Below, piece by piece: positions 1-64,000 of a DNA stretch of 64,000 nt. Both the position numbers and the translations under genes were made by a program. Origin of the DNA: Escherichia coli phage Wa28. The stretch is from sequence record LC788710.1. The stretch is one strand, 5' to 3'. Below the pieces are notes generated by a model. That model did not search any database. It was not told the DNA's origin and was given only the letters and a program-made list of their open reading frames with translations. Numbering within the stretch: position 1 is the first letter of the stretch; each line of letters begins with the position of its first letter.

Positions 1-25
1 TTTTTTTTTTTTTTTTTTTTTTTTT
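1..25. repeat. poly(dT) homopolymer tract, 25 nt, at window edge
   Basis: 25 consecutive T read directly; followed by stem AGAGG...CCTCT. Confidence 0.9.
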
Positions 26-45
26 GAGAGGGTGCAAAACGAACC

Positions 46-73
46 TCTTGCATTTTGCATTTTGCATTTTGCG
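46..73. repeat. tandem heptamer GCATTTT x3 plus GCGTTTT
   Basis: direct reading of gcattttgcattttgcattttgcgtttt. Confidence 0.8.
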
Positions 74-213
74 TTTTCATATTGTACATAAGAACAGCCT
101 AAGAATCAGCGAACTGTTAACATAGCAGAACACGCGTTGCGTTGCTAGGATAATCAATGTTCAGGCTTGTTTCGCAGCAATATTTTTCAGTGACAGATTG
201 CACTCCACTTATA

Positions 214-2829
214 TTACGGTAGTTCTGTAATTGTTGGAGCATTTCCGTTAAGCATTGATTTTACAAGGTTTTTCAGTTCATATAACTCATTGCGTAATAC
301 GTTAATTTCCTCCTGTTGATTATCAATCTTTGCTTTTTGCTCTTTGAATGCGTTAACAAGAAGTGCGACAACACCATTATAGTTAATGCCTTTGATTGCC
401 TCGCCTTTTGGGTCTAGCTGACCATCGTTATTCAAAGAATGAACCGCTTCCGGCAAAACCCTTTCAACATCTTGTGCGATCAATCCAGCCTCAATACTAT
501 AAACGCTGTTTTCATCTTCAATTAGATTGTTGCGCTTGTAGTAAGTATAACCAGTTAGATAATCAATTTTGTCGGATGCCGTTTCGATCTCTTTTAGATG
601 TGTTTTTAATCTAATGTCAGACCTGCTAACCCAATTTGATGCGCTACCATTTCCAGCACTATCAAAAATAAATTCAGCGCCCTTAACATAAAGATGTGTT
701 TCAGCGCCGCCAGAAGTCCACGGAACAACATCCATGCCAGCTACCCAAACTTTCCCCCAATAAACAGATTTAAATATGGCAACCGCAGAATCAAATCCAG
801 TGTGCTCAACAAGCAATCCAGACGCACGACTACGCCAGTCGGCAAATGAACCACCCTCAACTTGACCAGCAATAAGAGCGTTTGGATCACCGCGCCTAAC
901 TCCATTTACATACATACCCCTTGCGTTATCATCAACATAAGATGATATGACCCTGTAAGTGTTTATTCCTAATGGAGTCCATGCAAATATTCTCGCTGAA
1001 TCAGCAAACGCGCTTATGTGACCATCACGATCCCATTTAAGACCTGAATCATGATCCCCAATTGCTATAGAGTAATCACCAAGAGCCGATTGAGCATCCG
1101 GACTTAATAACATCAATTGCCTATCAGATCTTGCTATCCTGTACCATCCACCCCAAGAGCCAGCACTGCAAATGATACCCCATTTATTACCGTTCATTGC
1201 GGTTGCAACAATATTTCCATACTCAACATGACCGTTTGCATTTTTACCGTGAACATGCAATTCATACATCCACCAACCAGAGGCTTCAGGTGGTTGATAT
1301 GTAACAAGTTCTCCGCTTGAGTAATAACCGCTTTCTGCGTATGTTGACATAAACCCAAGAATGTTTGAATTATTAGGAATAATAATTGCTTGACCACCAA
1401 CAGGAGTATTTAAGTTCTTTCTTGCTCCAACTTCAGTATTAGATCCAGTGCCGCCAGCATCAATTGAAAGAGGAATCCATCTTCCAGTTTCATCAGTCCA
1501 AACACCCCACGCCGCATCAGGTCTAATTGTGATTCGATAAGGTGAGTTACTCCCTGGTGCATACATCATAGTTTCTGTTTCTGTTTGCTTTAAACGATCA
1601 ATGCCAAAGTTTATTTTTGCGCCCTCAACGTTTTCAGCACCAGTACCGCCAGCACCAATAGAAAGCGCAGATGTGCTGTTATTGTCATTACGCGCAACGC
1701 GCCATTCCCCATTGTTAGCGATCCGTAATTCATAAGTCCATGCAGGATTACGAAAAGAATTATAAGCGCCAGCATATTGATCTTTTACAGAATTAACAGC
1801 CTCAACTTTTAGCGCCTCCCTTGCAAGGTCTTTGTTTGCAAGATCATTAAGGTTCTGATCCTTCTTTAACGACGCTTGCATAACCTGTTCTGCTGATGCA
1901 GCCGCTGTCTCCGCTCTATCTGCTGCACTGGTGGCATTAGTAGCTTTCTCTCCTGCTATTGTAGCGCTACCAGCGGCCTCCAGGGCCTTGTCTGTTGCTG
2001 TCGTTGCAGCAGTAGTGGCGGTATTTTTAAATACCTCTGCTTCGTCTCTGTAGCCTTTGGTTGTGGTCATCGCTTGCGTAGCTGTATTCGCACTACCTGA
2101 TGCACTTTGCTGAGCTAGCTTAGCAGCGTCTTCACTAGCTTTTGAGTTAATTTCACTAGTCTTTGTATTAGTTTCTGAGTTTTTTGCTGCTAATGCTGAT
2201 GTGGAGGCTTGTGCAGCGAATGCTTCTGCTTCATCCCTGAATCCTTTGGAGTCAGAAGCAGAGGCAGCGGAATCAGCAGCATTAGTCTCACTAGTTTTTG
2301 CTGCTGCTGCATATGCTGCTGCATTAGTCTCACTAGTTTTTGCATTAGTCTCACTAGTTTTTGCATTAATCTCACTAGTTTTTGCTGCAGCTGATGATTC
2401 TATAGCAGTAGTTTCACTAATTTTTGCTGCAGCTGATGATTCTGCAGCTTTAGTAGCGGATGCAGCAGATTGAGAAGCAGAAATAGCAGACTGAGAAGCA
2501 GAAGCTTCAGAAGCTTCAGCAGAAATAGCAGATTCATTCTCAGAATTCTTAGCATTAAGTTCTGAAGTCTTAGCAGCTATCTCGGAGTCTTTTGCAGTAG
2601 TAGCGTATTCTCCCGCCTCTGTAGCAGAACCAGCAGCAGCAATAGCCTGATTGGTAGACTCAGTAGCAGAAGCAGCAGAGGCCTCAACAGCCCCTGTTAG
2701 TTCACTAGCAGTAATAGAACTAATAGAAGTACCTAAAACTACCGTATACTTAGGGTATTTACTAGCAGTAGTTGTAGTGTCATCTATGTTCAGAATCTGC
2801 TGTACAATAATTTTAGTTTTAAGTGCCAT
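214..2829 (-). CDS. ltf: L-shaped tail fiber protein (pb1-like) with Ala/Ser/Thr-rich repeat shaft and C-terminal intramolecular chaperone (S74-type autoprocessing) domain
   Basis: 871 aa ORF; repeated AKTSETN-like units; C-terminal SDIRLK motif followed by coiled-coil typical of self-cleaving fiber chaperone domains; position at end of tail module. Confidence 0.75.
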   Translation of the reverse strand: MALKTKIIVQQILNIDDTTTTASKYPKYTVVLGTSISSITASELTGAVEASAASATESTNQAIAAAGSATEAGEYATTAKDSEIAAKTSELNAKNSENESAISAEASEASASQSAISASQSAASATKAAESSAAAKISETTAIESSAAAKTSEINAKTSETNAKTSETNAAAYAAAAKTSETNAADSAASASDSKGFRDEAEAFAAQASTSALAAKNSETNTKTSEINSKASEDAAKLAQQSASGSANTATQAMTTTKGYRDEAEVFKNTATTAATTATDKALEAAGSATIAGEKATNATSAADRAETAAASAEQVMQASLKKDQNLNDLANKDLAREALKVEAVNSVKDQYAGAYNSFRNPAWTYELRIANNGEWRVARNDNNSTSALSIGAGGTGAENVEGAKINFGIDRLKQTETETMMYAPGSNSPYRITIRPDAAWGVWTDETGRWIPLSIDAGGTGSNTEVGARKNLNTPVGGQAIIIPNNSNILGFMSTYAESGYYSSGELVTYQPPEASGWWMYELHVHGKNANGHVEYGNIVATAMNGNKWGIICSAGSWGGWYRIARSDRQLMLLSPDAQSALGDYSIAIGDHDSGLKWDRDGHISAFADSARIFAWTPLGINTYRVISSYVDDNARGMYVNGVRRGDPNALIAGQVEGGSFADWRSRASGLLVEHTGFDSAVAIFKSVYWGKVWVAGMDVVPWTSGGAETHLYVKGAEFIFDSAGNGSASNWVSRSDIRLKTHLKEIETASDKIDYLTGYTYYKRNNLIEDENSVYSIEAGLIAQDVERVLPEAVHSLNNDGQLDPKGEAIKGINYNGVVALLVNAFKEQKAKIDNQQEEINVLRNELYELKNLVKSMLNGNAPTITELP
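2270..2440. repeat. tandem ~21-bp DNA repeats (gcattagtctcactagttttt x4 and gctgcagctgatgattct x2) inside tail fiber gene
   Basis: direct reading; units are in frame and encode the repeated ETNAKTS-type peptide. Confidence 0.8.
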
Positions 2830-3251
2830 TATTGAGTTACTCCATCGCTGATGTATACTTTACCTTCCATAATACGGAAAGAATTGACTTCAGAGCCAAT
2901 TACATCACGAGTCATTAGGATATCATAATAACCAGCAAAACGTTGTCTTGGGTTATACTTATCACGTTCTTTAGATGCTTTTTCACCAATATTAGTAGTG
3001 TCTGCAATGGAAAGACTAATTGCAGCAGCACCTTGAGCAGCATCAATAACATGAGTTTTAAAATTAGCTAGAACCTCGGCGTTCTCATCTAAACTAGATT
3101 TAATAGTTCCTCTGAGTGAATACCCTGTCAAGTTAACAGGAAATTCTGTTGGCGGATATACGCTATCATCAACATCCATAAATTGCATGATAAGACTATA
3201 AGGCACTTTCTCATCAACAACAATATCAATAACTCGGTTTTCTGTACTCAT
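2829..3251 (-). CDS. tail fiber-associated collar protein (p132-like)
   Basis: 140 aa ORF; stop overlaps ltf start (TAATG); synteny between pb4-like and ltf. Confidence 0.45.
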
Positions 3252-3256
3252 TATAA

Positions 3257-5314
3257 TTACCTTATATGGATATACCCACTATTTAGGTCTATCTTCATCT
3301 TGTAGTATGCTTCAGGGTTTCCTGATAACGCAGCATTTCTATCGTAGATTATATTAACACCTATTTGTGATAAGAAGGCATTTCCTGCCACAATCTTATC
3401 AGCAGTTACAGTTCCATTAACAATCATGTTGCCATGAAGAACCATTGCAGGGTTAATCCATCCAGCCCCGTTCCATTGACGGGTAAATGCTGTTTGTGGA
3501 GCATTACTGTTAAATTGTGTTAGAACATCGTATTTAACCGGAGGTTTTCCAAAGTTATTTTGAAAGAATGCGTTAGCTTGTCCATCATCCCAACCGCCTA
3601 ATCCAGGAATACCCATGGAGTACATCCCAGGACCACGCTGTCCATCATGTCCTATAGTACCTTCAGTACCACTCCATTGAACTACATCAGACCAGCTAGT
3701 ACCTTCAAGAAGTTTGTTAGTAACTGGATCAAGTGTACCTGTAGTCGCATAGATATTTTGTGTCATATCTGTACGATTAGGTGGAGTTTTTGACCAACCA
3801 GGAGGTGGATAATCTTGTTCTAACGGTTTGGCCGGTAAAGATGTTGCTAACTTATAAACAAATACTGTTTGCTTACCTTGTAAACCAGTTCCAATATCTA
3901 CGTCACCATTTGGTGTTCCAATTACTACACCACTAGAAATACGCAGAGTAGTACCATCATAACGTATCCATTGTGTAGCATTACCAATGTCTAACTTAGC
4001 TTTGGCAGAGGTATTATCCATACCCATCCAAATACCAGAGTTATTATCTCCCCAAGATTTACCTTGAGTATAAATTGCTGGATTATCTTTACCAGATAAG
4101 TTAGTCATGATAAAGTTCGCAGCATTAATATCTCTAGTAATTACTTTACCATCGACGTTAACAACACGATTTATAGGGTCGAAAGAAATAGGTGCTTTTC
4201 CTTCTTCATCTAGCAGACCAATGTTAATAGCACCAGTAGCTGCATCAATTAAGAATGTCTGTCTCCAGATTTCTCCATCTTTCATACTACCCTTAATAAA
4301 GGCATAGTTAACATCAATACCAGTCTCATTGACAAAACTATTATCTAGAGGAGTATCTTCATTCAATATAAATGTTACAGGAGCTGATTCTGTTATATCT
4401 TGCTTATTTGGTCCCCAGGCAATTGATGAAACCTTAAAGGTATGTTCAACTTTCCATGGGAATGATATAATCGTTGCAGCTCTAGCAGCACCCACGTTTA
4501 TCTTTTGAGCTTTAGCCCATCCGGTTTTAGCGTATTCCTCGGAGTTTATATAAGTAACCAAGAACTCACGAACGTTAGCACCAGCACCACGTTCCCATTC
4601 CCACTCAATTCTAACATCATATCGTTCTTTACCATCAGCAATTCGTGCAGCTTTAAAAACAATATCGATAGGTGCAGTAGGTGGAACAAAGTTATAAGCT
4701 ACAGTTAGAATATTAGGAAACTCGTAGTATCCTGAAGAATCAACTGTAACACCATCAGGCATAGTTACTTGACCAGATATTCTGATCTTATAGTCTCCGA
4801 TAGGAACTCCACCAAATTTAATAGTAGAACCTAAAGCCCCAATATAATATTTAGTCCAAGGACTGTCTTCAGTGGCTGTACTTTTTAACTCAATAGTACA
4901 GTAACTTGCTTCACCAGTTGTTTCCACAACAACTATCGGTGCGCCCACCCCAACATCCGCAGGTTCTGACTCAGATCTTGCTGCGACAATTATTGGCTTC
5001 TCTTTTGTTTTAAAGTTAGTTTCATTAGAGAGGTTAATACCAATTTTTGCATTTAAAAGTTCTGAGTCAATAATCGAGTCATAAAAAGCTCCCTGAACCT
5101 GATAGGTAGTTGAGGGAGTTAAATTATTGATCATAACAAAGAAAGTGTCGATTCCAGTGAAATCTCTTCTATCCACTTCTTCGCCAAGTTTAAGCCAGAA
5201 TGATCTACCGATAACATCGTAGTCGGTATAGATAGAATGCTGGATATACGCCATCGTATACCCAGTCATAATACTATTTAAGACCATCTTGGCTGGTGCA
5301 TTATTCGAAATCAT
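3257..5314 (-). CDS. baseplate / tail tip protein (pb4-like)
   Basis: 685 aa ORF; synteny downstream of hub protein. Confidence 0.55.
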
Positions 5315-8164
5315 TTAAATAGATGCCCAATCCACAGATTGCTCGCCATTATCACCTTCTGCTCTTATACGGAAGCGTAACTTCCTATTAATACCCAGAG
5401 CATCCTCATTATGAAGAGCATAGTCTGCCTTATTGTATATCAGTAGATAATCGTAGACATACTGATCTTCAATTCGTACACTTCTTAATAAACGATCTAG
5501 GTTATCGTAGATTTCGAGAGTGTAGAAGATTCCATCAATGATATCTTCTTCTGGAATTCTATCCCAGGCCAATTTAACGTCTGGTCCTACAAACTCCGAA
5601 GCATCTCCTGAAGCTGTATTAGTAACCCTGAAGTTACTAACGACGCTTAAGTTTTTAGCAGAGTTAAGTTCTACCGATAGTGTTACAGGAGAACTTCGTC
5701 TACCATTAATATCTACAGCTCTAATCTCAAAGACTGCTAAACCAGCAGGTTCTCCAATAATTTCTTGGATCATTCGTAGATTTGGATTAGTTTCTAGTTG
5801 CTGTACTATATAAGGATCAGCATGCCCAGAGTGAACGATGGAGTAATAAACAACGTTATTAGTTAAGCTAGGAAGCCAAGATAGCTCACCATTCTTACCA
5901 ATAGATCCTACTTGTCCACCCGGTGTTGGTGTATACATAAAGTCTCTAGGAGGCAGTACGTTATTACTAACATCAGGGATATCGTTACCACTATTATCAA
6001 CCTGCTCGGAGTTAATGAATACATCCTCACCGTACTCTTGCAGTGTAATATTAATCTTACCTTCTCTAGAGTTTTCAACTTCATCAACTAGGAAGTATTT
6101 CTTGTCCCAACCATAACGACCGTATGTAAAAGCAATCGGATCGTTAGGCTCAATGCCTATGAAATGATATGGTAATGAGAATGTGAGAGTTCGTGAGTAA
6201 CGAGACTTTTTCAGTTCTCTATCTGCAAAGCTACGCGCAGTATAGTAGTTAGTGATGTTTGCAAAAGAAAGCTGAAGTTTTTTATCTAACCCTTTATCTT
6301 GCTCCTTAAATATAGAGTTAAAGAATGTAATGGAGTTAGTTTTCCAGCTTAATGCGGGATCTAATATAGAGGCCTGTACTGAGTTAAACTTATTTCTACC
6401 AGTAGTATCTGATAGCTCCAGATCACCATAGGTATCTAAGAAGTCAATCTCCAGTGGAGTATTCGAGAACTTCTCAACAGTTATTCTATACTGACCAGAT
6501 AAGTTGTTGATAGCACCTCCATAAGACTCTATTAATCCCTGCACGTTTTTAAATACTGACTCAGAGGTATCGAGAATAGTATTCATTTGAACTATTTGTC
6601 TATTCTCTCCTACAGCATCAGTCCATCCAACATATCTCCAGTAGGGTTGCCAAGAAACCTGATAGGATTCATCAATGATATCCAGGATAGCTGCTTCTTG
6701 AATAAGTTGCTGGAGAGGGAACTGATCAATAGTAATATTAGCACCGTAGCGGTCAGAGGTTAGGTAGTCCAGAGTTTGCCAGATACCATTTAAGCTAGTC
6801 TTATCAGCAGTTACTCTACCATCTGAATGATAGATCTTAATCTTCTTACCTTGAACTTCAGCGCTAACTTCTGGAATTTCTGTTCTGTTTTCATTAATAG
6901 TAAAGCGAACAATAGCATAAGCAGTATCTAACAGTTTATAACGAGAGTCCCAGTATTCCGGTCCATTCTCATTCATGTTCTGTAGATAGAAACCTTTCTC
7001 TTTTGCAATGTTAACTAGAACATCAGCAGCAGATTGATCAGCCTTACCATGATAAGTCCAGATACGGATATCGCCATTACCATCATTATACTTATATTCC
7101 TGTCCATGAACAGAAGGTTCAGAGCTTGGTTGACCAGAAGCAATACGTTTCATGGTATCACCAGCTACTTTCTTAGTACCAAAGCAAGTACGAGACTTAC
7201 TATCATTAGGATCAATACAGATCATTGGTACATCACCAAAGTAAAAATCTAGGAACCCATCAATCTCACCTTCACAGAAAGCGTATACTATATATACGAT
7301 ATTAGGATTATGCAGTTCAGTATCTGCAAATACTGGGATTCCAGGAATTTTCTGAACTCCATATACTACTGGCAGGAATTTAGCAGCTAAGTTAAAATCA
7401 AGATCTACTTCCTTAGTTACAGTCTCATAATATTTCTTTAGACTATAGCTTCTAGAAAGACCAAATAATTTTTTCTTAGATTGTAACTTATAACGTTCTT
7501 CCTGAACCTGATACTTAGCAAGAATAGAGATACTCTTGTTAGCGTGGAAGAACCCGTAGTCTTCTTGATATTCAGGTCGCTTAGCACCATTAGACGGAAC
7601 TAATTGGCCGGCAACAATCTCAAGCCCTCTATGGTCAGCATCATCTGTGAAACGTCCATTTACTCTATCAAAGTCATAGAATTGGTTTGAACAGTTCCAT
7701 GTAATAACGGATGTACTAACTCCAGAAGTACCAATGTTATCCTTAATACCACCACCAGTAATTTTACCACGGAAGTAAAGTAAAGGACCATTAGTGTCTG
7801 GATCTACAGGAAGAATATTACCTTCTTCATCAATAACCGCTTGATGGATTGAAATAGATCTATCTAGGAAGGATACACCATTTTGGACTAGTTTTAATAC
7901 TTCATCCTCAGCAGTACCTGTGATAGTAAAAGAAAGGCTACCAATGGAAAGTTTTCTATTTTGTTTATGTGTTGTTATAGACTTAACTTTACCGGATGTG
8001 TAAAGAATACCATTATAAATTACATCCCTAAAATAGTCTGTAAGATAAATGTACGCAGAACTTGATCCGGTAGAGCTTGGCAATTCAAGAGTAATAAGGC
8101 ATGCAGTTTTTATTTTATTATTGGTTCTTAAATACTCTCTTGCACTGTCAAGAATTTTCTTCAT
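5315..8164 (-). CDS. baseplate hub protein (pb3-like)
   Basis: 949 aa ORF immediately after distal tail protein; size and position as recalled for T5 pb3. Confidence 0.6.
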   Translation of the reverse strand: MKKILDSAREYLRTNNKIKTACLITLELPSSTGSSSAYIYLTDYFRDVIYNGILYTSGKVKSITTHKQNRKLSIGSLSFTITGTAEDEVLKLVQNGVSFLDRSISIHQAVIDEEGNILPVDPDTNGPLLYFRGKITGGGIKDNIGTSGVSTSVITWNCSNQFYDFDRVNGRFTDDADHRGLEIVAGQLVPSNGAKRPEYQEDYGFFHANKSISILAKYQVQEERYKLQSKKKLFGLSRSYSLKKYYETVTKEVDLDFNLAAKFLPVVYGVQKIPGIPVFADTELHNPNIVYIVYAFCEGEIDGFLDFYFGDVPMICIDPNDSKSRTCFGTKKVAGDTMKRIASGQPSSEPSVHGQEYKYNDGNGDIRIWTYHGKADQSAADVLVNIAKEKGFYLQNMNENGPEYWDSRYKLLDTAYAIVRFTINENRTEIPEVSAEVQGKKIKIYHSDGRVTADKTSLNGIWQTLDYLTSDRYGANITIDQFPLQQLIQEAAILDIIDESYQVSWQPYWRYVGWTDAVGENRQIVQMNTILDTSESVFKNVQGLIESYGGAINNLSGQYRITVEKFSNTPLEIDFLDTYGDLELSDTTGRNKFNSVQASILDPALSWKTNSITFFNSIFKEQDKGLDKKLQLSFANITNYYTARSFADRELKKSRYSRTLTFSLPYHFIGIEPNDPIAFTYGRYGWDKKYFLVDEVENSREGKINITLQEYGEDVFINSEQVDNSGNDIPDVSNNVLPPRDFMYTPTPGGQVGSIGKNGELSWLPSLTNNVVYYSIVHSGHADPYIVQQLETNPNLRMIQEIIGEPAGLAVFEIRAVDINGRRSSPVTLSVELNSAKNLSVVSNFRVTNTASGDASEFVGPDVKLAWDRIPEEDIIDGIFYTLEIYDNLDRLLRSVRIEDQYVYDYLLIYNKADYALHNEDALGINRKLRFRIRAEGDNGEQSVDWASI

Positions 8165-8775
8165 AGACTTTCCCTCAAGGAAAGTGAAATACCAGTATAT
8201 GTACCATTACTATTTAACGTAGAGCCAAAACTGTCTCCGTTCATTAATTTAGTTCTAAACAGAATACCATTAAATACCGGTTTCTCACTACCCGTAGTAG
8301 TAATGAATAGATCAGGATAAACACTTATATTCCAAGTATTTCCTGCTGTGTTGATAGAAGTGATTTTGTACACTTTTGGATGGTTGGACAATTTAAATAA
8401 ATCGCCTGGTTTAGGCAGTCCACGAAGTGTACCTTTAGTGTCCATAATAACTATTGAACCTTTTTGTCCGGCAGGAATATTTACAGCACTAGTATCACCA
8501 CGAACTCGGAAAGCCTCATATTGTGGTAATAACACATCAATATAGCTACCTGTTCTTTTATAATCTAGAATGAATGAGTCTAATTTAGCAAATTCATCTG
8601 GGAATAATTCTGGATAAGAGATATTAATACCCCAATATTGAGCAGACACCTTAACCTCCCTAACTTTACCATTAGGTAATTCATCACGAATCATAGGGTC
8701 ATTGTCTACTAAGTTAACGCTTTCAAAACCTAACCCTGATAGCTCTGGGTTCGTGTATGGGTCTGGTAGTCTCAT
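8161..8775 (-). CDS. distal tail protein (pb9-like)
   Basis: 204 aa ORF directly downstream of tape measure gene. Confidence 0.55.
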   Translation of the reverse strand: MRLPDPYTNPELSGLGFESVNLVDNDPMIRDELPNGKVREVKVSAQYWGINISYPELFPDEFAKLDSFILDYKRTGSYIDVLLPQYEAFRVRGDTSAVNIPAGQKGSIVIMDTKGTLRGLPKPGDLFKLSNHPKVYKITSINTAGNTWNISVYPDLFITTTGSEKPVFNGILFRTKLMNGDSFGSTLNSNGTYTGISLSLRESL

Positions 8776-8883
8776 AGTTAATTTCTCCTCTTAATAACAA
8801 TATTATAATAGGATTGGAAAATTTTATCAAGAAATTTTTATTTTTCCATAAAGAAAAGGAGGACATAAAGTCCTCCTCCAGTA

Positions 8884-11800
8884 TTAAGAATTACCAAGTG
8901 ATTTCAGGGTGGTTCCATTCTCATTAAGAGCCTGTTCTACGGCATCCCTGAAAGCAGCACTGTTGCTCGAAGCAAAGTCTCGGAAGCTAGCCGCATCCAT
9001 CGTACTGATGTTCAGCACAATAGGTCTACCCGATGTACCCTTTGAAGATCCTTTGAGTTCATCAGTAGGAGTAGCCTTCATCGGAACCATAGGAGTGATT
9101 ACTTCGGTACCATGCTCACCCATCTGGTAACTAACTCCAGGATACATATTACCACCTTCTGCACGAGGTACGAAAGAGTTAGCATTACCAATCCCTTGAT
9201 CCCCTCGAATATAAGAAAGTTCTCCTGCGTTAGCCGACATAGAAACGTCTACGTTCTTCTGGCGCTCTCCAAGAGTTAAGTAACCAGCTGTCTCAGCACC
9301 AGAGTCCCCAATAGAAGACATACCAGATGCAGAGGATGCTTGAGCAAGAGCCATAGCACCTGCTAAACCAGCCGCAACCATCAGAGGAATAGAAAATGGG
9401 TATGGAACAGCTGTTGCTGCTTGCATCACCGCTACTGCCGTCTGGATAATGATTTGCTTCTTAGCTGCATCTTGCTGGATCTTGAGCTTTTCAGCCTCTA
9501 ACTTCTTGATCTTAGCTTTGGATTGCTCAGATTTACCATCACGTTTCTGTTCTGCTGCAATAGCTGCATCAATAGCACTTACCTGTTGACCAACACTATA
9601 CTGAATCATTGAAGACACAGTTTGCATACCAGCAGCAACTAAAGATGTAGTATCCAGAGATCCCTGAGAGAACTGAATCATAGCATTAGTTAGGTTACCC
9701 ATACTTTGTGCCACTGCAGTTGCTTCAGAGTTCAGCTCGGATAGTTTAGAGATAGCCTGGTCATAGGATGCCATTCTATTCTGCATATCCGCGAAAGCTT
9801 TGTCATCTCCAGATAGTCCAGTTGTAGGTGTATATGTAGCTCCTACAGATGAACCTACTTGTTGTTGCATTTGAGCATTTCTTTGGGCTGCTAATGCGGA
9901 CATTTGTGCTTGAGTTTTTGATATCTCAGAATTCCATCGCATCTGTTCATCCGCATTACCTTTAGTAAACTCTTTCATTTGTTTATAGAATTCTAACTGC
10001 ATTTCCATCTTTTGCATTTCCCCTGCTAGAGGGTACATGCCAGTTAATGTATTCTCAAATGCTTCCTGTCTTTTTGCTGCAACTCTGGATATATTATCTA
10101 ACCTAGCTTTCCAGATTTCACGCTCAATCTGTGCCTGAGCACGTCTTGATTGTTCAGCTTCCTTCTGCTTATCAATCTGCTTGGAGTACCACACATACTT
10201 CTCTTTCTCGATAGTCAGTTCAAGGTTCAACTGAGCTAAACGATATTGAGTATCTGTCATAGTACGGTTATTCAGGAGAGCTATTTCACGATCAACACCA
10301 AGAATCTTATCCGTATAGTCCTTAACTTTCTTCTGAGCTTCCATGTCCTGGTTAGTAATTTTTATACGTTCTAACTGAACCTTAGCTATTTCATTCTCAA
10401 TTGCCTTGTTACCCTTGTTAGTTTCTAGGACACGCTTAAGAGCTGCTTCCTGTTCTTCTAACTGTTGGATTTCTAGACGTCTACCCGCTTCCTGTGCTTT
10501 CTCTTTATCCTTGGTCTGGTTGTACACTTCGGCAATCTTCTGCTGAACTTCTAACTGATTCTTAGTCTCATTACCAGTTAATTTTACGTAACCAGCAAGA
10601 GCTTGTGAAGCAGTCTTCATCTCACTAAGAGTATTATACCCTAAGTTCAGGCTCTTAACATACTCATCAGCATTTTTACCAGTACCCGCAGAAAGAGACT
10701 CAATAGTCTTAATCGTATCTGATAGGGATGCACTAGTTTTAGCCGCAGTATTAGTATTCTGAGCGATGTTCTGGATATCGTTAGCTAAGTCACTGGCAGT
10801 TTTCTTAGCTTGGTCATACGCTTTCTGCTGTTCTGTCAATCCTTTCAGAGTTGCAGAGTTAAAGTCATAAACCGCATCCGGGTCATTTGCATCTTTCTGT
10901 AGGTTAATTTGCTTCTGGAATGCTGTATTAGATTTGGCTGCGGCAGCACCAGCAGCTTGGTATGCCGATTTCCATGCATTAAGATTGCCAGTTGAATCCT
11001 CTACTTCCTTATCAAGACGCTCTACCTGGAGAGCTAATGCAGCAGTATCTGCAATGAATTTCTGGTTTTCTTCAGAAGATCCTATGCGAACTCCTCCTAC
11101 TTCAAAACCTCCTGCAGCTAACCCTACCGGTGCACCTTGAGCAACTAAACGAATAGCCCCTGCTGTAGATGCATCTGCTTGCTGCATACGCTTGTCTAGA
11201 TCAGCTTTTAACTTATTACGCTTTTCTAGAGATTCTTTGTACATATCAAGAGCTTTATTATATCCTTCCTCAGAAGCGGAAAGACTTAAAGCTACAGCAC
11301 CAACGTTAGCTGGGTCAATCTGGCGGTTAGTTTCTTCCTGTGCTCTAGCAGCAGAGGCCGAGATAGATGCTTGAGAAGTATAGAACACTGCGTTGATAGA
11401 ATCAATTACTGGCCCTAAATACTTAGCAGCAGCCTGTTGAACCTTTCTCAGTGCAGCATCAGCATTAGCAGCAAACTGTTCCCAGGGGGTTGCACGAAGT
11501 ACATCATCAAGATAGCCGAAACGTTTAGTAGATTCAGCGATAACTGCGTTAGCATATGCTTGTTGCTTCTGGAAAGTAGAGAGACTATTAACGTTATATG
11601 TAATACCTGTGTTAGCAGCATTTAACTGTTTAACGTAGTCTGCGTAAGCATCGTTAAGACGAATAGTAACACCAAGTTCGTCCAGAAGTTCGATTTCTTG
11701 TTTAGATACACCCTTGATTACACGGTTAAGTGCATCAGTCATATCAACACCAAGAACAGCAGCAGCACGACGAGCTACTAGACCAAATTTATTAAGTTGT

Positions 11801-12594
11801 TCAGCATCGAATCCATATGCAGAAGCAGAGGATGCCTGTCTCATTGCTTCTTCGAAGGAGATTGCATAACCAGCAGCCTCTTGTAGAGATCTAGCTAGAG
11901 TTTGTACAGGAGTACCTGTTTGAGTACCAACAATAGTACCAAACTTCTCAAGACGGTTTAACTGGTCACCCATCTTAAGCTGTTCGAATGCAGATTGTAG
12001 AACGAACACGTTAGACGCGATAGCAGCATACATAAGAGGTAAACTACCACCCACTTTAGCCATTGCTGCGAAGTCACGAGTAGCACCACGTGCTGAACCA
12101 GAAGTATTACCAATTGCACGACTAGCACGTCCTGCGGAGGTAGTTGTATCGTTAAAGCCTCTAGCAGTATTGCCTAGTGCTCGGTTAGTATCATATAATC
12201 TATCTTGAACTTTTTCGGTTGCAGCAGCTACATCATTACCCATAGCCTTAACAGATTTACCCACATGTGTAAATCCAGACTCTAGCTTCTCAGATACTTC
12301 GATCATAGCAAGGGCAAGATCATCTAGCTTATCACCAATACCTTCAATGGATTTAGTGATACCAGCCATACCTCTACTAGCCTGCATTTTAGTTAGACTT
12401 TTAGCTGCTCTATCCGCCGCCCTCTCAATGGAGTAAAGAGTTTTGGGCATTTTTCCTAACTGCTCATTAGTCAGTTCGGAAGCGGCAGCAGCATTTTCTA
12501 ACGCATCGGAAACGTTCTCAATAGATTTTGCAGTACGGGTTGCCCCTTTCTGCTTTACATCTATAAGTAGTTCTCGTATTAGCTTATCAGTCAT
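8884..12594 (-). CDS. tail tape measure protein (pb2-like)
   Basis: 1236 aa, long coiled-coil-rich Ala/Gln/Glu/Lys central region, hydrophobic C-terminal segment; largest ORF in tail module. Confidence 0.85.
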   Translation of the reverse strand: MTDKLIRELLIDVKQKGATRTAKSIENVSDALENAAAASELTNEQLGKMPKTLYSIERAADRAAKSLTKMQASRGMAGITKSIEGIGDKLDDLALAMIEVSEKLESGFTHVGKSVKAMGNDVAAATEKVQDRLYDTNRALGNTARGFNDTTTSAGRASRAIGNTSGSARGATRDFAAMAKVGGSLPLMYAAIASNVFVLQSAFEQLKMGDQLNRLEKFGTIVGTQTGTPVQTLARSLQEAAGYAISFEEAMRQASSASAYGFDAEQLNKFGLVARRAAAVLGVDMTDALNRVIKGVSKQEIELLDELGVTIRLNDAYADYVKQLNAANTGITYNVNSLSTFQKQQAYANAVIAESTKRFGYLDDVLRATPWEQFAANADAALRKVQQAAAKYLGPVIDSINAVFYTSQASISASAARAQEETNRQIDPANVGAVALSLSASEEGYNKALDMYKESLEKRNKLKADLDKRMQQADASTAGAIRLVAQGAPVGLAAGGFEVGGVRIGSSEENQKFIADTAALALQVERLDKEVEDSTGNLNAWKSAYQAAGAAAAKSNTAFQKQINLQKDANDPDAVYDFNSATLKGLTEQQKAYDQAKKTASDLANDIQNIAQNTNTAAKTSASLSDTIKTIESLSAGTGKNADEYVKSLNLGYNTLSEMKTASQALAGYVKLTGNETKNQLEVQQKIAEVYNQTKDKEKAQEAGRRLEIQQLEEQEAALKRVLETNKGNKAIENEIAKVQLERIKITNQDMEAQKKVKDYTDKILGVDREIALLNNRTMTDTQYRLAQLNLELTIEKEKYVWYSKQIDKQKEAEQSRRAQAQIEREIWKARLDNISRVAAKRQEAFENTLTGMYPLAGEMQKMEMQLEFYKQMKEFTKGNADEQMRWNSEISKTQAQMSALAAQRNAQMQQQVGSSVGATYTPTTGLSGDDKAFADMQNRMASYDQAISKLSELNSEATAVAQSMGNLTNAMIQFSQGSLDTTSLVAAGMQTVSSMIQYSVGQQVSAIDAAIAAEQKRDGKSEQSKAKIKKLEAEKLKIQQDAAKKQIIIQTAVAVMQAATAVPYPFSIPLMVAAGLAGAMALAQASSASGMSSIGDSGAETAGYLTLGERQKNVDVSMSANAGELSYIRGDQGIGNANSFVPRAEGGNMYPGVSYQMGEHGTEVITPMVPMKATPTDELKGSSKGTSGRPIVLNISTMDAASFRDFASSNSAAFRDAVEQALNENGTTLKSLGNS

Positions 12595-12608
12595 TTATTT
12601 TTCCCAAT

Positions 12609-12639
12609 AAAAAAGGCTCTGGGCAAATCACCCAGAGCC
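12609..12639 (-). terminator. rho-independent terminator/attenuator just upstream of tape measure start
   Basis: hairpin GGCTCTGGG-caaatca-CCCAGAGCC followed on minus strand by U6; shares TTTTTTATTGGGAAAAATAAATG leader with the site at 17629. Confidence 0.6.
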
Positions 12640-12674
12640 AAGCCTCATCGTGGAACGCCCATTGGAGGAAACTT

Positions 12675-13043
12675 TTACTGAGCTCGAGATCTAGCATGCG
12701 GTTTAATGTTCGGAGTACGACCATTAGGTTTACTATGCTTCTCGGCTCTCTTACGAGCTGCATCTACAGCTTTCGAATCAAATATATTGATGATGTGTAG
12801 AACAAACTCTTTCTCTATAGGATCAGTAATCCCATAGATATCAAATAAAACACCTAGTGCACTTTTGTCTTTTCCTATAAAGATAGGAAAGTCACCTGGT
12901 ATGAAACAGTCAATAAGACTGTTATAAATATTCATACTAGTAGATACAATAGGTGGAAAATCTTCGAGTTCAACAGGCATTGCCTTAGGATCAGGTTCAA
13001 TACCTAGTGACTCACAAAGCATTAAATATTGTTGTTTTGTCAT
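12675..13043 (-). CDS. putative tail assembly chaperone
   Basis: 122 aa ORF immediately upstream of tape measure gene; position only. Confidence 0.35.
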   Translation of the reverse strand: MTKQQYLMLCESLGIEPDPKAMPVELEDFPPIVSTSMNIYNSLIDCFIPGDFPIFIGKDKSALGVLFDIYGITDPIEKEFVLHIINIFDSKAVDAARKRAEKHSKPNGRTPNIKPHARSRAQ

Positions 13044-13104
13044 TTTAGATGCTGAGGATTTAATGCATTTATCTGCAAAATCGGCAACAGCATCTAGTAA
13101 CTGC

Positions 13105-13509
13105 TTACGCTTTTGAGCTACGAAAAGTGTCTAAGTGGAACACTGTCTGGTTGATCCAAGAATCAAACGCAGCAGAGTTCTGCATAAGCATGATAGCATT
13201 ATCGCGGCTAAATGGAACTTCAGTAGTAGGATCAGCTTCAGTTTCGATAAGCATCAGCTTCTCAACATCTCCAATCGTCAAGCCAGTCCAGCCAGCAATT
13301 GCAGTATCAACGAAAGCTTCAATAAACTTATCATCATCCTGAACCTGAATCATAGTACCGTTAACCCACTCATCACGCTTAGCGGAAGAGATAACACGCT
13401 TAGATGCAGCACGAGACATGTAGTTCAGTTGCAGCTTGAAGTTAGGCATACCTGGATAAGCCAGCTCAATAGTACGAGTTTCAAGGGTAATATCTTTTAA
13501 ATTGATCAT
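13105..13509 (-). CDS. putative tail assembly chaperone
   Basis: 134 aa ORF upstream of tape measure gene; position only. Confidence 0.35.
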   Translation of the reverse strand: MINLKDITLETRTIELAYPGMPNFKLQLNYMSRAASKRVISSAKRDEWVNGTMIQVQDDDKFIEAFVDTAIAGWTGLTIGDVEKLMLIETEADPTTEVPFSRDNAIMLMQNSAAFDSWINQTVFHLDTFRSSKA

Positions 13510-14405
13510 TTCTTTATTTCTCCAAAGAAGTCGATTCTTACCGGATCAGAGTCTGCAGTAGGGATTACATCCCATTCAACTCTGTATATATCCGAGAATT
13601 GTAGGCGTTTTGTTATACGTGCTGAAGGAAAGTCAATCGAAATATGTTCATTTCGGATGGTTAATGGTATGTCAGTTTCGGGTTCAATATTATAAAACAT
13701 ATCACCAGCAAATCGCTTAGTGTAGTAAAATGCAATTGTTGCCGAAGCATTCATCTCATTAACATAAGCTCTCTTATTATTATATATTTTGTTTATGTCA
13801 AATACGCTTTTATCTTCTCTCCAAGAACATTGTTGCTGGAATGACATAGAAGCGGATAAAAGAGCCGGTAAAACGTTACTGTTAGTAGATACTCTAGGAG
13901 GACTATATGACATAACTTCACCCTGAACAATAGAACCAGCAGGAGTAAAAGTAGACACCTCAGAGAACTTACCAGATTCAATTCCTACGTTTAGAATAGG
14001 AACGCTTTTATCTAGAGAAAAGTCTACAGTAGATACATAGCAATTCTCAAAATACACACAGTTATTATCTTTATTAACTATGTATATATTAAACATTGTT
14101 GGCTCAATATTTGTACTATAAAGTGGTAGTAGGAATGTGTTACCCTCTCGGTCAAAGCCCATCCATTCAAAGAAGTTAGCTTCAGTAAGGGTATTACTAA
14201 AATTTATAGCCAGCGATATTGAAGATGGAGTTTGTGCATTAATAATAGAGTCAGCATAGTTGGTTCTACGATGGATAGTCCTACGAAGAGTTTTAAATTC
14301 CTCATAGGACGTATTGATATCGTAATTTGACAGGGCATCAAAATGATAAGCCCTGCCATCATACTCAACTATAACTTTTGACTCCCTCATTAGAGAGTAG
14401 TACAT
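13506..14405 (-). CDS. tail protein of unknown function
   Basis: 299 aa ORF between tail tube and chaperone genes. Confidence 0.4.
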   Translation of the reverse strand: MYYSLMRESKVIVEYDGRAYHFDALSNYDINTSYEEFKTLRRTIHRRTNYADSIINAQTPSSISLAINFSNTLTEANFFEWMGFDREGNTFLLPLYSTNIEPTMFNIYIVNKDNNCVYFENCYVSTVDFSLDKSVPILNVGIESGKFSEVSTFTPAGSIVQGEVMSYSPPRVSTNSNVLPALLSASMSFQQQCSWREDKSVFDINKIYNNKRAYVNEMNASATIAFYYTKRFAGDMFYNIEPETDIPLTIRNEHISIDFPSARITKRLQFSDIYRVEWDVIPTADSDPVRIDFFGEIKK

Positions 14406-14409
14406 TTAA

Positions 14410-15819
14410 TTAGCCACCAGAAGCAGTAACTGTAATGCTCTTAGTACCTTCTACACCAGAACCATCTTTAGCTACGGCTTTCACAGTAACTGCACCAGTC
14501 TTAGAAGCATCAGCGGTCAGTAAACCAGAAGTTGCATCAATAGTAGCAGCAGTACCGGAGGAAATAGACCAAGTTACTTCCTTATTAGTAGCTTCAGCAG
14601 GCAAAATATCTACAGTCATCTGAAGAGTTGCACTATTATCAACGGAAGCTGCATCACCAGCGGATTTAACAGTAATACCTGTTACCTTAACCGGAGCTGC
14701 TTTACCACCGTCACCAGTTGCAATCAGATTTGCAATAGTAGTTTTGGTGTACTTATTAGAGAAACCAAGATAACCTTCATCACCAGTATCCAGATCAGTA
14801 GGAATTGCTTTGAACTCTACAGAAGTACCAAGTACATCGTCAGTCTCAATAGTTGGGATGTTTACGTGAGCTTGCTTAGCAACCAGAACAGCAGCAGGGC
14901 GCTCATCGTCATATTCACCACCAAGTACTAGAGCGATTTCGAAACGGTTAACTACTTTCAGGGTCTTAATTAGATCTTTGTACAGATCCATAGAACCTAG
15001 AGCTTTATCGTTAAGATAAGCAGTTAGAGAACCAGTTAATTCGAATGCACCAGTAAATGAACCGATTGGGATGTTAACACGGGACATGACGTTCGGAGTC
15101 AGATAGGTGATGTTGTTGTTGATTGTAAAGCTACCACCAGTGATCGGAATGTCATACGCCTTACCAGTATCCATATCCTTAATTTTGAGGATAGTCAGTT
15201 TGTTCTTGATGTAAGAACCCTGGATAGTCATGTAAGTTTCATCATCAATACCTACAGTATCAGGATCAAATGGGGCAGCATCCAGAGGGATTAGCTGGTT
15301 ACCATTACCTGACCAAGTTACACGACCGATATCTTCGATATCAACGTTTACTTCAGCCTGGTTGATCTGACAGGAATCGATATAACTCCATGCTTTATCA
15401 GTAAGGATGTAAATGTGCAGCATTGCCAGTTCGTGGTATGCGTTATCCTTAAAGTTAACCATGAAGTTAGTTTCGTTAGTGTGAGCACCTGTATCGCCAT
15501 CTAGGTTGATAGGCTTACCACTAGAAAGAGCATGCCACAGCATGTAGTCCGGAACGATCTGCTTACTAGTAGTCTTATCTAAGTAAGGCAGGATGTAAGT
15601 AGAGAAACTCCACTCAGCTGCGTTCAGGGAGTCGTTGAAACGTTTTGAACCACGAGTTGGACGCGGACCAGCTTCGTTAACAGTAATATCGGTTGAGTTA
15701 CTGTCCTGACCCCAAGAAATATCATCTTGAACTAGAATCTCTTGCGTGTTGGTCTTATCGTGACCAGTCTTAACCGTAGACACGAAGATTCGAGTATTAC
15801 GTAATAGTTGTAAAGACAT
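14410..15819 (-). CDS. major tail tube protein (pb6-like) with C-terminal Ig-like domain
   Basis: 469 aa; C-terminal ~90 aa has Big_2-like Ig repeat features (VTGITV...TVKAVAKDGSG...TVTASGG); synteny. Confidence 0.75.
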   Translation of the reverse strand: MSLQLLRNTRIFVSTVKTGHDKTNTQEILVQDDISWGQDSNSTDITVNEAGPRPTRGSKRFNDSLNAAEWSFSTYILPYLDKTTSKQIVPDYMLWHALSSGKPINLDGDTGAHTNETNFMVNFKDNAYHELAMLHIYILTDKAWSYIDSCQINQAEVNVDIEDIGRVTWSGNGNQLIPLDAAPFDPDTVGIDDETYMTIQGSYIKNKLTILKIKDMDTGKAYDIPITGGSFTINNNITYLTPNVMSRVNIPIGSFTGAFELTGSLTAYLNDKALGSMDLYKDLIKTLKVVNRFEIALVLGGEYDDERPAAVLVAKQAHVNIPTIETDDVLGTSVEFKAIPTDLDTGDEGYLGFSNKYTKTTIANLIATGDGGKAAPVKVTGITVKSAGDAASVDNSATLQMTVDILPAEATNKEVTWSISSGTAATIDATSGLLTADASKTGAVTVKAVAKDGSGVEGTKSITVTASGG

Positions 15820-15845
15820 TTATTTATATTCTCCTAATCTGTAAC

Positions 15846-16331
15846 TTATCTGCGAAGTGCCCTACGAGGTGGCTGATACCTCACTGTTACATTTATTTCC
15901 GCTAAACCATATGGGGCCAGTAGACCCTCATCTGTAGCTACTGAGGTGATGCTCATATCAGTTGCCTCACATGGGAAGGTCGATCCATTAGGTTTACTAA
16001 CAGTATATTCTAAATTTCCACCTGTGTCAATGACGGTTTTTATGTCAGCTACGAGTTTTTCAAGTTGCTCTTGAATATCTGTTTTCTCTTTGTCATACAC
16101 GAGGATTGGAAGTTCTAAAAACATCCACTGTTGGCCTGAGGGAAGATACTGCCCAGTTTCAGTTCCGATATGGACTGCCACATAAGGAAATTCTCGGATT
16201 TCCTCGAATTTATAAGTTTGACGAGAAACGTTTCCATAAAGGTTATTGAAATACTCGTCAGGTTGTGAACCATCCATTTGTGTGGCGATTCGGTCAACCA
16301 CTGCTTGTGCAATACTTGTTCTGTGATCCAT
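15846..16331 (-). CDS. putative tail terminator / tail completion protein
   Basis: 161 aa ORF immediately upstream of tail tube gene. Confidence 0.4.
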   Translation of the reverse strand: MDHRTSIAQAVVDRIATQMDGSQPDEYFNNLYGNVSRQTYKFEEIREFPYVAVHIGTETGQYLPSGQQWMFLELPILVYDKEKTDIQEQLEKLVADIKTVIDTGGNLEYTVSKPNGSTFPCEATDMSITSVATDEGLLAPYGLAEINVTVRYQPPRRALRR

Positions 16332-16334
16332 TTA

Positions 16335-17102
16335 CTAGGTTCCTTGATTAACCTTGATTTTATATCTAGAGTGAATCAGGTCTCTTGCAGCTTTTGCGAT
16401 TGCTTCCCCAATAAGTTTTTGAGGGTTTCGAGCGCCAGGGTAAGGTCGTAGAGAAAGTCTTCGATATGTAGAAACTGCGGGGTTGAACACAGAGTAAGGA
16501 CGAACCATATAGTTATACGTCACATTCAGCTCTGGAGCACCTTTACTAGTTTCTGCATCACGTAGCATAACGTCTTTAATCTTTAAGGAGTTAGCAAAGC
16601 GACCAGTTCTGAACTTCAATGGTGCCCCTGCTTTTTTCATATCCTTGATTAAGTATTCCTTAGCTACTATCTCAAGAATAGCACGCATGTTACTATTCGA
16701 TACGAAACGACCGGAAGTACCTGTTACTGCACCAGAATAGCCATCTTCAGTATCTCTAGGATCTCCAAAGTTTACCTGAACTCTACCGGTAGAACGTTTT
16801 TTACCAACGGCGGAACGTTTACCTGCGGTTGCTTGAATTAGATTCTCTAGAGCACCTAAATCACCAGAAAGATCTAAGTTAGAAGAAACAGCCTTCAGTA
16901 TAGATGCTGTCCTAACATTTAATAAGTCTTGTGATACTGGTTTCGAGAATTTGAAAGATACCTGTGCAACTGTACCATCTCTTGTAGGATCTTTCAAACC
17001 TGTCTCAACTGTATACACAACAGTATTCTTATTATTCTCAGATCGTCCTGCAGTATCTAGCTGCTCTTTAATAATTTGTCTAGCTAGGTCAGAAAGAGCC
17101 AT
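16335..17102 (-). CDS. putative head-tail connector / head completion protein
   Basis: 255 aa ORF between capsid and tail genes. Confidence 0.35.
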   Translation of the reverse strand: MALSDLARQIIKEQLDTAGRSENNKNTVVYTVETGLKDPTRDGTVAQVSFKFSKPVSQDLLNVRTASILKAVSSNLDLSGDLGALENLIQATAGKRSAVGKKRSTGRVQVNFGDPRDTEDGYSGAVTGTSGRFVSNSNMRAILEIVAKEYLIKDMKKAGAPLKFRTGRFANSLKIKDVMLRDAETSKGAPELNVTYNYMVRPYSVFNPAVSTYRRLSLRPYPGARNPQKLIGEAIAKAARDLIHSRYKIKVNQGT

Positions 17103-17614
17103 TATACTCTCCTGTAGACTTCGATGATTGTACGAATATGCTCTGGAATACCAGACTTAGTATTGTTAAACGTAACTGTCTCACCACCAATAGTCTTGGC
17201 TTGACGATAATCTTGCTTATGCCAGTGATCTACTAACAGACATGCTGCCAGTTTAAGATCTTCAGGCATTGGATTGAAACCACCTTGAGTATACTCTACA
17301 TCCATATATCCTTCAGGAGGATTAAACTTAAGGAGAATAACACCATCAGGATACAGTTTAAACTGTTCCGGGTCTATTTCATTCTCGTTAATAGTCATCT
17401 TTGTAATAGATGTGGCTGAGGGAGAACTCAGGAAATATTTCCTACGGCTAGGTTTTGTAGTGATTAATTGATCTACCGCATCTGCATCATCCATACCTAG
17501 AAGGCTTGTAATCAGCGTATTGGCAGCTTTAATCATCATCTCAACCTGAGTTTCCATATCAGGTCGCTTTGCATTAGCATATAGTCTGTAGTCTTCAACA
17601 GTGATGATTTGCAT
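17102..17614 (-). CDS. putative head completion / adaptor protein
   Basis: 170 aa ORF downstream of major capsid gene. Confidence 0.35.
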   Translation of the reverse strand: MQIITVEDYRLYANAKRPDMETQVEMMIKAANTLITSLLGMDDADAVDQLITTKPSRRKYFLSSPSATSITKMTINENEIDPEQFKLYPDGVILLKFNPPEGYMDVEYTQGGFNPMPEDLKLAACLLVDHWHKQDYRQAKTIGGETVTFNNTKSGIPEHIRTIIEVYRRV

Positions 17615-17628
17615 TTATTTTTCCCAAT

Positions 17629-17652
17629 AAAAAAGGAGAGCCGAAGCTCTCC
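17629..17652 (-). terminator. rho-independent terminator after major capsid gene
   Basis: hairpin GGAGAGC-cgaa-GCTCTCC (UUCG tetraloop on the transcript) followed by U6 on minus strand. Confidence 0.65.
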
Positions 17653-17673
17653 TTATCGGCTGAAAAGCCTGTA

Positions 17674-19050
17674 TTAAGATGCAGCGTAAGCACCAGATAC
17701 AACGCCGTTTTCGAAGTAACGTTGCAGGTTAACACGCTGGGTAACGTAGTATGCGTCACGCTGTTTGCCAGCTTGGCGCTCACGTTCAACAGTAACGGCA
17801 CGCTGACGCGGCATTACGAAGTTATCTTTATAAACAATAACTGCGAATTCAGCGGAAGCAGCTTTAGCTGGGAAGTACTCAGAAACTACAACCGGCAGAC
17901 CGTAAATACGACCAACCTGACCCTGCAGTTTAACAGCATCGTTACCAACCTGGGCAACATCCTGCCATTCTTCATCTTCCAGCAGATCGTAGTAAGCATC
18001 CATAGATACGATCAGTACCAGTTTGCTCAGTTTCAGACCGTGACGGCCCAGTTTACGACGCAGCTTGGAGATAGTCTTAGCAGTTACCAGAACAGAACCG
18101 TCAGCTTTAGCTTCGGTAACAACCTTAGCACCATCATCAGCAGCCAGTTTCAGCAGACCCTTAGGCTGACCAGTACCATTACCGGACATGAAAGCTTCTT
18201 CGATAGAAACAGCGTGTGCTTCGATCAGACGCTTACGCAGCAGAGGCAGTAGGGAGAAGATTGCATCTTCTTCAGTTTCATCAGTGATGAAGGACTTAGC
18301 AGCCAGCTTGTAAGTTTTGAAGCTGATTTCAGTCAGTTGACCTTTAACTTCGTCACCAACAGTTTCGTCAGTACCGAATTTGGAAGCATCTACCCAAGTA
18401 GCACGACCAGCTTCTGGTTCAACGAGCATAGTAAGGATTTTGCTGGACATTGGCAGTTCATCGAACAGTGCACCAACTACCAGTTCCTTCTGCAGGTCAC
18501 GGATAATACGGGTAGAGAAGATAGTTTCGTATGCTTCGCTAGACATGGAAACGGAAGAAGAACCGTTAACAGCTTTAACGTGAGCCTTACCATGTTCAGT
18601 TTCGAATACGTCTTTCTCCATCATATAAGACAGAAGAACCAGTTTCTCAACTTCATCTTCGAAAGCATCCTGAGTGCCATAAAGAGCTTTAGCTACGCTA
18701 TCACCAACGAAGGAACGACCTTCACGAGCTGCCAACAGAGACTTGATTTCGTCCTGAAGACCAACGATGGTTTCCTGTTGCTTTTCTACAGTCTGTGCAA
18801 ACAGTTCTGCGCTCTTCTTAGACTTCTCATCCAGGTTCTTAACCAGATCCAGAGCTTCTTCCAGACGCTTACGGTCTTCACCAACAGCTTTAGATACTAG
18901 GTCGTTCATACGAGCCAGTTCTTTTTCTTCCTGCTCTTCACGCAGACGCTTAGCTTCCGCAGCTTTCTGAGCAGCAGTCAGACCTTCCAGAGATTTAGCC
19001 AGATCACCCAGACCAAGTTCTTCCTTCAGCTTATTAATATCAATAGTCAT
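17674..19050 (-). CDS. major capsid protein precursor (pb8-like, HK97 fold) with N-terminal scaffolding delta domain
   Basis: 458 aa; N-terminal ~150 aa charged coiled coil then capsid-like body; higher GC and codon bias typical of a highly expressed gene; terminator follows. Confidence 0.8.
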   Translation of the reverse strand: MTIDINKLKEELGLGDLAKSLEGLTAAQKAAEAKRLREEQEEKELARMNDLVSKAVGEDRKRLEEALDLVKNLDEKSKKSAELFAQTVEKQQETIVGLQDEIKSLLAAREGRSFVGDSVAKALYGTQDAFEDEVEKLVLLSYMMEKDVFETEHGKAHVKAVNGSSSVSMSSEAYETIFSTRIIRDLQKELVVGALFDELPMSSKILTMLVEPEAGRATWVDASKFGTDETVGDEVKGQLTEISFKTYKLAAKSFITDETEEDAIFSLLPLLRKRLIEAHAVSIEEAFMSGNGTGQPKGLLKLAADDGAKVVTEAKADGSVLVTAKTISKLRRKLGRHGLKLSKLVLIVSMDAYYDLLEDEEWQDVAQVGNDAVKLQGQVGRIYGLPVVVSEYFPAKAASAEFAVIVYKDNFVMPRQRAVTVERERQAGKQRDAYYVTQRVNLQRYFENGVVSGAYAAS

Positions 19051-19067
19051 TTTTAAATAATTCTCCG

Positions 19068-19700
19068 TTATTCTTTAACGTAGCCTAAAGCTATCGCAAG
19101 TTTTTCTAGTTCAGAAAGATTACGTTCTTGAGCTGGGACAGCCTTAGAACTTGTTGCAGTAAAAGATTTGCGCCATTCAGTGTAATCGTGGCCATTCATA
19201 CTCTTAGCGAGGTTGAACGTTGAGTCCTGATTACAGGGTACAGAAACTACCGAAACTTCGTATAGTTCTAAATCTTTAATAATAAATATGTCAGTAGCTT
19301 CATCCCATTCTGCGTCTAGGCAGCGGAATCCGATACTGAAGGTTTTCAGTACACCGTTTTTAATTAGTGAGAAGATAGCTGGATCAGAACTTTCATAAAT
19401 CTCGCATTCAATTTCGAGACCCATTTCAGTAGGGTTAAGATCAATACACTTGCCGATTGGACGACGATGGTCGTGGCCGAAAAGAATAATCGGGTTTTTC
19501 ATGTAGTTAGCAAGTGCATTAGACGTTTTCCATGCCGAAGCAGGAATTACGTCACCAGCGCGATCTTTACTAATTGTATTAGCGAATCCACGGATTTTTA
19601 CAACACCCTCTTTGGATTCGCTATCAATAGACTTAATGTAAGCGTCTAAATGAACCGGTGCTGATTTTAACTTGTTATAGTCAATAGCAGCATTTGTCAT
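19068..19700 (-). CDS. prohead maturation protease
   Basis: 210 aa ORF directly upstream of capsid gene; synteny. Confidence 0.6.
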   Translation of the reverse strand: MTNAAIDYNKLKSAPVHLDAYIKSIDSESKEGVVKIRGFANTISKDRAGDVIPASAWKTSNALANYMKNPIILFGHDHRRPIGKCIDLNPTEMGLEIECEIYESSDPAIFSLIKNGVLKTFSIGFRCLDAEWDEATDIFIIKDLELYEVSVVSVPCNQDSTFNLAKSMNGHDYTEWRKSFTATSSKAVPAQERNLSELEKLAIALGYVKE

Positions 19701-19703
19701 TTA

Positions 19704-20186
19704 TTAAGCCTCCGGCGCAGGGTTGATAGTTGTTACACACTCATTAGAAGTAATGGAAGTAGATTTACTATCCGTTACAACAACTTTGTAAGTACCAGCA
19801 TCTTCTGCAGCAGCTGTAGCTTTGTTGAAGTTAGGGCCAGTAACACCACTAAGTGGAGAACCGTCTTTAGTCCAAGCATAAGTATATGGTGCAGTACCAC
19901 CAGTAACTGTTACGCCCAGATTAATTGCTGCACCAGTATCAACAGCTAGAGTTTTAGCCAGATTCTTCGTGAAAGCTAGAGCCGGAACAACCGGAGCAGT
20001 AACTTCGTATTCTTCTTTGAACTTATTCCAAACCTTGCGGTTGGTATGTGCAGTGGTCATTCCAAACTCTTTACGTAGAGTAGCGTAGTTTGGAACGAAC
20101 TTGTGTGCTGCAACCGTAGCAAAGAAGATATGAGATTCTGGCAGCTTTTCACCAAAAATGGCCTTTAGACCATCATAATCAATCAT
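19704..20186 (-). CDS. Ig-like domain capsid decoration protein (pb10-like)
   Basis: 160 aa; C-terminal Ig-like motif TVTGGTAPYTYAWTKDGSPL...AGTYKVVVTD. Confidence 0.55.
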   Translation of the reverse strand: MIDYDGLKAIFGEKLPESHIFFATVAAHKFVPNYATLRKEFGMTTAHTNRKVWNKFKEEYEVTAPVVPALAFTKNLAKTLAVDTGAAINLGVTVTGGTAPYTYAWTKDGSPLSGVTGPNFNKATAAAEDAGTYKVVVTDSKSTSITSNECVTTINPAPEA

Positions 20187-21400
20187 TCTTTATCCCCATC
20201 GGCAGTGCCTTGCGGTCTACCACCTTCTTGACCAGATACACCTGTTGCAGAACCAGCAACGTTAGCAGGAATACGAATCTTATTCATCTGCTCATCATCT
20301 AAAGGTTCAAGGTTAAGCTCTTCACGAGCCTCGTTACCAGTCATGATACCGTTATTAACCAAAGAGGTTAAATGTTTAGCCTCAGCTTCTTTATCTGGCG
20401 TCAGTGCAGCTACTTCCTTAGTATTAGGAGTAACCTTGTAGCCAAAGAAGAAAGTAAGAGAACTAGTCAGCTTGTTCAGCATAGGAATGATAGTCATGTA
20501 ATAGAACAATTCGATGTTTGGTCGAATGTTAGCATTATTACCGCCATCAAGTAACACTTGCGGAACACCAAAGGCAAGACAGATGGATTTATTAAATCCT
20601 TCGATATCTTCCTTGAAGTCTAGATCTTTAAAAGAGGATATTTGGGAGTACGGTTTTGCTTTCATACCACCATCTAGAATCAGGACAGTAGACTGACCTG
20701 TACTAGGATTATAATCGAGTTGTAATTCTTCTTGTTTACGCTCACGCAATTTCTTGTTCAGGATTTCATCCGTCTCAAGAATAAGACCAATCACAGTGCC
20801 GTTATCGAGGAACTTCTCTTTAAAGTTAAGCATTTTAGAACGCTTCTCAAGAGAGTCAATAACTGTAGCAACACGAGATTGTCCAGAAATTTGGGAGTTT
20901 GTGCCACACACGTAACTGTTATCCTTTATAAAGATAATCTCATCTACGCGATAGTCTATCTGGTTATTAAATATGAATTTTTTGATAAACTTATTGGCAT
21001 CTGCCTCTACTTGCATTAGTGCAGCAGGGACATGGTAAAGTGCTGTGCCATCCCAATAGATGTATGCACAACCCTCAAAAAGTAGGTCAGTGACTACAAG
21101 TCTACGGAATGTGCTTATATCCATGAATGGATTAGGTCGTACATTTAAGAGAGTGTCTAGAGTCTTTGCCTTGACGCCATTAGCGTACGTGACAATATTA
21201 TATTTATCTCCGACAGTATAAGAACACTCCGCCGCACTATCGATAACCATGTTAGCAGTTCGGTTGAGAATCTCAATCTTACTGTAGGCTTGTCCAGTGG
21301 TAAATGGCTTACGGTTAGTGCGATGACTAACTGGTTCCATGTCTCTTATAATACGTTGACCCGGATTTAGCTTTTCAGTAATCCAGCTTTTTAAACCCAT
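20183..21400 (-). CDS. portal protein
   Basis: 405 aa ORF between terminase/HNH and protease; synteny and size. Confidence 0.7.
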   Translation of the reverse strand: MGLKSWITEKLNPGQRIIRDMEPVSHRTNRKPFTTGQAYSKIEILNRTANMVIDSAAECSYTVGDKYNIVTYANGVKAKTLDTLLNVRPNPFMDISTFRRLVVTDLLFEGCAYIYWDGTALYHVPAALMQVEADANKFIKKFIFNNQIDYRVDEIIFIKDNSYVCGTNSQISGQSRVATVIDSLEKRSKMLNFKEKFLDNGTVIGLILETDEILNKKLRERKQEELQLDYNPSTGQSTVLILDGGMKAKPYSQISSFKDLDFKEDIEGFNKSICLAFGVPQVLLDGGNNANIRPNIELFYYMTIIPMLNKLTSSLTFFFGYKVTPNTKEVAALTPDKEAEAKHLTSLVNNGIMTGNEAREELNLEPLDDEQMNKIRIPANVAGSATGVSGQEGGRPQGTADGDKE

Positions 21401-21924
21401 TATAAGAACCTTGCGAATCCTGATTTAGTTTCAGTCTTGACTTGTGTCTTTTCTTGAGGATTCTGTAGCTTTTCCTTTTGTTTAAGAACCCATGCCTTCT
21501 GCTTATTAGCAGAGAAAAGGGGAGGTTCCTTAGTGTACACCTTATGTAATAGTTGGTGATGGTGGACACAAAGGGTAACAGTGTCATCTACTAGCTCATG
21601 CCTATATCTTTCATAGAATGCCGTCCTATTTGAGAGGACTGTTTCTTCGTCAGTGAAATCCAATTGGAGTTCTTTAGCAAATTTTTTAACTAGTAGAGAC
21701 ACTGTATGGTAATGATGAAGCTCTAATTCTTCACCACAACCACAGATTTCGCAGCGATCGGCTTTTTTATATTGACTTTTTATACCGTCTCGCATGAGTG
21801 ATATAGCATCACGTTTATATTTTACATTTCCTGCCACAGTATTCTCCTCAACTGTATGAATATAGTATACATAATCATGTCGAATTTGTAAAGGGGATTT
21901 TAAAATGCAGGAATGGGATACCAA
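21400..21924 (-). CDS. HNH endonuclease
   Basis: 174 aa; CEICGC...ELHHYH...CVHHHQLLH zinc-binding HNH-type motifs; next to terminase. Confidence 0.65.
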   Translation of the reverse strand: MVSHSCILKSPLQIRHDYVYYIHTVEENTVAGNVKYKRDAISLMRDGIKSQYKKADRCEICGCGEELELHHYHTVSLLVKKFAKELQLDFTDEETVLSNRTAFYERYRHELVDDTVTLCVHHHQLLHKVYTKEPPLFSANKQKAWVLKQKEKLQNPQEKTQVKTETKSGFARFL

Positions 21925-21951
21925 CTGAGTAGTATCCCATCCTATACTTAT

Positions 21952-23268
21952 TTATTTCCCACGGGAAATTGAGTAAATTCCATAACGCAGTGCGTCACAA
22001 AGGTGAGAGTTCGCATCATGACGTGGTTTTTCACGTGATAATTTCTCTTCGCCCTCCTGGAAGTCCCACTTGTAGTTCGCTAGGGCGTGGATCAATGAGG
22101 TACATGAAGCATCTACGATGATCTTACCTTGCTGGAACAGTGCTTGTAGGCATGCCAGACCATCTAGGACAGATTTCTTAGCAGGAGCAGAAGCGATTTC
22201 ATGTTCATATGCTAAGTCCTGACGGAACTGAGCAGCAGCGGAGTCTACAAATATACGATCAACATTATAACGATCTATGCAGTGTTGGATATAAGCAGCG
22301 TGTTGAGCTGTAGTCTTTTCAGCTTGCTGATATTCTTCCAGTACGTAATAAACATCAGTATCATAGTGATACTTGATAGTAAGAACTGCTGTAGGGTCAC
22401 GATAACCAACGTCGATACCAAGTAATGTTTCGAAAGCCTCATCATCTTTAAAGAAGTGGCGCATACCTTTGAGGTCTTTAACATGTTCGATAGCATTGAA
22501 GGTGTCAAAGATCTGACCTTCGAATACAGAGAAGTCAGCCTCATATTCTTGACGGAAGTAGTTTTTACTAACAGTACGACGCGCTTCTTCGATATCGTTC
22601 AGATCAGCACGTGGGTTATCACGATATGTACCATGAATAGATACCCAGTTAGGTAGAGTTTCGTTAAATCCTTTCTCATAGAACTCTTTAAACCAGTTAC
22701 CACCACGAGGTGTGGAAATAAACAGAGCTTTAGAGTTTGGCTTATCTAGAGTAGGACGTAACTGAATATCGAAAGCTGCACCACCAACGTCGGAAATCGC
22801 TGCTTCGTCAAAAATGATGAAGTCATATGAACGACCAACCGCGGAGTCAGCCTGCGCCGCAGAAGCCAGCTTAAAGAGAGAACCATTCGCTAGTTCAATC
22901 TCTTTATCTTTTGCGTTCTCACGTTCAGTCTGTAATCCATACTTCTTAATAAGACCACGAATCTGTGACCAACCTATGTTAGCCAGTGAGTAGTTAGGTG
23001 CAACTACCAGCACCTTCACATTGGGTTCCAGAAGTTTTAGGAACCCAAGTGTATATGCGATGAATGACTTACCTACACGACGTGATACACATGCAGTCAC
23101 GAAGCGGTGTCTTGGGTCTTCCAGCGCATTAATGATTGCAATCTGAGGGGCATTAGGTGTAATTCCCTCTTGAGCTAGAATGCTAGAGACTGGCAGACGG
23201 AAGAATCGTTTGTCAATACCAAAGTCAATAACATCTGTGGTGTTAATATAGTCTCTAGAGACTTTCAT
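21952..23268 (-). CDS. terminase large subunit
   Basis: 438 aa; Walker A-like VSRRVGKS, Walker B IIFDEAA, C-terminal nuclease-like acidic motifs. Confidence 0.8.
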   Translation of the reverse strand: MKVSRDYINTTDVIDFGIDKRFFRLPVSSILAQEGITPNAPQIAIINALEDPRHRFVTACVSRRVGKSFIAYTLGFLKLLEPNVKVLVVAPNYSLANIGWSQIRGLIKKYGLQTERENAKDKEIELANGSLFKLASAAQADSAVGRSYDFIIFDEAAISDVGGAAFDIQLRPTLDKPNSKALFISTPRGGNWFKEFYEKGFNETLPNWVSIHGTYRDNPRADLNDIEEARRTVSKNYFRQEYEADFSVFEGQIFDTFNAIEHVKDLKGMRHFFKDDEAFETLLGIDVGYRDPTAVLTIKYHYDTDVYYVLEEYQQAEKTTAQHAAYIQHCIDRYNVDRIFVDSAAAQFRQDLAYEHEIASAPAKKSVLDGLACLQALFQQGKIIVDASCTSLIHALANYKWDFQEGEEKLSREKPRHDANSHLCDALRYGIYSISRGK

Positions 23269-23750
23269 TATCTCTTACCTCCTCCTGCTAGAGCGGTAAT
23301 AAGATTCATATAGTTTTCGTCACCACTTCCAGCAATAATATTATTCTGAATATTAGTCTGGTTAGCCGGAGTACGGGCTGCTGCCTTCACTTTCTCCAGT
23401 TCTACCATCATTTTCATTTCTTCCATCTTCATCTTGTGCGCCTTCCAGAGAATATCCATGATATCCTGGTCAGAACCCATGCCAGTTTCTTCGAGTTCTT
23501 CCAACTTGCGCTTGATAACTTCATCAAGAACTCCGAATAAGCGGTCACGATTACGGAAGCCGCTTTCCATAAAGATATCGTTAAGATAGTTTTTAACTTC
23601 CCCACGATTCATTATATCACGGAATGCAATCTCGGACATTCCAAGACTACGAGCGGCGGCAGGAACATCACTACCGCACTGTAAATAGGCTTCAATAACA
23701 TCCATGCCTTCGGGAGACATGAGATCGGGAACTAATACATCATTTGCCAT
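23268..23750 (-). CDS. putative DNA-binding protein / small terminase candidate
   Basis: 160 aa; N-terminal HTH-like segment; adjacent to large terminase. Confidence 0.4.
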
Positions 23751-23760
23751 ATATCCTCCT

Positions 23761-25542
23761 TTAGGTTAGGCGTTGAACTGTTACACGTAGTCTTGGCAAG
23801 AAAACAGCTGCCGCTTCTGCAGCGTGAATGATAACACCCAACTCAACGTTGCCATTACCAAGGTTTTTAATAGTATAAATATATCCGTTCCTACGGAAAG
23901 CAAACTCATCAGGCCTACTAGCCCAAGTTTGTGTATAACTATAGGAAGTTGTACTGTGATAAGGTACTAGATATCCAGGTGGCAGAGTAAGAATCTGGTG
24001 GAATACACCATCACCAGCTGTATAACTTTGTTGACGTCTACCCTGTACCTGCCAAGCGCTACCGCCGTAAGTACGTACAGGCATTCCAGCAGTATTAAGA
24101 TTACCCATAATAACTTCAGTAGTTAATATAACAGTAGAGTGAGCATTTGGTAATCCCAACCAAACTGTGGCCAAAGGTGTGTAGAAGTCACCAGCACCAG
24201 GGTAGGATGGAGTTATATCGTCCCCTACATAAGTACTTGCAACGTTGCCTGGGAATAACCTGAGGGGTACAGTACTAGGACTCCACACAGGTCCATGTTC
24301 ATTACCAATGGAGTTGGTATTAGTATCTACATACCATTGTTTACCTACACCAAATTTATATAAGCTAATTTGAGAAGCTGCACCACCATAGTTAACAGGA
24401 GACCACAACCCGCCATTACTAGAGCCGATAAATTCACATCGTGCAGTATTATCACCAAAAACTCCGGTATACGCAGCGTTATTACCAACATACTCCATAT
24501 CAGGGCGATAGCCTAAGTTTCCGAAAGCATTCTGGTTAATAAATTTATAGCCTGTATTTGGTAGGCTAACACCTTTAATAGTAAAATTAGACGGAGATAT
24601 TAGGATATCTGAACCGGTAAATGGATTACCAGAAACTCCCATACTACCATTAGAATAGCGCAGATTTAGCACATACCAAATAACCTTAGTTGGCGTAACG
24701 TTATACCAGTCCTGTACATATACCTTTCTAGCAGACTGAGCAGCCATATTAGAAGTAGAACCTCTACAAACATATATTTTTTCTGGGTATGCAGGAGATT
24801 GGTAAAGAACGTTTACGTTATCTGGTAGTACGCCTTTTTTACCTGCGAAGCCACGAATATTAGAACTACAAACATAAAACCAATCATGGCCTCTACCAGC
24901 AGAACCAATAGGCGCCTGCCAGTTAGGTTCCCAATAATCTGCGTTACCACCATCTAAAGGAACAGTAGAGACACCAGTTGGAAAACCCATAAGACTCCAG
25001 GCTCTGGCAATGGCTTCACCAGCAGAAACACCACCAGGTCTAAAGATCTGGAAACCAGAGGACTGTAGTAAACTGCCTCCAGAACCTTGCCTAGCAATAG
25101 ATTCCTCATGACCAAGACCACCATTATAGATATAAGTACCATGAGCTAAACTATCACCGATCGCAAAAGCAGATGTTACAGATAATTCAGCACCAGCACG
25201 TGGTGGGTCTTCAAAGAATGATAAGAACTGGCCAACCTGAGATTGAGTACCATTCAGAAATCCACGATGAGTACCGTTTATCTCAATAGCAGTTAATATA
25301 ACTCTACCCGGATCATTGGATTTAATATTTATAATATCCCAAGGCATCTGAGTAACAAAGTATCCATTACCTGCATTACCTAGGGCTGCTTCATAAGTCC
25401 CATCAACTAGGACAAATGGCATATCTGAGTGGAAGATACTATTAGTATTTGGAGAGTAGTGCTGATTTATATCACCACCATTAGCAGCGTTTAGAGATAA
25501 TACAGTTTTACCATCACTAAATTTTCCTGCGAAAAAACTCAT
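23761..25542 (-). CDS. receptor-binding protein (pb5/Oad-like)
   Basis: 593 aa Gly/Asn/Ser-rich ORF located between terminase and a divergent llp-like lipoprotein gene. Confidence 0.55.
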
Positions 25543-25625
25543 ACAATCTCCTTCTTTAAAAATGTATTTGCTTAGATCCCTCTATTTTGCTATAATATAT
25601 TTATAAATTAAACAGAGGAACGATT

Positions 25626-25892
25626 ATGAAAAAGTTACTAGCCATCGTAGTTGCAGCAGTAGTGTTGACGGGTTGTGTGCCAGCTCCCGAGCCATTTTGT
25701 AAGGCATATGTGAAGTCTTATGGTCATGTTGGTGAAGAACACTACGCTTTAGATATTCGAGAAGCACGTACTGTGGGCTACCGATTCCCTAAAACTCAGT
25801 TACGCACTAAGTTTGGGTGGTGGGATTTGTCACAGTTTGATCTCAAATATGGTGATTGCAAATTTAAACTAGAACAATCTGGTCACTTGTAA
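25626..25892 (+). CDS. llp: Llp-like lytic-conversion lipoprotein (receptor-blocking superinfection exclusion)
   Basis: 88 aa; signal peptide with lipobox LTGC; divergent and adjacent to the RBP gene. Confidence 0.6.
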   Translation: MKKLLAIVVAAVVLTGCVPAPEPFCKAYVKSYGHVGEEHYALDIREARTVGYRFPKTQLRTKFGWWDLSQFDLKYGDCKFKLEQSGHL

Positions 25893-26170
25893 TTAGTATA
25901 AAGTAAAAAGATCTCGAAGTAAACAAAAATTTTTATTTCTGGGATGAGGTACAGGTAGCAAACACAATGCAAGATGAAGAAAAGTCCTTTCAGGAACCTG
26001 TTAACTTTGAAATAAATCCCAGGAATAAAAAGCAATACATGATGCAATTGATGAAATCATTCAAGACGTCATAGAAGATACAATAGAAGACGTGATGGGA
26101 ACATCCTTCTTACTAGAAGAATCCGGCTTCGACGAAGTAATGGATCTAATCGGGACAGTCGTAATGGTTC

Positions 26171-26356
26171 GTGCAATTGCTAGGGTATTCCAAATACCAA
26201 GACTATAGGAGAAGCAAAGAGATGTCAGACGACAACAGAAGAAAGAACAGACGCGGGGAAGTGTACGAAAGTTGGATAAATAGTTTCGGATTCGGGACTG
26301 TGTTATTCTTTATCTTTGTACTCTTTTGGTTAGCAGCTATGGCGGGGTGGTTATAA
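26171..26356 (+). CDS. small membrane protein
   Basis: 61 aa; C-terminal hydrophobic helix VLFFIFVLFWLAAMAGWL. Confidence 0.3.
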   Translation: MQLLGYSKYQDYRRSKEMSDDNRRKNRRGEVYESWINSFGFGTVLFFIFVLFWLAAMAGWL

Positions 26357-26459
26357 TGGAAGTAGTAATTATTACTTTACTAGTTGTGGTAATTATAGGG
26401 CAGTGTATTTTAGATAACCACTTAGCTCGTATTGAACGTAAGCTGCGGGGAGATAAATA

Positions 26460-26654
26460 ATGGATTGGTTAGGACTTATTACACTTGTAGTATGGATTGT
26501 CTGGATTGTTGGATACATGACGTCACATCGTAATCGTATACAGAAGCTAGAGGATAAAGTCACCCAACTAAACATTAATATGGATAAGTTACTGGACTCC
26601 CAACGTAATGATCGGGCGCGTATTCACCAACTTGAGAGGGAATTAGATGTTTAG
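26460..26654 (+). CDS. small membrane protein
   Basis: 64 aa; N-terminal TM helix then charged tail. Confidence 0.3.
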   Translation: MDWLGLITLVVWIVWIVGYMTSHRNRIQKLEDKVTQLNINMDKLLDSQRNDRARIHQLERELDV

Positions 26655-26892
26655 CTTTGTAGCTATCTTCATTATCGGAGTGCTTGCGGGGATCTTCGGA
26701 ACACTCGGGGCGATTAACAAGCATCGTGAATACGTTGCGGGAATATCGCGGGAGCTTTCGGAAAGGGAGCGGAGGTTTGCGGAGAAACGTGCGGAGTTTG
26801 AGCGGGAGTGGTCGGATGGATCTCGGGCGTCGCGGAGGAGATTTCGTATGTCAGAATCAGGAGACAAGCCGGTAGACCGGTGTTCCTCCTAA
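26647..26892 (+). CDS. small membrane-anchored Arg/Glu-rich protein (GC-rich ORF)
   Basis: 81 aa; N-terminal TM helix; DNA has GCGGAG hexamer repeats and locally elevated GC. Confidence 0.35.
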   Translation: MFSFVAIFIIGVLAGIFGTLGAINKHREYVAGISRELSERERRFAEKRAEFEREWSDGSRASRRRFRMSESGDKPVDRCSS

Positions 26893-27055
26893 GTTAGCGC
26901 TAATTACCAATTCTCGAAATCTCATAAGATTACACATGAAGGTGTGCCCAGAGGTTACCTAGATGAGAATGAGTCTCATTACCGCCCCGGTACTTAGCAA
27001 GCTAATAGTCACACTATGTGATGATAACATAGTGTGACTATTTTATTTTTAATTG

Positions 27056-27790
27056 TTAGGCGACTTTTAATTTATCAATGAATTGTTGCGGGCTGCAACT
27101 ATATTCTGCGCGTTCTTCCTCGGTCATACCTTCCCAACACATTTTTAAACGGTCGGCTAGGAATTGATAATCATTATCATCATCTAATGATTCATCAATA
27201 AAGGTTTCACCGATCAATGTTACGCCGATTGATAGGATATCATTAACGGCTTGAGCGTCCAGCGTTTTAAATCCAGCACTTGCCGCCGCCGATAATACGC
27301 CTTTATGATCATCAATCATCGTAAAATCAGCGTTCGGATATAACTGTTTAAACAGTTCAAAGTAATAGCTTTTGTATACAGCGTCTTTACTATGATATAT
27401 TTCGCTAACCTTATCCGCTTCAAAGTATTTGTGTAATGTATCGCGAGAGAATACGCGGATATTGCTATTTCCGCGCCCTCGCAAGCCTTGTTTACGCAAA
27501 TAAAAGTAATCGCTTTTAGACATAAGGCGCGCGGTACAAATAATATTTAAAGTATTTGCATCATTCATACATTGGCGCATATATTCAACCAATGGCAATA
27601 AAGAATCCTGCATAATTAAATCATGTTTACAGGCTTCGCGTGAATACTTATTTAAATTTAAATTCCCGTTATCATCAAAGCAAGGCGCTACACGGTGGAA
27701 AGAATTAATGATAGTTCCGTCTAAGTCCCAAATCATAACGCGGGAAATATGCGGGAAAGCGCGGGCAATATTCAAGGTTACTTGATTCAT
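27056..27790 (-). CDS. dmp: 5-prime deoxyribonucleotidase (Dmp-like, HAD superfamily)
   Basis: 244 aa; HAD motif I DLDGT near N-terminus; first gene of a pre-early-like block. Confidence 0.65.
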   Translation of the reverse strand: MNQVTLNIARAFPHISRVMIWDLDGTIINSFHRVAPCFDDNGNLNLNKYSREACKHDLIMQDSLLPLVEYMRQCMNDANTLNIICTARLMSKSDYFYLRKQGLRGRGNSNIRVFSRDTLHKYFEADKVSEIYHSKDAVYKSYYFELFKQLYPNADFTMIDDHKGVLSAAASAGFKTLDAQAVNDILSIGVTLIGETFIDESLDDDNDYQFLADRLKMCWEGMTEEERAEYSCSPQQFIDKLKVA

Positions 27791-27877
27791 TTGTTACATT
27801 CTCCATTTAAGGGATTTAGGTTAATTCAATCTTGCCAGCTAATTATATTGGATTAGCTGGCAATGTTCAATTAACTA

Positions 27878-28270
27878 TTAATTAGTGAGGCCATACGCTA
27901 GCGCGTCACCAATAAAGCTAATATCCTCACCATGTACGCTAGAACGAATCCCCGCGCAAGTGTAAACCATCGCGCTAGCTTCTGGATTGCAGACCGGACA
28001 CGGCTTAACAACTGCAAACGCTAGACCGGATTTAAGCGCATCAATAATAATTGTTTGCACTGTCAAAGTATCAGCGTAAACGCCTTTTGCTTTCGTATGG
28101 CTTGCCACTTTGCCGGTATCATAAGCAAAGGTAGTAACCTGCAAAGCGTCGTTATAATTCAGCAAATCAAAATTAACTTGCCCCGCCTCGACGTGATAAC
28201 GTTCACCATTAGAATAAACTAGAACGATGGAAGAAGTAGCACGATCAAAAGGAATGTTTTGGTTTTTCAT
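27878..28270 (-). CDS. hypothetical protein
   Basis: 130 aa ORF. Confidence 0.4.
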   Translation of the reverse strand: MKNQNIPFDRATSSIVLVYSNGERYHVEAGQVNFDLLNYNDALQVTTFAYDTGKVASHTKAKGVYADTLTVQTIIIDALKSGLAFAVVKPCPVCNPEASAMVYTCAGIRSSVHGEDISFIGDALAYGLTN

Positions 28271-28302
28271 GTTTATGACTCCAGATTATTTAATTACGGG
28301 AT

Positions 28303-28581
28303 TTATTGAAAAAATACATTTAAAGATAAATCAGTTTTACGAAAATATGTTTCGTCGCCGTCTTTCCTTTCTTGATTAAGGTAATCGCCTGTCATTACCT
28401 GAATATGATCTTTTTCGAAAAAGATCATATTTTCGCCAATATTACTATCCCATACGGCATACATTCCCGCGTACATTCCACGGGTAACTAAATAAACGCA
28501 ACTATCAAAAGACATTTCAGACCATGCAATATCTTCTAAACAATTGCTATCAGGGATAGATATATTAATTTTACTAGCCAT
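28303..28581 (-). CDS. hypothetical protein
   Basis: 92 aa ORF. Confidence 0.4.
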   Translation of the reverse strand: MASKINISIPDSNCLEDIAWSEMSFDSCVYLVTRGMYAGMYAVWDSNIGENMIFFEKDHIQVMTGDYLNQERKDGDETYFRKTDLSLNVFFQ

Positions 28582-28633
28582 TTAATAAACCTTTTATTAA
28601 TGGCGGTATATTTCAACCGCCGATTAAATTTAA

Positions 28634-30298
28634 TTATGCAAAGAATTTACCGTTTTTGAAATCAATCAAAGTACGTTGCCCGTTTGCATAGGTAATTAAA
28701 TGCGTTTGCGTCCAGCTTGACGCGCCCACGTTGTAGCCCATATCAAGGGAACCAGCAACGCCAGCGGTATAAACGCCGCCGTAAATGCTAGCCGTGTGAG
28801 TGTGACCAGTGTTAAGGCGTCCCAACTTTTTAAACTGCTTAGGATTGCCCCGACTGCCGTTAATGCCATTGTGACCATGTACGCCGCATTCAATGCCAGC
28901 GATTTTAAAGGACTGGTCAGTAGTCAAAAAAATGGCGTTAAATTCGCATCCTGCAACGTTTCTAAGCGCATAATCTAACACGTTAAAGGTATCATCCTTT
29001 TCAGCAATAGCGGCGTAAATCGCAGCGTTTAGACGGTGATACAGTTCCGCGTTTGCGGGATCATCTTTAATGTTTGCGTTACGATCATCTAACCAGCGGG
29101 ATAATGCTAAATCATGGTTAGATTCCACAATGATTGTTTGACTAAAATCACGTTCCATAGATTCTAATACGCGTCCAGTATCGATAAGATCATCAATAAC
29201 TTTATCACGTCCGGCGGCGTATTGTTTCGCAAGGAATACACCACTAGCGCGGTTATGATGGTTACGCGATGTAAAATCATGCACGTCATGAATAAATTGA
29301 TATTTCGGTTTAAGAATATCAAGCAAGCTGTTTTCACTAGCCCATGAAGCGACGGCGCAATCATCATCTAATTTTTCGGCGTGAATATCGCCATATTGCA
29401 AGCCTAGAACATGATCGGACGTTTCAAAACATCCGGTAGGCATAGCGCAAACATTCAAATCATAGAACATTCCGCTTTCATCCATTGTTTCAATCTGGCG
29501 AGCATAAAATTCGCCGTCGTCGTCGAACTCTACCAGCAAAGCGCCATAATTATGTAAAGCCTCAGCTTTTTGACCTGCTTTCTGCTGAATGTAGTTTTTA
29601 AGCGTAGCCGTTCCGGTTGAATACATACGGCACACTACTTCACCTTTTAACGCTGGCACACTTTCAGCGGTAATTTTAGCGTGACCAATTGCCAGACCTT
29701 CAATATTTAAAGCCGTGGCGGTTTCTGCGAATCCTGAAAGCGGGTAATCTGCCGTTGGTAAAACGTTAATTTCAGCCATGAAAGCAAAGCGGCGGTTATT
29801 TAAAAATACGTTTTTATCACAAACATATTTATCAAATGCGGGATCGTATTTAATACCGTTTGCCCCTTCCCCGTTCTGAAATCCGTTTTTGTTGTAAATG
29901 AATTTGCTAACAAGTAATTCAGCGCCGCAATATTCAGCGAATTTTTCCAGACTTGCTAAAAAGTTTTTATGCGGGAAAGTATTATTTTGAATCGACGTTA
30001 GAATAAAACGGCGACCGGACTTAACTTCCCATTGCTCAACGGTGCTAGAAACAATTCCCGCCGCCTCTGGGCGATCATCGTTTTTAATCGCCTTTTCGGC
30101 TTTTGCCGCTTTCGGTTTCGCTGGTTTATTTGCTTCCAGCCAGTCACAAATTGCGGTCGAATGTTTCGGCGTACCATAAACAGCTTTTGAAATATCGTCG
30201 CAAACTTCCAATTTAGTAGCGCGTAAACGCTTACCGTAGAAGTTAAAATCTGCGGCCATTTTCAAAATTTGAGCTTGTTTTTCTGCGGAAATATTCAT
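28634..30298 (-). CDS. A1: A1-like pre-early protein with metallophosphoesterase motifs
   Basis: 554 aa; GDIH and GHTH metallophosphatase-like motifs; synteny with dmp and A2-like gene. Confidence 0.6.
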   Translation of the reverse strand: MNISAEKQAQILKMAADFNFYGKRLRATKLEVCDDISKAVYGTPKHSTAICDWLEANKPAKPKAAKAEKAIKNDDRPEAAGIVSSTVEQWEVKSGRRFILTSIQNNTFPHKNFLASLEKFAEYCGAELLVSKFIYNKNGFQNGEGANGIKYDPAFDKYVCDKNVFLNNRRFAFMAEINVLPTADYPLSGFAETATALNIEGLAIGHAKITAESVPALKGEVVCRMYSTGTATLKNYIQQKAGQKAEALHNYGALLVEFDDDGEFYARQIETMDESGMFYDLNVCAMPTGCFETSDHVLGLQYGDIHAEKLDDDCAVASWASENSLLDILKPKYQFIHDVHDFTSRNHHNRASGVFLAKQYAAGRDKVIDDLIDTGRVLESMERDFSQTIIVESNHDLALSRWLDDRNANIKDDPANAELYHRLNAAIYAAIAEKDDTFNVLDYALRNVAGCEFNAIFLTTDQSFKIAGIECGVHGHNGINGSRGNPKQFKKLGRLNTGHTHTASIYGGVYTAGVAGSLDMGYNVGASSWTQTHLITYANGQRTLIDFKNGKFFA

Positions 30299-30406
30299 AA
30301 CTAAATCAACTCCTATAAAGGGATAAATATTAATACTGGCAATATTGCCAAATATAACGCCTTGCCTGAAGTGAGGACAATTTAAAAGGCGTTATAATTT
30401 GCAATA

Positions 30407-30652
30407 TTATTCTAGAATTGGCATAAGACTAGAACTAAAACCGCAACTAATAGCCAGCGTTAAAAATATAATCGCTAGATATTTTTGTTTATTAGCTTGA
30501 CGTTTAAACATATCAGCGGCATAAGCTGAATTAATGCCGATAATAGAGATTATATATTTGCCGTAATTAAATATAAATATAGCGGCAACTATAAATAAAC
30601 CTAAAATAAACGCTTCACTAGGGAAGAAAATCATTTTAATAACTCCGGTCAA
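30407..30652 (-). CDS. small integral membrane protein
   Basis: 81 aa, three hydrophobic segments. Confidence 0.4.
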   Translation of the reverse strand: MTGVIKMIFFPSEAFILGLFIVAAIFIFNYGKYIISIIGINSAYAADMFKRQANKQKYLAIIFLTLAISCGFSSSLMPILE

Positions 30653-30664
30653 AGGGAAATTATA

Positions 30665-30682
30665 GCGGGGAATATTCCCCGC
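30665..30682. terminator. perfect 18-bp palindrome GCGGGGAATATTCCCCGC, likely bidirectional terminator
   Basis: read directly, just downstream of A2-like stop. Confidence 0.5.
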
Positions 30683-30692
30683 TAATTAGAAT

Positions 30693-31109
30693 TTATTCAC
30701 CTGCGGCCTGTTTTACTTCCTCCGCTACGCCTAACAATTGCGCTACGGCGTCCAGCGTTTCCAGTTTAGCACTTTCAAGGCTTGCCAGATCGTCGGCATC
30801 TTTTACGATACCTGAATCAATGGCGTGTTTAGCGATGACGCGCACATAGTGAGCTTTACGAATTGAGCTACCGCCGCCAACTTTACGCGGTTTATCGCTT
30901 TTCTGGTATGCTTTTGCGCTTGTCAGTTTAGAACGTACAGAAACAGGACTTGCAGCGCCAACGGCGGCGGCAATTTCTTTCAGGCCGTCACTGTTAGCAA
31001 ATTCAATTCCGCTTTTAGCGACCATTTCAGAATACATAGAAACAGCTTTTTCGGTGTTTTCTTCGTTCCAAGAGAATTTTGCTGTTTTTTCGGTTTTAAC
31101 GTTAGACAT
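30693..31109 (-). CDS. A2: A2-like pre-early DNA-binding protein
   Basis: 138 aa; position upstream of A1-like gene. Confidence 0.45.
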   Translation of the reverse strand: MSNVKTEKTAKFSWNEENTEKAVSMYSEMVAKSGIEFANSDGLKEIAAAVGAASPVSVRSKLTSAKAYQKSDKPRKVGGGSSIRKAHYVRVIAKHAIDSGIVKDADDLASLESAKLETLDAVAQLLGVAEEVKQAAGE

Positions 31110-32099
31110 AATTTAATACTCCATTCAATTATTAATTAAGGGATTATGATTAACTAATGTTAATCCATATATTCCCCATATTTCAGGGGAATATAAAGTT
31201 AGCACTAATTAGCTAATAGCTTGCCATTTATCATCTTTCTGAATGATCTTTACAACGTCGCCGGATTTAACGCGAACATTATAAATTGGCTTGCCGTGGT
31301 TACTGCGTTCCGTTTCCGCAAAGACCGCTTCAATTTTATCGAAAGGATCTAGCGCCGCACCTTTAATACGTTCGGCTTTTCCAGTTAATTCATCCGTTTT
31401 AGTAACGAAAGGAATAAATACAGATTGACCTACTTTCGGCGCGGTAAACTTCCCCGCCGTTGTAGTCTGGCCTTTCGTTTCCGTCTTGCCGTCCTACGAG
31501 ATAAATAATAGGTTATTCCCGAAAATGGCGCAAGCGTATTTTTGTAAAGAAACGTAAAGACAAACGCCACCGCACCACGTCCAGCGGCGCACTAAATTTA
31601 ATGAAACGGGCGCGCGAATAACACCAAAACAACCATTTTAGCAAGTAATTTTTTCATTTATATCTGCTCTAGGGTACTTGACAAAATCTAAAATCCTCGT
31701 GGTGAGGTTTTCTCGGTGTACCCCTTATGATTGCCTATCTTTTCCTTTGAGGCGCTTAGAATCGCTTACAGAGCGTTTTAGACCCTGTTAATAACTTATA
31801 CAAAAAGCAAAAATGAAATTTAATGAGTTATCCACTTGATTTTTCAAAAAAGTATTTTCTGCTGTTATTTTTCATTGACAAATAAGTTTAGACGTGCATT
31901 GATTGGTTAGCAGACTAACAATCGCTAGGATGATAATCACGCTGGTGGATTGTAGCAGCCGAAACAGTTAGCAGACTATTAATCATGGAAAATCTCATTA
32001 GCCAACTAACTATTTCATATTATATAATATACTTATAAATTAAAGAGAAATAATAACTATAAGAAACTATCGGCTAAGTGAGAACCACTATCATTTAAC

Positions 32100-32220
32100 T
32101 TATGCACAAAGTTATCCACAGCACTTTTTGACTTGACACAATAAGCAACATTTTGGCGACTTATCCACAGACTTATATACAGGTTATCCTACTGTATAAA
32201 TATACAGGGTAGAATGGTAG
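32100..32220. repeat. left copy of ~110-bp imperfect inverted repeat with DnaA boxes and LexA-box-like palindrome
   Basis: TTATCCACA at ~32111 and ~32161; CTGTATAAATATACAG at ~32200; reverse complement matches 36180-36320. Confidence 0.7.
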
Positions 32221-32456
32221 CAGTAACAACCGCAATCAAATTTAAGCGGTCTAAAACGCGCTACACGGCGTTTTCTCACTGCTGCCCTTATTATAATAAA
32301 GCCTTGTGTACGCTTACAGAGAGCTAGAAATAGAAAACGCGCGGTTATCATAAAAACAGGCAGTAAGCAAGAAATAAAAAACCTTTTCTTTTTTCTTGCC
32401 CCTAGCGAACAATTATATATATCATTCACTCACCGATTAACGAGGGAGACAAAGAA

Positions 32457-33458
32457 ATGTCTACTGTAAGAATTGCAGTACCAGCAAACGCCACTATTAT
32501 TAATGGTAGTTTGCGCAACCTGCTAGATGGTAGTAGTGCGGCAAGCGTACAACATACCGCTACTATTGTAGAAAAGATTCACGATGAAATTTTAGACAAT
32601 AATGATACTCATTATTCAGTTGATGATTTCACGCTATTACTAGACCAGACAAGGGCGCTAGTAATTTTCAACCGTGATTATCACATTTTCCGTAATAGTC
32701 GGGGAACTGATATTGATTTTATCATTGTTGGTTATAGTGAGTCTCATAGTGGTTACATTGCGCGATTATATAACGTGCAAGAAAAAGAGCAGGTAACAGC
32801 AACAAAAGTAAATAATATCAGACTGGATAGTGTCGGATCGTTATTAAATAGTATCTGGCGTGAATTATCATCCAGTTATAAAGGTGCTGATAGTGACGCA
32901 ATCGAAACAACTGGCGTATTGTGTTTTGAACGCGCTACGGGTAACATGTTGATTCCTAATGATTATTTAGAGTATGGGAATGAATCAAACGTTGCAAACG
33001 CTGGATTTACACTTCTCCCGCTTGACAATGTAGCAAAACAGGCTGTACAATCTCAAACTTCAAGCGCAAATGCGCAAACTACTGAAAATAAAGGAAATAT
33101 TATGTCTAAAGTATCTTCTATCGTTGCCGCTAATAAATCCGCCGTTATTAACGCTGCTAAACTGGAAGCGGGTAAAATTGCACTGACTCAAATCACAAAA
33201 GTAGCGGCGAAAAAAGCGCCGTTTATGATTAAAGGGTATATTGATACGCCGATTGGTCGTGTAGTGATCGCTAACCTGCTGAGTGTAGCGGTTGACCAGT
33301 ACGCCCCGACTAACCAGAAAGCGAAAGCGGTAGCAGGCGCGGCAATGGAAGCGGCAATGTTGGAAATGGTACAGAGTTTCAATATTGCTGAAATGATCGA
33401 TGAAATGGTAAAAGGCATTGACATTTCTACCTTTACCCAAAACACCGAAACAGAATAA
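32457..33458 (+). CDS. hypothetical protein (first gene of opposite-strand block)
   Basis: 333 aa ORF with Shine-Dalgarno GAGGGAG upstream. Confidence 0.5.
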   Translation: MSTVRIAVPANATIINGSLRNLLDGSSAASVQHTATIVEKIHDEILDNNDTHYSVDDFTLLLDQTRALVIFNRDYHIFRNSRGTDIDFIIVGYSESHSGYIARLYNVQEKEQVTATKVNNIRLDSVGSLLNSIWRELSSSYKGADSDAIETTGVLCFERATGNMLIPNDYLEYGNESNVANAGFTLLPLDNVAKQAVQSQTSSANAQTTENKGNIMSKVSSIVAANKSAVINAAKLEAGKIALTQITKVAAKKAPFMIKGYIDTPIGRVVIANLLSVAVDQYAPTNQKAKAVAGAAMEAAMLEMVQSFNIAEMIDEMVKGIDISTFTQNTETE

Positions 33459-33467
33459 TAATTACTA

Positions 33468-33497
33468 GCGGGGATTATTCCCCGCTTTACTATTTCC
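33468..33497 (+). terminator. rho-independent terminator
   Basis: palindrome GCGGGGATTATTCCCCGC followed by T-rich tract. Confidence 0.55.
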
Positions 33498-33524
33498 CTG
33501 TTAATTGTTAGGAGACTAATTATT

Positions 33525-33836
33525 ATGCAACTGAACCAAACCATGTTGGCGCAATTAGCCGAAAAAATGCCGAATAGCCCACACGTTAATTATTCAGATG
33601 ATAAAAGCAATATTCCTGTATGGGAAAAGCAAGGGCGTCCCTTTTTATGGGAACATGTAGAAAGCGCTAATAATTATCATGCTTTCTTTGATCGTGGTTA
33701 TGGCTGGCTATGTATTTTTGTAGGTGAAACTTTGCTGGATTATGGAATGGATGAAATAGTCCGTGATGACGTAATTTTCTTGAATAAAGGATTTTACGAT
33801 GTAGCAAATTCTCTTTATTTCCCTGTTAATTGTTAG
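33525..33836 (+). CDS. hypothetical protein
   Basis: 103 aa; preceded by conserved leader TTTCCCTGTTAATTGTTAGGAGACTAATTA. Confidence 0.45.
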   Translation: MQLNQTMLAQLAEKMPNSPHVNYSDDKSNIPVWEKQGRPFLWEHVESANNYHAFFDRGYGWLCIFVGETLLDYGMDEIVRDDVIFLNKGFYDVANSLYFPVNC

Positions 33837-33846
33837 GAGACTAATT

Positions 33847-34341
33847 ATGTCAGAAGAAAAATATGGCTTTTCGCTAGAAAGTGTGAATGAAGCTAAACAC
33901 GATATGATCGTTTTAGTTGATTGTCATACTGGCTATTGCGGGGAGGGCTGGACGGAGGAACATTTTGTTCCCGCTGGCTGTGATCTGGACGCTTTCGCAA
34001 ACGAACACGCATATGATAATGCTTCTCGTTTCGGTAGCGATGGGGAAGAAGATGAAGAAACAGGGGAATGGATTGAAAATGATAATGTTTATGCGAGTAT
34101 TTATCATTATCAATTGAGTAAATCCGGTATTTATGTAAATGGCGGCGATCCTATTAATACCGTTATGAAACTAATTATTAAACACGGTGGCGCGGAAATA
34201 ATTGGTAACAAGGCGTTATTATATGCAAATCGATTAAAACAGCTTGTTTATATTCCTGATAATTCCCGTTGGGATGAATATGCCGTTTTACAGAAAGAAC
34301 TAAAACGCTGTTTCGGTGTGGAAGCATTAGAAATAGTCTAA
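33847..34341 (+). CDS. hypothetical acidic protein
   Basis: 164 aa; same conserved leader/RBS as previous gene. Confidence 0.5.
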   Translation: MSEEKYGFSLESVNEAKHDMIVLVDCHTGYCGEGWTEEHFVPAGCDLDAFANEHAYDNASRFGSDGEEDEETGEWIENDNVYASIYHYQLSKSGIYVNGGDPINTVMKLIIKHGGAEIIGNKALLYANRLKQLVYIPDNSRWDEYAVLQKELKRCFGVEALEIV

Positions 34342-34355
34342 TGTAAAGTTTTGTA

Positions 34356-34383
34356 AAGGTCGCCTATTATGGCGACCTTTTTT
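34356..34383 (+). terminator. rho-independent terminator
   Basis: 10-bp stem AAAGGTCGCC/GGCGACCTTT then T-run. Confidence 0.7.
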
Positions 34384-34448
34384 GTTATAATGCCTTTACA
34401 CCGAAACGGTGGGTTGAAAATTTTCCCTGATTTCTAGGAGGCGTTAAA

Positions 34449-34676
34449 ATGGTACATTCATCATCTTCTGCAATTTTTAACGGTATGGAATGGGTATCCG
34501 TTCCCGCTATTGTCAGCGTTATGGTTTCTGAGTTCGGCATAGGTAAAACTTATGTTACCATTCAGGGGCTTTACGACAATGACAAGATTGACCAGCAAAC
34601 CGCCGGATTTTTGCTGGATGAATTGAAAGCTAACCATTGCACTAAAAAGCAAGCGGCAAAAATTGTTTTAATGTAA
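34449..34676 (+). CDS. hypothetical protein
   Basis: 75 aa; RBS TCTAGGAGG. Confidence 0.4.
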   Translation: MVHSSSSAIFNGMEWVSVPAIVSVMVSEFGIGKTYVTIQGLYDNDKIDQQTAGFLLDELKANHCTKKQAAKIVLM

Positions 34677-34874
34677 TTATTAAAGGGGGTATATTATCCC
34701 CTAATTTCTAGGAGCTAATAAAATGGTTATTTTTCGATCTATTCTGGCTAGTATCTTGGGCGCTATTTTATCGCTGTTTGTAATAGCTTTCGGCGTTCAC
34801 GTGGTTATTATTGGAGCAGGTATCGCGGGGTTTTCTTACTTGTTAGGCTGTATGACTGGTAAAGGGGAATAAAA

Positions 34875-35087
34875 ATGTTAAAGAATGTTTCCCTTGCCCG
34901 TTCCAAAGGTTTTAAGCTGGTGGATGTTAACACGTTCGAGCGTCCAGATTGTAAAATTGAATATGTAGCACGCAACAAAAATGCTTTCCGTGTTACAGAA
35001 AAGAAGTTTGACAAGCGCGGCAATTTGGTAGCCGAAACGATTAAACACTTTGCCACCTTTTACGCTGCATTTCGTGGGGTATTATAA
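34875..35087 (+). CDS. hypothetical protein
   Basis: 70 aa ORF. Confidence 0.4.
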   Translation: MLKNVSLARSKGFKLVDVNTFERPDCKIEYVARNKNAFRVTEKKFDKRGNLVAETIKHFATFYAAFRGVL

Positions 35088-35193
35088 TGGAAAGGGCAAT
35101 TGTTAAAATGTTAACTTTTGTTTGTGGCGTGTCTAGTGCTGCAATGTTGATCACGCTAGTGATTATGATTATCCGTGACGCGAGGATCTTTTA

Positions 35194-35538
35194 ATGGTAA
35201 TTTATGAGGGCAATCGCTTTATTACTAATTGCCGTCCGGCATTATTAGCAAACTATTTAAATCAGCTTTCACCAGTTTATAAAGGCGTAGTTAATATCTA
35301 TGAGGGCAAAGCACATTATAAAATTTCTGCCGTTGTCGCCCGTGAACTAGCGTTTCAATTTTTAACTTTTGGGTCTTGTGACGTTCAGGTTATGGGGGAA
35401 GCGTTAATAGCGGAAAATGAAAATGAATTTATTGACATTTTCCGCAAAGTATGTACGGAGCGCCTGATTATGAAAGGCGCATATATTCAATCAACCGCTG
35501 AAAGTATTGAAACAGCGTTTCGAAAGGTGGCGCAATGA
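35194..35538 (+). CDS. hypothetical protein
   Basis: 114 aa ORF. Confidence 0.45.
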   Translation: MVIYEGNRFITNCRPALLANYLNQLSPVYKGVVNIYEGKAHYKISAVVARELAFQFLTFGSCDVQVMGEALIAENENEFIDIFRKVCTERLIMKGAYIQSTAESIETAFRKVAQ

Positions 35539-35735
35539 CTAAAGATGAAGCACTAGAAAAAATGAAACAAGGTTTCAAAGTTAGTAATCAATATTTTACT
35601 AGCGATGAATTTTTGTACATGAAAGAAAACGGCGTGATCATGTCAGAAGATGGTTACAATTTTAATGATTGGTTTTTCAATATTCGCAAGGGGGAGGAAT
35701 GGAAGCTAGACGGTTGGAGCGTTTACCGTGAATAG
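35535..35735 (+). CDS. hypothetical protein
   Basis: 66 aa; start overlaps previous stop (ATGA). Confidence 0.4.
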   Translation: MTKDEALEKMKQGFKVSNQYFTSDEFLYMKENGVIMSEDGYNFNDWFFNIRKGEEWKLDGWSVYRE

Positions 35736-35861
35736 CTGGTGGCGAAAAACACAAAGCCATAAATCTAATAATACCGCTGGGAAACATTCCCAGCGTTTAC
35801 GATTTGGTAATGGCTTTACAATGATATTGATAATCATTCTCATTCTAGGAGCGATGGCGTT

Positions 35862-36056
35862 ATGAGTGATAAAATTGTTGTAACTAAAACTACTGTTACC
35901 GTTGATACTTTCTTTGTGCCTGATACGCTGGAAAATCGGCAAGCGGTGGAGCGTGGCGATTATGATAAAGTGATTTATGATAACGATGGTTACTACCAAC
36001 ATTTGGTAGACTCCTACGGCGAAAGCGAAAAGATCACACATCGACTACCAGACTAA
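35862..36056 (+). CDS. hypothetical protein
   Basis: 64 aa; RBS TCTAGGAGCG. Confidence 0.4.
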   Translation: MSDKIVVTKTTVTVDTFFVPDTLENRQAVERGDYDKVIYDNDGYYQHLVDSYGESEKITHRLPD

Positions 36057-36179
36057 TAATAACGGGGCGCAACTATCTGCCCCCTTTTCTGGCCTCCTCC
36101 AATTTTGCCCTTATTAAAATACCTCCTCCAAAAATAAACGCGTTAGAATGCGTTACAGAGCGTTTAAAGGCTATATTAG

Positions 36180-36320
36180 ATTATTCTCCTACTGGAATAT
36201 ACTGTATATTTATACAGTAGAATAACCTGTTAATAAGTCTGTTGATAACGCCTCAAAATCGCTAGGATTTTGTCAAGTCAAATCATGCTGTTAATAAACC
36301 TGTGGATAACTTAAATAGCA
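36180..36320. repeat. right copy of inverted repeat with near-consensus LexA-box-like palindrome and DnaA boxes
   Basis: TACTGTATATTTATACAGTA at ~36196; TGTGGATAA at ~36301; reverse complement aligns to 32100-32220. Confidence 0.7.
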
Positions 36321-36480
36321 GTGTTTCTCACTTCCCTTTCTAAATGCGAATCATTATCATTATGCAACTCATTCGCATTCAATTCTGTAAATGATAACCA
36401 TTCTCATTCCACTTTCTAAACGCGAATCATTATCATTCGCATTCAACTTTTTAAATGAGAATCAATCTCATTATCATTCG
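36300..36480. repeat. AT-rich imperfect palindrome repeats (GCGAATCATTATCATTCGC family, about 4 copies)
   Basis: direct reading. Confidence 0.7.
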
Positions 36481-36521
36481 CATTTCGGCAGGCAGGGCAT
36501 TTTCATTTTGCCCTGCGCTTT

Positions 36522-37123
36522 TGTGCAAATCCGACATTGCTCCACGGGTGTTACGTGCGGGCGTGTATGTGCGAATCCGACAATTTTTGGTAGTGTGCAA
36601 ATCCGATGGGAAATATTTTTATAGTGTGCGAATCCGACAATGAATTTTCCTAAAAACTCCAGCAATCCGCAACTGCGATGCAATCCAGCTGGATTTACTA
36701 GAGTATGTGCAAATCCGACAAGTGTTAAGGTGTGCGAATCCGATAAGATTTTTGTGATTTCGATTGGAGGGTGTGTGATTGTGTGGGTTTGGGGAGAAGT
36801 TGAGAGAGTGAGAGAAAATAAGGGTAGAAACTGGAGTGGGCAGCATGGGTGGCGTGAAACGCCTGGTTTGCTGCGTTTTTGGGGATAATGCGGGATGTTT
36901 TGGCTAGAATTGAGATTAGGGGAGATAAAGCGAAATTTTATTAGCAAAATGGGGCAAAATCGCTTGACAAGTGAAAATTCCTGTGGCTCTAAAAAACTCA
37001 GGCAAATATGGGCCTTCGGCCCGAAATAATGCTGCTATTTTCAGTGTTCCTAAAAACTTTGGAGACTCCTATCAATGTGCAAATCCGACCATAAATTTCT
37101 AGAAACACAGTGTGCAAATCCGA
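36522..37123. repeat. direct repeat array of 14-15-mer GTGCRAATCCGAYA (about 9 copies, irregular 30-45 bp spacing); candidate injection-stop-signal-like region
   Basis: copies near 36522, 36568, 36595, 36626, 36706, 36731, 37077, 37110 plus a degenerate one near 36666. Confidence 0.75.
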
Positions 37124-37285
37124 TAGCAATTTCCAGAAATGTGTTTTGGAAAAATGTCTCCTAGAAATAACCGCCCTCCCTATAACCGCCCTGTATTAAA
37201 CCGCCTATTGCTGGAGTTTCTAGGAACATGAAAACCGCCTGAGTTGGCGAGAGTTTTCCTAGAAACTTAGGAGTCTACTAGAAAG
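37085..37285. repeat. palindromic TTYCTAGRAA motif, about 6 copies
   Basis: direct reading (tttctagaaac, ttccagaaatg, ctcctagaaat, tttctaggaac, ttcctagaaac, tactagaaag). Confidence 0.6.
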
Positions 37286-37587
37286 TGTTGTGCTATCCTA
37301 GCAGATGAGCGGCAACAGGTGTATCATCTTGAACATTAATTTATCTATTCAACAGTATTAGTTTTTATATAAGTATAAGATCCCCAGGGGATTGTGAGAG
37401 ATGCTCCACCCCTGGGATACGAATTGCGTGAGATGGTACAAAACTTCTGAAGATTTCCCTAGCCCTCCGACAAGCTACGGGGAAATAGAAGTTTCCCATC
37501 CACCATCCGTATCCGGGTGGATCTCTTTATTCTATGTTATTTCATAGAGTTATTATAACATGCAGAAATCATAACGTCAAGTAGAGT

Positions 37588-38478
37588 TTATTCATCGAAC
37601 ATGAGATTTCCTTTCATCCCCATCTCCGCATACTCCATGAGTTCTCCTAGGGATCTCACAGGGTAATCTACTTTACTGAAGTTATCATAGATCTTACATG
37701 AACTCTCGTACAACTCGTTAGGTATCTGCAATTTGTTATCAGTTAGCTTCTCATAACGTGTAGAAGATTTTGTACCTTCAAACAGAACTGCAATAACTGC
37801 GGCGATTTGTTTGGTAAGATCATCTGCTCCTAGAATTATTCTATTAATAGCAATCGTTACTTCATGCTTAGGTTTCACAGGTGGAAGGATAGGCTTGAGA
37901 TCCTTAGGTAAAGGTTCTGTTCCTAGGAATCCTTCTTTTGTGCGGAACCAATAATTATCTAGATCAGATATTGTCTTAGACTTATTCCATATAGTGAAGC
38001 AAGGTTTATTTCCTTCACGATCTCTGTATTCACGAACTGGAAGATAATGATCAGGGAATGAGTTGAGTGCATCATGCATTGGTGAGCCTGTCTTTTTAAA
38101 TGACAAACCGTACAACTCATTATAATTCATAACTTCATCTTCATAAACATGGAAATCTTTATATGCTGGAAGATTAAACCATTCCTGAAGTGAATGAACT
38201 GCAAAACGTTGTGCCCAAGCATGCATCACAAGAACTCTGTACTCTTTTACTTCATCTTTTGGAGAAGTACCTCTAACTGTTCTAGCTGACCGAATACAGA
38301 ACATCTCAACAACACGTCTCTCGTTTAAAGAAAGCTCAGAGTAACAACGTTCATGGCAACCTTCTAGCATTTCTAGAAGTTCACGTAGTTTCTCTACATC
38401 GACCGGTGGAAAAGGTCTCTCTTCCACCGCGAATTTACCAACTACACCTTTCGGCTTTCTATTACTATAAAATCCCAT
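37588..38478 (-). CDS. hypothetical protein
   Basis: 296 aa ORF. Confidence 0.45.
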   Translation of the reverse strand: MGFYSNRKPKGVVGKFAVEERPFPPVDVEKLRELLEMLEGCHERCYSELSLNERRVVEMFCIRSARTVRGTSPKDEVKEYRVLVMHAWAQRFAVHSLQEWFNLPAYKDFHVYEDEVMNYNELYGLSFKKTGSPMHDALNSFPDHYLPVREYRDREGNKPCFTIWNKSKTISDLDNYWFRTKEGFLGTEPLPKDLKPILPPVKPKHEVTIAINRIILGADDLTKQIAAVIAVLFEGTKSSTRYEKLTDNKLQIPNELYESSCKIYDNFSKVDYPVRSLGELMEYAEMGMKGNLMFDE

Positions 38479-39089
38479 TAACGACCTCTAGCCTTATCTG
38501 CATCAATAGCTTCGAATACTTTCGTTAACATTTCTTCAAGCTCACCTTCTTTGCTAGGATTGCTCAAACGAATAGTATATGAGTTCCTAGAAACTCCTGA
38601 GTCTTCTTGTGCTCCGCGATCTTTTGCAAAGCCCATCATTGCAACGCCAGCTTTATTCCACTCGTCTACGCTAGATGCTTCCCCAAATTTATATGATTGC
38701 GTATTGCTTACCACGCCACCACAAGGAACATTGTGCATATCCGACATTAATCTTTTATCGGAATTATTCAGCATTGCGATTGGTCCCGACTGCCACGGAT
38801 CTCGAATAGTCACTGGAGTACTCGGGCGGTTCACTTCAGTCTTCACGAGTTTGTATCCAGCATCGATTAGTGCATTAATCAGATTATCAGCCGGGATACG
38901 AGCCGTGCCAAAGATAGCACGAGCATTCATAAGCTTAGCCTGAAATTCCTTGCAACCTTGAAGATCAGTGTGCAAAAACGACAGTTGCATAGATTTAAAC
39001 TGTACTGTAGCAGTCAGATCTTTAAAGCTGTAATCCCATGTGTCGAGTTCATGATCTGCAACTACTTTAATGGTTTGTTGTGTAAACAT
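38478..39089 (-). CDS. hypothetical protein
   Basis: 203 aa ORF. Confidence 0.45.
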   Translation of the reverse strand: MFTQQTIKVVADHELDTWDYSFKDLTATVQFKSMQLSFLHTDLQGCKEFQAKLMNARAIFGTARIPADNLINALIDAGYKLVKTEVNRPSTPVTIRDPWQSGPIAMLNNSDKRLMSDMHNVPCGGVVSNTQSYKFGEASSVDEWNKAGVAMMGFAKDRGAQEDSGVSRNSYTIRLSNPSKEGELEEMLTKVFEAIDADKARGR

Positions 39090-39273
39090 TATTTATTCTC
39101 CAGTTTATCTAACAGCTTACGAGCTGCGATATTGTGTTGTTTAATTTCTCTGTTAAGAATCTCGTTCTCACAGTTTAACTCTAGATTCTTAGTATTAAGA
39201 CGACTGCAAATCAGTATCAAGCCTAGAATAGTTAAGAGTGAACCGCCCAGTAATATAAGAAGTAATGTTTCCA

Positions 39274-39507
39274 TTATTTGATTCCCATGTAACGTTTAAG
39301 ATAAACAATGAAGTCTTCCGGTGCATGCTCTAGGCTACCTTGAGCCACGAATAACTTCAGAGCTTCACGTTGTAGTTTAAGAGTCGCCACCTCGCCACGT
39401 AACTTTGTTAGATCCTCTGCTAATTCTCTGGCTCTACGCATAATAACGAAAGATACAAGTATTACTATGAATAACATAACTACTAAGACGCTTGCTACAA
39501 TTTCCAT
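39274..39507 (-). CDS. small membrane protein
   Basis: 77 aa; N-terminal TM helix then coiled coil. Confidence 0.35.
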   Translation of the reverse strand: MEIVASVLVVMLFIVILVSFVIMRRARELAEDLTKLRGEVATLKLQREALKLFVAQGSLEHAPEDFIVYLKRYMGIK

Positions 39508-39717
39508 TAGTTACCCCAAATTAACATCCAACTCTTATCAAAGTTAGATACTCTATTAATTAATTCGCCCATAGAAATGTTATTGTTGTCTATGGCTTCT
39601 TGTACAAACTCTTTACCGAAATCATCTACTAGGTATTCTGTACCATTTATAATAATCTTGTAGAGAGCTGGGACTAAAGGATGTTGATGATTAAGAGGAC
39701 TCTCGTTAACAATTATC

Positions 39718-40260
39718 TCATTCTTTCCCCACGTCGTCTTGAACAGTTTGTGAGAGAGTAGAGCTAAGGGGTTTGACCAGACTACGTACTCCATCTTTCT
39801 TTAACTCCTGTTTTAACTTTTGATCTTTATTATACCAAATTATGTGCTCACCGTCAACTACAAATTTGTGGAAAGGTGCTGGTACGGTGTACACTCCATA
39901 TTCTGTTAAGCGTGTCACAACTTTATGTGCACATAATCGGCAACCATGTCCTTCTAAGTGAGACCGTGCAGTTTGCAAGAAGTAACCATCATGATCTGGA
40001 CAATAGATCTCAACTTGCTGTTGCATAGTTCTATACTTAACTCTCTCGTATCCAAAGAACTTACCATGTGCTTCTACAGCTCTCCTGATAAAGATTAGAT
40101 TAAGTGCATCTTGCTGGAAGTCTGGATGAAGTTGTTTGAGTTTAATTCTATTAATAGATCCATCTGATTTAGTGAATCTATTTATGGGAAACTGTAATGC
40201 TTCCTCATAAAGTAATTCGTTTATTTTATCTCTCATAGTATACACGAAAGGCCAGAACAA
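39718..40260 (-). CDS. hypothetical protein
   Basis: 180 aa ORF. Confidence 0.4.
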   Translation of the reverse strand: MFWPFVYTMRDKINELLYEEALQFPINRFTKSDGSINRIKLKQLHPDFQQDALNLIFIRRAVEAHGKFFGYERVKYRTMQQQVEIYCPDHDGYFLQTARSHLEGHGCRLCAHKVVTRLTEYGVYTVPAPFHKFVVDGEHIIWYNKDQKLKQELKKDGVRSLVKPLSSTLSQTVQDDVGKE

Positions 40261-40281
40261 TTAAGTCCTGGCCTCTAGAAA

Positions 40282-40734
40282 TTAGGTAGCGTCAATGCTC
40301 ACTAAATCCGTTATAAATTCACCTGATTCCATAGGGATAGAGATCGCAGGGTCACATTCACAGGAGGTTATCCATTCGTCCCATTTACTATCAAGTAAAG
40401 AGATAAAGCTATCAGGACTTCCTCTTTCTTTATACCTAGCTAAATATTCTTCTTTTAGCTCTCGTTCTGGATAAAGCAAAATAAAATCTATTCCAGCAGC
40501 ATGAAGAGCATCTCGTACTTCTTTATGGCTAGAAACTAAGATCAGTTTACCTTCTTCTATAGCTTGTGAAATGTGCTCAATATAGTTTGCTGGAAAGTTA
40601 TCCTTCGGGAACTTAGAAGAATCCGAATCTAGTACACGTGGAAAACACTTAGTGAAGTAAGTCTTACCGCACCCTGGAAAAGCAGATATAACATTAAATT
40701 GCATAATTATTTCCTTAATGAAGTTGCTTGCCAT
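40282..40734 (-). CDS. P-loop NTPase-like protein
   Basis: 150 aa; Walker A-like AFPGCGKT. Confidence 0.4.
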   Translation of the reverse strand: MASNFIKEIIMQFNVISAFPGCGKTYFTKCFPRVLDSDSSKFPKDNFPANYIEHISQAIEEGKLILVSSHKEVRDALHAAGIDFILLYPERELKEEYLARYKERGSPDSFISLLDSKWDEWITSCECDPAISIPMESGEFITDLVSIDAT

Positions 40735-41164
40735 TTAAGGCCATATCAGCGGTTTCCAGAAGAGATTCAGTAATCTCACGAGAAACTAGATATTCATCAA
40801 TTGAGTGGCGGCGTTTGCAGGCATAAGCATTAACAATCAGATCTAGAGCACCAAGAACATCATGAATAGTTACTTCTTCATCCTTGTCTAACTCTTCTTT
40901 GGTAATCTCAATTAACTGGCCAACTGCCATTAAAAGCCCAAGAATATCTGCTGTTTCGCCTGCCACCAGCGGATTAGCACATCCTACTGTAAGATCGAAA
41001 GCATGATTGACAATTGACTGCCCATCAACGCTTCCTTCCTCAATCTGCTTCTCCAACTGCTTCATCTGCTCTAGCACTGGATTTTTCTTTTGTGTCATGG
41101 TAAAGATTTCCTGTATCAGTTGGAAGGAATGCCGATTGTGCCTTCGGCGGATGTTGTTTAGCAA
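40715..41164 (-). CDS. hypothetical protein
   Basis: 149 aa ORF; true start may be internal Met. Confidence 0.35.
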   Translation of the reverse strand: MLNNIRRRHNRHSFQLIQEIFTMTQKKNPVLEQMKQLEKQIEEGSVDGQSIVNHAFDLTVGCANPLVAGETADILGLLMAVGQLIEITKEELDKDEEVTIHDVLGALDLIVNAYACKRRHSIDEYLVSREITESLLETADMALNGKQLH

Positions 41165-41507
41165 TCCAGTTGAGGATCAGTACACGGCTAGGAACGATAT
41201 CGGTATTATACCAGAAATCATGAACCCAATGTCGTGCATTTTCAAACTTACCGAACTTATACGCTTTCTTGAACAGCTCAAAACCAAAACAGTCAGGTGC
41301 AAAATCTACATCACGATAAGGAATTACCTTAGATCCGGTGAGATCTTGAATCGCTGCGTTAATCTCTGTATGCGAGAACTTCGTTTCATGGAAAGTATTA
41401 AAGAAGCGGTAATTAAAACGTCCGTTCGTTTCGACAAACAACTGGATGAATAAATCATTAAATTGGCCATCAAACCAGTAATTCTGTAATCTTTGCAGTG
41501 CTGTCAT
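41040..41507 (-). CDS. hypothetical protein
   Basis: 155 aa ORF. Confidence 0.35.
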   Translation of the reverse strand: MTALQRLQNYWFDGQFNDLFIQLFVETNGRFNYRFFNTFHETKFSHTEINAAIQDLTGSKVIPYRDVDFAPDCFGFELFKKAYKFGKFENARHWVHDFWYNTDIVPSRVLILNWIAKQHPPKAQSAFLPTDTGNLYHDTKEKSSARADEAVGEAD

Positions 41508-41804
41508 TTACGAACCCCATTTATTGCTGCGATAACGCCTTCATACATGAAAGGAAGAACTTGTGAAATGTGGAAATCTTGGACTGTCCAACCAGCTTCT
41601 TGATACATAATGTTAATGATTGCACAACTTAACATAAAAGCTGGTAGAATTATAAAGTAATCCCACGTTGCTTTCTGCAAGTTAGGGTTATAAAAATTAA
41701 TCATCTGTTTTTAAGTCTCCGTATTACTTTGGCCTGCTCAACGATTATGAAAGCGGCAACCACTAAACCGAAGATTAGGATTGCCGTAACAGTTGTTAAA
41801 TCAA

Positions 41805-42137
41805 TCAAGGCAGACGCCAAATATAATGGGCTGTCCAAAGTGTTTCTGGTTCATCGTCATGATGCATCACTAGGGACTCTGGAGAATAACTATTAGCCAG
41901 TTCTTTACGAACCATCTCACGTTCTTCGCCAGTTTCAATATTTTTAACAATCACTTTCATATTAAGAGGAGTTAGCTCAGAAAGTGGTCGCCATAAGTCT
42001 TCCAGATCTGTTTTAGTTTTATTCTGGATGGATTGCAAGACTTCTAGTGTCTGAGGATCTACATTAATAAACCCACGTTCAGTAACAAAACCTAGAAACT
42101 CGTCCAGCAGGGTTAATTCACTAAAATTAAGCTTCAT
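41805..42137 (-). CDS. hypothetical protein
   Basis: 110 aa ORF. Confidence 0.4.
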   Translation of the reverse strand: MKLNFSELTLLDEFLGFVTERGFINVDPQTLEVLQSIQNKTKTDLEDLWRPLSELTPLNMKVIVKNIETGEEREMVRKELANSYSPESLVMHHDDEPETLWTAHYIWRLP

Positions 42138-42372
42138 CTTTCAGAATATCCTCGATCATGTCAGAAGATTGCTGTAGTTCGTCTACAATGCGTTTAACGT
42201 CAGTTTTTGTCACTTTACAGGCCAACATCGTGAACAGCATTGCAACGATGATGATAGGAACTGGCAGAACAAACAGTGCTACTTTAGCAACGTTCTTCGG
42301 GGTCCAGGTATGATACTTAGTAACCAGAACACCAACAATAACCAGATAAAAAGCTAAGATAATTAACATCAT
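42127..42372 (-). CDS. small membrane protein
   Basis: 81 aa, two TM helices. Confidence 0.35.
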   Translation of the reverse strand: MMLIILAFYLVIVGVLVTKYHTWTPKNVAKVALFVLPVPIIIVAMLFTMLACKVTKTDVKRIVDELQQSSDMIEDILKDEA

Positions 42373-42650
42373 TTCTTAATCTCCGTGATTACCTGAGCGC
42401 GCAGGACTTTAATAGGAAGTTTAGTGTTACCAACAAGAGTTTCAATATTCGTTAGCTTTTCTTTAAGAAGATCTGAGCGTCTTTGTGCTAATTCGATATC
42501 TTCTTCCTGTTCAACGAGACGTTTAACTAGCCCATCATTGGTGAGGCGCATCCTATCCATATTTTTATTAGCATTAATAATGCCAATGATTCCACCAATT
42601 GCTGCTAAAGTCGTGAGAACCAGTAATCCAATTAAAATTTCTGTTATCAT
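42369..42650 (-). CDS. small membrane protein with coiled coil
   Basis: 93 aa; N-terminal TM helix. Confidence 0.35.
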   Translation of the reverse strand: MITEILIGLLVLTTLAAIGGIIGIINANKNMDRMRLTNDGLVKRLVEQEEDIELAQRRSDLLKEKLTNIETLVGNTKLPIKVLRAQVITEIKK

Positions 42651-43054
42651 TTAAATACTCCATTAGCACACCACATGGATGGTGGGACTTCTTCTACATT
42701 TCCATAAAATTTGATCTTAAATAAGACACTACCTTTATTTTGGCAGAAAATCTTTCCTTCCTCTACCATAATTTTTGCTTGATTTGTGTCACCAGATCTT
42801 AAAACATCTATTACTGTAACCCCTGTAAATCTGGAGAATTGTTCATCAGCATATTCACCTTGTTGACGGTGTCTCTGCTCCATTTCCATGGCTGCTTTCT
42901 TTGCCTCTTCCCATTTATCCTTATGCTGGGTTGGGGCTTCCTTAACTTCTACTTTATCACGCTGGTTAAGCATGAAATCGGTAACACCGAGTGTGATAGC
43001 TAGAGAGACTAGGGCATTCAGCCCTAGTACAAGTAAGAATTTTCCATTAGTCAT
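42647..43054 (-). CDS. membrane-anchored protein
   Basis: 135 aa; N-terminal TM helix. Confidence 0.4.
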   Translation of the reverse strand: MTNGKFLLVLGLNALVSLAITLGVTDFMLNQRDKVEVKEAPTQHKDKWEEAKKAAMEMEQRHRQQGEYADEQFSRFTGVTVIDVLRSGDTNQAKIMVEEGKIFCQNKGSVLFKIKFYGNVEEVPPSMWCANGVFK

Positions 43055-43305
43055 TATTTCTTACCTTTCAGTTGCTTAACTTCACGCTCAAAAGATGCTG
43101 CACGACGTTCGGCAGTTGCCTGATGCTCTTTCGCAAAACGTGCTTCTTGTTTCGCAAGGTTGAATGCCATAGCATTCTTGTTCAGAGAATCATACATCTT
43201 TTTCATTGCCGGAATAGACATCTTCATGAGCTGACCTTCAAACCCTTGCATGTCCAACAGGATAGCCAATACGTTTGCCATTTCAGTTTTAGTCATGTTT
43301 TCCAT
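43054..43305 (-). CDS. hypothetical protein (start moved to Met7, downstream of promoter and RBS)
   Basis: the track ORF start at 43323 overlaps the -10 box; AGAGAGGAAG RBS precedes the ATG at 43305. Confidence 0.4.
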   Translation of the reverse strand: MENMTKTEMANVLAILLDMQGFEGQLMKMSIPAMKKMYDSLNKNAMAFNLAKQEARFAKEHQATAERRAASFEREVKQLKGKK

Positions 43306-43337
43306 TTGAACTTCCTCTCTCATTAATTTATAAATAT

Positions 43338-43366
43338 ATTATATAAGATTTCTGGACATTTAGCAA
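43338..43366 (-). promoter_or_regulatory. T5-type sigma70 promoter (TTGCTA-17-TATAAT)
   Basis: reverse complement reads TTGCTA, 17-bp spacer, TATAAT, with AT-rich upstream tract. Confidence 0.6.
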
Positions 43367-43371
43367 GTAAA

Positions 43372-43902
43372 TTATTTATTTAATTCTTCTAATGCTGGAA
43401 GCAACCCGCGAAAGACTTCCTTAACTGCTAGCTCTCCGTGAAGCTCTTCCCTTAGTATATTAGCTGCTTCAACAGCTAAATTTAGATCTTGGTATCTAAA
43501 GTAGCCACCATGTACTGGAGTACTTTCAGAATTTCTGGCTTGGACTCTCCATTGCTGGAGATCTTTCTTCCAGCTAACCCCTAGATATCCAGAATTAGAT
43601 TGTGCGACTTTATTACGATTATTTTCCTGAGATGTGGCATCCTTTAGATTACACCATCTGTTATCTTTTCTTATATTATTTAAGTGATGAACTAAACCTG
43701 GGATATAACCCTCCATATACAGGAAAGCTAATCTATGGGCTGCATATCTTTTTCTGTTTATCCCGATAAATATATAACCATCTTTATCGGGACTGCCAGC
43801 GATAGCTCCAGCTTTAGCTCTACCCTTACTGACTTTCCTTATAAAGTCTCCTGTATCGGGATTATATTCAAATAGTTCTTTTAGTAGTTCTTGTGTTATC
43901 AT
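43372..43902 (-). CDS. HNH homing endonuclease
   Basis: 176 aa; AHRLAF...VHHLNNIRKDNRWCNL HNH motif. Confidence 0.6.
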   Translation of the reverse strand: MITQELLKELFEYNPDTGDFIRKVSKGRAKAGAIAGSPDKDGYIFIGINRKRYAAHRLAFLYMEGYIPGLVHHLNNIRKDNRWCNLKDATSQENNRNKVAQSNSGYLGVSWKKDLQQWRVQARNSESTPVHGGYFRYQDLNLAVEAANILREELHGELAVKEVFRGLLPALEELNK

Positions 43903-44334
43903 TTACCAATCGTTAACGAAACCTGAGAACTCAGAAGCAAAGACTAACTCAAATTTCTCAGCAATTTCAGGATGATCTTTACAGATCAGTTCAATGCACT
44001 TCTCAGGTTCCATACCATCTTCTTCAGGATCACCGTAATACTTGTCCCAAAGATCATCAGGAATAACTTGCTCAGCTAGATCTTGGAAGTTCACTAACTG
44101 ATAGCGTGGAGTATCCTCATTAATAAAGATCTCATGCAATTCCTCAGATACTTCTCCCTTATAATCGGAAATTAGCAGAGCATTGCAAGCAAAACATTCC
44201 CACATCATCAAACGCTCAGAAATCGGGTTCGATTTGTCTTGAACATAGGACTGAAAGACTGCCTTAAAAGTAGCTTTAACTTGCTCAAACTTATCTGCTG
44301 TTGCGATTAAAAGTGCTTTATCAATCTTTTGCAT
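43903..44334 (-). CDS. hypothetical protein
   Basis: 143 aa; promoter and RBS directly upstream. Confidence 0.45.
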   Translation of the reverse strand: MQKIDKALLIATADKFEQVKATFKAVFQSYVQDKSNPISERLMMWECFACNALLISDYKGEVSEELHEIFINEDTPRYQLVNFQDLAEQVIPDDLWDKYYGDPEEDGMEPEKCIELICKDHPEIAEKFELVFASEFSGFVNDW

Positions 44335-44363
44335 TTTGATTCCTTCTCATCAATTTATAAAGT

Positions 44364-44392
44364 AATTATACAGAAAACTAAGCATTTTAGCA
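44364..44392 (-). promoter_or_regulatory. T5-type sigma70 promoter (TTGCTA-17-TATAAT)
   Basis: same conserved architecture, followed by ATAAATTGATGAG leader. Confidence 0.6.
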
Positions 44393-44495
44393 AATGAAGT
44401 TTTAAAATAAAAGGCCTAAGCCTAGGCCCGTAAAGAAAGAGATAAGAACTACTATCCCTATTGCTATAAATATCTCACGAGCCATGCCATCAAAA

Positions 44496-45086
44496 TCAAA
44501 CATTGATATCTCCCCTCAATACCGCTGCCACATCTTCATCGATTTGGAGTATTTCACCAGTAGTGCAGTTAACCACTTTATCATAGCTTGTGAACTTGCC
44601 AGACACAATATCCTCTAGAGGAATAGGAGTCTTGCTCATCTCAAAAGAGACGTTGATATAACGTGGGTCACGCACAGAATTGGTGTGCACATGTCCGTGA
44701 ATGTTTAGCTTACCACGAAGTTCTGCTTCGTGCAATGGACAATGTGACAGCCAAAACTTCTTGCCACCACCTGTTTGCTTACCTAGAGCCTGAATATCAT
44801 CATAAACGTCTACAAGATCTTTAATACGCAGACCCTGACGTTCAGCATCGTGGTTGCCCATGATTAATTGGTTAGGCACATTGTAGATAACCGACTTCAA
44901 TTTAGCCAACCCTTCACGCCCCACGGCAATATCTCCTAGCAATACAAGTTTTGTACGCTTGCCAATGTGCTTGGACAAAGTATCTAGGATATATTCATCG
45001 TGCTCTTTCCTGTTCTTAAACCACGGACGGAAGCGAAGAGTTCCAGGATGGTCTAGGTGCAAATCCGACCAGAATTTAACTTTCAT
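44496..45086 (-). CDS. calcineurin-like metallophosphoesterase
   Basis: 196 aa; DLHLDH, GDIAVGREG, GNHD motifs. Confidence 0.55.
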   Translation of the reverse strand: MKVKFWSDLHLDHPGTLRFRPWFKNRKEHDEYILDTLSKHIGKRTKLVLLGDIAVGREGLAKLKSVIYNVPNQLIMGNHDAERQGLRIKDLVDVYDDIQALGKQTGGGKKFWLSHCPLHEAELRGKLNIHGHVHTNSVRDPRYINVSFEMSKTPIPLEDIVSGKFTSYDKVVNCTTGEILQIDEDVAAVLRGDINV

Positions 45087-45292
45087 TACTTATTCCTTAC
45101 ACAAGTTGAGGTAATAGTATAACTATCGTAGAATATACCTTTTGTGAGTCCAATTTGGATGCTGGAATTATCCAGCTTACCTCCAGCTACGTCACACAAG
45201 TGTCTAGTATCTTCTGCGGTGAATCTCATACTATTATCATAAGGATCACATCCAGCTAGTATTAGTACTGATACTAGTAGTAATCTCTTCAT
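45086..45292 (-). CDS. putative lipoprotein
   Basis: 68 aa; signal peptide with lipobox LAGC. Confidence 0.4.
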   Translation of the reverse strand: MKRLLLVSVLILAGCDPYDNSMRFTAEDTRHLCDVAGGKLDNSSIQIGLTKGIFYDSYTITSTCVRNK

Positions 45293-45660
45293 TACAGAAC
45301 TTCCTCCGCATATTTATTCCAACCCTGACAATAACTACTAATACCACGAAGTTTGAATATTTCATCATAAACCTCATGGTGCTCTTTTGCTTCTTGATAT
45401 CCTTTGTCAAGTTCTTCTTGTCGTGCTTGCTCAAAATCAACACGATTCTCTAGCATTTTCCAGACTTTTTCATACTCTGGCCAGTCATGCTCTACCACAA
45501 CGGTTTTGAGATCCTCTTTTCCACGTTGTGCTCGACTATACCACAGTTTGGATAAGATATGTTCCAAAGTGGTAAAGTTGCTTTGAGTGATATGCCCTAA
45601 TTCTAGGGCTTTCTCAATATCAGACAACTTTATAACTACATAACGTTCTTCACGTTCCAT
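45292..45660 (-). CDS. hypothetical protein
   Basis: 122 aa ORF. Confidence 0.4.
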   Translation of the reverse strand: MEREERYVVIKLSDIEKALELGHITQSNFTTLEHILSKLWYSRAQRGKEDLKTVVVEHDWPEYEKVWKMLENRVDFEQARQEELDKGYQEAKEHHEVYDEIFKLRGISSYCQGWNKYAEEVL

Positions 45661-46523
45661 TATAGAATCCTCTGTACACCACAGCTATCATTTTTATCTG
45701 TGGTAAATGTCAAGATCTTACCAGCTTCATCATTAACTTGCGCAACCGTCAACTGCCCGTTGAAAACACCGCCAGTATCGAGATAAACACGGTTCTTGTA
45801 CAGAATTGGGTAAGGAACACCAGTGTGGCCATGGAATACGAAATCTACACTTTCAACTTCTGGCACTTCCACAGTCAGTTCATCTTTAAATCCTGCATAA
45901 CGCTGGAAATAGGGGTGCTCTGCACCTTGCTTAGACAGATGAAAACCAATTTCCTGAATTACATCACGATCCCATAGATATGGCTCAATGTAATAACTAG
46001 GATGATCATTAGGATCATTTTCACTTGCAGCGATATGATCAATAATATCATCCCAATTAGGTGTATGTACATCGAATCCCGCATCTTTATACTGGAATGG
46101 TATTCCACCATGAACAACACCATATTTCTTGCCACGATGGAGTACAGTCATGAATACTGGCATTTTAACTGCCATATCTTCTGCGATACCTTTAATTGTA
46201 TCGGTATCTAGATCATTCATTGCCCACATTCCACCATTATACATCCAGTTGGCGTAGTCACCAGCAATCATAAACTGATCATGGTTGCCACGAACGCTGC
46301 GGAAGCGTGGGTTATATAAGAATTTGGCTAGAACCTGTAAGTTCTGCGGGCCACGGTCAATTAAGTCGCCAACACAGACAACATAGTCACGCTTCTCTTT
46401 ATATCCTGCTAGTTTAAGAGCATCTTCCAGCATATCATTACAGCCGTGAATATCTCCTACGAAGAACAGGTTAACATCGTCTGGTACTACTAACATTTCA
46501 TGCAGGTTAAATTCTTTTTTCAT
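45660..46523 (-). CDS. Ser/Thr protein phosphatase (PPP family)
   Basis: 287 aa; GDIHG, GDLIDRG, GNHD motifs in canonical order. Confidence 0.7.
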   Translation of the reverse strand: MKKEFNLHEMLVVPDDVNLFFVGDIHGCNDMLEDALKLAGYKEKRDYVVCVGDLIDRGPQNLQVLAKFLYNPRFRSVRGNHDQFMIAGDYANWMYNGGMWAMNDLDTDTIKGIAEDMAVKMPVFMTVLHRGKKYGVVHGGIPFQYKDAGFDVHTPNWDDIIDHIAASENDPNDHPSYYIEPYLWDRDVIQEIGFHLSKQGAEHPYFQRYAGFKDELTVEVPEVESVDFVFHGHTGVPYPILYKNRVYLDTGGVFNGQLTVAQVNDEAGKILTFTTDKNDSCGVQRIL

Positions 46524-46554
46524 TATCTGGTTCCTTTCTCAAGTTTATAGGTAT

Positions 46555-46583
46555 ATTATATCAAAATTTTAAGCGTTTAGCAA
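46555..46583 (-). promoter_or_regulatory. T5-type sigma70 promoter (TTGCTA-17-TATAAT)
   Basis: conserved architecture upstream of the phosphatase gene. Confidence 0.6.
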
Positions 46584-46625
46584 ATAAAGAAAAACCCAGA
46601 TCAGCTAAGATCTGGGTTGGATTTA

Positions 46626-46916
46626 TTAATCTTCTGGATTATCTTCCAGGAAGTTTTTGATTGCATCGTGCATAGTTTCCTTACGAAGCTGACGACCAAT
46701 CAGAATGTGGTTGGCTTCCACACGACCATTCGGTAGACGATCTGCTAGAACTACTACAGGAACTTGTCTAACACCGAACTTCTGCATAAGTTCTGTATTA
46801 TCAGTCTCTTTATGAACTTCTAGACTGTAGCCCTGTACTACTTTATCGAATACAGGCTCGAAAAGTTTACATGGGTTGCAAGTGGAACCTTTTAATAGAT
46901 ATATTAATTTACTCAT
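46626..46916 (-). CDS. thioredoxin/glutaredoxin-like protein
   Basis: 96 aa; CNPC redox motif near N-terminus. Confidence 0.5.
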   Translation of the reverse strand: MSKLIYLLKGSTCNPCKLFEPVFDKVVQGYSLEVHKETDNTELMQKFGVRQVPVVVLADRLPNGRVEANHILIGRQLRKETMHDAIKNFLEDNPED

Positions 46917-47319
46917 GTTTATTAATGGCCTCCAAAAAGCCTTTCATTACCTTGACAGTTGCAGTGCTAAGATCTAAGGTAGCACCTAAGCACTCGGATA
47001 CAGCAGCTTGATAAGGGGCTTTTAGCCTGCCTTCCGGTACTTGTACTTTCTTATAGGTTTTCTTCTTGACTTTATCCAGCATCGTTTCAAGAACATTGAG
47101 AGGCAACTTCTGACCTTCAATATTCACGCCAAGCTCTTCCATTAGCATGGTATTTAAGTCAATACGAGTAAGTTTCTTGCCCTTGCTAGACATACGAATT
47201 CCCGCCTTTTTCTCAAGTTTTGCACGCTCTGGTGAATCGAGGTCACGTAATGCGATGTTCAATTCATACGGAGCCATATTGTAATGGTTAGCCATCTGAG
47301 TATAGTAACGATCTGACAT
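46909..47319 (-). CDS. hypothetical protein
   Basis: 136 aa; GAGGAG RBS. Confidence 0.4.
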   Translation of the reverse strand: MSDRYYTQMANHYNMAPYELNIALRDLDSPERAKLEKKAGIRMSSKGKKLTRIDLNTMLMEELGVNIEGQKLPLNVLETMLDKVKKKTYKKVQVPEGRLKAPYQAAVSECLGATLDLSTATVKVMKGFLEAINKHE

Positions 47320-47352
47320 TTGTGAAACTCCTCTGATTCAATTTATATAAAT

Positions 47353-47381
47353 ATTATATAAAAATTTCAGCGGAAAGTCAA
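47353..47381 (-). promoter_or_regulatory. T5-type sigma70 promoter (TTGACT-17-TATAAT)
   Basis: conserved architecture. Confidence 0.6.
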
Positions 47382-47394
47382 CTACTTTTTTATA

Positions 47395-47811
47395 TTAGTG
47401 TGCTTGATGTGGGAATCTCTTCCTAACTAAGTACATAGTTATTGGATATATTGAATACATAAGTATAGGGGAGAAAAGGGTGAAATAAGCCGTGACTCCC
47501 CCAGCTAACATTAGTGGTATCAATGCTAGAGTAAGGGCCATAAGAATCATACCGAATGAGACAGCCAGGGCTACTGTGATGCAGTTCTCTAACTCCATCC
47601 AAAGCCAACAATATTTCGTATTCCTCTGGCAGTTGCATTTGCAAACGCCGAATGTGCCCATAATTATATACTCTAGCCCATGAACGACTTTCTTTAATGT
47701 ATCATTTTGGGTAACTAGTGCGACAACAGTGAGAATTATCATTAAGATGAAAATTACTAGGCTTATTTTCCATATTCCTAGTAATATCATGGTGAATAGT
47801 TCTGCAAACAT
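47395..47811 (-). CDS. integral membrane protein
   Basis: 138 aa, multiple TM helices. Confidence 0.4.
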   Translation of the reverse strand: MFAELFTMILLGIWKISLVIFILMIILTVVALVTQNDTLKKVVHGLEYIIMGTFGVCKCNCQRNTKYCWLWMELENCITVALAVSFGMILMALTLALIPLMLAGGVTAYFTLFSPILMYSIYPITMYLVRKRFPHQAH

Positions 47812-47886
47812 GGCTTTCTCCTATCATTAAGTTTTTAAAGCCCCCTTTGCTTTAAAAGGCGGGAATTACCCCGCCTTGATTTATTA

Positions 47887-48300
47887 TCAGACTAATTCTA
47901 CGTGACCACCGTCGTAAGTACCACGATCGATCTCATCATGATAATCACCAGAACTATTCCAGTCGGCACCAAAACGAAGTTTGACACCAAGTTCCTTACC
48001 GGCTTGTTCAAAAGCCTTCTTAACAGCCCAAAATGCTTCCAGATCTTTCCAATCAATCTTTCCATTAATATATGGTGCAAAATCGATAGCGTCTCCAGTT
48101 ACATGCTTACTCTTGCTAGGGTCTTTCAAAAATGAAGTACCATTAGCAATGTTTTGGGCACTTTGTGCTACTGTACGAATACCCTGTACGATTGTGAAAT
48201 CATATGGAGATAATTCTAAAGCCCTACGAGCTACCTTTTGTAGCTCGGGCTTAACAGTTGCTAATTGTTTTTCGCTATTTTTACCAAATTTAAAACTCAT
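47887..48300 (-). CDS. lys: endolysin, L-alanyl-D-glutamate peptidase (M15-like)
   Basis: 137 aa; H...D...H metal-binding pattern (SKHVTGDAIDF ... DGGHVEL); adjacent to holin-like gene. Confidence 0.7.
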   Translation of the reverse strand: MSFKFGKNSEKQLATVKPELQKVARRALELSPYDFTIVQGIRTVAQSAQNIANGTSFLKDPSKSKHVTGDAIDFAPYINGKIDWKDLEAFWAVKKAFEQAGKELGVKLRFGADWNSSGDYHDEIDRGTYDGGHVELV

Positions 48301-48953
48301 ATAGATCTACCTAATGATCTCCGTTGTGGGGAACAGAGCTTTGCTAAGTACTCATTAAATTGTTCCGAATCAGCTGTATCTACGGGTTTATCCTTCCATG
48401 CAATACCTATGTATCCAGCATAGATATTATTTAGGTTGAAATATGGACAAGTGTAGACGTAATTAAAAGTAATGTTCTTAAATGCTGGTATATTTGACCC
48501 TGTATATTTATTTACTTTTACACTTAAATCCGCAGCGTAGTTAAAGCCTTCCAGGTGACGTCTATAAAGTTCAGACGTCTTATTTACTGCTTTATCGGCC
48601 AAGTCAGCCCTATCCAATTGCGCATTGCTTTCCCATGCAATAATGTTTGAATAATCATTTATAGCATCTGGTTTATACTTTACTACAAAAACGGCATCCG
48701 CACCAGTCTGGGAGAAAAGAACCATACTCTTTTCTCGTGCTACATTAGGAAAGTTATCTATCCTTTGGGTTTGAACATCCTGTAAAACCGAAGACGTGGA
48801 GAAAGTCTTTAAAAATGACATCACCTCGCTAGTGTTACTTACAAACAAGAAAATAATGACAGCAACTAAGATAGTTAGCAGACGTTTTAGTAGTGAAGCT
48901 GGATCTTTCGCTTCTTGTAGCAGTATCGTTAATAGTTGTATAAACTTTTCCAC
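48297..48953 (-). CDS. putative holin
   Basis: 218 aa; N-terminal TM helix; immediately upstream of and overlapping endolysin start. Confidence 0.5.
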   Translation of the reverse strand: MEKFIQLLTILLQEAKDPASLLKRLLTILVAVIIFLFVSNTSEVMSFLKTFSTSSVLQDVQTQRIDNFPNVAREKSMVLFSQTGADAVFVVKYKPDAINDYSNIIAWESNAQLDRADLADKAVNKTSELYRRHLEGFNYAADLSVKVNKYTGSNIPAFKNITFNYVYTCPYFNLNNIYAGYIGIAWKDKPVDTADSEQFNEYLAKLCSPQRRSLGRSI

Positions 48954-49063
48954 TTGTAACCTCCTCTAACCACTACCATTATACTAATTCTAGAGTAAAA
49001 TTACAATGTGTTTTTTAAGATCACTTCTGGAGCACAATTTTTTGTCGTTGTCAAGAAGAATTT

Positions 49064-49099
49064 TAGGCAAAAGAAAAGCCAGAGTCGTTAAACTCTGGC
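49064..49099 (-). terminator. rho-independent (bidirectional) terminator
   Basis: 9-bp stem AGCCAGAGT/ACTCTGGCT flanked by A/T runs on both sides. Confidence 0.6.
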
Positions 49100-49109
49100 T
49101 TAAAACTAC

Positions 49110-49709
49110 TTACACTTCTCCATGTTCTTCTGGATGCGGGGCTTGAGCTTTACTACACTGCTCTTTACGATAATTCGCCAAAATTTCAATACGCTTATTG
49201 ATTTCTTTGCTGTTGAGATAGATATTCTTATTCTCTTTTACCATGTCCTCGATTTCGTCGACAGAGAAGAACGGAAAGTAAATATCTAGCATCATATCTT
49301 CTACAAACTGGTTGTAGGATTCATATGCTTTCTTGATTTCTTGACCTTTCTCGCAGAATCCGCCAGAGAACGTATGTCCCATAAGCGTAGCATGTGGATG
49401 TACAACCCAACCGTGGCAAGATAGGAAGATTGTGCAGTAAGCAGAAGCACTAGGACCGAGTAGGTGTCCAATAACAGTTCCACGACAGTTAGCGATTAGG
49501 TTAGATAGTTGTGCAGCAGTATCAACGTAACCACCCGGCCCATTAATCATCAGATTAATTTCATCATCTTCACCAGCCTGCATCAGTATCATGGATAGGT
49601 CACGATACTCATCCGGTGAGCCTAATTCTTCATCAAAGAAAAAGGTATATTCGTTAGATTGGCGAACAGTGTGAAACAGGTTAGTCTTTTCTTCTTTCTT
49701 GTTAGTCAT
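49110..49709 (-). CDS. ClpP-like serine protease
   Basis: 199 aa; INGPGGYV and catalytic-region-like segments. Confidence 0.5.
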   Translation of the reverse strand: MTNKKEEKTNLFHTVRQSNEYTFFFDEELGSPDEYRDLSMILMQAGEDDEINLMINGPGGYVDTAAQLSNLIANCRGTVIGHLLGPSASAYCTIFLSCHGWVVHPHATLMGHTFSGGFCEKGQEIKKAYESYNQFVEDMMLDIYFPFFSVDEIEDMVKENKNIYLNSKEINKRIEILANYRKEQCSKAQAPHPEEHGEV

Positions 49710-49721
49710 AGTGATCCTTAA

Positions 49722-50474
49722 TTATCCAACTAGTGGTTCTAGCTCTAAGTCACAGAAGTGGTACACATCGGTACGAAGTGCATCAAGTCCGTTGAAGGTA
49801 TTCTCAAATTTATGAGAAATATATTTTTCAGGAATACCGCTTTCAGACGGATGATCTGTCTCGATGCGATACTTATTAGTAATACCAGATTCAACCTTAA
49901 TAAGCATGGAATCCATATCTAGAGTATTGGTTTCCATGATTAGTTCTCCCTCATTGGGGAAACGCACATCGGTAACGATTGCGACGTCTGGGTCGTCTTT
50001 ATCGATGGATTGCTCCAGAATTATGAGCCAAATGCGTTCATGCACCAGCTGCCTTCCTAACTCAGTACCTACAAGCTGTAGCATTTTTCTTGGGGAGATA
50101 AATACGCTATACAGCGCATCATCAGCTTGCCCAATTAACTGCTGAGGATCAAGGTATTTTCCTTCAAATATCGGCCAAACGTACGAGAAGTCCTCAAACT
50201 TATCGATACCATACTTAAACCATACGTCTCTAGCTCGCTCCAATTGAGATTGTGTGACTGTAAACCATTGGTCAATCTCTTTTCCCCTGCGCTCTCCCAG
50301 AAACTCTGGAGTTACCCCGAGGATTACGGATGCAAGTTCGTAAACGGGTTTAGCAAAACTGTAACGACGGGATAAACACGTTGGGAACGTGTCATTACAC
50401 CAGTCAATCATTAATTCTGCAACGGTATCTTTTCCCGCACCAGCCTCACCATGTAAACCGACTAATACTGACAT
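49722..50474 (-). CDS. dnk: deoxynucleoside monophosphate kinase
   Basis: 250 aa; P-loop GEAGAGKDT at N-terminus. Confidence 0.6.
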   Translation of the reverse strand: MSVLVGLHGEAGAGKDTVAELMIDWCNDTFPTCLSRRYSFAKPVYELASVILGVTPEFLGERRGKEIDQWFTVTQSQLERARDVWFKYGIDKFEDFSYVWPIFEGKYLDPQQLIGQADDALYSVFISPRKMLQLVGTELGRQLVHERIWLIILEQSIDKDDPDVAIVTDVRFPNEGELIMETNTLDMDSMLIKVESGITNKYRIETDHPSESGIPEKYISHKFENTFNGLDALRTDVYHFCDLELEPLVG

Positions 50475-50827
50475 TAATCTTTCCTATTTGTAATGGGTGG
50501 ATAGTAAACTAAGCAACGTTTTTCTTGTAAATCTTGACGATAGAAGCAAACCATACCAGTCAGTCGTGAAATGTAAGAGTAAACTGCTTCCTCGCATTTT
50601 GCTTTTGCATTCCAATCTTTGTAAGGTACAACAACTACTACGCCATCTTCGCCATTCGTAGCTAATTTCTTTTCGAATTTGAAATCAAAGCTACACGGCT
50701 GAAGTCCTTTAGGCCAGTCAACATGGGCTTGCTTTAACTCATGTGAAGGCTCTGGTTTTATTTCTTCTGCACAGCCTGTGATTGTGATTGCGGCTGCGAG
50801 CAGTACTCCAAGTTTCCAGTTAAGCAT
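50474..50827 (-). CDS. lipoprotein (o-spanin candidate)
   Basis: 117 aa; lipobox ITGC; start embedded in 3-prime end of the upstream TM/coiled-coil ORF. Confidence 0.35.
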   Translation of the reverse strand: MLNWKLGVLLAAAITITGCAEEIKPEPSHELKQAHVDWPKGLQPCSFDFKFEKKLATNGEDGVVVVVPYKDWNAKAKCEEAVYSYISRLTGMVCFYRQDLQEKRCLVYYPPITNRKD

Positions 50828-51207
50828 GCTAATCTTTCCTCGAACTCCTTACTCTGCTTTTTAGCAATTAATGTAACCAATCCAGGCTTTGCAGCTATAA
50901 TGTCTTGACGACTAAGTGCTTTATCAAGCTGACTAATTTTCTTGTCTAGATCTGCTTGGGAAACATTATTCATTGTGAAATACTGATTCATACGAGTTTC
51001 ACGAAGTTCACTTTCAGCTTTCACATTATTAAGGGAAGTCTCTAGGGACGTAATCTTTTTAGTAGCTACTGCAAGATCACCTGCTAGAGTCTCAACCTTA
51101 TTTACTAAGTGATAAGCACCGAATCCGATACCTATCGCAAGACCAGCTCCCAGGATATACCACTTACCTTGCCATATTCCTGAAAGAAGTTTTTGTATCA
51201 AATCCAT
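50758..51207 (-). CDS. membrane-anchored coiled-coil protein (i-spanin candidate)
   Basis: 149 aa; N-terminal TM helix then coiled coil; 70-nt overlap with downstream lipoprotein ORF. Confidence 0.35.
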   Translation of the reverse strand: MDLIQKLLSGIWQGKWYILGAGLAIGIGFGAYHLVNKVETLAGDLAVATKKITSLETSLNNVKAESELRETRMNQYFTMNNVSQADLDKKISQLDKALSRQDIIAAKPGLVTLIAKKQSKEFEERLACLTGNLEYCSQPQSQSQAVQKK

Positions 51208-51862
51208 GTGCTGCTAACCTGTCTTTATCTGATACGGTAATCATATCAGGCTCACCAGTTCCTAGTACACCGAAGATATACTGTTCGAGAACTTGGTGTA
51301 AACGGTATAAGTTACTTTCAATTTCCTGCCACGGAATACCTGACTGGTGGAAACGAATGTTTGTCTGAATTACGAAGTTACGAACATCATCGTTATCGTT
51401 CTTCTTAATACCTTTCACATATGCAATTGGTACGCGCAGTTCAGATAAGATACGTTCTGCTTTAGGTTTTGCTTCAACCAACATATCTCGCATGGTTTCA
51501 CGAACATCACCACGATTCTTGTCTAGTAAGTAAGAACGGGCATGTAATCCCATTTCTTCCATTTTATCAAATACAGCATCGATGTTGAACGTTTTGAAAC
51601 TGAATGCCGGATGCCAGCAGGACAGCTCATGTAACCAGTAAACTTCACCTGCAATAAACAGCGGATTTACTGAGTATTCGAAATCACCACGGAAGGATAA
51701 GGAACCTTCACGAAACACCTGACGATTATGAACAATATTCTTTTCTACATCGTCGGTTACTTTTACTCGCAGCTCTTCAGTTTTACGCTCCCAGACACGA
51801 TCTGGATCAAATAAACTATTCTGCAAATCGTATACATCATTGAACTTTGAAATGATTCTCAT
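51164..51862 (-). CDS. hypothetical protein
   Basis: 232 aa; promoter upstream. Confidence 0.45.
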   Translation of the reverse strand: MRIISKFNDVYDLQNSLFDPDRVWERKTEELRVKVTDDVEKNIVHNRQVFREGSLSFRGDFEYSVNPLFIAGEVYWLHELSCWHPAFSFKTFNIDAVFDKMEEMGLHARSYLLDKNRGDVRETMRDMLVEAKPKAERILSELRVPIAYVKGIKKNDNDDVRNFVIQTNIRFHQSGIPWQEIESNLYRLHQVLEQYIFGVLGTGEPDMITVSDKDRLAAHGFDTKTSFRNMAR

Positions 51863-51893
51863 AAATTATCCTTTTGCCTCAATCTATAAACAT

Positions 51894-51922
51894 ATTATAC
51901 AATACTTGTGGCATCTGAGCAA
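51894..51922 (-). promoter_or_regulatory. T5-type sigma70 promoter (TTGCTC-17-TATAAT)
   Basis: conserved architecture. Confidence 0.55.
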
Positions 51923-52007
51923 CTGAAATTTTATTACAAAAATAGCCCAGTCGCAAAATTGCAGGCTGGGCTTTGTCATTATTATTCTTGCTAGGAGGTG
52001 ATTATCA

Positions 52008-52397
52008 TCACTCTTGTTTACTTAATTCTCTAGCACGACGTAGCGATCCAGCGGTTCTCCATAGTTTAATGTCGTCAACAACTTCTTTGTAGGGAGCAAT
52101 AGTAAGACCTAGCGGCCCCGCTACCAACAGTCCAAAGAAACCAATTACACGCATGTAAAGCAAGCATTCTTTGGGAGTCATTGACTGGACAGCCTGTCTT
52201 TCCTCAGCACTGTCGAACTCGTGTTCTCGATCGTCTAAACGTAGGTACTTAATAAACCATTCAGCAGAATATTCATCCAGATGACGAATAACTGCAATAG
52301 CATAGCCTAAACCAATAATAAACCATGCTGCTACAATGAATAAAATAAAGCTCATGATATCTCCAGTTAAAGTTGAGGTCAGCGACCAACTCACCAC
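52008..52397 (-). CDS. membrane protein
   Basis: 129 aa, two TM helices. Confidence 0.4.
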   Translation of the reverse strand: MVSWSLTSTLTGDIMSFILFIVAAWFIIGLGYAIAVIRHLDEYSAEWFIKYLRLDDREHEFDSAEERQAVQSMTPKECLLYMRVIGFFGLLVAGPLGLTIAPYKEVVDDIKLWRTAGSLRRARELSKQE

Positions 52398-52472
52398 TTA
52401 CCGCACTAAAGGGGCACGACTCCCTTATCCGTAACAGTTGCAGGTGACGCAACTCGGTCCTACGCGAGTTCT

Positions 52473-52757
52473 TTACTTGCTCTGCATTTCAGCGCGAAAC
52501 TTTTTCATCTTACGAGTTTTACGGAAGAAGAAGTAAGTAGCTACTGGCCCGAACAAGGTGTCCATGATAAGCATACCTGACATAATGAATTTGAACATCT
52601 TTTCATCGTCAAATTCTGCTAATTCTGGTGGACGATATTTGTTTATAACATAAAGAATAACATCTTTATTTTTAGAGATATACAGATCATCAATCAGGCT
52701 GTAAATCGCGACAACTGCACCAATAACAAACCACAAAGCAAATGGAGAGATAATCAT
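52473..52757 (-). CDS. membrane protein
   Basis: 94 aa. Confidence 0.35.
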   Translation of the reverse strand: MIISPFALWFVIGAVVAIYSLIDDLYISKNKDVILYVINKYRPPELAEFDDEKMFKFIMSGMLIMDTLFGPVATYFFFRKTRKMKKFRAEMQSK

Positions 52758-53047
52758 TTAAGATCCTTTTCATCAATTAGAATAGTAACAAACAATGGTA
52801 CACAACCTGGGCACAAATCTTTACCAAACTTTTCCATCACATCCCAAAGTGGTAAAGTAATCACACCATTCTTAACTCTAGAATCTGTATACTCAGCTAT
52901 TCGTTTATTTGCAAAATCAGTAGCTAAATCTGAGTTATGCTCGTAGCTATAATCAGTCCAGAATTTAACATGATCCTTTCTAAGATATTCTAGCACAGCA
53001 TCAGTTGCTGGAATCTGTACTAGACTGTTGAGATTTAGCTCTTTCAC
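52754..53047 (-). CDS. hypothetical protein
   Basis: 97 aa. Confidence 0.35.
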   Translation of the reverse strand: MKELNLNSLVQIPATDAVLEYLRKDHVKFWTDYSYEHNSDLATDFANKRIAEYTDSRVKNGVITLPLWDVMEKFGKDLCPGCVPLFVTILIDEKDLK

Positions 53048-53498
53048 GTTCTTCTCTCCGACGTTTGCGTTCTTTCATCATGTAAGCTGCTACAACTTCA
53101 TGGTAGTAGTCGTTAATGTTACCTTCAGGCAAGAAATGCTTAATCGTTTCTAGCTGGCAGACAACACGGTAAAGATGTTTATTTGGTAAACATAATTTCA
53201 TGCCCATAACAAATCCAGAGAAGCCTGGAACACTGAACATGGGTTGGGCTTCTACGTTGCCCTCTGGATTGATACTAAGTTCAATCGAGATGCCCATTTT
53301 CATGCTATAAAGCTGACAGCCTTCACCATTGCCAAATCTTGACCAAACAGTGAAGTCCTCATCTATCTGATCTTGGATTTCTTCGACTGCATGTTTAATT
53401 CTAGGGTCTAAATTACTCATCTTCACCTTCAAAGCCGCAGTCATAACGGCAAGTAAAAGAATCAGAACTATTAGTACGTTGAGTAGTGATTTCACCAC
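53001..53498 (-). CDS. hypothetical protein
   Basis: 165 aa. Confidence 0.35.
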   Translation of the reverse strand: MVKSLLNVLIVLILLLAVMTAALKVKMSNLDPRIKHAVEEIQDQIDEDFTVWSRFGNGEGCQLYSMKMGISIELSINPEGNVEAQPMFSVPGFSGFVMGMKLCLPNKHLYRVVCQLETIKHFLPEGNINDYYHEVVAAYMMKERKRRREERERAKSQQSSTDSSN

Positions 53499-53823
53499 GT
53501 TTACTAACAGTAATAGCCGGAGTAGAGAAGTTTTTATTAGTATAGATTTCTACTTTGCCATTACGTTCTTTAACATCACGTACTTTACCATATTCGGTGG
53601 TAATGCCGTTCTGCTGAACTTTAACATTACCATTTTTCATAGAAACTTTGGTAGATGCCAGAGAACCGAAACTAACTGCTGAAATTACCAGAGCAATAAT
53701 AAACTTATTCATCAGGATCTTCCTCATTACAGTCACGGCATACATCATAATCGTTGTAAGAATGTTCGTGCGCTTCACACCACCAGCCACATTCGTCACA
53801 CAGAAAGATTTCGGTCTTTTCAA
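53413..53823 (-). CDS. secreted/periplasmic protein
   Basis: 136 aa; internal signal-peptide-like segment, so true start is probably downstream. Confidence 0.3.
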   Translation of the reverse strand: MKRPKSFCVTNVAGGVKRTNILTTIMMYAVTVMRKILMNKFIIALVISAVSFGSLASTKVSMKNGNVKVQQNGITTEYGKVRDVKERNGKVEIYTNKNFSTPAITVSKRGEITTQRTNSSDSFTCRYDCGFEGEDE

Positions 53824-53986
53824 TGGCTTGGCCTAGTAATTCGTAGGCTTCATCATGTGTAATCTTCAGGCTACAAACATCAGCTACTTGTTGAACAATC
53901 AGACTCCCTACTTTGTGGTAGGACATGCAGGTTCCTTGTGCATCATGCTCAAGGACGTGGATAGCACAGTCTAAGCGATTTTTCAT
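53705..53986 (-). CDS. Cys-rich zinc-ribbon protein
   Basis: 93 aa; CDECGWWC...CRDC. Confidence 0.35.
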   Translation of the reverse strand: MKNRLDCAIHVLEHDAQGTCMSYHKVGSLIVQQVADVCSLKITHDEAYELLGQAIEKTEIFLCDECGWWCEAHEHSYNDYDVCRDCNEEDPDE

Positions 53987-54016
53987 TTCAAAGCCCTCTC
54001 ATCAATTTATATAAAT

Positions 54017-54045
54017 ATTATATCAAAAGGAGAGGGTTTTAGCAA
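54017..54045 (-). promoter_or_regulatory. T5-type sigma70 promoter (TTGCTA-17-TATAAT)
   Basis: conserved architecture. Confidence 0.6.
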
Positions 54046-54062
54046 ATGAATTATTTACGAAA

Positions 54063-54458
54063 TTAGTCGTAAACCCACCATAACCCACGCTTACGCAGGT
54101 CATGATCACGGTTATAGTCATAATTTTCTGGATCTTTCAGTACACGGTGAAGTTCGCGACGGCTTCCCTGACGAACCATTTTGTTAGAATGCCACTTAAC
54201 ACTTCTGCTAATAGAATCCCACCAGTGTCCATCTTTCTTCTCGTTACGGATGATATTTTCCTGAATCTCCTTCTCAATTTCATCCCAAGTTTTAGCCCAT
54301 GCTTCATTGGAGCGAACTTGATAATATTTCCACTGCTTACCATCCCTATCCGTGTAGATATACGGAATACGGATATTAGTGCTATGAAAATTATAAGTAG
54401 AACGATGTGCAGCACGCCAGTGACGATCACCAGATTGTTTACGGTATGTACGGCTCAT
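54063..54458 (-). CDS. hypothetical basic protein
   Basis: 131 aa. Confidence 0.4.
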   Translation of the reverse strand: MSRTYRKQSGDRHWRAAHRSTYNFHSTNIRIPYIYTDRDGKQWKYYQVRSNEAWAKTWDEIEKEIQENIIRNEKKDGHWWDSISRSVKWHSNKMVRQGSRRELHRVLKDPENYDYNRDHDLRKRGLWWVYD

Positions 54459-54766
54459 ATTACCTCCATTAAGTCTTTTAAATTAACTTAATGTGGGCGA
54501 ACTTCAAAATATAACATCAGTAATCTCCGTTGTCGTTGTATACTACCCCACTGCTGGGGAGTTCTTCTACTGTCACATTTTCGAATTCTATAGAACTTCT
54601 ATGGTTTCTAGCCAGTTCGATTGCTTCTTCCGCAGTTTCTGCAACGACAATAGCTGTACCACCTAACCACAGACCTCTATAGCTCACTTTAAAAATTTTC
54701 ATTTCGAAAATCCTATATACAAGAAAACCCCAGACTACTTATTCAATAGCTGGGGTTTGTTATTAA

Positions 54767-55066
54767 TTAGATAATTTCTACAATATCCTGAGTTACAAAA
54801 CCGTCGAATTCATCAGAGATACCACCTGTAAAGGTGATGCCCATAATCATTGCATCCATCTTTTTAATCTCCGAGATTTTCATGCCTGCTTTACTATTCT
54901 TATAGTATTTGCGAGGATTCCCACACATCCAACAAGAACAGATGCAAGGAGTGGTAGTGATAATGCCTAACCGCTTAGGACTTTCTTCATGTGGGAAGAC
55001 TGTCCAATACTTTTTGCGATTGTTTTTCACACGTTGCCGGTGATGGCGTCTTAATGCTCGATCCAC
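54767..55066 (-). CDS. Cys-rich protein
   Basis: 99 aa; CICSCWMC. Confidence 0.35.
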   Translation of the reverse strand: MDRALRRHHRQRVKNNRKKYWTVFPHEESPKRLGIITTTPCICSCWMCGNPRKYYKNSKAGMKISEIKKMDAMIMGITFTGGISDEFDGFVTQDIVEII

Positions 55067-55147
55067 ACATTTCTCCTAAAACTTGGGAGATAAATGGAGT
55101 TTGCTCGACTACCTTGCGTAGTTGGTAGAAATCGTACCCAAACCCCA

Positions 55148-55516
55148 TTACATCGCCTGAGTAAATGTACGACTAATAACGTCGTTCTGTTGTTCACGCG
55201 TCAATGCGTTAAATCGAACAGCATAGCCAGAGACACGGATGGTCAACTGAGGATATTTTTCAGGATGTTTCTGTGCATCCAAAAGCTGATCACGGCTTAA
55301 CACATTGACATTTAGGTGCTGACCACCCTCGACTTGAGGAACCACTTCCACATCTACAATGCGAAAGGCCTCAGGGTCAAAGTGAGGTGTGATACCTTCT
55401 AGATCTTCGACTAGAACTTTCTGTTTAAGTTCACCATCTTTAGAATATAGTTGAATGATCTGATTGTTATGAACAATGTTAATTACGCCAGACTTAAGAC
55501 TTTGATATGCTTTCAT
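55148..55516 (-). CDS. autonomous glycyl radical cofactor (GrcA/YfiD-like)
   Basis: 122 aa; C-terminal glycyl-radical fingerprint [17 protein letters not shown]. Confidence 0.65.
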
Positions 55517-55881
55517 TAGATCTCCCTGATGTTAGAATTTGGCTCAGCTTTTTGTTAACCCAGAAGCAAGATAAAAACTGGAAGGCAGGCTTGCTTATTA
55601 AGTGAATACCCGATAATCGCTCGTAGTCCGGCTTGTGGATTGATAGTCCCATTCAGTTTAATAAGCACAGGAGCTTTGATTTTAACGTTGCGATCTTCCA
55701 GGTCTGTTGCAACTACGTGATTGCTCACGCTAAGACAATGGCTATCTAAAGTCTTAGCTTCTACATTTATACTCCTGGATAGCATGGAGTTGCAGTCTAC
55801 TTCCTGCTGTCACGCCCGGCCATTTATAGAATGTGGACTCTCTTCTCAGCAGGATCTGGTACAATGACCTGATCCTCTGTT

Positions 55882-55957
55882 TGGTAGTTAGTAGTGGATT
55901 TGAACCACTGTAGTCGCTCCGTATGAAGGAGGTGCATAACCACTCTGCCAACTAACT
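55882..55957 (-). tRNA. tRNA-Met/Ile2 (anticodon CAT)
   Basis: hand-folded cloverleaf; T-loop TTCAAAT; anticodon loop TTCATAC; CCA encoded. Confidence 0.6.
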
Positions 55958-55963
55958 ATAATT

Positions 55964-56039
55964 TGGTACTCCGACTTGGGATCGAACCAAGATTTGACGA
56001 TTATCGGTCGCCTGTTCTAACCGTTTGAACTATCGGAGC
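55964..56039 (-). tRNA. tRNA-Ile (anticodon GAT)
   Basis: cloverleaf; anticodon loop CCGATAA (C at position 33). Confidence 0.55.
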
Positions 56040-56040
56040 A

Positions 56041-56334
56041 TTACATCATTTCGTCTAAGTAAGAAGTATACTGGTATTTAGCTTCTCCAGTTTTATCTAC
56101 TTCGACTTCTGTTCTAGGTACTTTTCGTACCAGACCGTGAATCATCTTGTACTGAATAGACTTAGATGGTTCGTGATCTTTTGGAAATACTTGTTTAACC
56201 GTTACTACTTTGAAGCCTTCACGAGGTGTTAGCACAACAACTTGATCACCTTCTTTTATTTTCCAAGACTCAGGAAATTCGTAAGTGTAGCGTTGACCAC
56301 CCGTTTGGAACACGACAGAAAGATAACGTTTCAT
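56041..56334 (-). CDS. hypothetical protein
   Basis: 97 aa; promoter upstream. Confidence 0.4.
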   Translation of the reverse strand: MKRYLSVVFQTGGQRYTYEFPESWKIKEGDQVVVLTPREGFKVVTVKQVFPKDHEPSKSIQYKMIHGLVRKVPRTEVEVDKTGEAKYQYTSYLDEMM

Positions 56335-56363
56335 TTGGTTTCCCTCTCATTAATTTATGTAAA

Positions 56364-56392
56364 TATTATAACAAGAAATAAGAGAGAAGGCA
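56364..56392 (-). promoter_or_regulatory. T5-type sigma70 promoter (TTGCCT-17-TATAAT)
   Basis: conserved architecture. Confidence 0.55.
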
Positions 56393-56408
56393 AATGAATT
56401 TTTAAATT

Positions 56409-56483
56409 TGGTGCTCCCACCAGGAATCGAACCCGGTTCAGATGCTTACAAGGCAACTGCATCGCCAGCAATGCTTTAGGAGC
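56409..56483 (-). tRNA. tRNA-Thr (anticodon TGT)
   Basis: cloverleaf; anticodon loop CTTGTAA. Confidence 0.6.
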
Positions 56484-56650
56484 AATAAACCCGTTATTTC
56501 AACGGAATTTCTTTTTCAAATACAGGAGACTTATCAGACATTACTGTCATAGCCAACTGCTGTAGAAATTCGAATGAGAGTTTTAAACGTTCTTCACCCA
56601 ACTCAACCTCAACACACTTCATTTGCTTATCAACCTTTAGCTTTAGATTA

Positions 56651-56872
56651 TCAGCCCTCTTCGGGTTCTCTTTGCTCAGCTATTGCTAGCCAGTCTGGTA
56701 AAAGAAACTTAGTACGAAATTCTTCATATGTTTCTTCTGGATGAAAGCTATAGCCTTGCTTTTCATCATTTAATAAAACCGAACCGTCTTCCTGTTCATA
56801 AGCTCGGTATGTTTCACCAATAATTAAAACTCGTCTATTGGGGTTTTTATTACGAAACTCAAAAACGTCCAT
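56651..56872 (-). CDS. hypothetical protein
   Basis: 73 aa. Confidence 0.35.
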   Translation of the reverse strand: MDVFEFRNKNPNRRVLIIGETYRAYEQEDGSVLLNDEKQGYSFHPEETYEEFRTKFLLPDWLAIAEQREPEEG

Positions 56873-56887
56873 AACGTTTCCTTAAGT

Positions 56888-56962
56888 TGGTGCGGGATAC
56901 GAGAGTCGAACTCGTGTCTACTGGTTGGAAGCCAGTTATTCTAGCCACTGAACTAATCACGC
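56888..56962 (-). tRNA. tRNA-Gly (anticodon TCC)
   Basis: cloverleaf; anticodon loop CTTCCAA. Confidence 0.55.
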
Positions 56963-56968
56963 ATAAAT

Positions 56969-57044
56969 TGGCTGGAGAAGGAGGAATCGAACCTACCATT
57001 AACGGAGTCAAAGGCCGTTGTGCTAACCGTTACACTACTCTCCA
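56969..57044 (-). tRNA. tRNA-Gln (anticodon TTG)
   Basis: cloverleaf; anticodon loop CTTTGAC. Confidence 0.55.
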
Positions 57045-57050
57045 AGTATT

Positions 57051-57126
57051 TGGCTGGGATGCCACGGATCGAACGTGGAACCTTCGGAGTCAGAGGCCGA
57101 CGATCTGCCAATTGATCTACATCCCA
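57051..57126 (-). tRNA. tRNA-Gln (anticodon CTG)
   Basis: cloverleaf with perfect acceptor stem; anticodon loop CTCTGAC. Confidence 0.6.
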
Positions 57127-57133
57127 ATAATTT

Positions 57134-57334
57134 TTATTCTACAGGAACCGTGGCAATTGGATCTGGTTCTTCTAGACGTTTACCATTATGGTCAACACGA
57201 ATAATACCACAACCTTCACAGATTACAACAGCACCATAGCCTTCTTTAACTTCGGCTTCTGTAATCAGACCAGAAAGATCACCAGTATCTTTGCCCCACA
57301 TATCGATAGAGCATTCTTTGCAGAAATCAGCCAT
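57134..57334 (-). CDS. zinc-ribbon protein
   Basis: 66 aa; CKEC...CEGC. Confidence 0.35.
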   Translation of the reverse strand: MADFCKECSIDMWGKDTGDLSGLITEAEVKEGYGAVVICEGCGIIRVDHNGKRLEEPDPIATVPVE

Positions 57335-57358
57335 ATTTTAGTTCCTGTATAAGTTAAT

Positions 57359-57433
57359 TGGTGCATCCTCAGGGAATCGAACCCCGATCGTAAAGTTCGT
57401 AGCTTTACATTCTTTCCGTTGAAATAAGGACGC
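57359..57433 (-). tRNA. tRNA-Arg (anticodon ACG)
   Basis: cloverleaf; anticodon loop CTACGAA. Confidence 0.55.
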
Positions 57434-57438
57434 ATATT

Positions 57439-57515
57439 TGGGGTGGCTAGTGGAATTCGAATCCACATAGGCCTGATTCACAATCAGGATCATTAACCAA
57501 TTATGATATAGCCAC
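57439..57515 (-). tRNA. tRNA-His (anticodon GTG)
   Basis: cloverleaf; anticodon loop TTGTGAA; perfect acceptor. Confidence 0.65.
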
Positions 57516-57896
57516 AATTGAATACTATTAGGGGATGATCAGTCCTCCATTTGGCCGTCTAAGGTACCAAAGTTAGTCATTCTGCGCACAGGTTTTTCTC
57601 CTGATTCTTTATTGCGAATGCTCTCTAATAATACTCAATTGTGGCGGCTCTCCGAAACTCTTCTACTCTAGCCTTAGCAGCTTACTCCCGAACGCATGTC
57701 GGGAAAGTCTTACTAAGAACATCAAATAGCACCGTTACACTTTGAGCCATTAATGTATCAAGAAGCAGAAGGACTTGAACCTTCACGAGATAGACCATTT
57801 ATCTCAGCCTCGTTTTCGGGTATCTTATGAGGAGTGGATGTTCCCCTTACGCCCTTTAGGAAGCCCCGTCTACCGATTCCGGCATACTTCAAGATT

Positions 57897-57986
57897 TGGC
57901 AGAAGATAATGGAGTCGAACCATCACCGTATCACTACAGCGGGCCGGTTTTCAAGACCGGTTACGTACCACTACGTCCTATCTTCT
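57897..57986 (-). tRNA. tRNA-Ser (anticodon TGA), class II
   Basis: 90 nt; anticodon arm CCGGT-CTTGAAA-ACCGG; long variable arm. Confidence 0.6.
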
Positions 57987-58213
57987 AGTATTTGTTCTAC
58001 TTCTTTTCGAAGATCTTCTGGATTATCATGATAGGTTGTTTGCCATACATAAATAACTCCAGTATCACATGCTTTATCAAATATTTCTCGCTCAGGAAGT
58101 TTCATGCCCATTGCGTACTTGATATGAAACTCTAAAGCTTGCTTACTAGGGAATGTATGACGCAAGAAAAACTTATCATTAACTAAATCCAACATCATAA
58201 TCTTGACTTTCAT
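57971..58213 (-). CDS. hypothetical protein
   Basis: 80 aa; 3-prime end overlaps tRNA-Ser. Confidence 0.35.
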   Translation of the reverse strand: MKVKIMMLDLVNDKFFLRHTFPSKQALEFHIKYAMGMKLPEREIFDKACDTGVIYVWQTTYHDNPEDLRKEVEQILEDRT

Positions 58214-58233
58214 TTATATTCCCTATTAGTTGT

Positions 58234-58326
58234 TTGGCGGAAGAAGAGAGATTCGAACTCTCAAGCCTGCTTTAACAAGTCAGCCACTTTCCAAGCGGTT
58301 TTCGTCACCTAATCGATTTGCTCTTC
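58234..58326 (-). tRNA. tRNA-Ser (anticodon GGA), class II
   Basis: 93 nt; T-arm GAGAG-TTCGAAT-CTCTC; anticodon loop TTGGAAA; fold less certain. Confidence 0.45.
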
Positions 58327-58501
58327 CGTAGATCTCAGGATTAAATCATAAACTTCATTAGCAGATACTGGAAGTATGAGATTATACATCTTTTGGTCAT
58401 ACCTCTGACCATACTCTATAAACACATACTCTTTAGTTAATGTATTAACAGCTAACCAGATATCAGTTATAGGAGTTTTCATCATGAGTTAATCCAATGT
58501 T

Positions 58502-58582
58502 TGGTAGGGATGGAGGGACTCGAACCCACACCCGAAGACTAGAACCTAAATCTAGCGCGTCTGCCAATTTCGCCACATCCCC
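58502..58582 (-). tRNA. tRNA-Leu (anticodon TAG), class II
   Basis: 81 nt; anticodon arm CTAGA-TTTAGGT-TCTAG. Confidence 0.55.
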
Positions 58583-58589
58583 ATTTTAT

Positions 58590-58808
58590 TTAGTTAGAAA
58601 TAAATAGTAACCCTGCAACAATGGAACCTATGCCACTGAATACCATTATCAGCATAGCTTCTAAGCTGATAAAGCGGACGTTATATGGAGCGCCCCAAGA
58701 ATAATCAGTAAAGAAAGTTTTCTTTTCTTTAGCTAAATCTTTAATAGTTCTAAAATAGATAGCTAGTGCTAAAGCTACAAGAACTACAGAGGCTGCTAAG
58801 AATACCAT
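58590..58808 (-). CDS. small membrane protein
   Basis: 72 aa, two TM helices. Confidence 0.35.
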   Translation of the reverse strand: MVFLAASVVLVALALAIYFRTIKDLAKEKKTFFTDYSWGAPYNVRFISLEAMLIMVFSGIGSIVAGLLFISN

Positions 58809-58827
58809 ATTATTTCCTTAATTTGTT

Positions 58828-58903
58828 TGGTGGAGTCACTCAGAATTGAACTGAGTTCCACTGCTTGCAAGGCAGTAAGTTTAACCAAATAACCTATGAC
58901 CCC
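58828..58903 (-). tRNA. tRNA-Ala (anticodon TGC)
   Basis: cloverleaf; G3:U70 wobble; anticodon loop CTTGCAA. Confidence 0.65.
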
Positions 58904-58908
58904 GAATT

Positions 58909-58987
58909 TGGTGGAGAATAAGAGATTCGAACTCTTCTGATATCCTCGGTGCAAGCGAGGTGTCCACTCCAAGCAGACCCATTCCCC
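58909..58987 (-). tRNA. tRNA-Ala-like (anticodon TGC), atypical
   Basis: 79 nt; G3:U70; anticodon loop CTTGCAC; G8G9 and 7-nt variable loop are non-canonical. Confidence 0.45.
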
Positions 58988-58996
58988 AAAATCTTT

Positions 58997-59225
58997 AAGT
59001 TTACTAAGGCTATTAGCTCGGTGTGCGTATTACCCTCAGACATTAGCCAGTAGAGGATAACCGCTCTTCACAAACCCGATACACTATTCAGTTGCCGCTG
59101 AATCTAGTGGACTAATCTAGAACTTATTGCAAAGTATCCCCCGCCATTAAGGGTCTACTTGCAATTGTGCTTTTTGGCAGCCAGTCCTAGGTCGAGCTAA
59201 TACCTTAGTGAACTTTGATGAGGAT
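58997..59225 (-). ncRNA. candidate structured RNA (~230 nt) closed by a ~24-bp terminal helix
   Basis: 58997-59022 pairs with 59200-59225 (2 mismatches); no ORF; promoter at 59250-59278 fires into it; leader hairpin GATGAGGA-gaaa-TCCTCATC. Confidence 0.35.
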
Positions 59226-59249
59226 TTCTCCTCATCAATTTATATAAAT

Positions 59250-59278
59250 ATTATAACAAGAAATTAAGCATCAAGCAA
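59250..59278 (-). promoter_or_regulatory. T5-type sigma70 promoter (TTGCTT-17-TATAAT) driving structured RNA and downstream tRNAs
   Basis: conserved architecture; -35 overlaps stop of upstream ORF. Confidence 0.6.
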
Positions 59279-59630
59279 GTACATTTTTAGCGATTTCTTG
59301 TATTTCCTTAACGTCACTAACGAAAAGGTAATCAGAGCTTCCAGAGTGCATACTCTGCATAACCACACCATCCTCTGGTGCATCTTCTTTCAAAGTAATA
59401 CCTAACCAGAACTCGGCAAAACTAGGTGTTACCTCACCTTGACTTGCCTTGAATACATCGGCTTCTGTGATCTCCTGACCAGTAGAGAGTCCCATGTACG
59501 GTACGTTCAGATCAATATCTTTGTAAAACTCAGCTAGATCTTGTTCGAAGTCCCAACCTTTAGAGATAGCGAACTCCATTGTTACATGACCGAAATAGCC
59601 TTGAACCTTGCTTGATAATTGCATTTGCAA
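59271..59630 (-). CDS. hypothetical acidic protein
   Basis: 119 aa. Confidence 0.4.
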   Translation of the reverse strand: MQMQLSSKVQGYFGHVTMEFAISKGWDFEQDLAEFYKDIDLNVPYMGLSTGQEITEADVFKASQGEVTPSFAEFWLGITLKEDAPEDGVVMQSMHSGSSDYLFVSDVKEIQEIAKNVLA

Positions 59631-59648
59631 TTCCTTATTTTGAGTTAA

Positions 59649-59722
59649 TTGGTACTCGGTGATAGAATCGAACTATCGCAACCGCCGTGTAAAGACGGGG
59701 TTCTCCCATTAAACTAACCGAG
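59649..59722 (-). tRNA. tRNA-Val (anticodon TAC)
   Basis: cloverleaf; anticodon loop TTTACAC. Confidence 0.55.
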
Positions 59723-59726
59723 CAAT

Positions 59727-59804
59727 TTGGTGGATTGCCTGGGATTCGAACCCAGAACTGACGGATTAAAGGTCCGCTACTCTTATCCGGTTGAGCTAGC
59801 AATC
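59727..59804 (-). tRNA. tRNA-Lys (anticodon TTT), C33 variant
   Basis: cloverleaf with perfect acceptor; anticodon loop CCTTTAA. Confidence 0.5.
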
Positions 59805-60269
59805 CAATTTTTCTACTAATAATTTAAAAGCATCTAGTACAGGTACTTCAAACCATTCCCCGGATACTCTGTAGTCTTTGAGAAGATTATGTAACTCTTT
59901 CTCCGTACGTCTTTTATCTGACGAAAATCTGAAATGGTGTAGCTTGTAGTCTCTATTAGGTGAATAGGTTTGATAACTTGCTAACCTCTCATTTACATCT
60001 ATAGTCATACCTATTTTATACATGCCTGGCCATGCGGGATTACCGATTACATATACAAAACCTTCCGTTATAGGTATTTTATGTTCTCTTTTGTATTTTA
60101 AGAGATTTAAAGCTGCCATTCGATAACAGAATTTAAATTCTGAAGTTTTTAACTTACCCTCTTTACCAGAAATTTCATTATATTTGCTCATATAAGCTCT
60201 TATAAGCTTATCATCTATAATAAAATTATCAGGAAGGTTTAAGGCAGCTAAAACTTTATTAATTAGCAT
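59796..60269 (-). CDS. T5orf172-domain (GIY-YIG-like) putative homing endonuclease
   Basis: 157 aa; VYVIGNPAWPGMYKIGMT...YQTYSP motif; paralog of 63369-63860. Confidence 0.55.
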   Translation of the reverse strand: MLINKVLAALNLPDNFIIDDKLIRAYMSKYNEISGKEGKLKTSEFKFCYRMAALNLLKYKREHKIPITEGFVYVIGNPAWPGMYKIGMTIDVNERLASYQTYSPNRDYKLHHFRFSSDKRRTEKELHNLLKDYRVSGEWFEVPVLDAFKLLVEKLDC

Positions 60270-60444
60270 AAACTTCCTTAATAGAGTAGACTTTCAAGTA
60301 AGGATGATTAATACCAAATTCCGCCATTACTTCATTTTCATCTTTACCATAATGGGCTAGTGGATACTTCTTACGATCTTTACTAGAACGTAAATCACTT
60401 ACTTTTAAACGAAATAATTTCATTTCGAAATCCTTCTATTAAAT

Positions 60445-60522
60445 TGGAAGCGGGTGCAGGAATCGAACCTACCTCTTTCTAGCTTATGAGACTAGCGATC
60501 TCTACCAGAGATCTAACCCGCA
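60445..60522 (-). tRNA. tRNA with CAT anticodon (Met/fMet/Ile2), 1:72 mismatch
   Basis: cloverleaf; anticodon loop CTCATAA; unpaired first acceptor pair. Confidence 0.5.
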
Positions 60523-60528
60523 ATTGTT

Positions 60529-60606
60529 TGGTCTCCGTGGGAGGATTTGAACCCCCGACCCTATCGCCCCAAACGAAACGCTCTAGCCAAACTGAGCTAC
60601 ACGGAG
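60529..60606 (-). tRNA. tRNA-Pro (anticodon TGG)
   Basis: cloverleaf; perfect acceptor; anticodon loop TTTGGGG (G37). Confidence 0.6.
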
Positions 60607-60638
60607 AATATTCTTTGTTAACTCACTTTATAAAATAT

Positions 60639-60667
60639 ATTATACAGAGAATTAAGCTAAATAGCAA
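60639..60667 (-). promoter_or_regulatory. T5-type sigma70 promoter (TTGCTA-17-TATAAT) upstream of tRNA-Pro
   Basis: conserved architecture. Confidence 0.6.
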
Positions 60668-60921
60668 CTACATTTTTTAATAAATTTACTTATTGCGTAG
60701 GCCACCTGGAGGGTTCAAGCCCCACGGCTGACAAAGAAGTTTGCGAGACTTCTCTTAAACGCCAGAATAGACCCGCCGATCTATCGGAACCTACTCAATA
60801 AGTAAACTTTCGTTTACCTACACCTACCTGGTCGGGAGGATTTTCAGCGACTAGAACCGGCCGGAAACTCATCGCCTTGTTTATCTAGGAGTCCGTTCTC
60901 TAGGAAGCAGAAACCTAAATT

Positions 60922-60995
60922 TGGTGCGGTCGGAGGGAATCGAACCCTCAACTTCTGGTTGGCAACCAAAAATTATACCTTTTAACTACGAACGC
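60922..60995 (-). tRNA. tRNA-Gly (anticodon GCC)
   Basis: cloverleaf; anticodon loop TTGCCAA. Confidence 0.55.
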
Positions 60996-61005
60996 ATAAT
61001 AAGTC

Positions 61006-61126
61006 AATCTAGGCAGGACTTGAACCTGCTATCACTTGTGCGGATTTACGAGAACCATTCTTTCACTCGAATCGAACGAGCTTCTACCCTCGGCAAGCTG
61101 GTGTCCCCTCTCCACCACGCTAGAAT
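61006..61126 (-). other. tRNA-like element (~121 nt) with perfect T-arm but no standard cloverleaf
   Basis: T-arm GCAGG-TTCAAGT-CCTGC at 61013-61029; acceptor-like pairing only to 61120-61126. Confidence 0.25.
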
Positions 61127-61208
61127 GATAATTAGTGCCTGCTCCTTTGAATCAAGAAGTCCACCCCGGACTTTGGGTCTTTGCAGTACATCACGCTGCT
61201 CTGATGTT

Positions 61209-61285
61209 TGGTACACCCACTAGGACTTGAACCTAGAACCTACCGCTTAAGAGGCGGTAGCTCTAACCAATTGAGCTATGGATGT
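61209..61285 (-). tRNA. tRNA-Lys (anticodon CTT)
   Basis: cloverleaf; D-arm GCTCAATTGGTTAGAGC; anticodon arm ACCGC-CTCTTAA-GCGGT. Confidence 0.65.
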
Positions 61286-61291
61286 ATAATT

Positions 61292-61366
61292 TGGCGGTAC
61301 TAAGGGTAATCGAAACCCTACCTCTCCCGTGACAGGGGAGTATCCTAACCGTTAGACTATAGTACC
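61292..61366 (-). tRNA. tRNA-Asp (anticodon GTC)
   Basis: cloverleaf; anticodon arm CTCCC-CTGTCAC-GGGAG; perfect acceptor. Confidence 0.65.
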
Positions 61367-61938
61367 TTTAACTTTTTAAGTTCTTTAGGATTGCCTCCTA
61401 AAGAAGTGTATCTTTTACGCAACCCATTATCTGAATAACTTAACTTTCTCCCTGCACCTGACCAGCCTAGCTCTCTTACTGTAACCTCGATTATTTCTTT
61501 AGTTATAGAGATATCTTTTGGTTTATGTGAAGAGCACTCCTGACATTTTTCAGCTTTTAAAGAAATAGCTTTACCACAATCCTTACAACAATTATCATGG
61601 TTTAGTTTACTAAATCCTTTATCTTTTAAAGTCTTTTCTAGATGCTGCTCTTTTGTGAGCACTTGTAAGTTATTAAGACCCCAATAAGTAATGTCTGTGT
61701 TAATATGGTCAACTTCTAGTTCAGAGTCTAGACTTGGTAATTTCTTAAATGCACATGCTAAAATCCTATGTACACCGGTATTTCTCTGTTGACCATTTTT
61801 ATGGAGACGTATAGATAAGTATCCGTAATTACTGGTTATTTGGGTTAGTATTTTGTTTGATTTGATACTAAATACTAACCCATCCAAACTTACTAAGTAC
61901 TCCTCAAACCCTGGAATGGGTAAGGATATTCCGTGCAT
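61357..61938 (-). CDS. HNH homing endonuclease
   Basis: 193 aa; GVHRILA...EVDHIN...NNLQVLTKEQH HNH motif plus C-terminal Cys cluster. Confidence 0.6.
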   Translation of the reverse strand: MHGISLPIPGFEEYLVSLDGLVFSIKSNKILTQITSNYGYLSIRLHKNGQQRNTGVHRILACAFKKLPSLDSELEVDHINTDITYWGLNNLQVLTKEQHLEKTLKDKGFSKLNHDNCCKDCGKAISLKAEKCQECSSHKPKDISITKEIIEVTVRELGWSGAGRKLSYSDNGLRKRYTSLGGNPKELKKLKVL

Positions 61939-61941
61939 AAT

Positions 61942-62127
61942 TTACTCAGTTTTGAGTTTTTCGATAGCTTCCTCAACCTCTTTTAGAGCTTCACGACGCT
62001 CTACTTGACCTTGAAGTTCTTCAAGAAGTTCAGCTTTCAGAGCCTTAATAATATTACCACGAACCTTAATATTATTAATCAGATTATCACGATCAGCTTC
62101 TAGTCGAGCAATTGCACGAGTTGTCAT
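61942..62127 (-). CDS. small coiled-coil protein
   Basis: 61 aa. Confidence 0.3.
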   Translation of the reverse strand: MTTRAIARLEADRDNLINNIKVRGNIIKALKAELLEELQGQVERREALKEVEEAIEKLKTE

Positions 62128-62230
62128 ATCTATTTCCTCAGTTGTTAATGAAAAATGGTATCTGTGACTGAATTCGATATCAGCAATGATAGCTGGTTGG
62201 CTACCGGTTTACTTAACTCTACACAGAATA

Positions 62231-62313
62231 TGGCGGGCCGTGTAGGATTCGAACCTACGTTGTCTTTCGACATGGATTAACAGTCCACCGCCAAACCGCT
62301 TGGCTAACGACCC
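62231..62313 (-). tRNA. tRNA-Asn (anticodon GTT) with unusually long 13-nt variable arm
   Basis: 83 nt; anticodon arm GGACTGTTAATCC; extra arm GTC-gaaa-GAC. Confidence 0.55.
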
Positions 62314-62320
62314 TAAAATT

Positions 62321-62396
62321 TGGACGACCGCATGAGATTCGAACTCACATAAGGAGGTTTTGCAGGCCTCCGCCTAAGCCATTCAGCCAACGGTCG
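62321..62396 (-). tRNA. tRNA-Cys (anticodon GCA)
   Basis: cloverleaf; anticodon loop CTGCAAA. Confidence 0.6.
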
Positions 62397-62574
62397 ATTT
62401 ATCTTGCTTTTCGAGATTAGTAAACTCTAGATCTTTAGAATGTCCTATAGATCTAGCATAATAGCCATCTCCAGCATCGTAGCCTGATTTACCGCACTCA
62501 CACATCTTAAACTCTCTATAATGAGTGAAAATATGTTCAGAACCACAACACTTAAATTTAACTAACATTTTCAT
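62383..62574 (-). CDS. small zinc-ribbon protein
   Basis: 63 aa; CCGSEH...CECGKS. Confidence 0.3.
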   Translation of the reverse strand: MKMLVKFKCCGSEHIFTHYREFKMCECGKSGYDAGDGYYARSIGHSKDLEFTNLEKQDKSTVG

Positions 62575-62813
62575 TTAACACGCTCCGGTAAATCTTCGAG
62601 TTTATATTGAGTAGCCACATTAGCAGCATCTAGTAACAAACCCATATGTTTAAGAATCCTAGTGATAGCCTCGCCTTCTGCTTCTTCTACAAAAGTGCGT
62701 AGTTGAATGAAGTCAATACCCCCATCCATACCAGAGAAAATGTTTAGTAAGCGAAGCATTACCAGCTTACGTTCTTTCAATTCTTGTTCTGTCATGTTGC
62801 TTCTCCAGTTCAA
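62571..62813 (-). CDS. hypothetical protein
   Basis: 80 aa; promoter upstream. Confidence 0.35.
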   Translation of the reverse strand: MNWRSNMTEQELKERKLVMLRLLNIFSGMDGGIDFIQLRTFVEEAEGEAITRILKHMGLLLDAANVATQYKLEDLPERVK

Positions 62814-62824
62814 TTTATGTAATA

Positions 62825-62853
62825 ATTATACAGAACTTTAAGCGGTTAAGCAA
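62825..62853 (-). promoter_or_regulatory. T5-type sigma70 promoter (TTGCTT-17-TATAAT)
   Basis: conserved architecture. Confidence 0.6.
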
Positions 62854-63124
62854 CTACATTTTTTAAGAATTTGATGCCTTTCTTTTTCTTCTTATATTTC
62901 CACGTTAACGGGTTCTGTCGATTATGAACGCTTGAGATCTTTGTCTCGTCAAAGTTCTTCAAAACCATGTAATCACAGGCCAACTGTTCTAGTGGGATGT
63001 GATCTCCATCAAAAGCATAAACATAAGGCTGTTGACTAGCACGATAATGATAGACTTTGTTAATTCTGCGTTTCAGTGACTTATCCGCACAGTAAATAAA
63101 GAAGTTTTCAGGATGCATCAGCAT
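62846..63124 (-). CDS. hypothetical protein
   Basis: 92 aa. Confidence 0.35.
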   Translation of the reverse strand: MLMHPENFFIYCADKSLKRRINKVYHYRASQQPYVYAFDGDHIPLEQLACDYMVLKNFDETKISSVHNRQNPLTWKYKKKKKGIKFLKNVVA

Positions 63125-63135
63125 CTCCTTAAAAT

Positions 63136-63210
63136 TGGTGCACCCTGTTCGTATCGAACGAACCTCTCAAGCTCTTCAGGCAAGCGCTAATCCATCTCAG
63201 CTAAAGGTGC
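63136..63210 (-). tRNA. tRNA-Phe (anticodon GAA), weak anticodon stem
   Basis: cloverleaf; anticodon loop CTGAAGA; two U-U mismatches in anticodon stem. Confidence 0.45.
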
Positions 63211-63216
63211 AAATAT

Positions 63217-63293
63217 TGGCAAACCTACTAGGACTCGAACCTAGACCGTACGGTTTTGGAGACCGACATGCTGTCCAGTAACACTCTAGGAAT
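63217..63293 (-). tRNA. tRNA-Trp (anticodon CCA), mismatched acceptor
   Basis: anticodon loop CTCCAAA and T-loop TTCGAGT as in enterobacterial tRNA-Trp; two U-U mismatches in acceptor. Confidence 0.45.
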
Positions 63294-63301
63294 GCAGAAA
63301 T

Positions 63302-63378
63302 TGGCGTCCTGTGCGGGGATCGAACCCGCAAACCCCACCTTGAAAGGGTGGTGACTTTACCAGTTTGTCTAACAGGAC
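63302..63378 (-). tRNA. tRNA-Glu (anticodon TTC)
   Basis: perfect acceptor; anticodon arm CCACC-CTTTCAA-GGTGG. Confidence 0.65.
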
Positions 63379-63860
63379 TTAAATTGTTTATTGGATAGAT
63401 TGTTAAACTCGGAAAGTATGTCGTCTACACTTCTGTCTAACACTACCCATTCATTAAGCCGTTCAGGAAAGCTATTATGAAGCATTTTCTCCGCTTCTCT
63501 AGCATTAAACCAAAATGACCAATGTATTAACTTATAATCACGTAAGGGAGAATAAGTTTGGTAATTTCCTAATCTTGTTTTAGGATCAGAAGACATACCA
63601 ATTTTTACATAGTTATCCCACGCTGGGTTAGTTATTGCATAAATAAAACCACAGCTGGATTTTTCTCCAATACTTTTGTTATACTTGATAAAAGATAGGG
63701 CAGATAACTTCAAGCTATATCGACGATTACTATCGCGACCAAAGTTAGCTGTACCAAATGTGAGGCTTTCTAATATTAGATCTTTGTTTATATCGGCGGG
63801 TGAACCCAACTGTATAATACCTCTATTTGCAGCTTCTTGAATTATCCGATCAATATACAT
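63369..63860 (-). CDS. T5orf172-domain (GIY-YIG-like) putative homing endonuclease
   Basis: 163 aa; FIYAITNPAWDNYVKIGMS...YQTYSP motif; paralog of 59796-60269. Confidence 0.55.
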   Translation of the reverse strand: MYIDRIIQEAANRGIIQLGSPADINKDLILESLTFGTANFGRDSNRRYSLKLSALSFIKYNKSIGEKSSCGFIYAITNPAWDNYVKIGMSSDPKTRLGNYQTYSPLRDYKLIHWSFWFNAREAEKMLHNSFPERLNEWVVLDRSVDDILSEFNNLSNKQFKSC

Positions 63861-63877
63861 ATCCTTTACCTTTAATT

Positions 63878-63965
63878 TGGTGGGCGTTAATGGAGTCGAA
63901 CCACTCGAGTCGCAATGACCAGGGATTTACAATCCCCTCCGCTACCACTTACGGAATAAACGCCC
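63878..63965 (-). tRNA. tRNA-Tyr (anticodon GTA), class II
   Basis: 88 nt; perfect acceptor; anticodon loop TTGTAAA. Confidence 0.6.
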
Positions 63966-64000
63966 ATATTTAGAAGTATTCAAATACTTGTTTAAACACT

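What the first reader, a model, noticed from the sequence alone, without database searches (positions are those of the whole stretch)
214..2829. Tail fiber gene with in-frame tandem DNA repeats and a self-cleaving chaperone domain
The 871-aa fiber has a long low-complexity Ala/Ser/Thr/Glu shaft encoded partly by perfect ~21-bp tandem repeats (2270-2440), a substrate for slipped-strand expansion or contraction that could vary fibre length. The C-terminus carries an SDIRLK motif followed by a coiled coil, typical of intramolecular chaperone domains that are autoproteolytically removed. The fiber is much shorter than the ~1400-aa T5 pb1 as I recall it.
Basis: partly seen in the sequence, partly recalled or inferred. 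Interest (0 to 1): 0.5.

Follow-up and report, generated by a model that had tools for sequence, protein, structure and literature searches.

The report
T5-like phage lateral tail fibre gene
This is the ordinary side tail fibre gene of a T5-like (EPS7-type) phage, with a repeat-built helical shaft whose length differs between isolates and a self-removing folding domain at its end; this isolate carries a 112-residue in-frame shortening of the shaft not found in any other collection searched.

Summary
ORF 214-2829 (-) encodes an 871-aa fibre identical to the NCBI entry [quoted passage not shown]. It sits downstream of the LtfC collar, pb4 and pb3 genes of an Epseptimavirus (T5-like phage).

- **Shaft:** aa 40-339 are Ala/Ser/Thr/Glu-rich, predicted alpha-helical and heptad-periodic.
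- **Repeats:** the 21-bp unit GCAAAAACTAGTGAGACTAAT (AKTSETN) occurs three times perfectly and once with one mismatch. Only 49 bp (2320-2368) are a perfect tandem; the rest of 2276-2454 is degenerate.
- **Length polymorphism:** public relatives differ here by -84, -63, -42, -21 or +21 bp, so it is real, though most isolates share one copy number.
- **C-terminus:** aa 737-797 match Pfam Peptidase_S74 (E=2e-11). Ser737 and Lys742 align with the cleavage sites of T5 pb1 and S16 gp37. Predicted cut: Arg736|Ser737.

New here: the closest relatives have 983 aa. This allele lacks A56-A167 (336 bp, 16 heptads), lost at a 6-bp microhomology. Its left breakpoint coincides with that of a ΔA56-A97 deletion reported in mouse-evolved phage φ37.

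The kind is well known and interest is low.

The parts
214..2829 (-). ltf: lateral (L-shaped) tail fibre gene, 871 aa plus stop (stop codon at 214-216)
   Evidence: ORF. 100% identical to the NCBI protein of E. coli phage Wa28, and 99% identical to the 983-aa fibres of EPS7-like phages apart from one deletion.
2713..2829 (-). aa 1-39: N-terminal anchor that inserts into the LtfC collar ring
   Evidence: Residues 1-53 are nearly identical to DT57C LtfA, PDB 8hqz_d. The cryo-EM description places this segment in the LtfC groove (PMC10713586). These residues are almost invariant in alignment A2.
1813..2712 (-). aa 40-339: Ala/Ser/Thr/Glu-rich alpha-helical shaft, presumed three-helix coiled coil, with a short break at aa 193-200 (SKGFRDE)
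   Evidence: AF2 predicts helices 41-192 and 201-339. The strongest hydrophobic periodicities are 3.5 and 7.0 residues. In DT57C LtfA the helix starts at T40 and forms a trimeric coiled coil.
2662..2670 (-). Junction of the isolate-specific in-frame deletion (ΔA56-A167 of the 983-aa form; 336 bp, 16 heptads). The 6-bp microhomology TCTGCT is at 2665-2670.
   Evidence: Protein and DNA alignments to faergetype and EPS7. All top public records match in two pieces with 336 extra bp. The junction 36-mer is absent from IMG/VR, JGI metagenomes and GTDB genomes, while the control for the undeleted junction was found.
2276..2454 (-). 21-bp / 42-bp in-frame tandem repeat array encoding AKTSE(T/I)N heptads. 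Unit copies at 2365-2385, 2344-2364, 2323-2343 and 2281-2301; perfect tandem at 2320-2368.
   Evidence: TRF and exact-repeat scan. Copy number differs among relatives by multiples of 21 bp.
1405..1794 (-). aa 346-475: two small beta-rich mid-fibre domains, each ending in a GGTG...GA(R/K)xN motif. Likely specificity determinants.
   Evidence: AF2 predicts strands here with pLDDT about 55-88. Window aa 356-444 correspond to residues 468-556 of the 983-aa form, where φ37 host-range mutations accumulate. A cassette swap occurs here in P0028-P0031.
622..1404 (-). aa 476-736: distal beta-rich domain, the tip of the mature fibre
   Evidence: aa 580-624 align to the S16 gp37 tip (6f45_A residues 20-64). 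In Foldseek the 6f45 chains are the only sensible hit. The region is shared at 70-89% identity with fibres on ~50-kb phage contigs.
604..621 (-). SDIRLK (aa 737-742): predicted autoproteolysis site, cut between Arg736 and Ser737, with a Ser737/Lys742 catalytic pair
   Evidence: Aligned to S16 VS^SDRRIK (PMC7917993) and to T5 NT^SDARLK (PMC4690869). S737, D738, R740 and K742 are invariant in 55 homologues.
217..621 (-). aa 737-871: intramolecular chaperone domain (Peptidase_S74), 135 aa and 15.2 kDa, with a C-terminal helix at aa 817-860 (window 250-381)
   Evidence: Pfam PF13884, E=2e-11, 44.5 bits against cut-off 22. phmmer to the 6f45_A chaperone region, stretch E=3.3e-13. The A1 profile also reaches the MYRF domain 7dc3_A. 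Helix prediction; masses.
2829..3251 (-). Upstream partner gene: LtfC/p132 collar protein (140 aa) that holds the fibre's N-terminus
   Evidence: Pfam PF23926 LtfC, E=2.8e-15. Relatives annotate it as 'collar tail protein for L-shaped tail fibre attachment'.

Best explanation
The gene encodes the lateral (L-shaped) tail fibre of an EPS7-like member of the T5 family.

**Predicted assembly and architecture**
- Three chains trimerise.
- Residues 1-39 thread into the LtfC collar at the tail tip.
- Residues 40-339 form a long alpha-helical, heptad-periodic shaft.
- Two small beta domains and a distal beta-rich domain (aa 346-736) carry host specificity. By analogy with relatives this is reversible binding to O-antigen, probably the Salmonella O:4,12 type.
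- The last 135 residues are an intramolecular chaperone of the Peptidase_S74 type. It templates folding of the trimeric tip, then cuts itself off between Arg736 and Ser737 using Ser737 activated by Lys742. This leaves a 736-aa (76.8 kDa) mature fibre.

**Length variation**
- The shaft DNA is built from 21-bp-periodic, in-frame repeats. Replication slippage or recombination between them adds or removes whole heptads, so isolates differ in shaft length without breaking the coiled-coil register.
- This isolate lost 16 heptads (A56-A167 of the 983-aa form) through a 6-bp microhomology. That should shorten the shaft by roughly 17 nm.

**Shown versus inferred**
- Shown here: gene, domains, motifs, repeat anatomy, polymorphism between isolates, and the deletion.
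- Inferred: trimeric coiled coil, cleavage, O-antigen binding, and the mutational mechanism.
For: - **Identity and context:**
- **N-terminal homology:** DT57C LtfA and T5 pb1. The structural role comes from PMC10713586.
- **Helical shaft:**
- **S74 domain and catalytic residues:**. Mechanism from PMC4690869; S16 cleavage site from PMC7917993.
- **Heptad-unit polymorphism:** the shaft end (KKDQNL) lies at aa 322, 406, 413, 420, 427, 434 and 444 in close relatives. DNA spans of the 341-bp repeat query are 257, 278, 299, 341 and 362 bp.
- **Deletion:**
- **Repeat geometry:** 190 of 306 exact 8-mer pairs in the shaft lie at multiples of 21 bp.
- **Function of relatives:** SuperGirl/Bas29, with the same fibre at 99% identity, is the only BASEL phage that plaques robustly on S. 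Typhimurium. The φ37 ltf determines O-antigen-dependent host range, and in mice it acquired ΔA56-A97. On the 983-aa reference that deletion is bounded by a 15-bp direct repeat and shares the left breakpoint of the deletion seen here.
Against: - No experimental data exist for this protein.
- The AF2 monomer of the C-terminal half is poor (mean pLDDT 57.8; the chaperone region is mostly below 50). Foldseek gave no hit at E<=1e-3, so the chaperone fold rests on sequence evidence only.
- BLASTP does not align the C-terminus to T5 pb1, and hhalign gives only E=0.032.
- In at least 100 of 155 public records the repeat copy number is unchanged, so slippage is not frequent.
- That φ37 carries the same 983-aa allele is inferred from residue numbering, not from its sequence.
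- The Ala743Thr change next to Lys742 is unique to this isolate; its effect is unknown.
Confidence: 0.85

Rival explanations
1. The 336-bp deletion is an assembly or sequencing artefact (collapse in low-complexity repeats), and the real phage has the 983-aa fibre.
For: The allele is unique. No other record in the phage collection, IMG/VR, JGI metagenomes or GTDB genomes has the junction. The region is repetitive.
Against: The breakpoints share only 6 bp, far below any assembler k-mer, so collapse is unlikely. The deletion is exactly in frame and the flanks match relatives at 99-100%. A similar deletion with the same left breakpoint was reported in evolved φ37.
Confidence: 0.08
2. The repeat array is a contingency locus: fibre length switches at high frequency within a population as a programmed host-range strategy.
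For: Several copy-number alleles exist, all in multiples of 21 bp. Two different deletions use one breakpoint.
Against: Only 2.3 units are a perfect tandem. Most isolates from many sources have the same array at 99-100% identity. The φ37 host-range changes were mostly point mutations elsewhere in the gene. The 21-bp periodicity of the DNA alone explains why the indels are heptad multiples.
Confidence: 0.1
3. The shortened fibre is a by-product of relaxed selection. The phage was propagated on a rough E. coli host where lateral fibres are dispensable, so the deletion is neutral or mildly damaging rather than adaptive.
For: The record is named an E. coli phage. Lateral fibres are not needed on K-12-type hosts (PMC8594841; PMC10713586). 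Four substitutions are unique to this isolate.
Against: The ORF is intact, the heptad register is kept, and the catalytic motif is conserved. Decay would more often give frameshifts, as in the EPS7 record.
Confidence: 0.25
4. The C-terminal S74-like domain is retained in the virion as a permanent trimerisation or tip domain and is not cleaved.
For: Cleavage was not tested. An Ala743Thr change sits next to Lys742. The model of this region is of low confidence.
Against: Ser, Asp, Arg and Lys of the S-D-x-R-x-K motif are invariant in 55 homologues and align with proven cleavage sites. In T5 the uncleaved domain blocks receptor binding.
Confidence: 0.06

Closest known systems
Lateral tail fibre (Ltf) of EPS7-like phages (Epseptimavirus: EPS7, SuperGirl/Bas29, faergetype, 3-29, and φ37 by inference)
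   Same: 98-99% identical over all 871 aligned residues. Same neighbours (LtfC, pb4, pb3), the same repeat array and the same S74 domain.
   Different: This allele lacks A56-A167 (112 aa) of the shaft. It also has four private substitutions: S→L at aa 620, D→V at 694, I→V at 696 and A→T at 743.
Phage T5 pb1 (L-shaped tail fibre, 1396 aa; PDB 4UW7/4UW8 as I recall, described in PMC4690869)
   Same: The N-terminal anchor and the start of the AKTSETN-type helical shaft are shared (48% identity over ~220 aa). Both have a C-terminal S74 chaperone with the S-D-x-R-L-K cleavage motif. The collar partner gene is the same.
   Different: The central and distal domains are unrelated by BLASTP. The protein is 525 aa shorter. 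T5 binds polymannose O-antigen, whereas relatives of this fibre infect Salmonella O:1,4[5],12.
DT57C LtfA (PDB 8hqz chain d)
   Same: The first ~53 residues are nearly identical, and the helix starting at T40 forms a three-helix coiled coil leaving the LtfC ring.
   Different: DT57C has a branched fibre made of LtfA plus LtfB. Here there is a single fibre gene with no LtfB-like gene downstream.
Salmonella phage S16 gp37 distal tip with its intramolecular chaperone (PDB 6F45)
   Same: Best solved-structure match for the C-terminus: aa 580-624 and aa 736-859. The proven S^S cleavage site aligns to R736|S737.
   Different: S16 is a T4-like myovirus, and removal of its chaperone exposes a docking site for a separate adhesin, gp38. 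No gp38-like gene follows this fibre.
Endosialidase / Peptidase_S74 intramolecular chaperones (K1F endoNF, PDB 3GW6 as cited in PMC4690869; eukaryotic MYRF, 7dc3)
   Same: Same Pfam family and catalytic Ser-Lys logic.
   Different: Here the domain is attached to a fibre tip and not to a tailspike enzyme or a transcription factor.

Membership tests
Peptidase_S74 intramolecular chaperone (PF13884) | Match to the family HMM above the curated cut-off | tested here: met
   44.5 bits against cut-off 22, E=2e-11, aa 737-797 covering profile positions 1-58 of 58.
Peptidase_S74 intramolecular chaperone (PF13884) | Scissile/nucleophilic Ser at the domain start with Lys five residues downstream (S-D-x-R-x-K) | tested here: met
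   S737...K742. These residues are invariant in 55 homologues. They align to S16 S^SDRRIK and to T5 T1263|S1264...K1269.
Peptidase_S74 intramolecular chaperone (PF13884) | C-terminal position, about 110-135 aa, ending in a long helix that forms the central trimeric coiled coil | tested here: met
   The domain is the last 135 aa. Predicted helix at aa 817-860 with pLDDT about 72-80.
Peptidase_S74 intramolecular chaperone (PF13884) | Three-dimensional fold like the K1F/T5 chaperone (tentacle hairpins, mixed alpha-beta domain) | tested here: inconclusive
   In the monomer AF2 model this region has pLDDT below 50. Foldseek against the PDB gave no hit at E<=1e-3.
Peptidase_S74 intramolecular chaperone (PF13884) | Autoproteolytic release after trimer folding | not testable with these tools
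   Needs SDS-PAGE or mass spectrometry of virions, or a recombinant S737A mutant.
T5-type lateral (L-shaped) tail fibre (pb1 / Ltf / LtfA) | Conserved N-terminal anchor homologous to pb1/LtfA | tested here: met
   8hqz_d residues 1-104, stretch E=2.6e-25. T5 pb1 48% identity, E=5e-30.
T5-type lateral (L-shaped) tail fibre (pb1 / Ltf / LtfA) | Encoded next to the LtfC/p132 collar gene within the pb2-pb3-pb4 tail-tip module | tested here: met
   LtfC (PF23926) at 2829-3251 and the pb4 domains at 3257-5314. A 949-aa ORF at 5315-8164 and a 1236-aa ORF at 8884-12594 lie in the same order as T5 pb3 and the tape-measure pb2.
T5-type lateral (L-shaped) tail fibre (pb1 / Ltf / LtfA) | Trimeric alpha-helical coiled-coil shaft starting near residue 40 | tested here: met
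   Monomer prediction is helical from aa 41, with 3.5/7-residue periodicity. The trimeric state is inferred from DT57C.
T5-type lateral (L-shaped) tail fibre (pb1 / Ltf / LtfA) | Reversible binding to O-antigen that speeds adsorption | not testable with these tools
   Literature on relatives only.
Contingency (phase-variable) repeat locus | Long perfect tandem tract with high-frequency copy-number switching within a clone | tested here: not met
   Only 2.3 perfect units. Most isolates share the same copy number. Within-clone frequency was not measurable here.

The most novel reading that the evidence does not exclude
The start of the coiled-coil shaft (A55/A56) is a recurrent deletion hot spot, and shaft shortening is adaptive, not neutral. 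It would tune how far the fibre tip reaches relative to O-antigen length or to the central fibre. A natural isolate (ΔA56-A167) and a mouse-evolved φ37 (ΔA56-A97) would then have hit the same solution independently.
Probability: 0.15. Interest if true: 0.5.

Novelty: already known. Interest (0 to 1): 0.22.

Why it matters
It matters little beyond bookkeeping. The fibre type, its collar attachment, its O-antigen role and its self-cleaving chaperone are all established for T5, DT57C, S16 and EPS7-like phages.

Two modest points are useful for people who engineer or compare T5-like phages:
- Shaft length in this family changes in whole heptads, because the DNA itself is 21-bp periodic. Fibre length is therefore a cheap evolutionary variable.
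- This isolate carries a natural 16-heptad truncation that shares its left breakpoint with a deletion seen in experimental evolution. It is a ready-made allele for testing whether lateral-fibre length affects adsorption to smooth hosts.

Tried and rejected
- **AF2 monomer of aa 320-871 with a 55-sequence alignment:** mean pLDDT 57.8 and pTM 0.30. This is too poor to judge the chaperone fold, as expected for an intertwined trimer.
- **Foldseek of that model against the PDB:** no hit at E<=1e-3. Only the S16 gp37 chains were sensible. No further fold searches were run on it.
- **BLASTP against T5 pb1:** it does not reach the C-terminal domain. hhalign finds the motif at only E=0.032.
- **The look-up of encoding contigs for the exact protein:** nothing on record.
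- **Literature search for 'Wa28':** no relevant paper.
- **The search for related loci in IMG/VR:** only two loci, too few for a survey. The survey was done instead with protein clusters and megablast spans.
- **Promoter/terminator scan of 1-3400:** nothing above shuffled expectation that bears on the gene.
- **Plus-strand ORFs inside the repeat region (2201-2473 and others):** considered and rejected as real genes. They are by-products of the low-complexity repeats.
- **A gp38-like adhesin or LtfB partner downstream:** considered and rejected. No ORF of 60 aa or more lies in window 1-213, and in relatives a non-coding spacer then convergent genes follow the fibre.
Full report
**What is there.** The minus strand of window 214-2829 carries one ATG-initiated ORF of 871 codons. 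Its start overlaps the stop of the upstream gene (TAATG).
- The upstream genes are an LtfC/p132 collar protein (PF23926, E=2.8e-15), a pb4 straight-fibre protein (four pb4 Pfam domains, E down to 5e-199), and a 949-aa ORF in the position of T5 pb3.
- Megablast places the region in EPS7-like phages (genus Epseptimavirus, T5 family) at 99.2-99.8% identity.
- The protein is 100% identical to the NCBI entry 'tail fiber domain-containing protein [Escherichia coli phage Wa28]'.
- The rest of the window is a normal T5-like tail and head module with a 25-gene tRNA cluster.

**The observation.** The shaft (aa 40-339) is 30% Ala, 15% Ser, 12% Thr and 10% Glu.
- TRF finds a period-21 array at 2279-2385 (5.1 copies, 74% matches) and a period-42 array at 2276-2454.
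- At base level the unit GCAAAAACTAGTGAGACTAAT (AKTSETN) is perfect at 2344-2364, 2323-2343 and 2281-2301. It has one mismatch at 2365-2385.
- The perfect tandem is 49 bp (2320-2368). A 21-bp AAAYAAA unit interrupts the array. 'Perfect repeats across 2270-2440' is therefore overstated, but the repeats are real and far beyond chance.
- SDIRLK is aa 737-742 (window 604-621). T5 pb1 is 1396 aa.

**Domain anatomy.**
- *Anchor.* Residues 1-53 are almost identical to DT57C LtfA (8hqz_d). The first ~220 aa are 48% identical to T5 pb1, including its AKTSETN motifs. In the DT57C cryo-EM structure residues before T40 thread into the LtfC ring, and a long helix from T40 forms a three-helix coiled coil (PMC10713586).
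- *Shaft.* An AF2 monomer of aa 1-340 is helical from 41 to 192 and from 201 to 339, with pLDDT 70-90 over aa 50-160. Hydrophobic residues show their strongest periodicities at 3.5 and 7.0 residues.
- *Mid-fibre and tip.* Downstream lie two small beta-rich domains that end in GGTG...GA(R/K)xN motifs (aa 346-475), then a distal beta-rich domain (aa 476-736). Residues 580-624 of the distal domain align to the tip of S16 gp37 (6f45_A).

**The C-terminal domain.**
- Pfam Peptidase_S74 matches aa 737-797 over the whole 58-position profile (44.5 bits, cut-off 22, E=2e-11).
- phmmer aligns aa 736-859 to the chaperone part of S16 gp37 (stretch E=3.3e-13). A profile of 55 homologues also reaches the MYRF domain 7dc3.
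- Ser737, Asp738, Arg740 and Lys742 are invariant in those 55 homologues.
- S16 gp37 is cut at VS^SDRRIK (PMC7917993). T5 pb1 is cut at T1263^S1264, with Lys1269 activating the serine and S1264A blocking cleavage (PMC4690869).
- Both sites align to R736^S737...K742 here.
- The predicted products are a 76.8-kDa mature chain and a 15.2-kDa chaperone.
- The fold itself could not be confirmed. The monomer model is poor in this region and Foldseek found nothing significant.

**Length polymorphism.**
- *Repeat array.* Among close relatives the end of the shaft (motif KKDQNL) lies at aa 434 in the common 983-aa form. It lies at 427, 420, 413, 406 and 444 in others. All differences are multiples of 7 aa, except one allele that has an extra heptad plus an ATN triplet. 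At DNA level a 341-bp query over the array spans 341 bp in most of 155 records. It spans 362 bp in MET_P1_137_112, 299 bp in phagemcphageface, 278 bp in Shivani and 257 bp in ZBSTP12.
- *Why heptad multiples.* The shaft DNA is itself 21-bp periodic: 190 of 306 exact 8-mer pairs lie at multiples of 21 bp, and all but two are in frame. Heptad-preserving indels therefore need no selection to explain them.

**The deletion in this isolate.**
- All nearest relatives carry 336 extra bp. Alignment shows that the window lacks A56-A167 of the 983-aa form, which is 112 aa or 16 heptads.
- The breakpoints share only TCTGCT. That argues against assembly collapse.
- The junction 36-mer is absent from the phage collection, IMG/VR, JGI metagenomes and GTDB genomes. 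The undeleted junction is found.
- The same mod-7 positions are hydrophobic in the deleted and retained segments, so the register is kept.
- A preprint on the Epseptimavirus φ37 reports that ltf acquired host-range point mutations at residues 468-556 during mouse infection, plus one deletion, ΔA56-A97 (10.1101/2023.11.08.566301).
- On the 983-aa reference that segment is bounded by a 15-bp direct repeat. It shares the left breakpoint of the deletion seen here. I infer, but could not verify, that φ37 has this allele.

**Function.**
- Lateral fibres of T5-like phages bind O-antigen reversibly and are dispensable on rough hosts (PMC8594841; PMC10713586).
- SuperGirl (Bas29), with a 99% identical 983-aa fibre, is the only BASEL phage that plaques robustly on S. 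Typhimurium.
- φ37 infects O:1,4[5],12 Salmonella and is blocked by O-antigen glucosylation or shortening.
- The φ37 hot spot maps to window aa 356-444, in the mid-fibre beta domains. A natural cassette swap occurs in the same region in some relatives.

**Verdict.** The one addition is an allele-level feature: a unique 16-heptad shortening of the shaft at a breakpoint also used in experimental evolution. Whether that is adaptive, neutral or a consequence of propagation on a rough host is open. Interest is low.

Noticed in passing
window 1-25: A T homopolymer of at least 25 bases, cut by the window edge, lies downstream of the fibre gene. EPS7 has only T11 at the same place (L001 1501-1512). 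Alignments of relatives start at different offsets (query 1-22), so the run length differs between isolates.
   Followed up: partly
window 48-77: A 7-bp tandem repeat TTGCATT x4.3 lies in the spacer after the fibre gene and is annotated as repeat_region in phage faergetype. Some relatives (SB10, PSa2, fuchur) span 7 bp less over the whole region, which may be a copy-number difference.
   Followed up: no
window 217-1870 (aa 320-871); proteins P0037-P0058 and P0059-P0065: The C-terminal 50-80% of the fibre is 70-89% identical to fibres on ~50-kb contigs (Citrobacter phages Brooksby and Stevie, Salmonella phage KKP 3830; T1-like genome size). It is 45-60% identical to fibres with a different N-terminus (MWYREGTISF...) on 105-110-kb Salmonella contigs. 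The receptor-binding and chaperone module appears to be exchanged between phage families.
   Followed up: partly
window ~1441-1638 (aa ~398-463); proteins P0028-P0031: Some otherwise near-identical relatives carry a different mid-fibre cassette (ENVAQARINFQVNRFNQGDGETF... instead of ENVEGAKINFGIDRLKQTETETMM...). The swap starts inside the region where φ37 host-range mutations cluster and runs just beyond it.
   Followed up: partly
L001 2227-4650 (EPS7 RefSeq NC_010583): The type phage's fibre is annotated as 807 aa. A frameshift after VYWGK ends the ORF before the chaperone domain. This is either a sequencing error in an old record or a genuine pseudogene.
   Followed up: partly
window 970-972, 748-750, 742-744, 601-603: Four amino-acid changes are private to this isolate against 23 close 983-aa relatives: S→L (aa 620), D→V (aa 694), I→V (aa 696) and A→T (aa 743). 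The last is adjacent to the catalytic Lys742.
   Followed up: partly
NC_103481.1 (Salmonella phage vB STyj5-1), hit H97: The repeat region spans 342 bp instead of 341, and the fibre is annotated as two CDS. A one-base indel is likely in that record.
   Followed up: no
L005 955-1234 (SuperGirl bas29_0021 and bas29_0022; about window 1-242): Two tiny ORFs (34 and 41 aa) downstream of and overlapping the fibre gene's end are annotated 'tail fiber protein' in SuperGirl. They look like annotation artefacts.
   Followed up: no
window 55882-63965: A cluster of 25 tRNA genes lies on the minus strand, as is usual for T5-like phages.
   Followed up: no

What the first reader, a model, noticed from the sequence alone, without database searches (positions are those of the whole stretch)
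12594..17655. Shared terminator-leader module precedes tape measure and head-completion genes
Both 12598-12640 and 17612-17655 read (minus strand) GC-rich hairpin, U6, ATTGGGAAAAATAAATG, where ATG is the start codon of the next gene. The ~23-nt leader is identical at both sites and lacks a canonical Shine-Dalgarno. A terminator placed just 15-20 nt before a start codon suggests programmed attenuation that sets the expression ratio of capsid to head-completion protein and of chaperones to tape measure, or a shared translational enhancer.
Basis: seen in the sequence. Interest (0 to 1): 0.5.

Follow-up and report, generated by a model that had tools for sequence, protein, structure and literature searches.

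The report
Two leaky terminators before low-copy genes
In this T5-like Salmonella phage, two near-identical transcription-stop hairpins sit directly in front of the weak start sites of two genes whose proteins are needed in only a few copies per virus particle. They most likely throttle those genes, which is an ordinary and already predicted kind of phage control, although this one is unusually well conserved.

Summary
A 25-nt string, CCTTTTTTATTGGGAAAAATAAATG, occurs exactly twice on the minus strand (12616-12592 and 17636-17612). Each copy follows a GC-rich hairpin and ends in the ATG of the tape measure gene or the head-completion (adaptor) gene.

The window is a T5-like Epseptimavirus. The 25-mer splits into two functional halves:
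- The 3' half of a canonical intrinsic terminator: stem base, U6 and an 'AU' edge.
- A ribosome site: a weak SD-like GGGA, a 7-nt A-rich spacer and AUG. Relatives carry GAGG, GGAG or AGGAGG at the same spot.

Terminators at both positions are kept across Demerecviridae, with different and compensating stems. A conserved consensus promoter lies between them, inside the tail-terminator gene. The layout therefore separates high-copy genes (capsid 775, tail tube 120) from low-copy ones (adaptor 12, tape measure). Only 20 nt separate each hairpin from an essential gene's ATG, so both terminators must leak.

'No SD' is overstated. These terminators are already annotated in T5, AKFV33 and KEY records.

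Two things stay unexplained: the capsid-site spacer is invariant beyond what a terminator needs, and a conserved TTTCCTCC block lies upstream of the tape-measure terminator.

The parts
17633..17654 (-). T1: intrinsic terminator hairpin after the major capsid gene. AAGGAGAGC-UUCG-GCUCUCCUU; core stem GGAGAGC/GCUCUCC with a C(UUCG)G tetraloop.
   Evidence: dG -14.5. Same position in 17 lineages with about 10 different stems. Compensatory G-C to A-U change in L061/L079. Annotated as a terminator in AY587007, AKFV33 and KEY.
17612..17634 (-). U6 tract (17634-17629), AU bubble-edge plus U (17628-17626), weak SD GGGA (17625-17622), A-rich spacer (17621-17615), and ATG of the head-completion/adaptor gene (17614-17612).
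   Evidence: Seafire annotators mark GGGA as the RBS. All 170 residues of T5 p144 are modelled by cryo-EM, so this ATG is the real start.
17658..17669 (-). Small upstream hairpin GGCU-UUUC-AGCC between the capsid stop codon (17676-17674) and T1.
   Evidence: A GGC...GCC mini-hairpin followed by GA is kept, with different loops, in Priuna-, Sugarland- and Novosibvirus, KEY, L067 and L068. Function unknown.
12615..12639 (-). T2: intrinsic terminator hairpin after the tail assembly chaperone genes. GGCUCUGGG-UGAUUUG-CCCAGAGCC.
   Evidence: dG -19.1. Stems covary across lineages: GGCCUAGGG/CCCUAGGCC, GCUCUAGGCG/CGUCUAGAGC, AGCCUUGG/CCAAGGCU and others. Full match to G-11 C-10 ... A-2 U-1 of the GC(U)7RU motif. 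Annotated as a terminator in AY587007, AKFV33 and KEY.
12592..12614 (-). U6 tract (12614-12609), AU plus U (12608-12606), weak SD GGGA (12605-12602), A-rich spacer (12601-12595), and ATG of the tape measure gene (12594-12592).
   Evidence: Tequintaviruses carry 3 extra nt (AAC/AAT) before the ATG. In T5 itself this leader is replaced by a homing-endonuclease insertion.
12641..12674 (-). Conserved non-coding block AAGTTTCCTCCAATGGGCGTTCCACGATGAGGCTT between the chaperone stop codon (12677-12675) and T2. It can fold as a CCUC/GAGG hairpin.
   Evidence: TTTCCTCC is kept even in distant metagenomic relatives. Function unexplained.
16002..16030 (-). Internal sigma-70-type promoter TTGACA-17-TATACT inside the tail-terminator gene, about 180 nt upstream of the tail tube gene. 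It restarts transcription between T1 and T2.
   Evidence: 11/12 match. Found at the same offset (about 1.52-1.68 kb after the head-completion ATG) in 13 of 15 lineages, including Vibrio phage D239 at 12/12.
8855..8879 (-). T3: terminator after the tape measure gene. It closes the read-through unit.
   Evidence: Annotated in AKFV33 and KEY.
8802..8830 (-). Promoter TTGATA-17-TATAAT for the distal tail protein, hub and following genes.
   Evidence: 11/12. Annotated as a T5-type promoter in AKFV33. Conserved in relatives.

Best explanation
The two sites are compact terminator-RBS junctions inside the late structural gene cluster of a T5-like phage.

How each junction works. Each is a canonical Rho-independent terminator: a GC-rich hairpin, a U6 tract and an 'AU' bubble-edge dinucleotide. 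Its last bases run straight into the ribosome-binding site of the next gene, which has a weak SD-like GGGA, a 7-nt A-rich spacer and AUG. Host RNA polymerase coming from the upstream high-copy genes mostly stops at the U-tract. Those upstream genes are portal to capsid for T1, and tail tube to chaperones for T2, the latter driven by the promoter at 16030-16002. The minority that reads through makes the only mRNA for the adaptor, tail completion and tail terminator proteins (after T1) and for the tape measure protein (after T2). The weak SD lowers translation further.

Net effect. A fixed, constitutive step-down in expression that matches virion stoichiometry.

Why the two copies are identical. 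The 25-nt identity reflects the same two functional halves, terminator 3' end plus weak RBS, kept by purifying selection at two sites. It does not indicate a special shared 'leader element'.

Shown versus inferred. Shown here: the sequence anatomy, conservation, covariation, gene identities and promoter conservation. Inferred: actual termination, the read-through fraction and translation strength.
For: 1. Terminator anatomy: stems of 9 bp, loops of 4-7 nt, U6.
2. UUUUUUAU fits the (U)nRU edge of the GC(U)7RU 'HUB' motif, which was shown necessary for termination with B. subtilis RNAP and also emerges with E. coli RNAP. T2 also has G-11/C-10; T1 has C-10.
3. A hairpin plus U-tract is present at both junctions in all lineages examined, down to 39-47% capsid identity, with about 10 different stems at each site. 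There is a clean G-C to A-U double change in L061/L079. The U-tract columns are invariant.
4. GGGA aligns with GAGG, GGAG, AAGG and AGGAGG of relatives at the same spacing. Its SD energy of -4.2 kcal/mol is among the weakest of 19 late genes. The RBS is moderately open at 3.4 and 4.4 kcal/mol.
5. Only 20 nt and no promoter match lie between each hairpin and the ATG of an essential virion protein, so read-through is obligatory.
6. A near-consensus promoter between T1 and T2 is conserved in 13/15 lineages. T3 plus a promoter follow the tape measure gene.
7. Copy numbers: 775 capsid, 12 adaptor p144 (170 aa), 6 tail terminator, 40 trimeric rings (120 copies) of tail tube protein (PMC11313276).
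8. Strong purifying selection. The capsid-site spacer is identical in 23/26 Tequinta/Epseptimavirus genomes, pi = 0 against 0.17-0.28 at flanking third codon positions. At the tape measure site, base substitutions fall only in loops and the last 3 nt before the ATG, and there are single-base length changes in the U-run and A-run.
9. Of 8 strong terminators in the window, only these two abut a start codon.
Against: - No expression data (RNA 3' ends, coverage, reporter) could be consulted, so termination efficiency and read-through are inferred.
- T5 modifies host RNA polymerase late in infection (own knowledge). That could make it terminator-resistant and turn the hairpins into mere RNA 3'-end or stability elements.
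- The capsid-site spacer is far more conserved than a generic terminator plus weak RBS needs. It includes loops and linkers, and 46 nt are identical in a Providencia phage whose capsid protein is 53% identical to the window's. This hints at an extra constraint.
- p140 is trimeric in the virion yet lies in the 'high' unit, so stoichiometry is not set by the terminators alone.
- T1 has U-11 instead of G-11 of the HUB motif.
Confidence: 0.66

Rival explanations
1. The module is a sequence-specific cis-element: an RNA operator for a phage or host protein, an antitermination or RNAP-modifying signal, or a ribosome standby site using the SD-like AAGGAG arm. It would co-regulate the adaptor and tape measure genes. 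Termination plus a weak RBS would then be only part of its job.
For: - The whole 59-nt capsid-site spacer has zero diversity in 23/26 genomes, although neighbouring synonymous sites vary.
- 340 of 564 phage records are at least 99% identical to it.
- The hairpin AGGAGAGCTTCGGCTCTCCT and the leader are base-for-base identical in Priunavirus and near-identical in Sugarland- and Novosibvirus, where the adaptor protein is only 31-65% identical.
- 15 nt of RBS are identical at two sites.
- There is an extra conserved TTTCCTCC block at the tape measure site.
Against: - Viable relatives tolerate changes: GGGA to GGA, AGGA or GGGT; hairpin GGAGAGC to AGAGAGC with compensation; different hairpin-1 loops.
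- T5 itself lacks the GGGAAAAATAAA leader before the tape measure gene.
- More distant lineages keep only the architecture, with unrelated stems and canonical SDs.
- No Rfam family matches, and no conserved alternative structure was found.
- The same UUCG hairpin turns up in unrelated phages as a generic terminator.
Confidence: 0.13
2. The hairpins do not terminate late T5 transcription to any useful degree. They act as mRNA 3'-end, processing or stability elements, or as insulators that keep the downstream RBS unstructured. Expression ratios would then be set by translation and mRNA decay.
For: - Stable hairpins right after capsid genes are common mRNA stabilisers (own knowledge).
- The RBS just 3' of each hairpin is fairly open.
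- T5-modified RNAP could ignore terminators (own knowledge, untested).
Against: - An invariant U-tract plus RU edge follows the hairpin in essentially every lineage. That is needed for termination but not for stability or insulation.
- T2 matches the full HUB motif.
- The internal promoter placed between T1 and T2 makes sense only if transcription is lost at T1.
Confidence: 0.1
3. The exact identity and ultraconservation come from DNA-level homogenisation: gene conversion between the two copies, or co-conversion during homing-endonuclease invasion of these spacers. Selection on the sequence itself would not be the cause.
For: - Homing-endonuclease-like ORFs sit in exactly these two spacers in several relatives.
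- The variant modules are mostly found in or next to endonuclease-carrying alleles: L053, L061, L079, and L060 shares L053's variant.
Against: - Changes at one site are not mirrored at the other. L060 changes only the capsid site; L047, L056 and all Tequintavirus AAC/AAT insertions change only the tape measure site. So there is no concerted evolution.
- Conservation ends sharply at the stop codon and at the ATG, whereas co-conversion tracts would spill into coding flanks.
Confidence: 0.07
4. The module contains a late promoter, as annotated in T5 record AY587007 ('putative late promoter T5P40').
For:: a 90-nt 'putative late promoter' feature spans the capsid-site module and the first 38 nt of the adaptor gene.
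Against: - The scan finds no -35/-10 match at either module.
- The clear late-region promoters here are consensus sigma-70 type.
- That record starts ORF137 at a later ATG, but cryo-EM models all 170 residues of p144. A start site inside the feature's 3' part would therefore miss the true ATG.
- The annotation is a prediction only.
Confidence: 0.03

Closest known systems
Phage T7 terminator T-phi downstream of gene 10, the major capsid gene (own knowledge)
   Same: An intrinsic-type terminator placed right after the capsid gene. It is leaky, so capsid mRNA is in excess while downstream tail and packaging genes are still expressed by read-through.
   Different: T-phi acts on T7 RNA polymerase. 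It is not fused to the next gene's RBS and is not duplicated with an identical leader. Here host sigma-70 RNAP is presumed.
Intra-operon attenuating terminators of E. coli macromolecular-synthesis operons, such as T1 between rpsU and dnaG and the rplL-rpoB attenuator (own knowledge)
   Same: A constitutive partial terminator between a high-copy and a low-copy gene. For dnaG it is combined with a poor RBS to step expression down.
   Different: These are cellular operons. The distance to the next start codon is larger, and there is no repeated module.
[quoted passage not shown]
   Same: T2 reads GC-CUUUUUU-AU, a full match. T1 reads UC-CUUUUUU-AU. The conserved 'AU' or 'GU' after the U-run in nearly all lineages is the RU edge.
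   Different: The U-run is 6 rather than 7, with a C at -9. Termination by these particular sequences is not measured.
Predicted terminators already annotated at these junctions in T5 (AY587007), AKFV33 (NC_017969), Erwinia phage KEY (MZ616364), EASG3 and AKM_ECS
   Same: The same hairpins at the same gene junctions.
   Different: In the literature that could be searched, none of these annotations or papers comments on the shared 25-nt string, its split into terminator edge plus weak RBS, the family-wide conservation or the link to copy number.
SPP1 late gene clusters delimited by stem-loop terminators (PMC6316719)
   Same: Late structural gene clusters of a siphovirus bracketed by potential Rho-independent terminators in intergenic regions.
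   Different: Different family and host. No terminator-RBS fusion or repeated leader is described.

Membership tests
Rho-independent (intrinsic) transcription terminator | GC-rich hairpin (stem of at least about 5-6 bp, loop 3-8 nt) | tested here: met
   T2: 9-bp stem, 7 GC pairs, dG -19.1. T1: 7-9 bp stem with a C(UUCG)G loop, dG -14.5.
Rho-independent (intrinsic) transcription terminator | U-rich tract immediately 3' of the stem | tested here: met
   U6 at both sites. The T columns are invariant across 13-17 lineages.
Rho-independent (intrinsic) transcription terminator | Bubble-edge dinucleotides GC at -11/-10 and RU at -2/-1 (HUB model) | tested here: met
   T2 has G-11, C-10, A-2, U-1. 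T1 has U-11, C-10, A-2, U-1, a partial match. The sequences were read.
Rho-independent (intrinsic) transcription terminator | Structure maintained by compensatory change in relatives | tested here: met
   About 10 distinct stems per site at the same position. G-C to A-U double change in L061/L079. Formal pair counting on the MAFFT alignment was not used, because the stems were out of register.
Rho-independent (intrinsic) transcription terminator | RNA 3' ends and loss of downstream transcription in vivo or in vitro | not testable with these tools
   No T5-family Term-seq or RNA-seq data could be accessed. Literature searches found none.
Regulated transcription attenuator (riboswitch, leader peptide, T-box or protein-mediated) | Conserved alternative antiterminator structure or sensor upstream of the terminator | tested here: not met
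   - A GCUUUUC:GGAGAGC alternative noted by eye in the window is absent in PSTCR5 (sequence).
- RNAalifold gives only weak, non-covarying long-range pairs.
- No uORF is conserved.
- No Rfam hit.
Shine-Dalgarno-led bacterial translation initiation region | At least 4 nt complementary to the 16S 3' end, 5-10 nt upstream of the AUG | tested here: met
   GGGA gives 4 pairs including one G-U, -4.2 kcal/mol, with a 7-nt gap. Orthologous positions carry GAGG, GGAG or AGGAGG. It is annotated as an RBS in Seafire. The SD is weak, not absent.
A/U-rich (ribosomal protein S1-type) translational enhancer | U- or A/U-rich single-stranded tract just 5' of the SD that raises translation | not testable with these tools
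   The sequence feature is present (UUUUUUAUU upstream of GGGA) and the region is predicted to be fairly open. The enhancing effect cannot be measured here. T5 is viable without this leader at the tape measure site.
Sigma-70 promoter ('putative late promoter T5P40' of AY587007) | -35 and -10 hexamers with 16-18 nt spacing upstream of the gene start | tested here: not met
   The scan gives no hit of at least 9/12 within 17660-17600 or 12640-12595 on the minus strand. True late-region promoters score 11/12.

The most novel reading that the evidence does not exclude
The capsid-to-adaptor spacer, and to a lesser degree the chaperone-to-tape-measure spacer with its TTTCCTCC block, would be an ultraconserved cis-regulatory RNA of Demerecviridae. 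A dedicated phage or host factor would read its exact sequence, not just the hairpin-U-tract architecture. Candidates are an antiterminator acting on T5-modified RNA polymerase or a translational repressor. Such a factor would couple the supply of connector and tape measure proteins to the state of assembly.
Probability: 0.1. Interest if true: 0.55.

Novelty: new member of a known kind. Interest (0 to 1): 0.3.

Why it matters
If the reading is right, it gives a simple, testable wiring diagram for how T5-like phages set protein ratios across their structural genes. The span is roughly 775 to 12 copies per particle, reached with only host RNA polymerase. The parts are strong promoters, two leaky terminators fused to weak ribosome sites, and one internal promoter.

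The junctions are compact natural parts, about 45 nt each, that combine a defined transcriptional step-down with a defined weak start site. That makes them useful for phage engineering and synthetic operons.

They are also good natural test cases for the hairpin/U-tract/bubble-edge model of termination.

The open point is the extreme conservation of the capsid-site spacer. It is invariant in hundreds of genomes and across genera. It may hide an additional function, or it may explain why homing endonucleases target this site.

Tried and rejected
- **Known RNA family.** cmscan of 8000-27000 at E up to 10 found nothing at either site.
- **Hidden coding in the TTTCCTCC block.** KFPPMGVPR* follows in frame after the chaperone stop codon in the window and in KEY, with apparently synonymous CCA CGA to CCT AGA changes. 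In KpGranit, PM135 and PSTCR5 the block is in a different frame relative to the stop. TTT CCT CCA also shows no third-position variation. Rejected as read-through.
- **uORF in the tape measure spacer.** ATG AGG CTT... is not conserved: GTG in KpGranit, none in PM135.
- **Antiterminator at the capsid site.** GCUUUUC could pair with GGAGAGC in the window, but not in PSTCR5. Rejected.
- **Long-range anti-SD helix.** UUCCA:UGGGA (RNAalifold) and UUUCC:GGGAA are A/U-rich, weak, broken in KEY, and have a covariation term of only -1.47. Left as unexplained.
- **Concerted evolution of the two copies.** Changes are site-specific. Rejected.
- **Third copies.** None in the window, and at most 2 per IMG/VR contig. 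The sequence after T3 resembles the leader, but there it lies in the A/T-rich upstream region of a promoter.
- **T5 nick sites.** From memory the nick consensus contains GCGC, which both modules lack. The BF23 paper gave no motif.
- **Promoter in the module.** No scan hit.
- **Formal pair counting.** Abandoned on the MAFFT alignments because the hairpin arms were out of register between lineages. Per-sequence folding was used instead.
- **Literature on T5-family transcriptomes or mapped late transcripts.** Nothing usable was found. Nakayama 1994, on the BF23 late genes, is not held.

Full report
**What the window is.** The 600-nt stretches around both sites are 100% identical to T5-like Salmonella phages: LVR16A at the tape-measure site and GEC_vB_N3 at the capsid site. 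The nearly identical relatives whose taxonomy was retrieved (Seafire) are Epseptimavirus, family Demerecviridae. About 88% identity holds to T5 and other tequintaviruses. The late structural genes lie on the minus strand. PHROG scans confirm the following:
- major head protein, 19050-17674
- head-tail adaptor / head completion protein, 17614-17102
- tail completion protein and tail terminator protein
- major tail (tube) protein, 15819-14410
- two tail-assembly-chaperone ORFs, 13509-13105 and 13043-12675
- tape measure protein, 12594-8884

**The observation.**
- Site T2: GGCTCTGGG-TGATTTG-CCCAGAGCC (12639-12615), T6, ATTGGGAAAAATAA, ATG (12594-12592).
- Site T1: AAGGAGAGC-TTCG-GCTCTCCTT (17654-17633), T6, ATTGGGAAAAATAA, ATG (17614-17612).
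- The identical run is 25 nt, CCTTTTTTATTGGGAAAAATAAATG.
- The 23-mer occurs twice and nowhere else even at 3 mismatches, with 0 expected.
- Among 4465 pairs of ORF upstream regions, this pair shares 25 nt up to the ATG. The runner-up shares 10.
- Both hairpins top the terminator scan. Both regions fold better than shuffles, z = -3.6 and -3.1.

**Anatomy of the 25-mer.** It is two functional halves, not one 'leader'.
- The first 10 nt, CC-UUUUUU-AU, are the base of the stem, the U-tract and a purine-U dinucleotide.
- A recent large-scale study found that strong intrinsic termination sites have the form GC(U)7RU, and that hairpin and U-tract without these bubble-edge dinucleotides barely terminate (bioRxiv 10.64898/2026.05.29.728758).
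- Counted back from the U of 'AU', T2 has G-11, C-10, A-2 and U-1. T1 has U-11, C-10, A-2 and U-1.
- The remaining 15 nt, U-GGGA-AAAAUAA-AUG, are a ribosome site.
- GGGA can form four pairs with the 16S 3' end (-4.2 kcal/mol) at a 7-nt gap. That places it among the weakest of 19 late genes.
- The region is moderately open, 3.4 and 4.4 kcal/mol to unfold. The capsid gene needs 1.75.
- Seafire's annotators marked this GGGA as the RBS. 'No canonical SD' should therefore read 'weak SD'.

**Relatives.** I collected the two junctions independently of the motif. A capsid-protein profile found 58 loci in IMG/VR. I added annotated genomes of Erwinia phage KEY, Klebsiella KpGranit (Sugarlandvirus), Proteus PM135 (Novosibvirus), Providencia PSTCR5 (Priunavirus) and Vibrio D239.
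- Every lineage with the junction intact has a strong hairpin plus U-run between the capsid and adaptor genes, and another just before the tape measure gene. In D239 the second one precedes an extra ORF upstream of it.
- There are about ten different stem sequences at each site.
- L061 and L079 show a clean GGAGAGC/GCUCUCC to AGAGAGC/GCUCUCU double change.
- The U-run is followed by AU or GU in almost all lineages.
- The distance from hairpin to ATG is 15-24 nt at the capsid site and mostly 16-27 nt at the tape measure site.
- The purine block at the SD position varies: GGGA, GGA, AGGT, GAGG, GGAG, AGGAGG.
- So the architecture (terminator, then immediately an RBS) is ancient. The leader is conserved as a class, and the exact string is conserved within the enterobacterial genera.

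**Strength of constraint.**
- Among 26 distinct Tequinta/Epseptimavirus genomes, the 65 nt from capsid stop codon to adaptor ATG are identical in 23. The other three differ only by small indels or local changes in the stem end, U-run or leader. Nucleotide diversity is 0 in those 23, against 0.17 and 0.28 at third codon positions in the flanking 300 nt.
- Across GenBank phages, 564 records match this spacer and 340 are at least 99% identical.
- PSTCR5 and PR1 (Priunavirus; capsid 53% identical to the window's) share 46-49 nt essentially base for base. PM135, whose adaptor protein is 31% identical, differs only by GGGT for GGGA.
- At the tape measure site, base substitutions fall only in loops and in the 3 nt before the ATG. 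There are also single-base length changes in the U-run and the A-run.
- Tequintaviruses carry an extra AAC or AAT before the ATG. The identity 'right up to the ATG' is therefore an Epseptimavirus feature; 23 nt are shared in T5-type phages.
- Changes at one site are not mirrored at the other, so the two copies are not being homogenised against each other.

**Transcription-unit context.**
- Only 20 nt and no promoter-like match lie between each hairpin and the ATG.
- The adaptor and the tape measure are essential virion parts. If the hairpins terminate at all, they must leak.
- A near-consensus promoter, TTGACA-17-TATACT (16030-16002), sits inside the tail-terminator gene upstream of the tail tube gene. 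It recurs at the same offset in 13 of 15 lineages, including 12/12 matches in Novosibvirus, a metagenomic clade and Vibrio D239.
- After the tape measure gene come a third terminator (8879-8855) and a TTGATA-17-TATAAT promoter (8830-8802).
- The inferred units are:
  - [... portal, protease, capsid] T1
  - [adaptor, tail completion, tail terminator]
  - P [tail tube, p140, chaperones] T2
  - [tape measure] T3
  - P [distal tail protein, hub, ...]
- Cryo-EM copy numbers: 775 capsid, 12 adaptor p144 (170 residues, all modelled), 6 tail terminator, 40 trimeric rings (120 copies) of tail tube protein (PMC11313276). The tape measure fills the tube, at about 3 copies from memory.
- T1 and T2 thus sit exactly at the large drops in required copy number.
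- Of eight strong terminator-like hairpins in the 64-kb window, only these two abut a start codon. The rest are 69-177 nt from the next ORF.

**Natural experiments.**
- In three tequintaviruses a homing-endonuclease-like ORF is inserted between the capsid stop codon and the small upstream hairpin. The terminator-leader module stays attached to the adaptor ATG.
- In T5 itself an ORF of about 265 aa is inserted right after TTTTTTATT of T2. The tape measure ATG is then preceded by CAGGAAAACATTAG.
- The specific GGGAAAAATAAA leader is therefore dispensable at that site. The terminator travels with the upstream unit.
- Variant modules (GGA, AGGA, the compensated stem) show tolerance to change. This argues against a strictly sequence-specific operator.

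**Comparison with what is known.**
- Leaky terminators after capsid genes (T7 T-phi) and intra-operon attenuators combined with poor RBSs (rpsU-dnaG) are textbook cases (own knowledge).
- SPP1 late clusters are likewise bracketed by stem-loop terminators.
- Terminators at these very junctions are already annotated in T5 AY587007, AKFV33, KEY and others.
- AY587007 also annotates a 'putative late promoter T5P40' across the T1 module. I find no -35/-10 match there. That record's later start for ORF137 also conflicts with the 170-residue cryo-EM model.
- I found no paper that discusses the shared string, its decomposition or its family-wide conservation. The library lacks much of the older T5 and BF23 literature.

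**What remains unexplained.**
- (i) The capsid-site spacer is invariant in loops and linkers as well as in stems, and across genera. That is more than a terminator plus weak RBS should require.
- (ii) A non-coding block, AAGTTTCCTCCAATGGGCGTTCCACGATGAGGCTT (12674-12641), follows the chaperone stop codon.
  - Its anti-SD-like TTTCCTCC is kept even in distant metagenomic lineages.
  - It folds as a CCUC/GAGG hairpin in enterobacterial lineages but not in all others.
  - It is not a read-through peptide.
  - The proposed pairings with the tape measure SD are weak.
- (iii) The sequence after T3 (TTTATGGAAAAATAAAAA) resembles the leader although it precedes a promoter.
- These points keep open a minority reading of about 10-13%: that a sequence-specific factor reads these spacers.

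**Verdict.** The attenuation interpretation is the best-supported mechanism, but it rests on comparative inference. The feature is a well-conserved new example of a known kind of control, and it is already partly annotated. Interest is modest.

Noticed in passing
window 16002-16030 (minus strand): Near-consensus sigma-70 promoter TTGACA-17-TATACT embedded in the coding sequence of the tail-terminator gene, upstream of the tail tube gene. It is conserved at the same offset in 13/15 Demerecviridae lineages, up to 12/12 matches in Vibrio phage D239.
   Followed up: yes
window 12641-12674 (minus strand): Deeply conserved non-coding block (AAGTTTCCTCC...GAGGCTT) between the chaperone stop codon and the tape-measure terminator. 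The anti-SD-like TTTCCTCC is kept even where everything else has diverged. Function unknown.
   Followed up: partly
window 13105-13130 (minus strand); ORFs 13509-13105 and 13043-12675: The two tail-assembly-chaperone ORFs match one PHROG profile end to end, which implies a programmed frameshift. The second ORF is in the +1 (equivalently -2) frame relative to the first, not the usual -1. The overlap contains CTTTTCG and CTCAAAAGCG.
   Followed up: partly
L053 9435-10034, L061 9467-10039, L079 9394-9966; L059 (T5) 14396-15208; L097 12037-12834: Homing-endonuclease-like ORFs are inserted in exactly these two intergenic regions in some relatives. At the capsid site they sit upstream of the module. 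In T5 the ORF sits between the terminator and the tape measure ATG. Endonuclease-carrying alleles carry variant modules, possibly target-site immunity.
   Followed up: partly
window 8835-8854 (minus strand): The sequence after the third late terminator, TTTTCTTTATGGAAAAATAAAAA, resembles the shared leader ATTGGGAAAAATAAA. It precedes the -35 of a promoter, probably as an A/T-rich upstream element. It is conserved in Tequinta/Epseptimavirus and KEY.
   Followed up: partly
L097 (T5 AY587007) 7014-7141: The T5 GenBank record annotates a 90-nt 'putative late promoter T5P40' over the capsid-site module and starts ORF137 at a downstream ATG (144 aa). Cryo-EM models all 170 residues of the adaptor, so the module ATG is the true start and the record is probably mis-annotated.
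   Followed up: yes
one search hits H178-H180 (Pseudomonas phage EM, Escherichia virus TH47, Vibrio phage K480): The same hairpin GGAGAGC-TTCG-GCTCTCC with a T-run appears in unrelated phages. This suggests it is a recurrent 'generic' strong terminator rather than a family-specific signal.
   Followed up: no
window 17658-17669 (minus strand): A small GGC...GCC hairpin followed by GA sits between the capsid stop codon and T1. It is kept, with different loop sequences, in several genera. In PM135 its loop contains the capsid stop codon.
   Followed up: partly

Follow-up and report, generated by a model that had tools for sequence, protein, structure and literature searches.

The pairing of a receptor-binding protein (RBP) with a small lipoprotein, Llp, that blocks the phage's own receptor is textbook material for T5-like phages, as is the role of each partner and of the receptor itself. 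One of the receptors used in this way is BtuB, the outer-membrane vitamin B12 transporter. T5 itself uses FhuA; its 640-aa RBP, pb5 (the product of oad), and its 77-aa Llp are encoded by divergent genes, and structures are available for the system (PDB codes: 8b14, 8a8c, 8a60, 7qjf). Across the Markadamsvirinae, RBPs fall into three clusters that predict the use of BtuB, FepA or FhuA (PMC8594841). BtuB is the receptor of BF23 and DT57C (PMC4728585; PMC10644984), S114 and S133 are among the experimentally confirmed BtuB binders (PMC12980165), and SPC35 is given as BtuB-dependent in the literature cited for it. A genome-wide screen from 2026 describes 23 BtuB-binding Demerecviridae whose RBPs are ~30% identical to pb5. 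Closest to the phage considered here is TrudiRoth (Bas30), which targets BtuB; its dependence on btuB was shown by knockout and was fully complemented (BASEL paper, PMC8594841).

The lipoproteins of the BtuB users have a history of their own. According to Mondigler et al. 2006, as that work is cited in PMC4728585 and PMC8624392, the Llp of BF23 is a BtuB blocker. The DT57C llp allele, one residue away from that of BF23, was placed on a plasmid and reduced the plating of DT57C-type phages and of BF23 but not of T5 (PMC4728585).

Escherichia coli phage Wa28 carries a locus of this kind. The window we analysed, a stretch of 64,000 nucleotides from sequence record LC788710.1, is an Epseptimavirus (T5-like) genome, and within it a predicted RBP gene and a lipoprotein gene stand back to back. 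Our main reading, to which we give a probability of about 0.88, is that this region would be the module by which a T5-like Epseptimavirus phage recognises its host, in its BtuB version: the RBP binds BtuB and Llp blocks it. The module as such is already known: near-identical copies have been deposited and annotated, and the RBP has been characterised genetically in TrudiRoth.

The locus and its neighbours

The features of the locus, in order along the window, are these.

21952-23268, minus strand: terminase large subunit gene (terL), recognised by a PHROG match, downstream of the RBP gene
23268-23750, minus strand: terminase small subunit gene (terS), PHROG 3802 (E 2e-90), directly downstream of the RBP gene
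23761-25542, minus strand: RBP open reading frame, 593 aa with an ATG start, pb5/Hrs family, BtuB-specific clade
25548-25553, minus strand: Shine-Dalgarno sequence AAGGAG of the RBP gene, 5 nt upstream of its start codon, read from the sequence (ctcctt on the plus strand; the start codon appears there as cat at 25540-25542)
25568-25596, plus strand: llp promoter predicted from an alignment, with -35 TTGCTT (25568-25573), a 17-nt spacer and an extended -10 TGcTATAAT (25588-25596)
25615-25619, plus strand: Shine-Dalgarno sequence GAGGA of llp, 6 nt upstream of its start codon, read from the sequence
25626-25892, plus strand: llp open reading frame, an 88-aa precursor of a BF23-type Llp lipoprotein
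25665-25676, plus strand: codons of the lipobox LTGC; the signal peptide is aa 1-16, Cys17 is the predicted lipidated residue and Cys25 and Cys78 are further cysteines

An earlier note on this DNA had drawn the divergent pair of reading frames between 23761 and 25892, exactly where we find it. Neither frame is there by chance, since tblastn against an annotated phage collection finds homologues of the RBP in 534 phage records and of the lipoprotein in 397. The larger product had been proposed as an RBP at the position of the T5 RBP gene, and PHROG 4815, homology to pb5 and its place upstream of terS and terL all bear this out. The RBP gene ends at 23761 and terS begins at 23750 on the same strand, so the gene lies directly upstream of terS/terL, as does the RBP gene in T5, SPC35 and DT57C. 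Beyond terL, still on the strand of the RBP, come an HNH-like reading frame and the portal gene. In the other direction, past llp, there are four small membrane-protein reading frames followed by the genes for the deoxynucleotide monophosphatase and A1, both part of the terminal repeat in T5.

This architecture is common to T5, SPC35, DT57C, BF23 and TrudiRoth, and the comparisons differ mainly in how much else is shared. Over the 20 kb surrounding the two genes the best match is E. coli phage Shin27, at 98.4% identity, and many Salmonella Epseptimavirus phages match this stretch at 95-97%. TrudiRoth (MZ501109) has the same divergent arrangement and the same intergenic sequence, with bas30_0206 as the RBP and bas30_0205 annotated as a superinfection exclusion protein, although the rest of its genome differs from that of Wa28. 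BF23, with Hrs and Llp (DQ097178), has the same two-gene module and the same receptor class, but it is a Tequintavirus where Wa28 groups with Epseptimavirus, and both its genes are alleles distinct from those of Wa28, the RBPs being 2 aa apart in length. SPC35 (NC_015269) has an RBP that is 83% identical at the same locus, but its Llp allele is of the BF23 kind, unlike that of Wa28. T5 has a homologous RBP, the same gene order, a divergent lipoprotein and the same promoter hexamers.

The 83-bp spacer between the two genes (25543-25625) is better conserved than what lies on either side of it: against T5 its nucleotide identity is 68%, compared with 48-49% for the flanking genes. Both hexamers of the predicted llp promoter are invariant in the aligned spacers of Wa28, TrudiRoth, BF23, SPC35, DT57C and T5, and in the BF23 record DQ097178 the annotated -35 and -10 signals fall on these same hexamers. 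The llp promoter escaped a generic promoter scan, because its -35 matches at just three of six positions; the scan returned two unrelated sites on the minus strand, no more than in shuffled sequences. A search for an intrinsic terminator after llp found none. A conserved promoter within this spacer fits early transcription of llp by the host polymerase, as described for T5. The conservation of the spacer is also compatible with recombinational exchange of the module, and a breakpoint between hrs and llp has been proposed for DT57C (PMC4728585).

The RBP and its receptor

The family of the larger protein is clear. Its residues 1-593 align with positions 1-650 of the PHROG 4815 profile, 'receptor binding tail protein' (E 3.2e-283), and residues 1-195 and 274-593 are homologous to the solved pb5 chains 8b14_B and 8a8c_B (E 1.7e-46). 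Pfam was of no help, returning just a chance match to KOW. The protein had been called rich in Gly and Asn. For Gly this holds, at 12.5% compared with 6.3% in four neighbouring proteins; the excess of Asn is slight (7.3% versus 6.2%).

Its relatives at the level of the whole protein are close and numerous. The RBPs of Salmonella phage MET_P1_137_112 and E. coli phage Shin27 are 100% identical to it, 36 records in the annotated phage collection reach at least 99% identity, and S133, one of the confirmed BtuB binders, stands at 97.6%. In a MAFFT alignment the RBP of TrudiRoth is identical at 591 of 593 positions (99.7%), the only differences being V399I and T537I, both conservative and both outside the variable region of residues 100-300. 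BtuB is a safe assignment for the receptor predicted here because no more than these two substitutions separate Wa28 from an RBP that has been characterised genetically. The same alignment gives 83% identity to SPC35, 76% to BF23 Hrs and 66% to DT57C, the other BtuB users, and 31% to the FhuA-type pb5 and 32% to the FepA-type proteins of H8 and S124. With pb5, Hrs and FepA-type proteins aligned together, the Wa28 RBP groups with BF23, SPC35 and DT57C, in the BtuB clade, and not with H8 and S124.

What the three receptor classes have in common lies mostly at the two ends of the protein (MSFFAGK... and ...QRLT). The match to pb5 is poorest, with 16-26% identity, over residues 100-300, and the part of pb5 that corresponds to this divergent region holds the loops that insert into FhuA, with Gln115 and Phe170 at their tips (PMC9586334). 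The BtuB-type RBPs diverge most from one another at residues 150-200, where Wa28 is 68% identical to SPC35, 52% to BF23 and 38% to DT57C.

These figures bear on two other receptors, FhuA and FepA. That the RBP might bind FhuA as pb5 does, with the lipoprotein blocking FhuA in the manner of T5 Llp or of Cor, is a reading that database names could encourage: a protein with 98.7% identity appears in the Sepoy record as 'FhuA receptor-binding tail protein', the lipoprotein goes under 'Cor superinfection exclusion protein' in RefSeq, and PHROG 1119, which the lipoprotein matches, is named after Cor. These names are transferred family labels, however, and not experiments. Strong full-length identity to pb5 is not seen, the 31% overall falling to its lowest just where pb5 carries its FhuA-inserting loops; the nearly identical RBP of TrudiRoth needs btuB, not fhuA (PMC8594841); and Llp of the DT57C/BF23 type leaves T5 unaffected (PMC4728585). 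We consider FhuA highly improbable, and the earlier note's view that the receptor is probably not FhuA is upheld.

FepA, the receptor of phage H8 and probably of S124, enters through length. The earlier note had remarked that the RBP is shorter than pb5, as is the case: 593 against 640 aa, a difference of 47 aa made up of many small insertions and deletions, the largest at pb5 residues 246-254, 282-292 and 562-573. It had added that shorter RBPs use BtuB or FepA, and so raised FepA as a possibility. The first half of that statement agrees with the lengths of the BtuB types, 586-595 aa; the second does not, since the FepA types H8 and S124 are 637 aa long and thus not short. The one stretch of high similarity is the N terminus, whose first 50 residues are 76% identical to those of H8, but this segment is common to all three receptor classes and hence does not track receptor choice. 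Set against it are an overall identity of 32% to H8 and S124 and the gene next to the RBP in those two phages, which does not encode a lipoprotein of the Wa28 Llp family. FepA seems to us extremely improbable. Both FhuA and FepA specificities were thus rejected on the grounds of identity, length and the genetics of TrudiRoth, and what had been left as a choice between BtuB and FepA is narrowed, by comparison of the proteins, to a predicted BtuB.

The lipoprotein

The small protein begins MKKLLAIVVAAVVLTGC, with a basic N terminus, a hydrophobic core and the LTGC lipobox that had been read from it, at L14-T15-G16-C17. Pfam matches to LPAM_1 and to Phage_lipoprotein were both below threshold, the former only just so (residues 1-17, 18.6 bits against a cut-off of 20 bits). 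The suggestion that it is analogous to Llp is well founded, for it is 68% identical (60 of 88 residues, E 3e-48) to the BtuB-blocking Llp of BF23. The agreement is uneven, rising to 93% over the C-terminal 30 residues and falling to 55% in the N-terminal portion of mature Llp.

The Wa28 allele is widespread. All 88 residues are identical to the superinfection exclusion protein of TrudiRoth, and the proteins of S114, S133 and SuperGirl are also 100% identical, and so are proteins that carry the name 'receptor-blocking protein' in numerous Epseptimavirus genomes; at least 99% identity is reached by 133 records. A second allele group, of 204 records at 60-80% identity to Wa28 Llp, includes BF23, SPC35 and DT57C. 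In a family alignment of 11 members Cys17, Cys25 and Cys78 are invariant. A large protein database holds 10 clusters of the family, at 64-99% identity, which makes a deep and diverse alignment impossible.

The Wa28 lipoprotein would be the cognate blocker of BtuB, a role we infer by homology with the BF23 and DT57C alleles; in the literature we looked through we found no published exclusion test of the Wa28 allele. Another reading accepts that the RBP binds BtuB and supposes that this Llp allele does not jam the plug from the periplasm, working instead by some other route, such as surface exposure and direct occlusion, or having drifted in function or target. In its favour, 45% of the residues in the N-terminal part of mature Wa28 Llp differ from the BF23 allele that was tested, BF23-type and T5-type Llp have been described as non-homologous (PMC4728585; PMC10644984), and one member of the family, Gp145 of phiR2-01, went undetected by proteomics (PMC8624392). 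That the allele, its cysteines and its promoter are strictly conserved speaks against a loss of function, and we judge this alternative unlikely. The comparisons with T5 Llp described below belong to the same question.

Is the lipoprotein of Wa28 related to that of T5? Past the signal peptide and the first cysteine, a pairwise comparison of the two sequences shows no significant similarity. BLASTP gives an E value of 0.059 over 45 residues, and hhalign of the Wa28 Llp family against T5 Llp reports a probability of 93% that applies to columns 1-29 alone, that is, the signal peptide and first cysteine, and does not cover the mature domain; homology of the mature domains is therefore not established, a result that sits comfortably with a different mode of action. 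PHROG 1119 is matched by the Llp proteins of Wa28 (E 1.2e-23), T5 (E 1.1e-19) and BF23 (E 1.8e-26), but PHROGs are merged clusters and this one probably holds both Llp subtypes, so that the shared match is not independent proof of homology.

What the two proteins do have in common is a pattern of cysteines, and they may share a small β-barrel fold. Cys17, Cys25 and Cys78 of Wa28 Llp are placed like Cys16, Cys26 and Cys73 of T5 Llp, the last two of which form the Cys11-Cys58 disulphide of the mature protein that ties its termini together (PMC9586334). We modelled Wa28 Llp with AF2 from the 11-sequence alignment. The model has a mean pLDDT of 82.7, with most blocks of the mature domain above 90, and shows a five-stranded small barrel and a C-terminal helix. 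Searched with Foldseek against the PDB it had no match below E 0.1, a further point for the reading in which Llp acts by another route, and a sequence search of the PDB with Llp gave no match even at E 10. Against viral predicted structures the best Foldseek match was the receptor-blocking protein of phiR2-01 (E 2e-10), and there was a weak one to a 'superinfection exclusion protein' of CEC_Kaz_2018 (E 6e-3). The model is suggestive of a fold shared by BF23-type and T5-type Llp, and this hint is the one mildly new point to come out of the analysis.

How the module would work

Returning to the reading in which Llp is the BtuB blocker, the life of the module can be sketched as follows. The RBP, at the tip of the central straight tail fibre, would bind the extracellular face of BtuB on E. 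coli or Salmonella, and this binding, irreversible, would trigger opening of the tail and ejection of the DNA, steps established for the family and presumed here for Wa28. The RBP gene would be a late gene, transcribed together with those of the terminase, and llp would be read from its conserved sigma-70 promoter with the extended -10. Once exported and lipidated at Cys17, Llp would end up in the inner leaflet of the outer membrane, a destination predicted because the residue at +2 is Val and not Asp; the +2 sorting rule is established lipoprotein biology. There Llp would bind BtuB and make it unusable by the phage's own RBP, so that superinfection would be excluded and progeny kept from adsorbing to debris.

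For the way in which Llp might do this, the precedent is T5. In the crystal structure of FhuA with Llp, the lipoprotein is found at the periplasmic side, where it binds the plug in a non-native conformation, and the site for pb5 is covered by extracellular loops 7 and 8, which are folded inward; the authors of the structure propose that the mechanism generalises to other TonB-dependent transporters (PMC9586334). By analogy, the most likely mode for Wa28 would have Llp engaging the periplasmic face and plug of BtuB, with an allosteric infolding of the extracellular loops. The case for a shared fold and for such plug-jamming by Wa28 Llp is suggestive.

We know of no structure of BtuB in complex with either an RBP or an Llp. 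The faint link in fold to T5 Llp suggests that the plug-jamming seen with FhuA may extend to BtuB. For those who assemble phage cocktails, a BtuB call made from sequence alone helps in choosing members with non-overlapping receptors, and it carries a prediction of cross-resistance, namely that btuB mutants would resist Wa28.

Public records of the receptor-binding protein

Several public records match the RBP, the phage's receptor-binding protein (23761-25542). The RBP of Sepoy (MK728825), 98.7% identical to ours, is called an 'FhuA receptor-binding tail protein', and its counterpart in SE8 (MK972716) a 'receptor-blocking protein'; both labels look like GenBank annotation errors. Genes for T5-like RBPs of the BtuB type, at about 68% identity, also turn up in the short records OR846838 and OR849157 ('Listeria phage LM 4-11-1' and 'LM 4-14-1') and in short records named 'Campylobacter phage'. 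They appear to be contaminating or mislabelled contigs, because a BtuB-binding RBP would make no sense for a Gram-positive host.

Genes on either side of the cassette

The features in question are as follows.
21400-21924, minus strand: 174-aa ORF flanked by the portal gene and the large terminase gene
26171-26892, plus strand: four short, partly overlapping ORFs downstream of llp, the lipoprotein gene
27056-30298, minus strand: dNMP monophosphatase and A1 genes

The 174-aa ORF carries CxxC and His-rich motifs (CEICGCGEELELHHYH...CVHHHQLLH) of the kind typical of HNH endonucleases, and its matches among the PHROG phage protein families are solely to those of unknown function (phrog_3497). The ORF probably encodes a homing endonuclease; in T5 this spot is taken by another insert, T5.153/T5.154.

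Beyond llp, the four short ORFs contain hydrophobic segments and are homologous to BF23 Orf1-4 and T5.159-162, which are single-pass membrane proteins of unknown function. Over this stretch the GC skew is unusually positive, reaching +0.29, and the GC content is raised (0.48). The dNMP monophosphatase and A1 genes, which in T5 are part of the terminal repeat, come directly after the llp region, so that the window crosses what would be the right-terminal-repeat junction of the packaged linear genome. This suggests that the source assembly is permuted or that the repeat has been collapsed.

The Llp position and the spacer

The FepA-type, T5-like phages S124 and H8 differ from our phage at the Llp position, where their genes lie as follows.
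S124, 1567-1905, minus strand: annotated 'receptor blocking protein; T5 Llp-like'
H8, about 46735-46971: gene at the Llp position

The product is an acidic protein of 103-112 aa (MQENEKPFQEPLPLEMNPRAK...) with neither signal peptide nor lipobox, and from this gene to the monophosphatase gene we saw no ORF with a lipobox. Either FepA is blocked in another way in these phages, or the 'T5 Llp-like' annotation in S124 is wrong.

Between RBP and llp, the spacer (25543-25625) shares 68% nucleotide identity with its T5 equivalent (6351-6429 of the T5 stretch), with both promoter hexamers invariant, whereas the flanking RBP and llp genes share only 48-49%. On this comparison the spacer reads as a conserved regulatory island within an otherwise swapped cassette, and it may possibly serve as a recombination joint.
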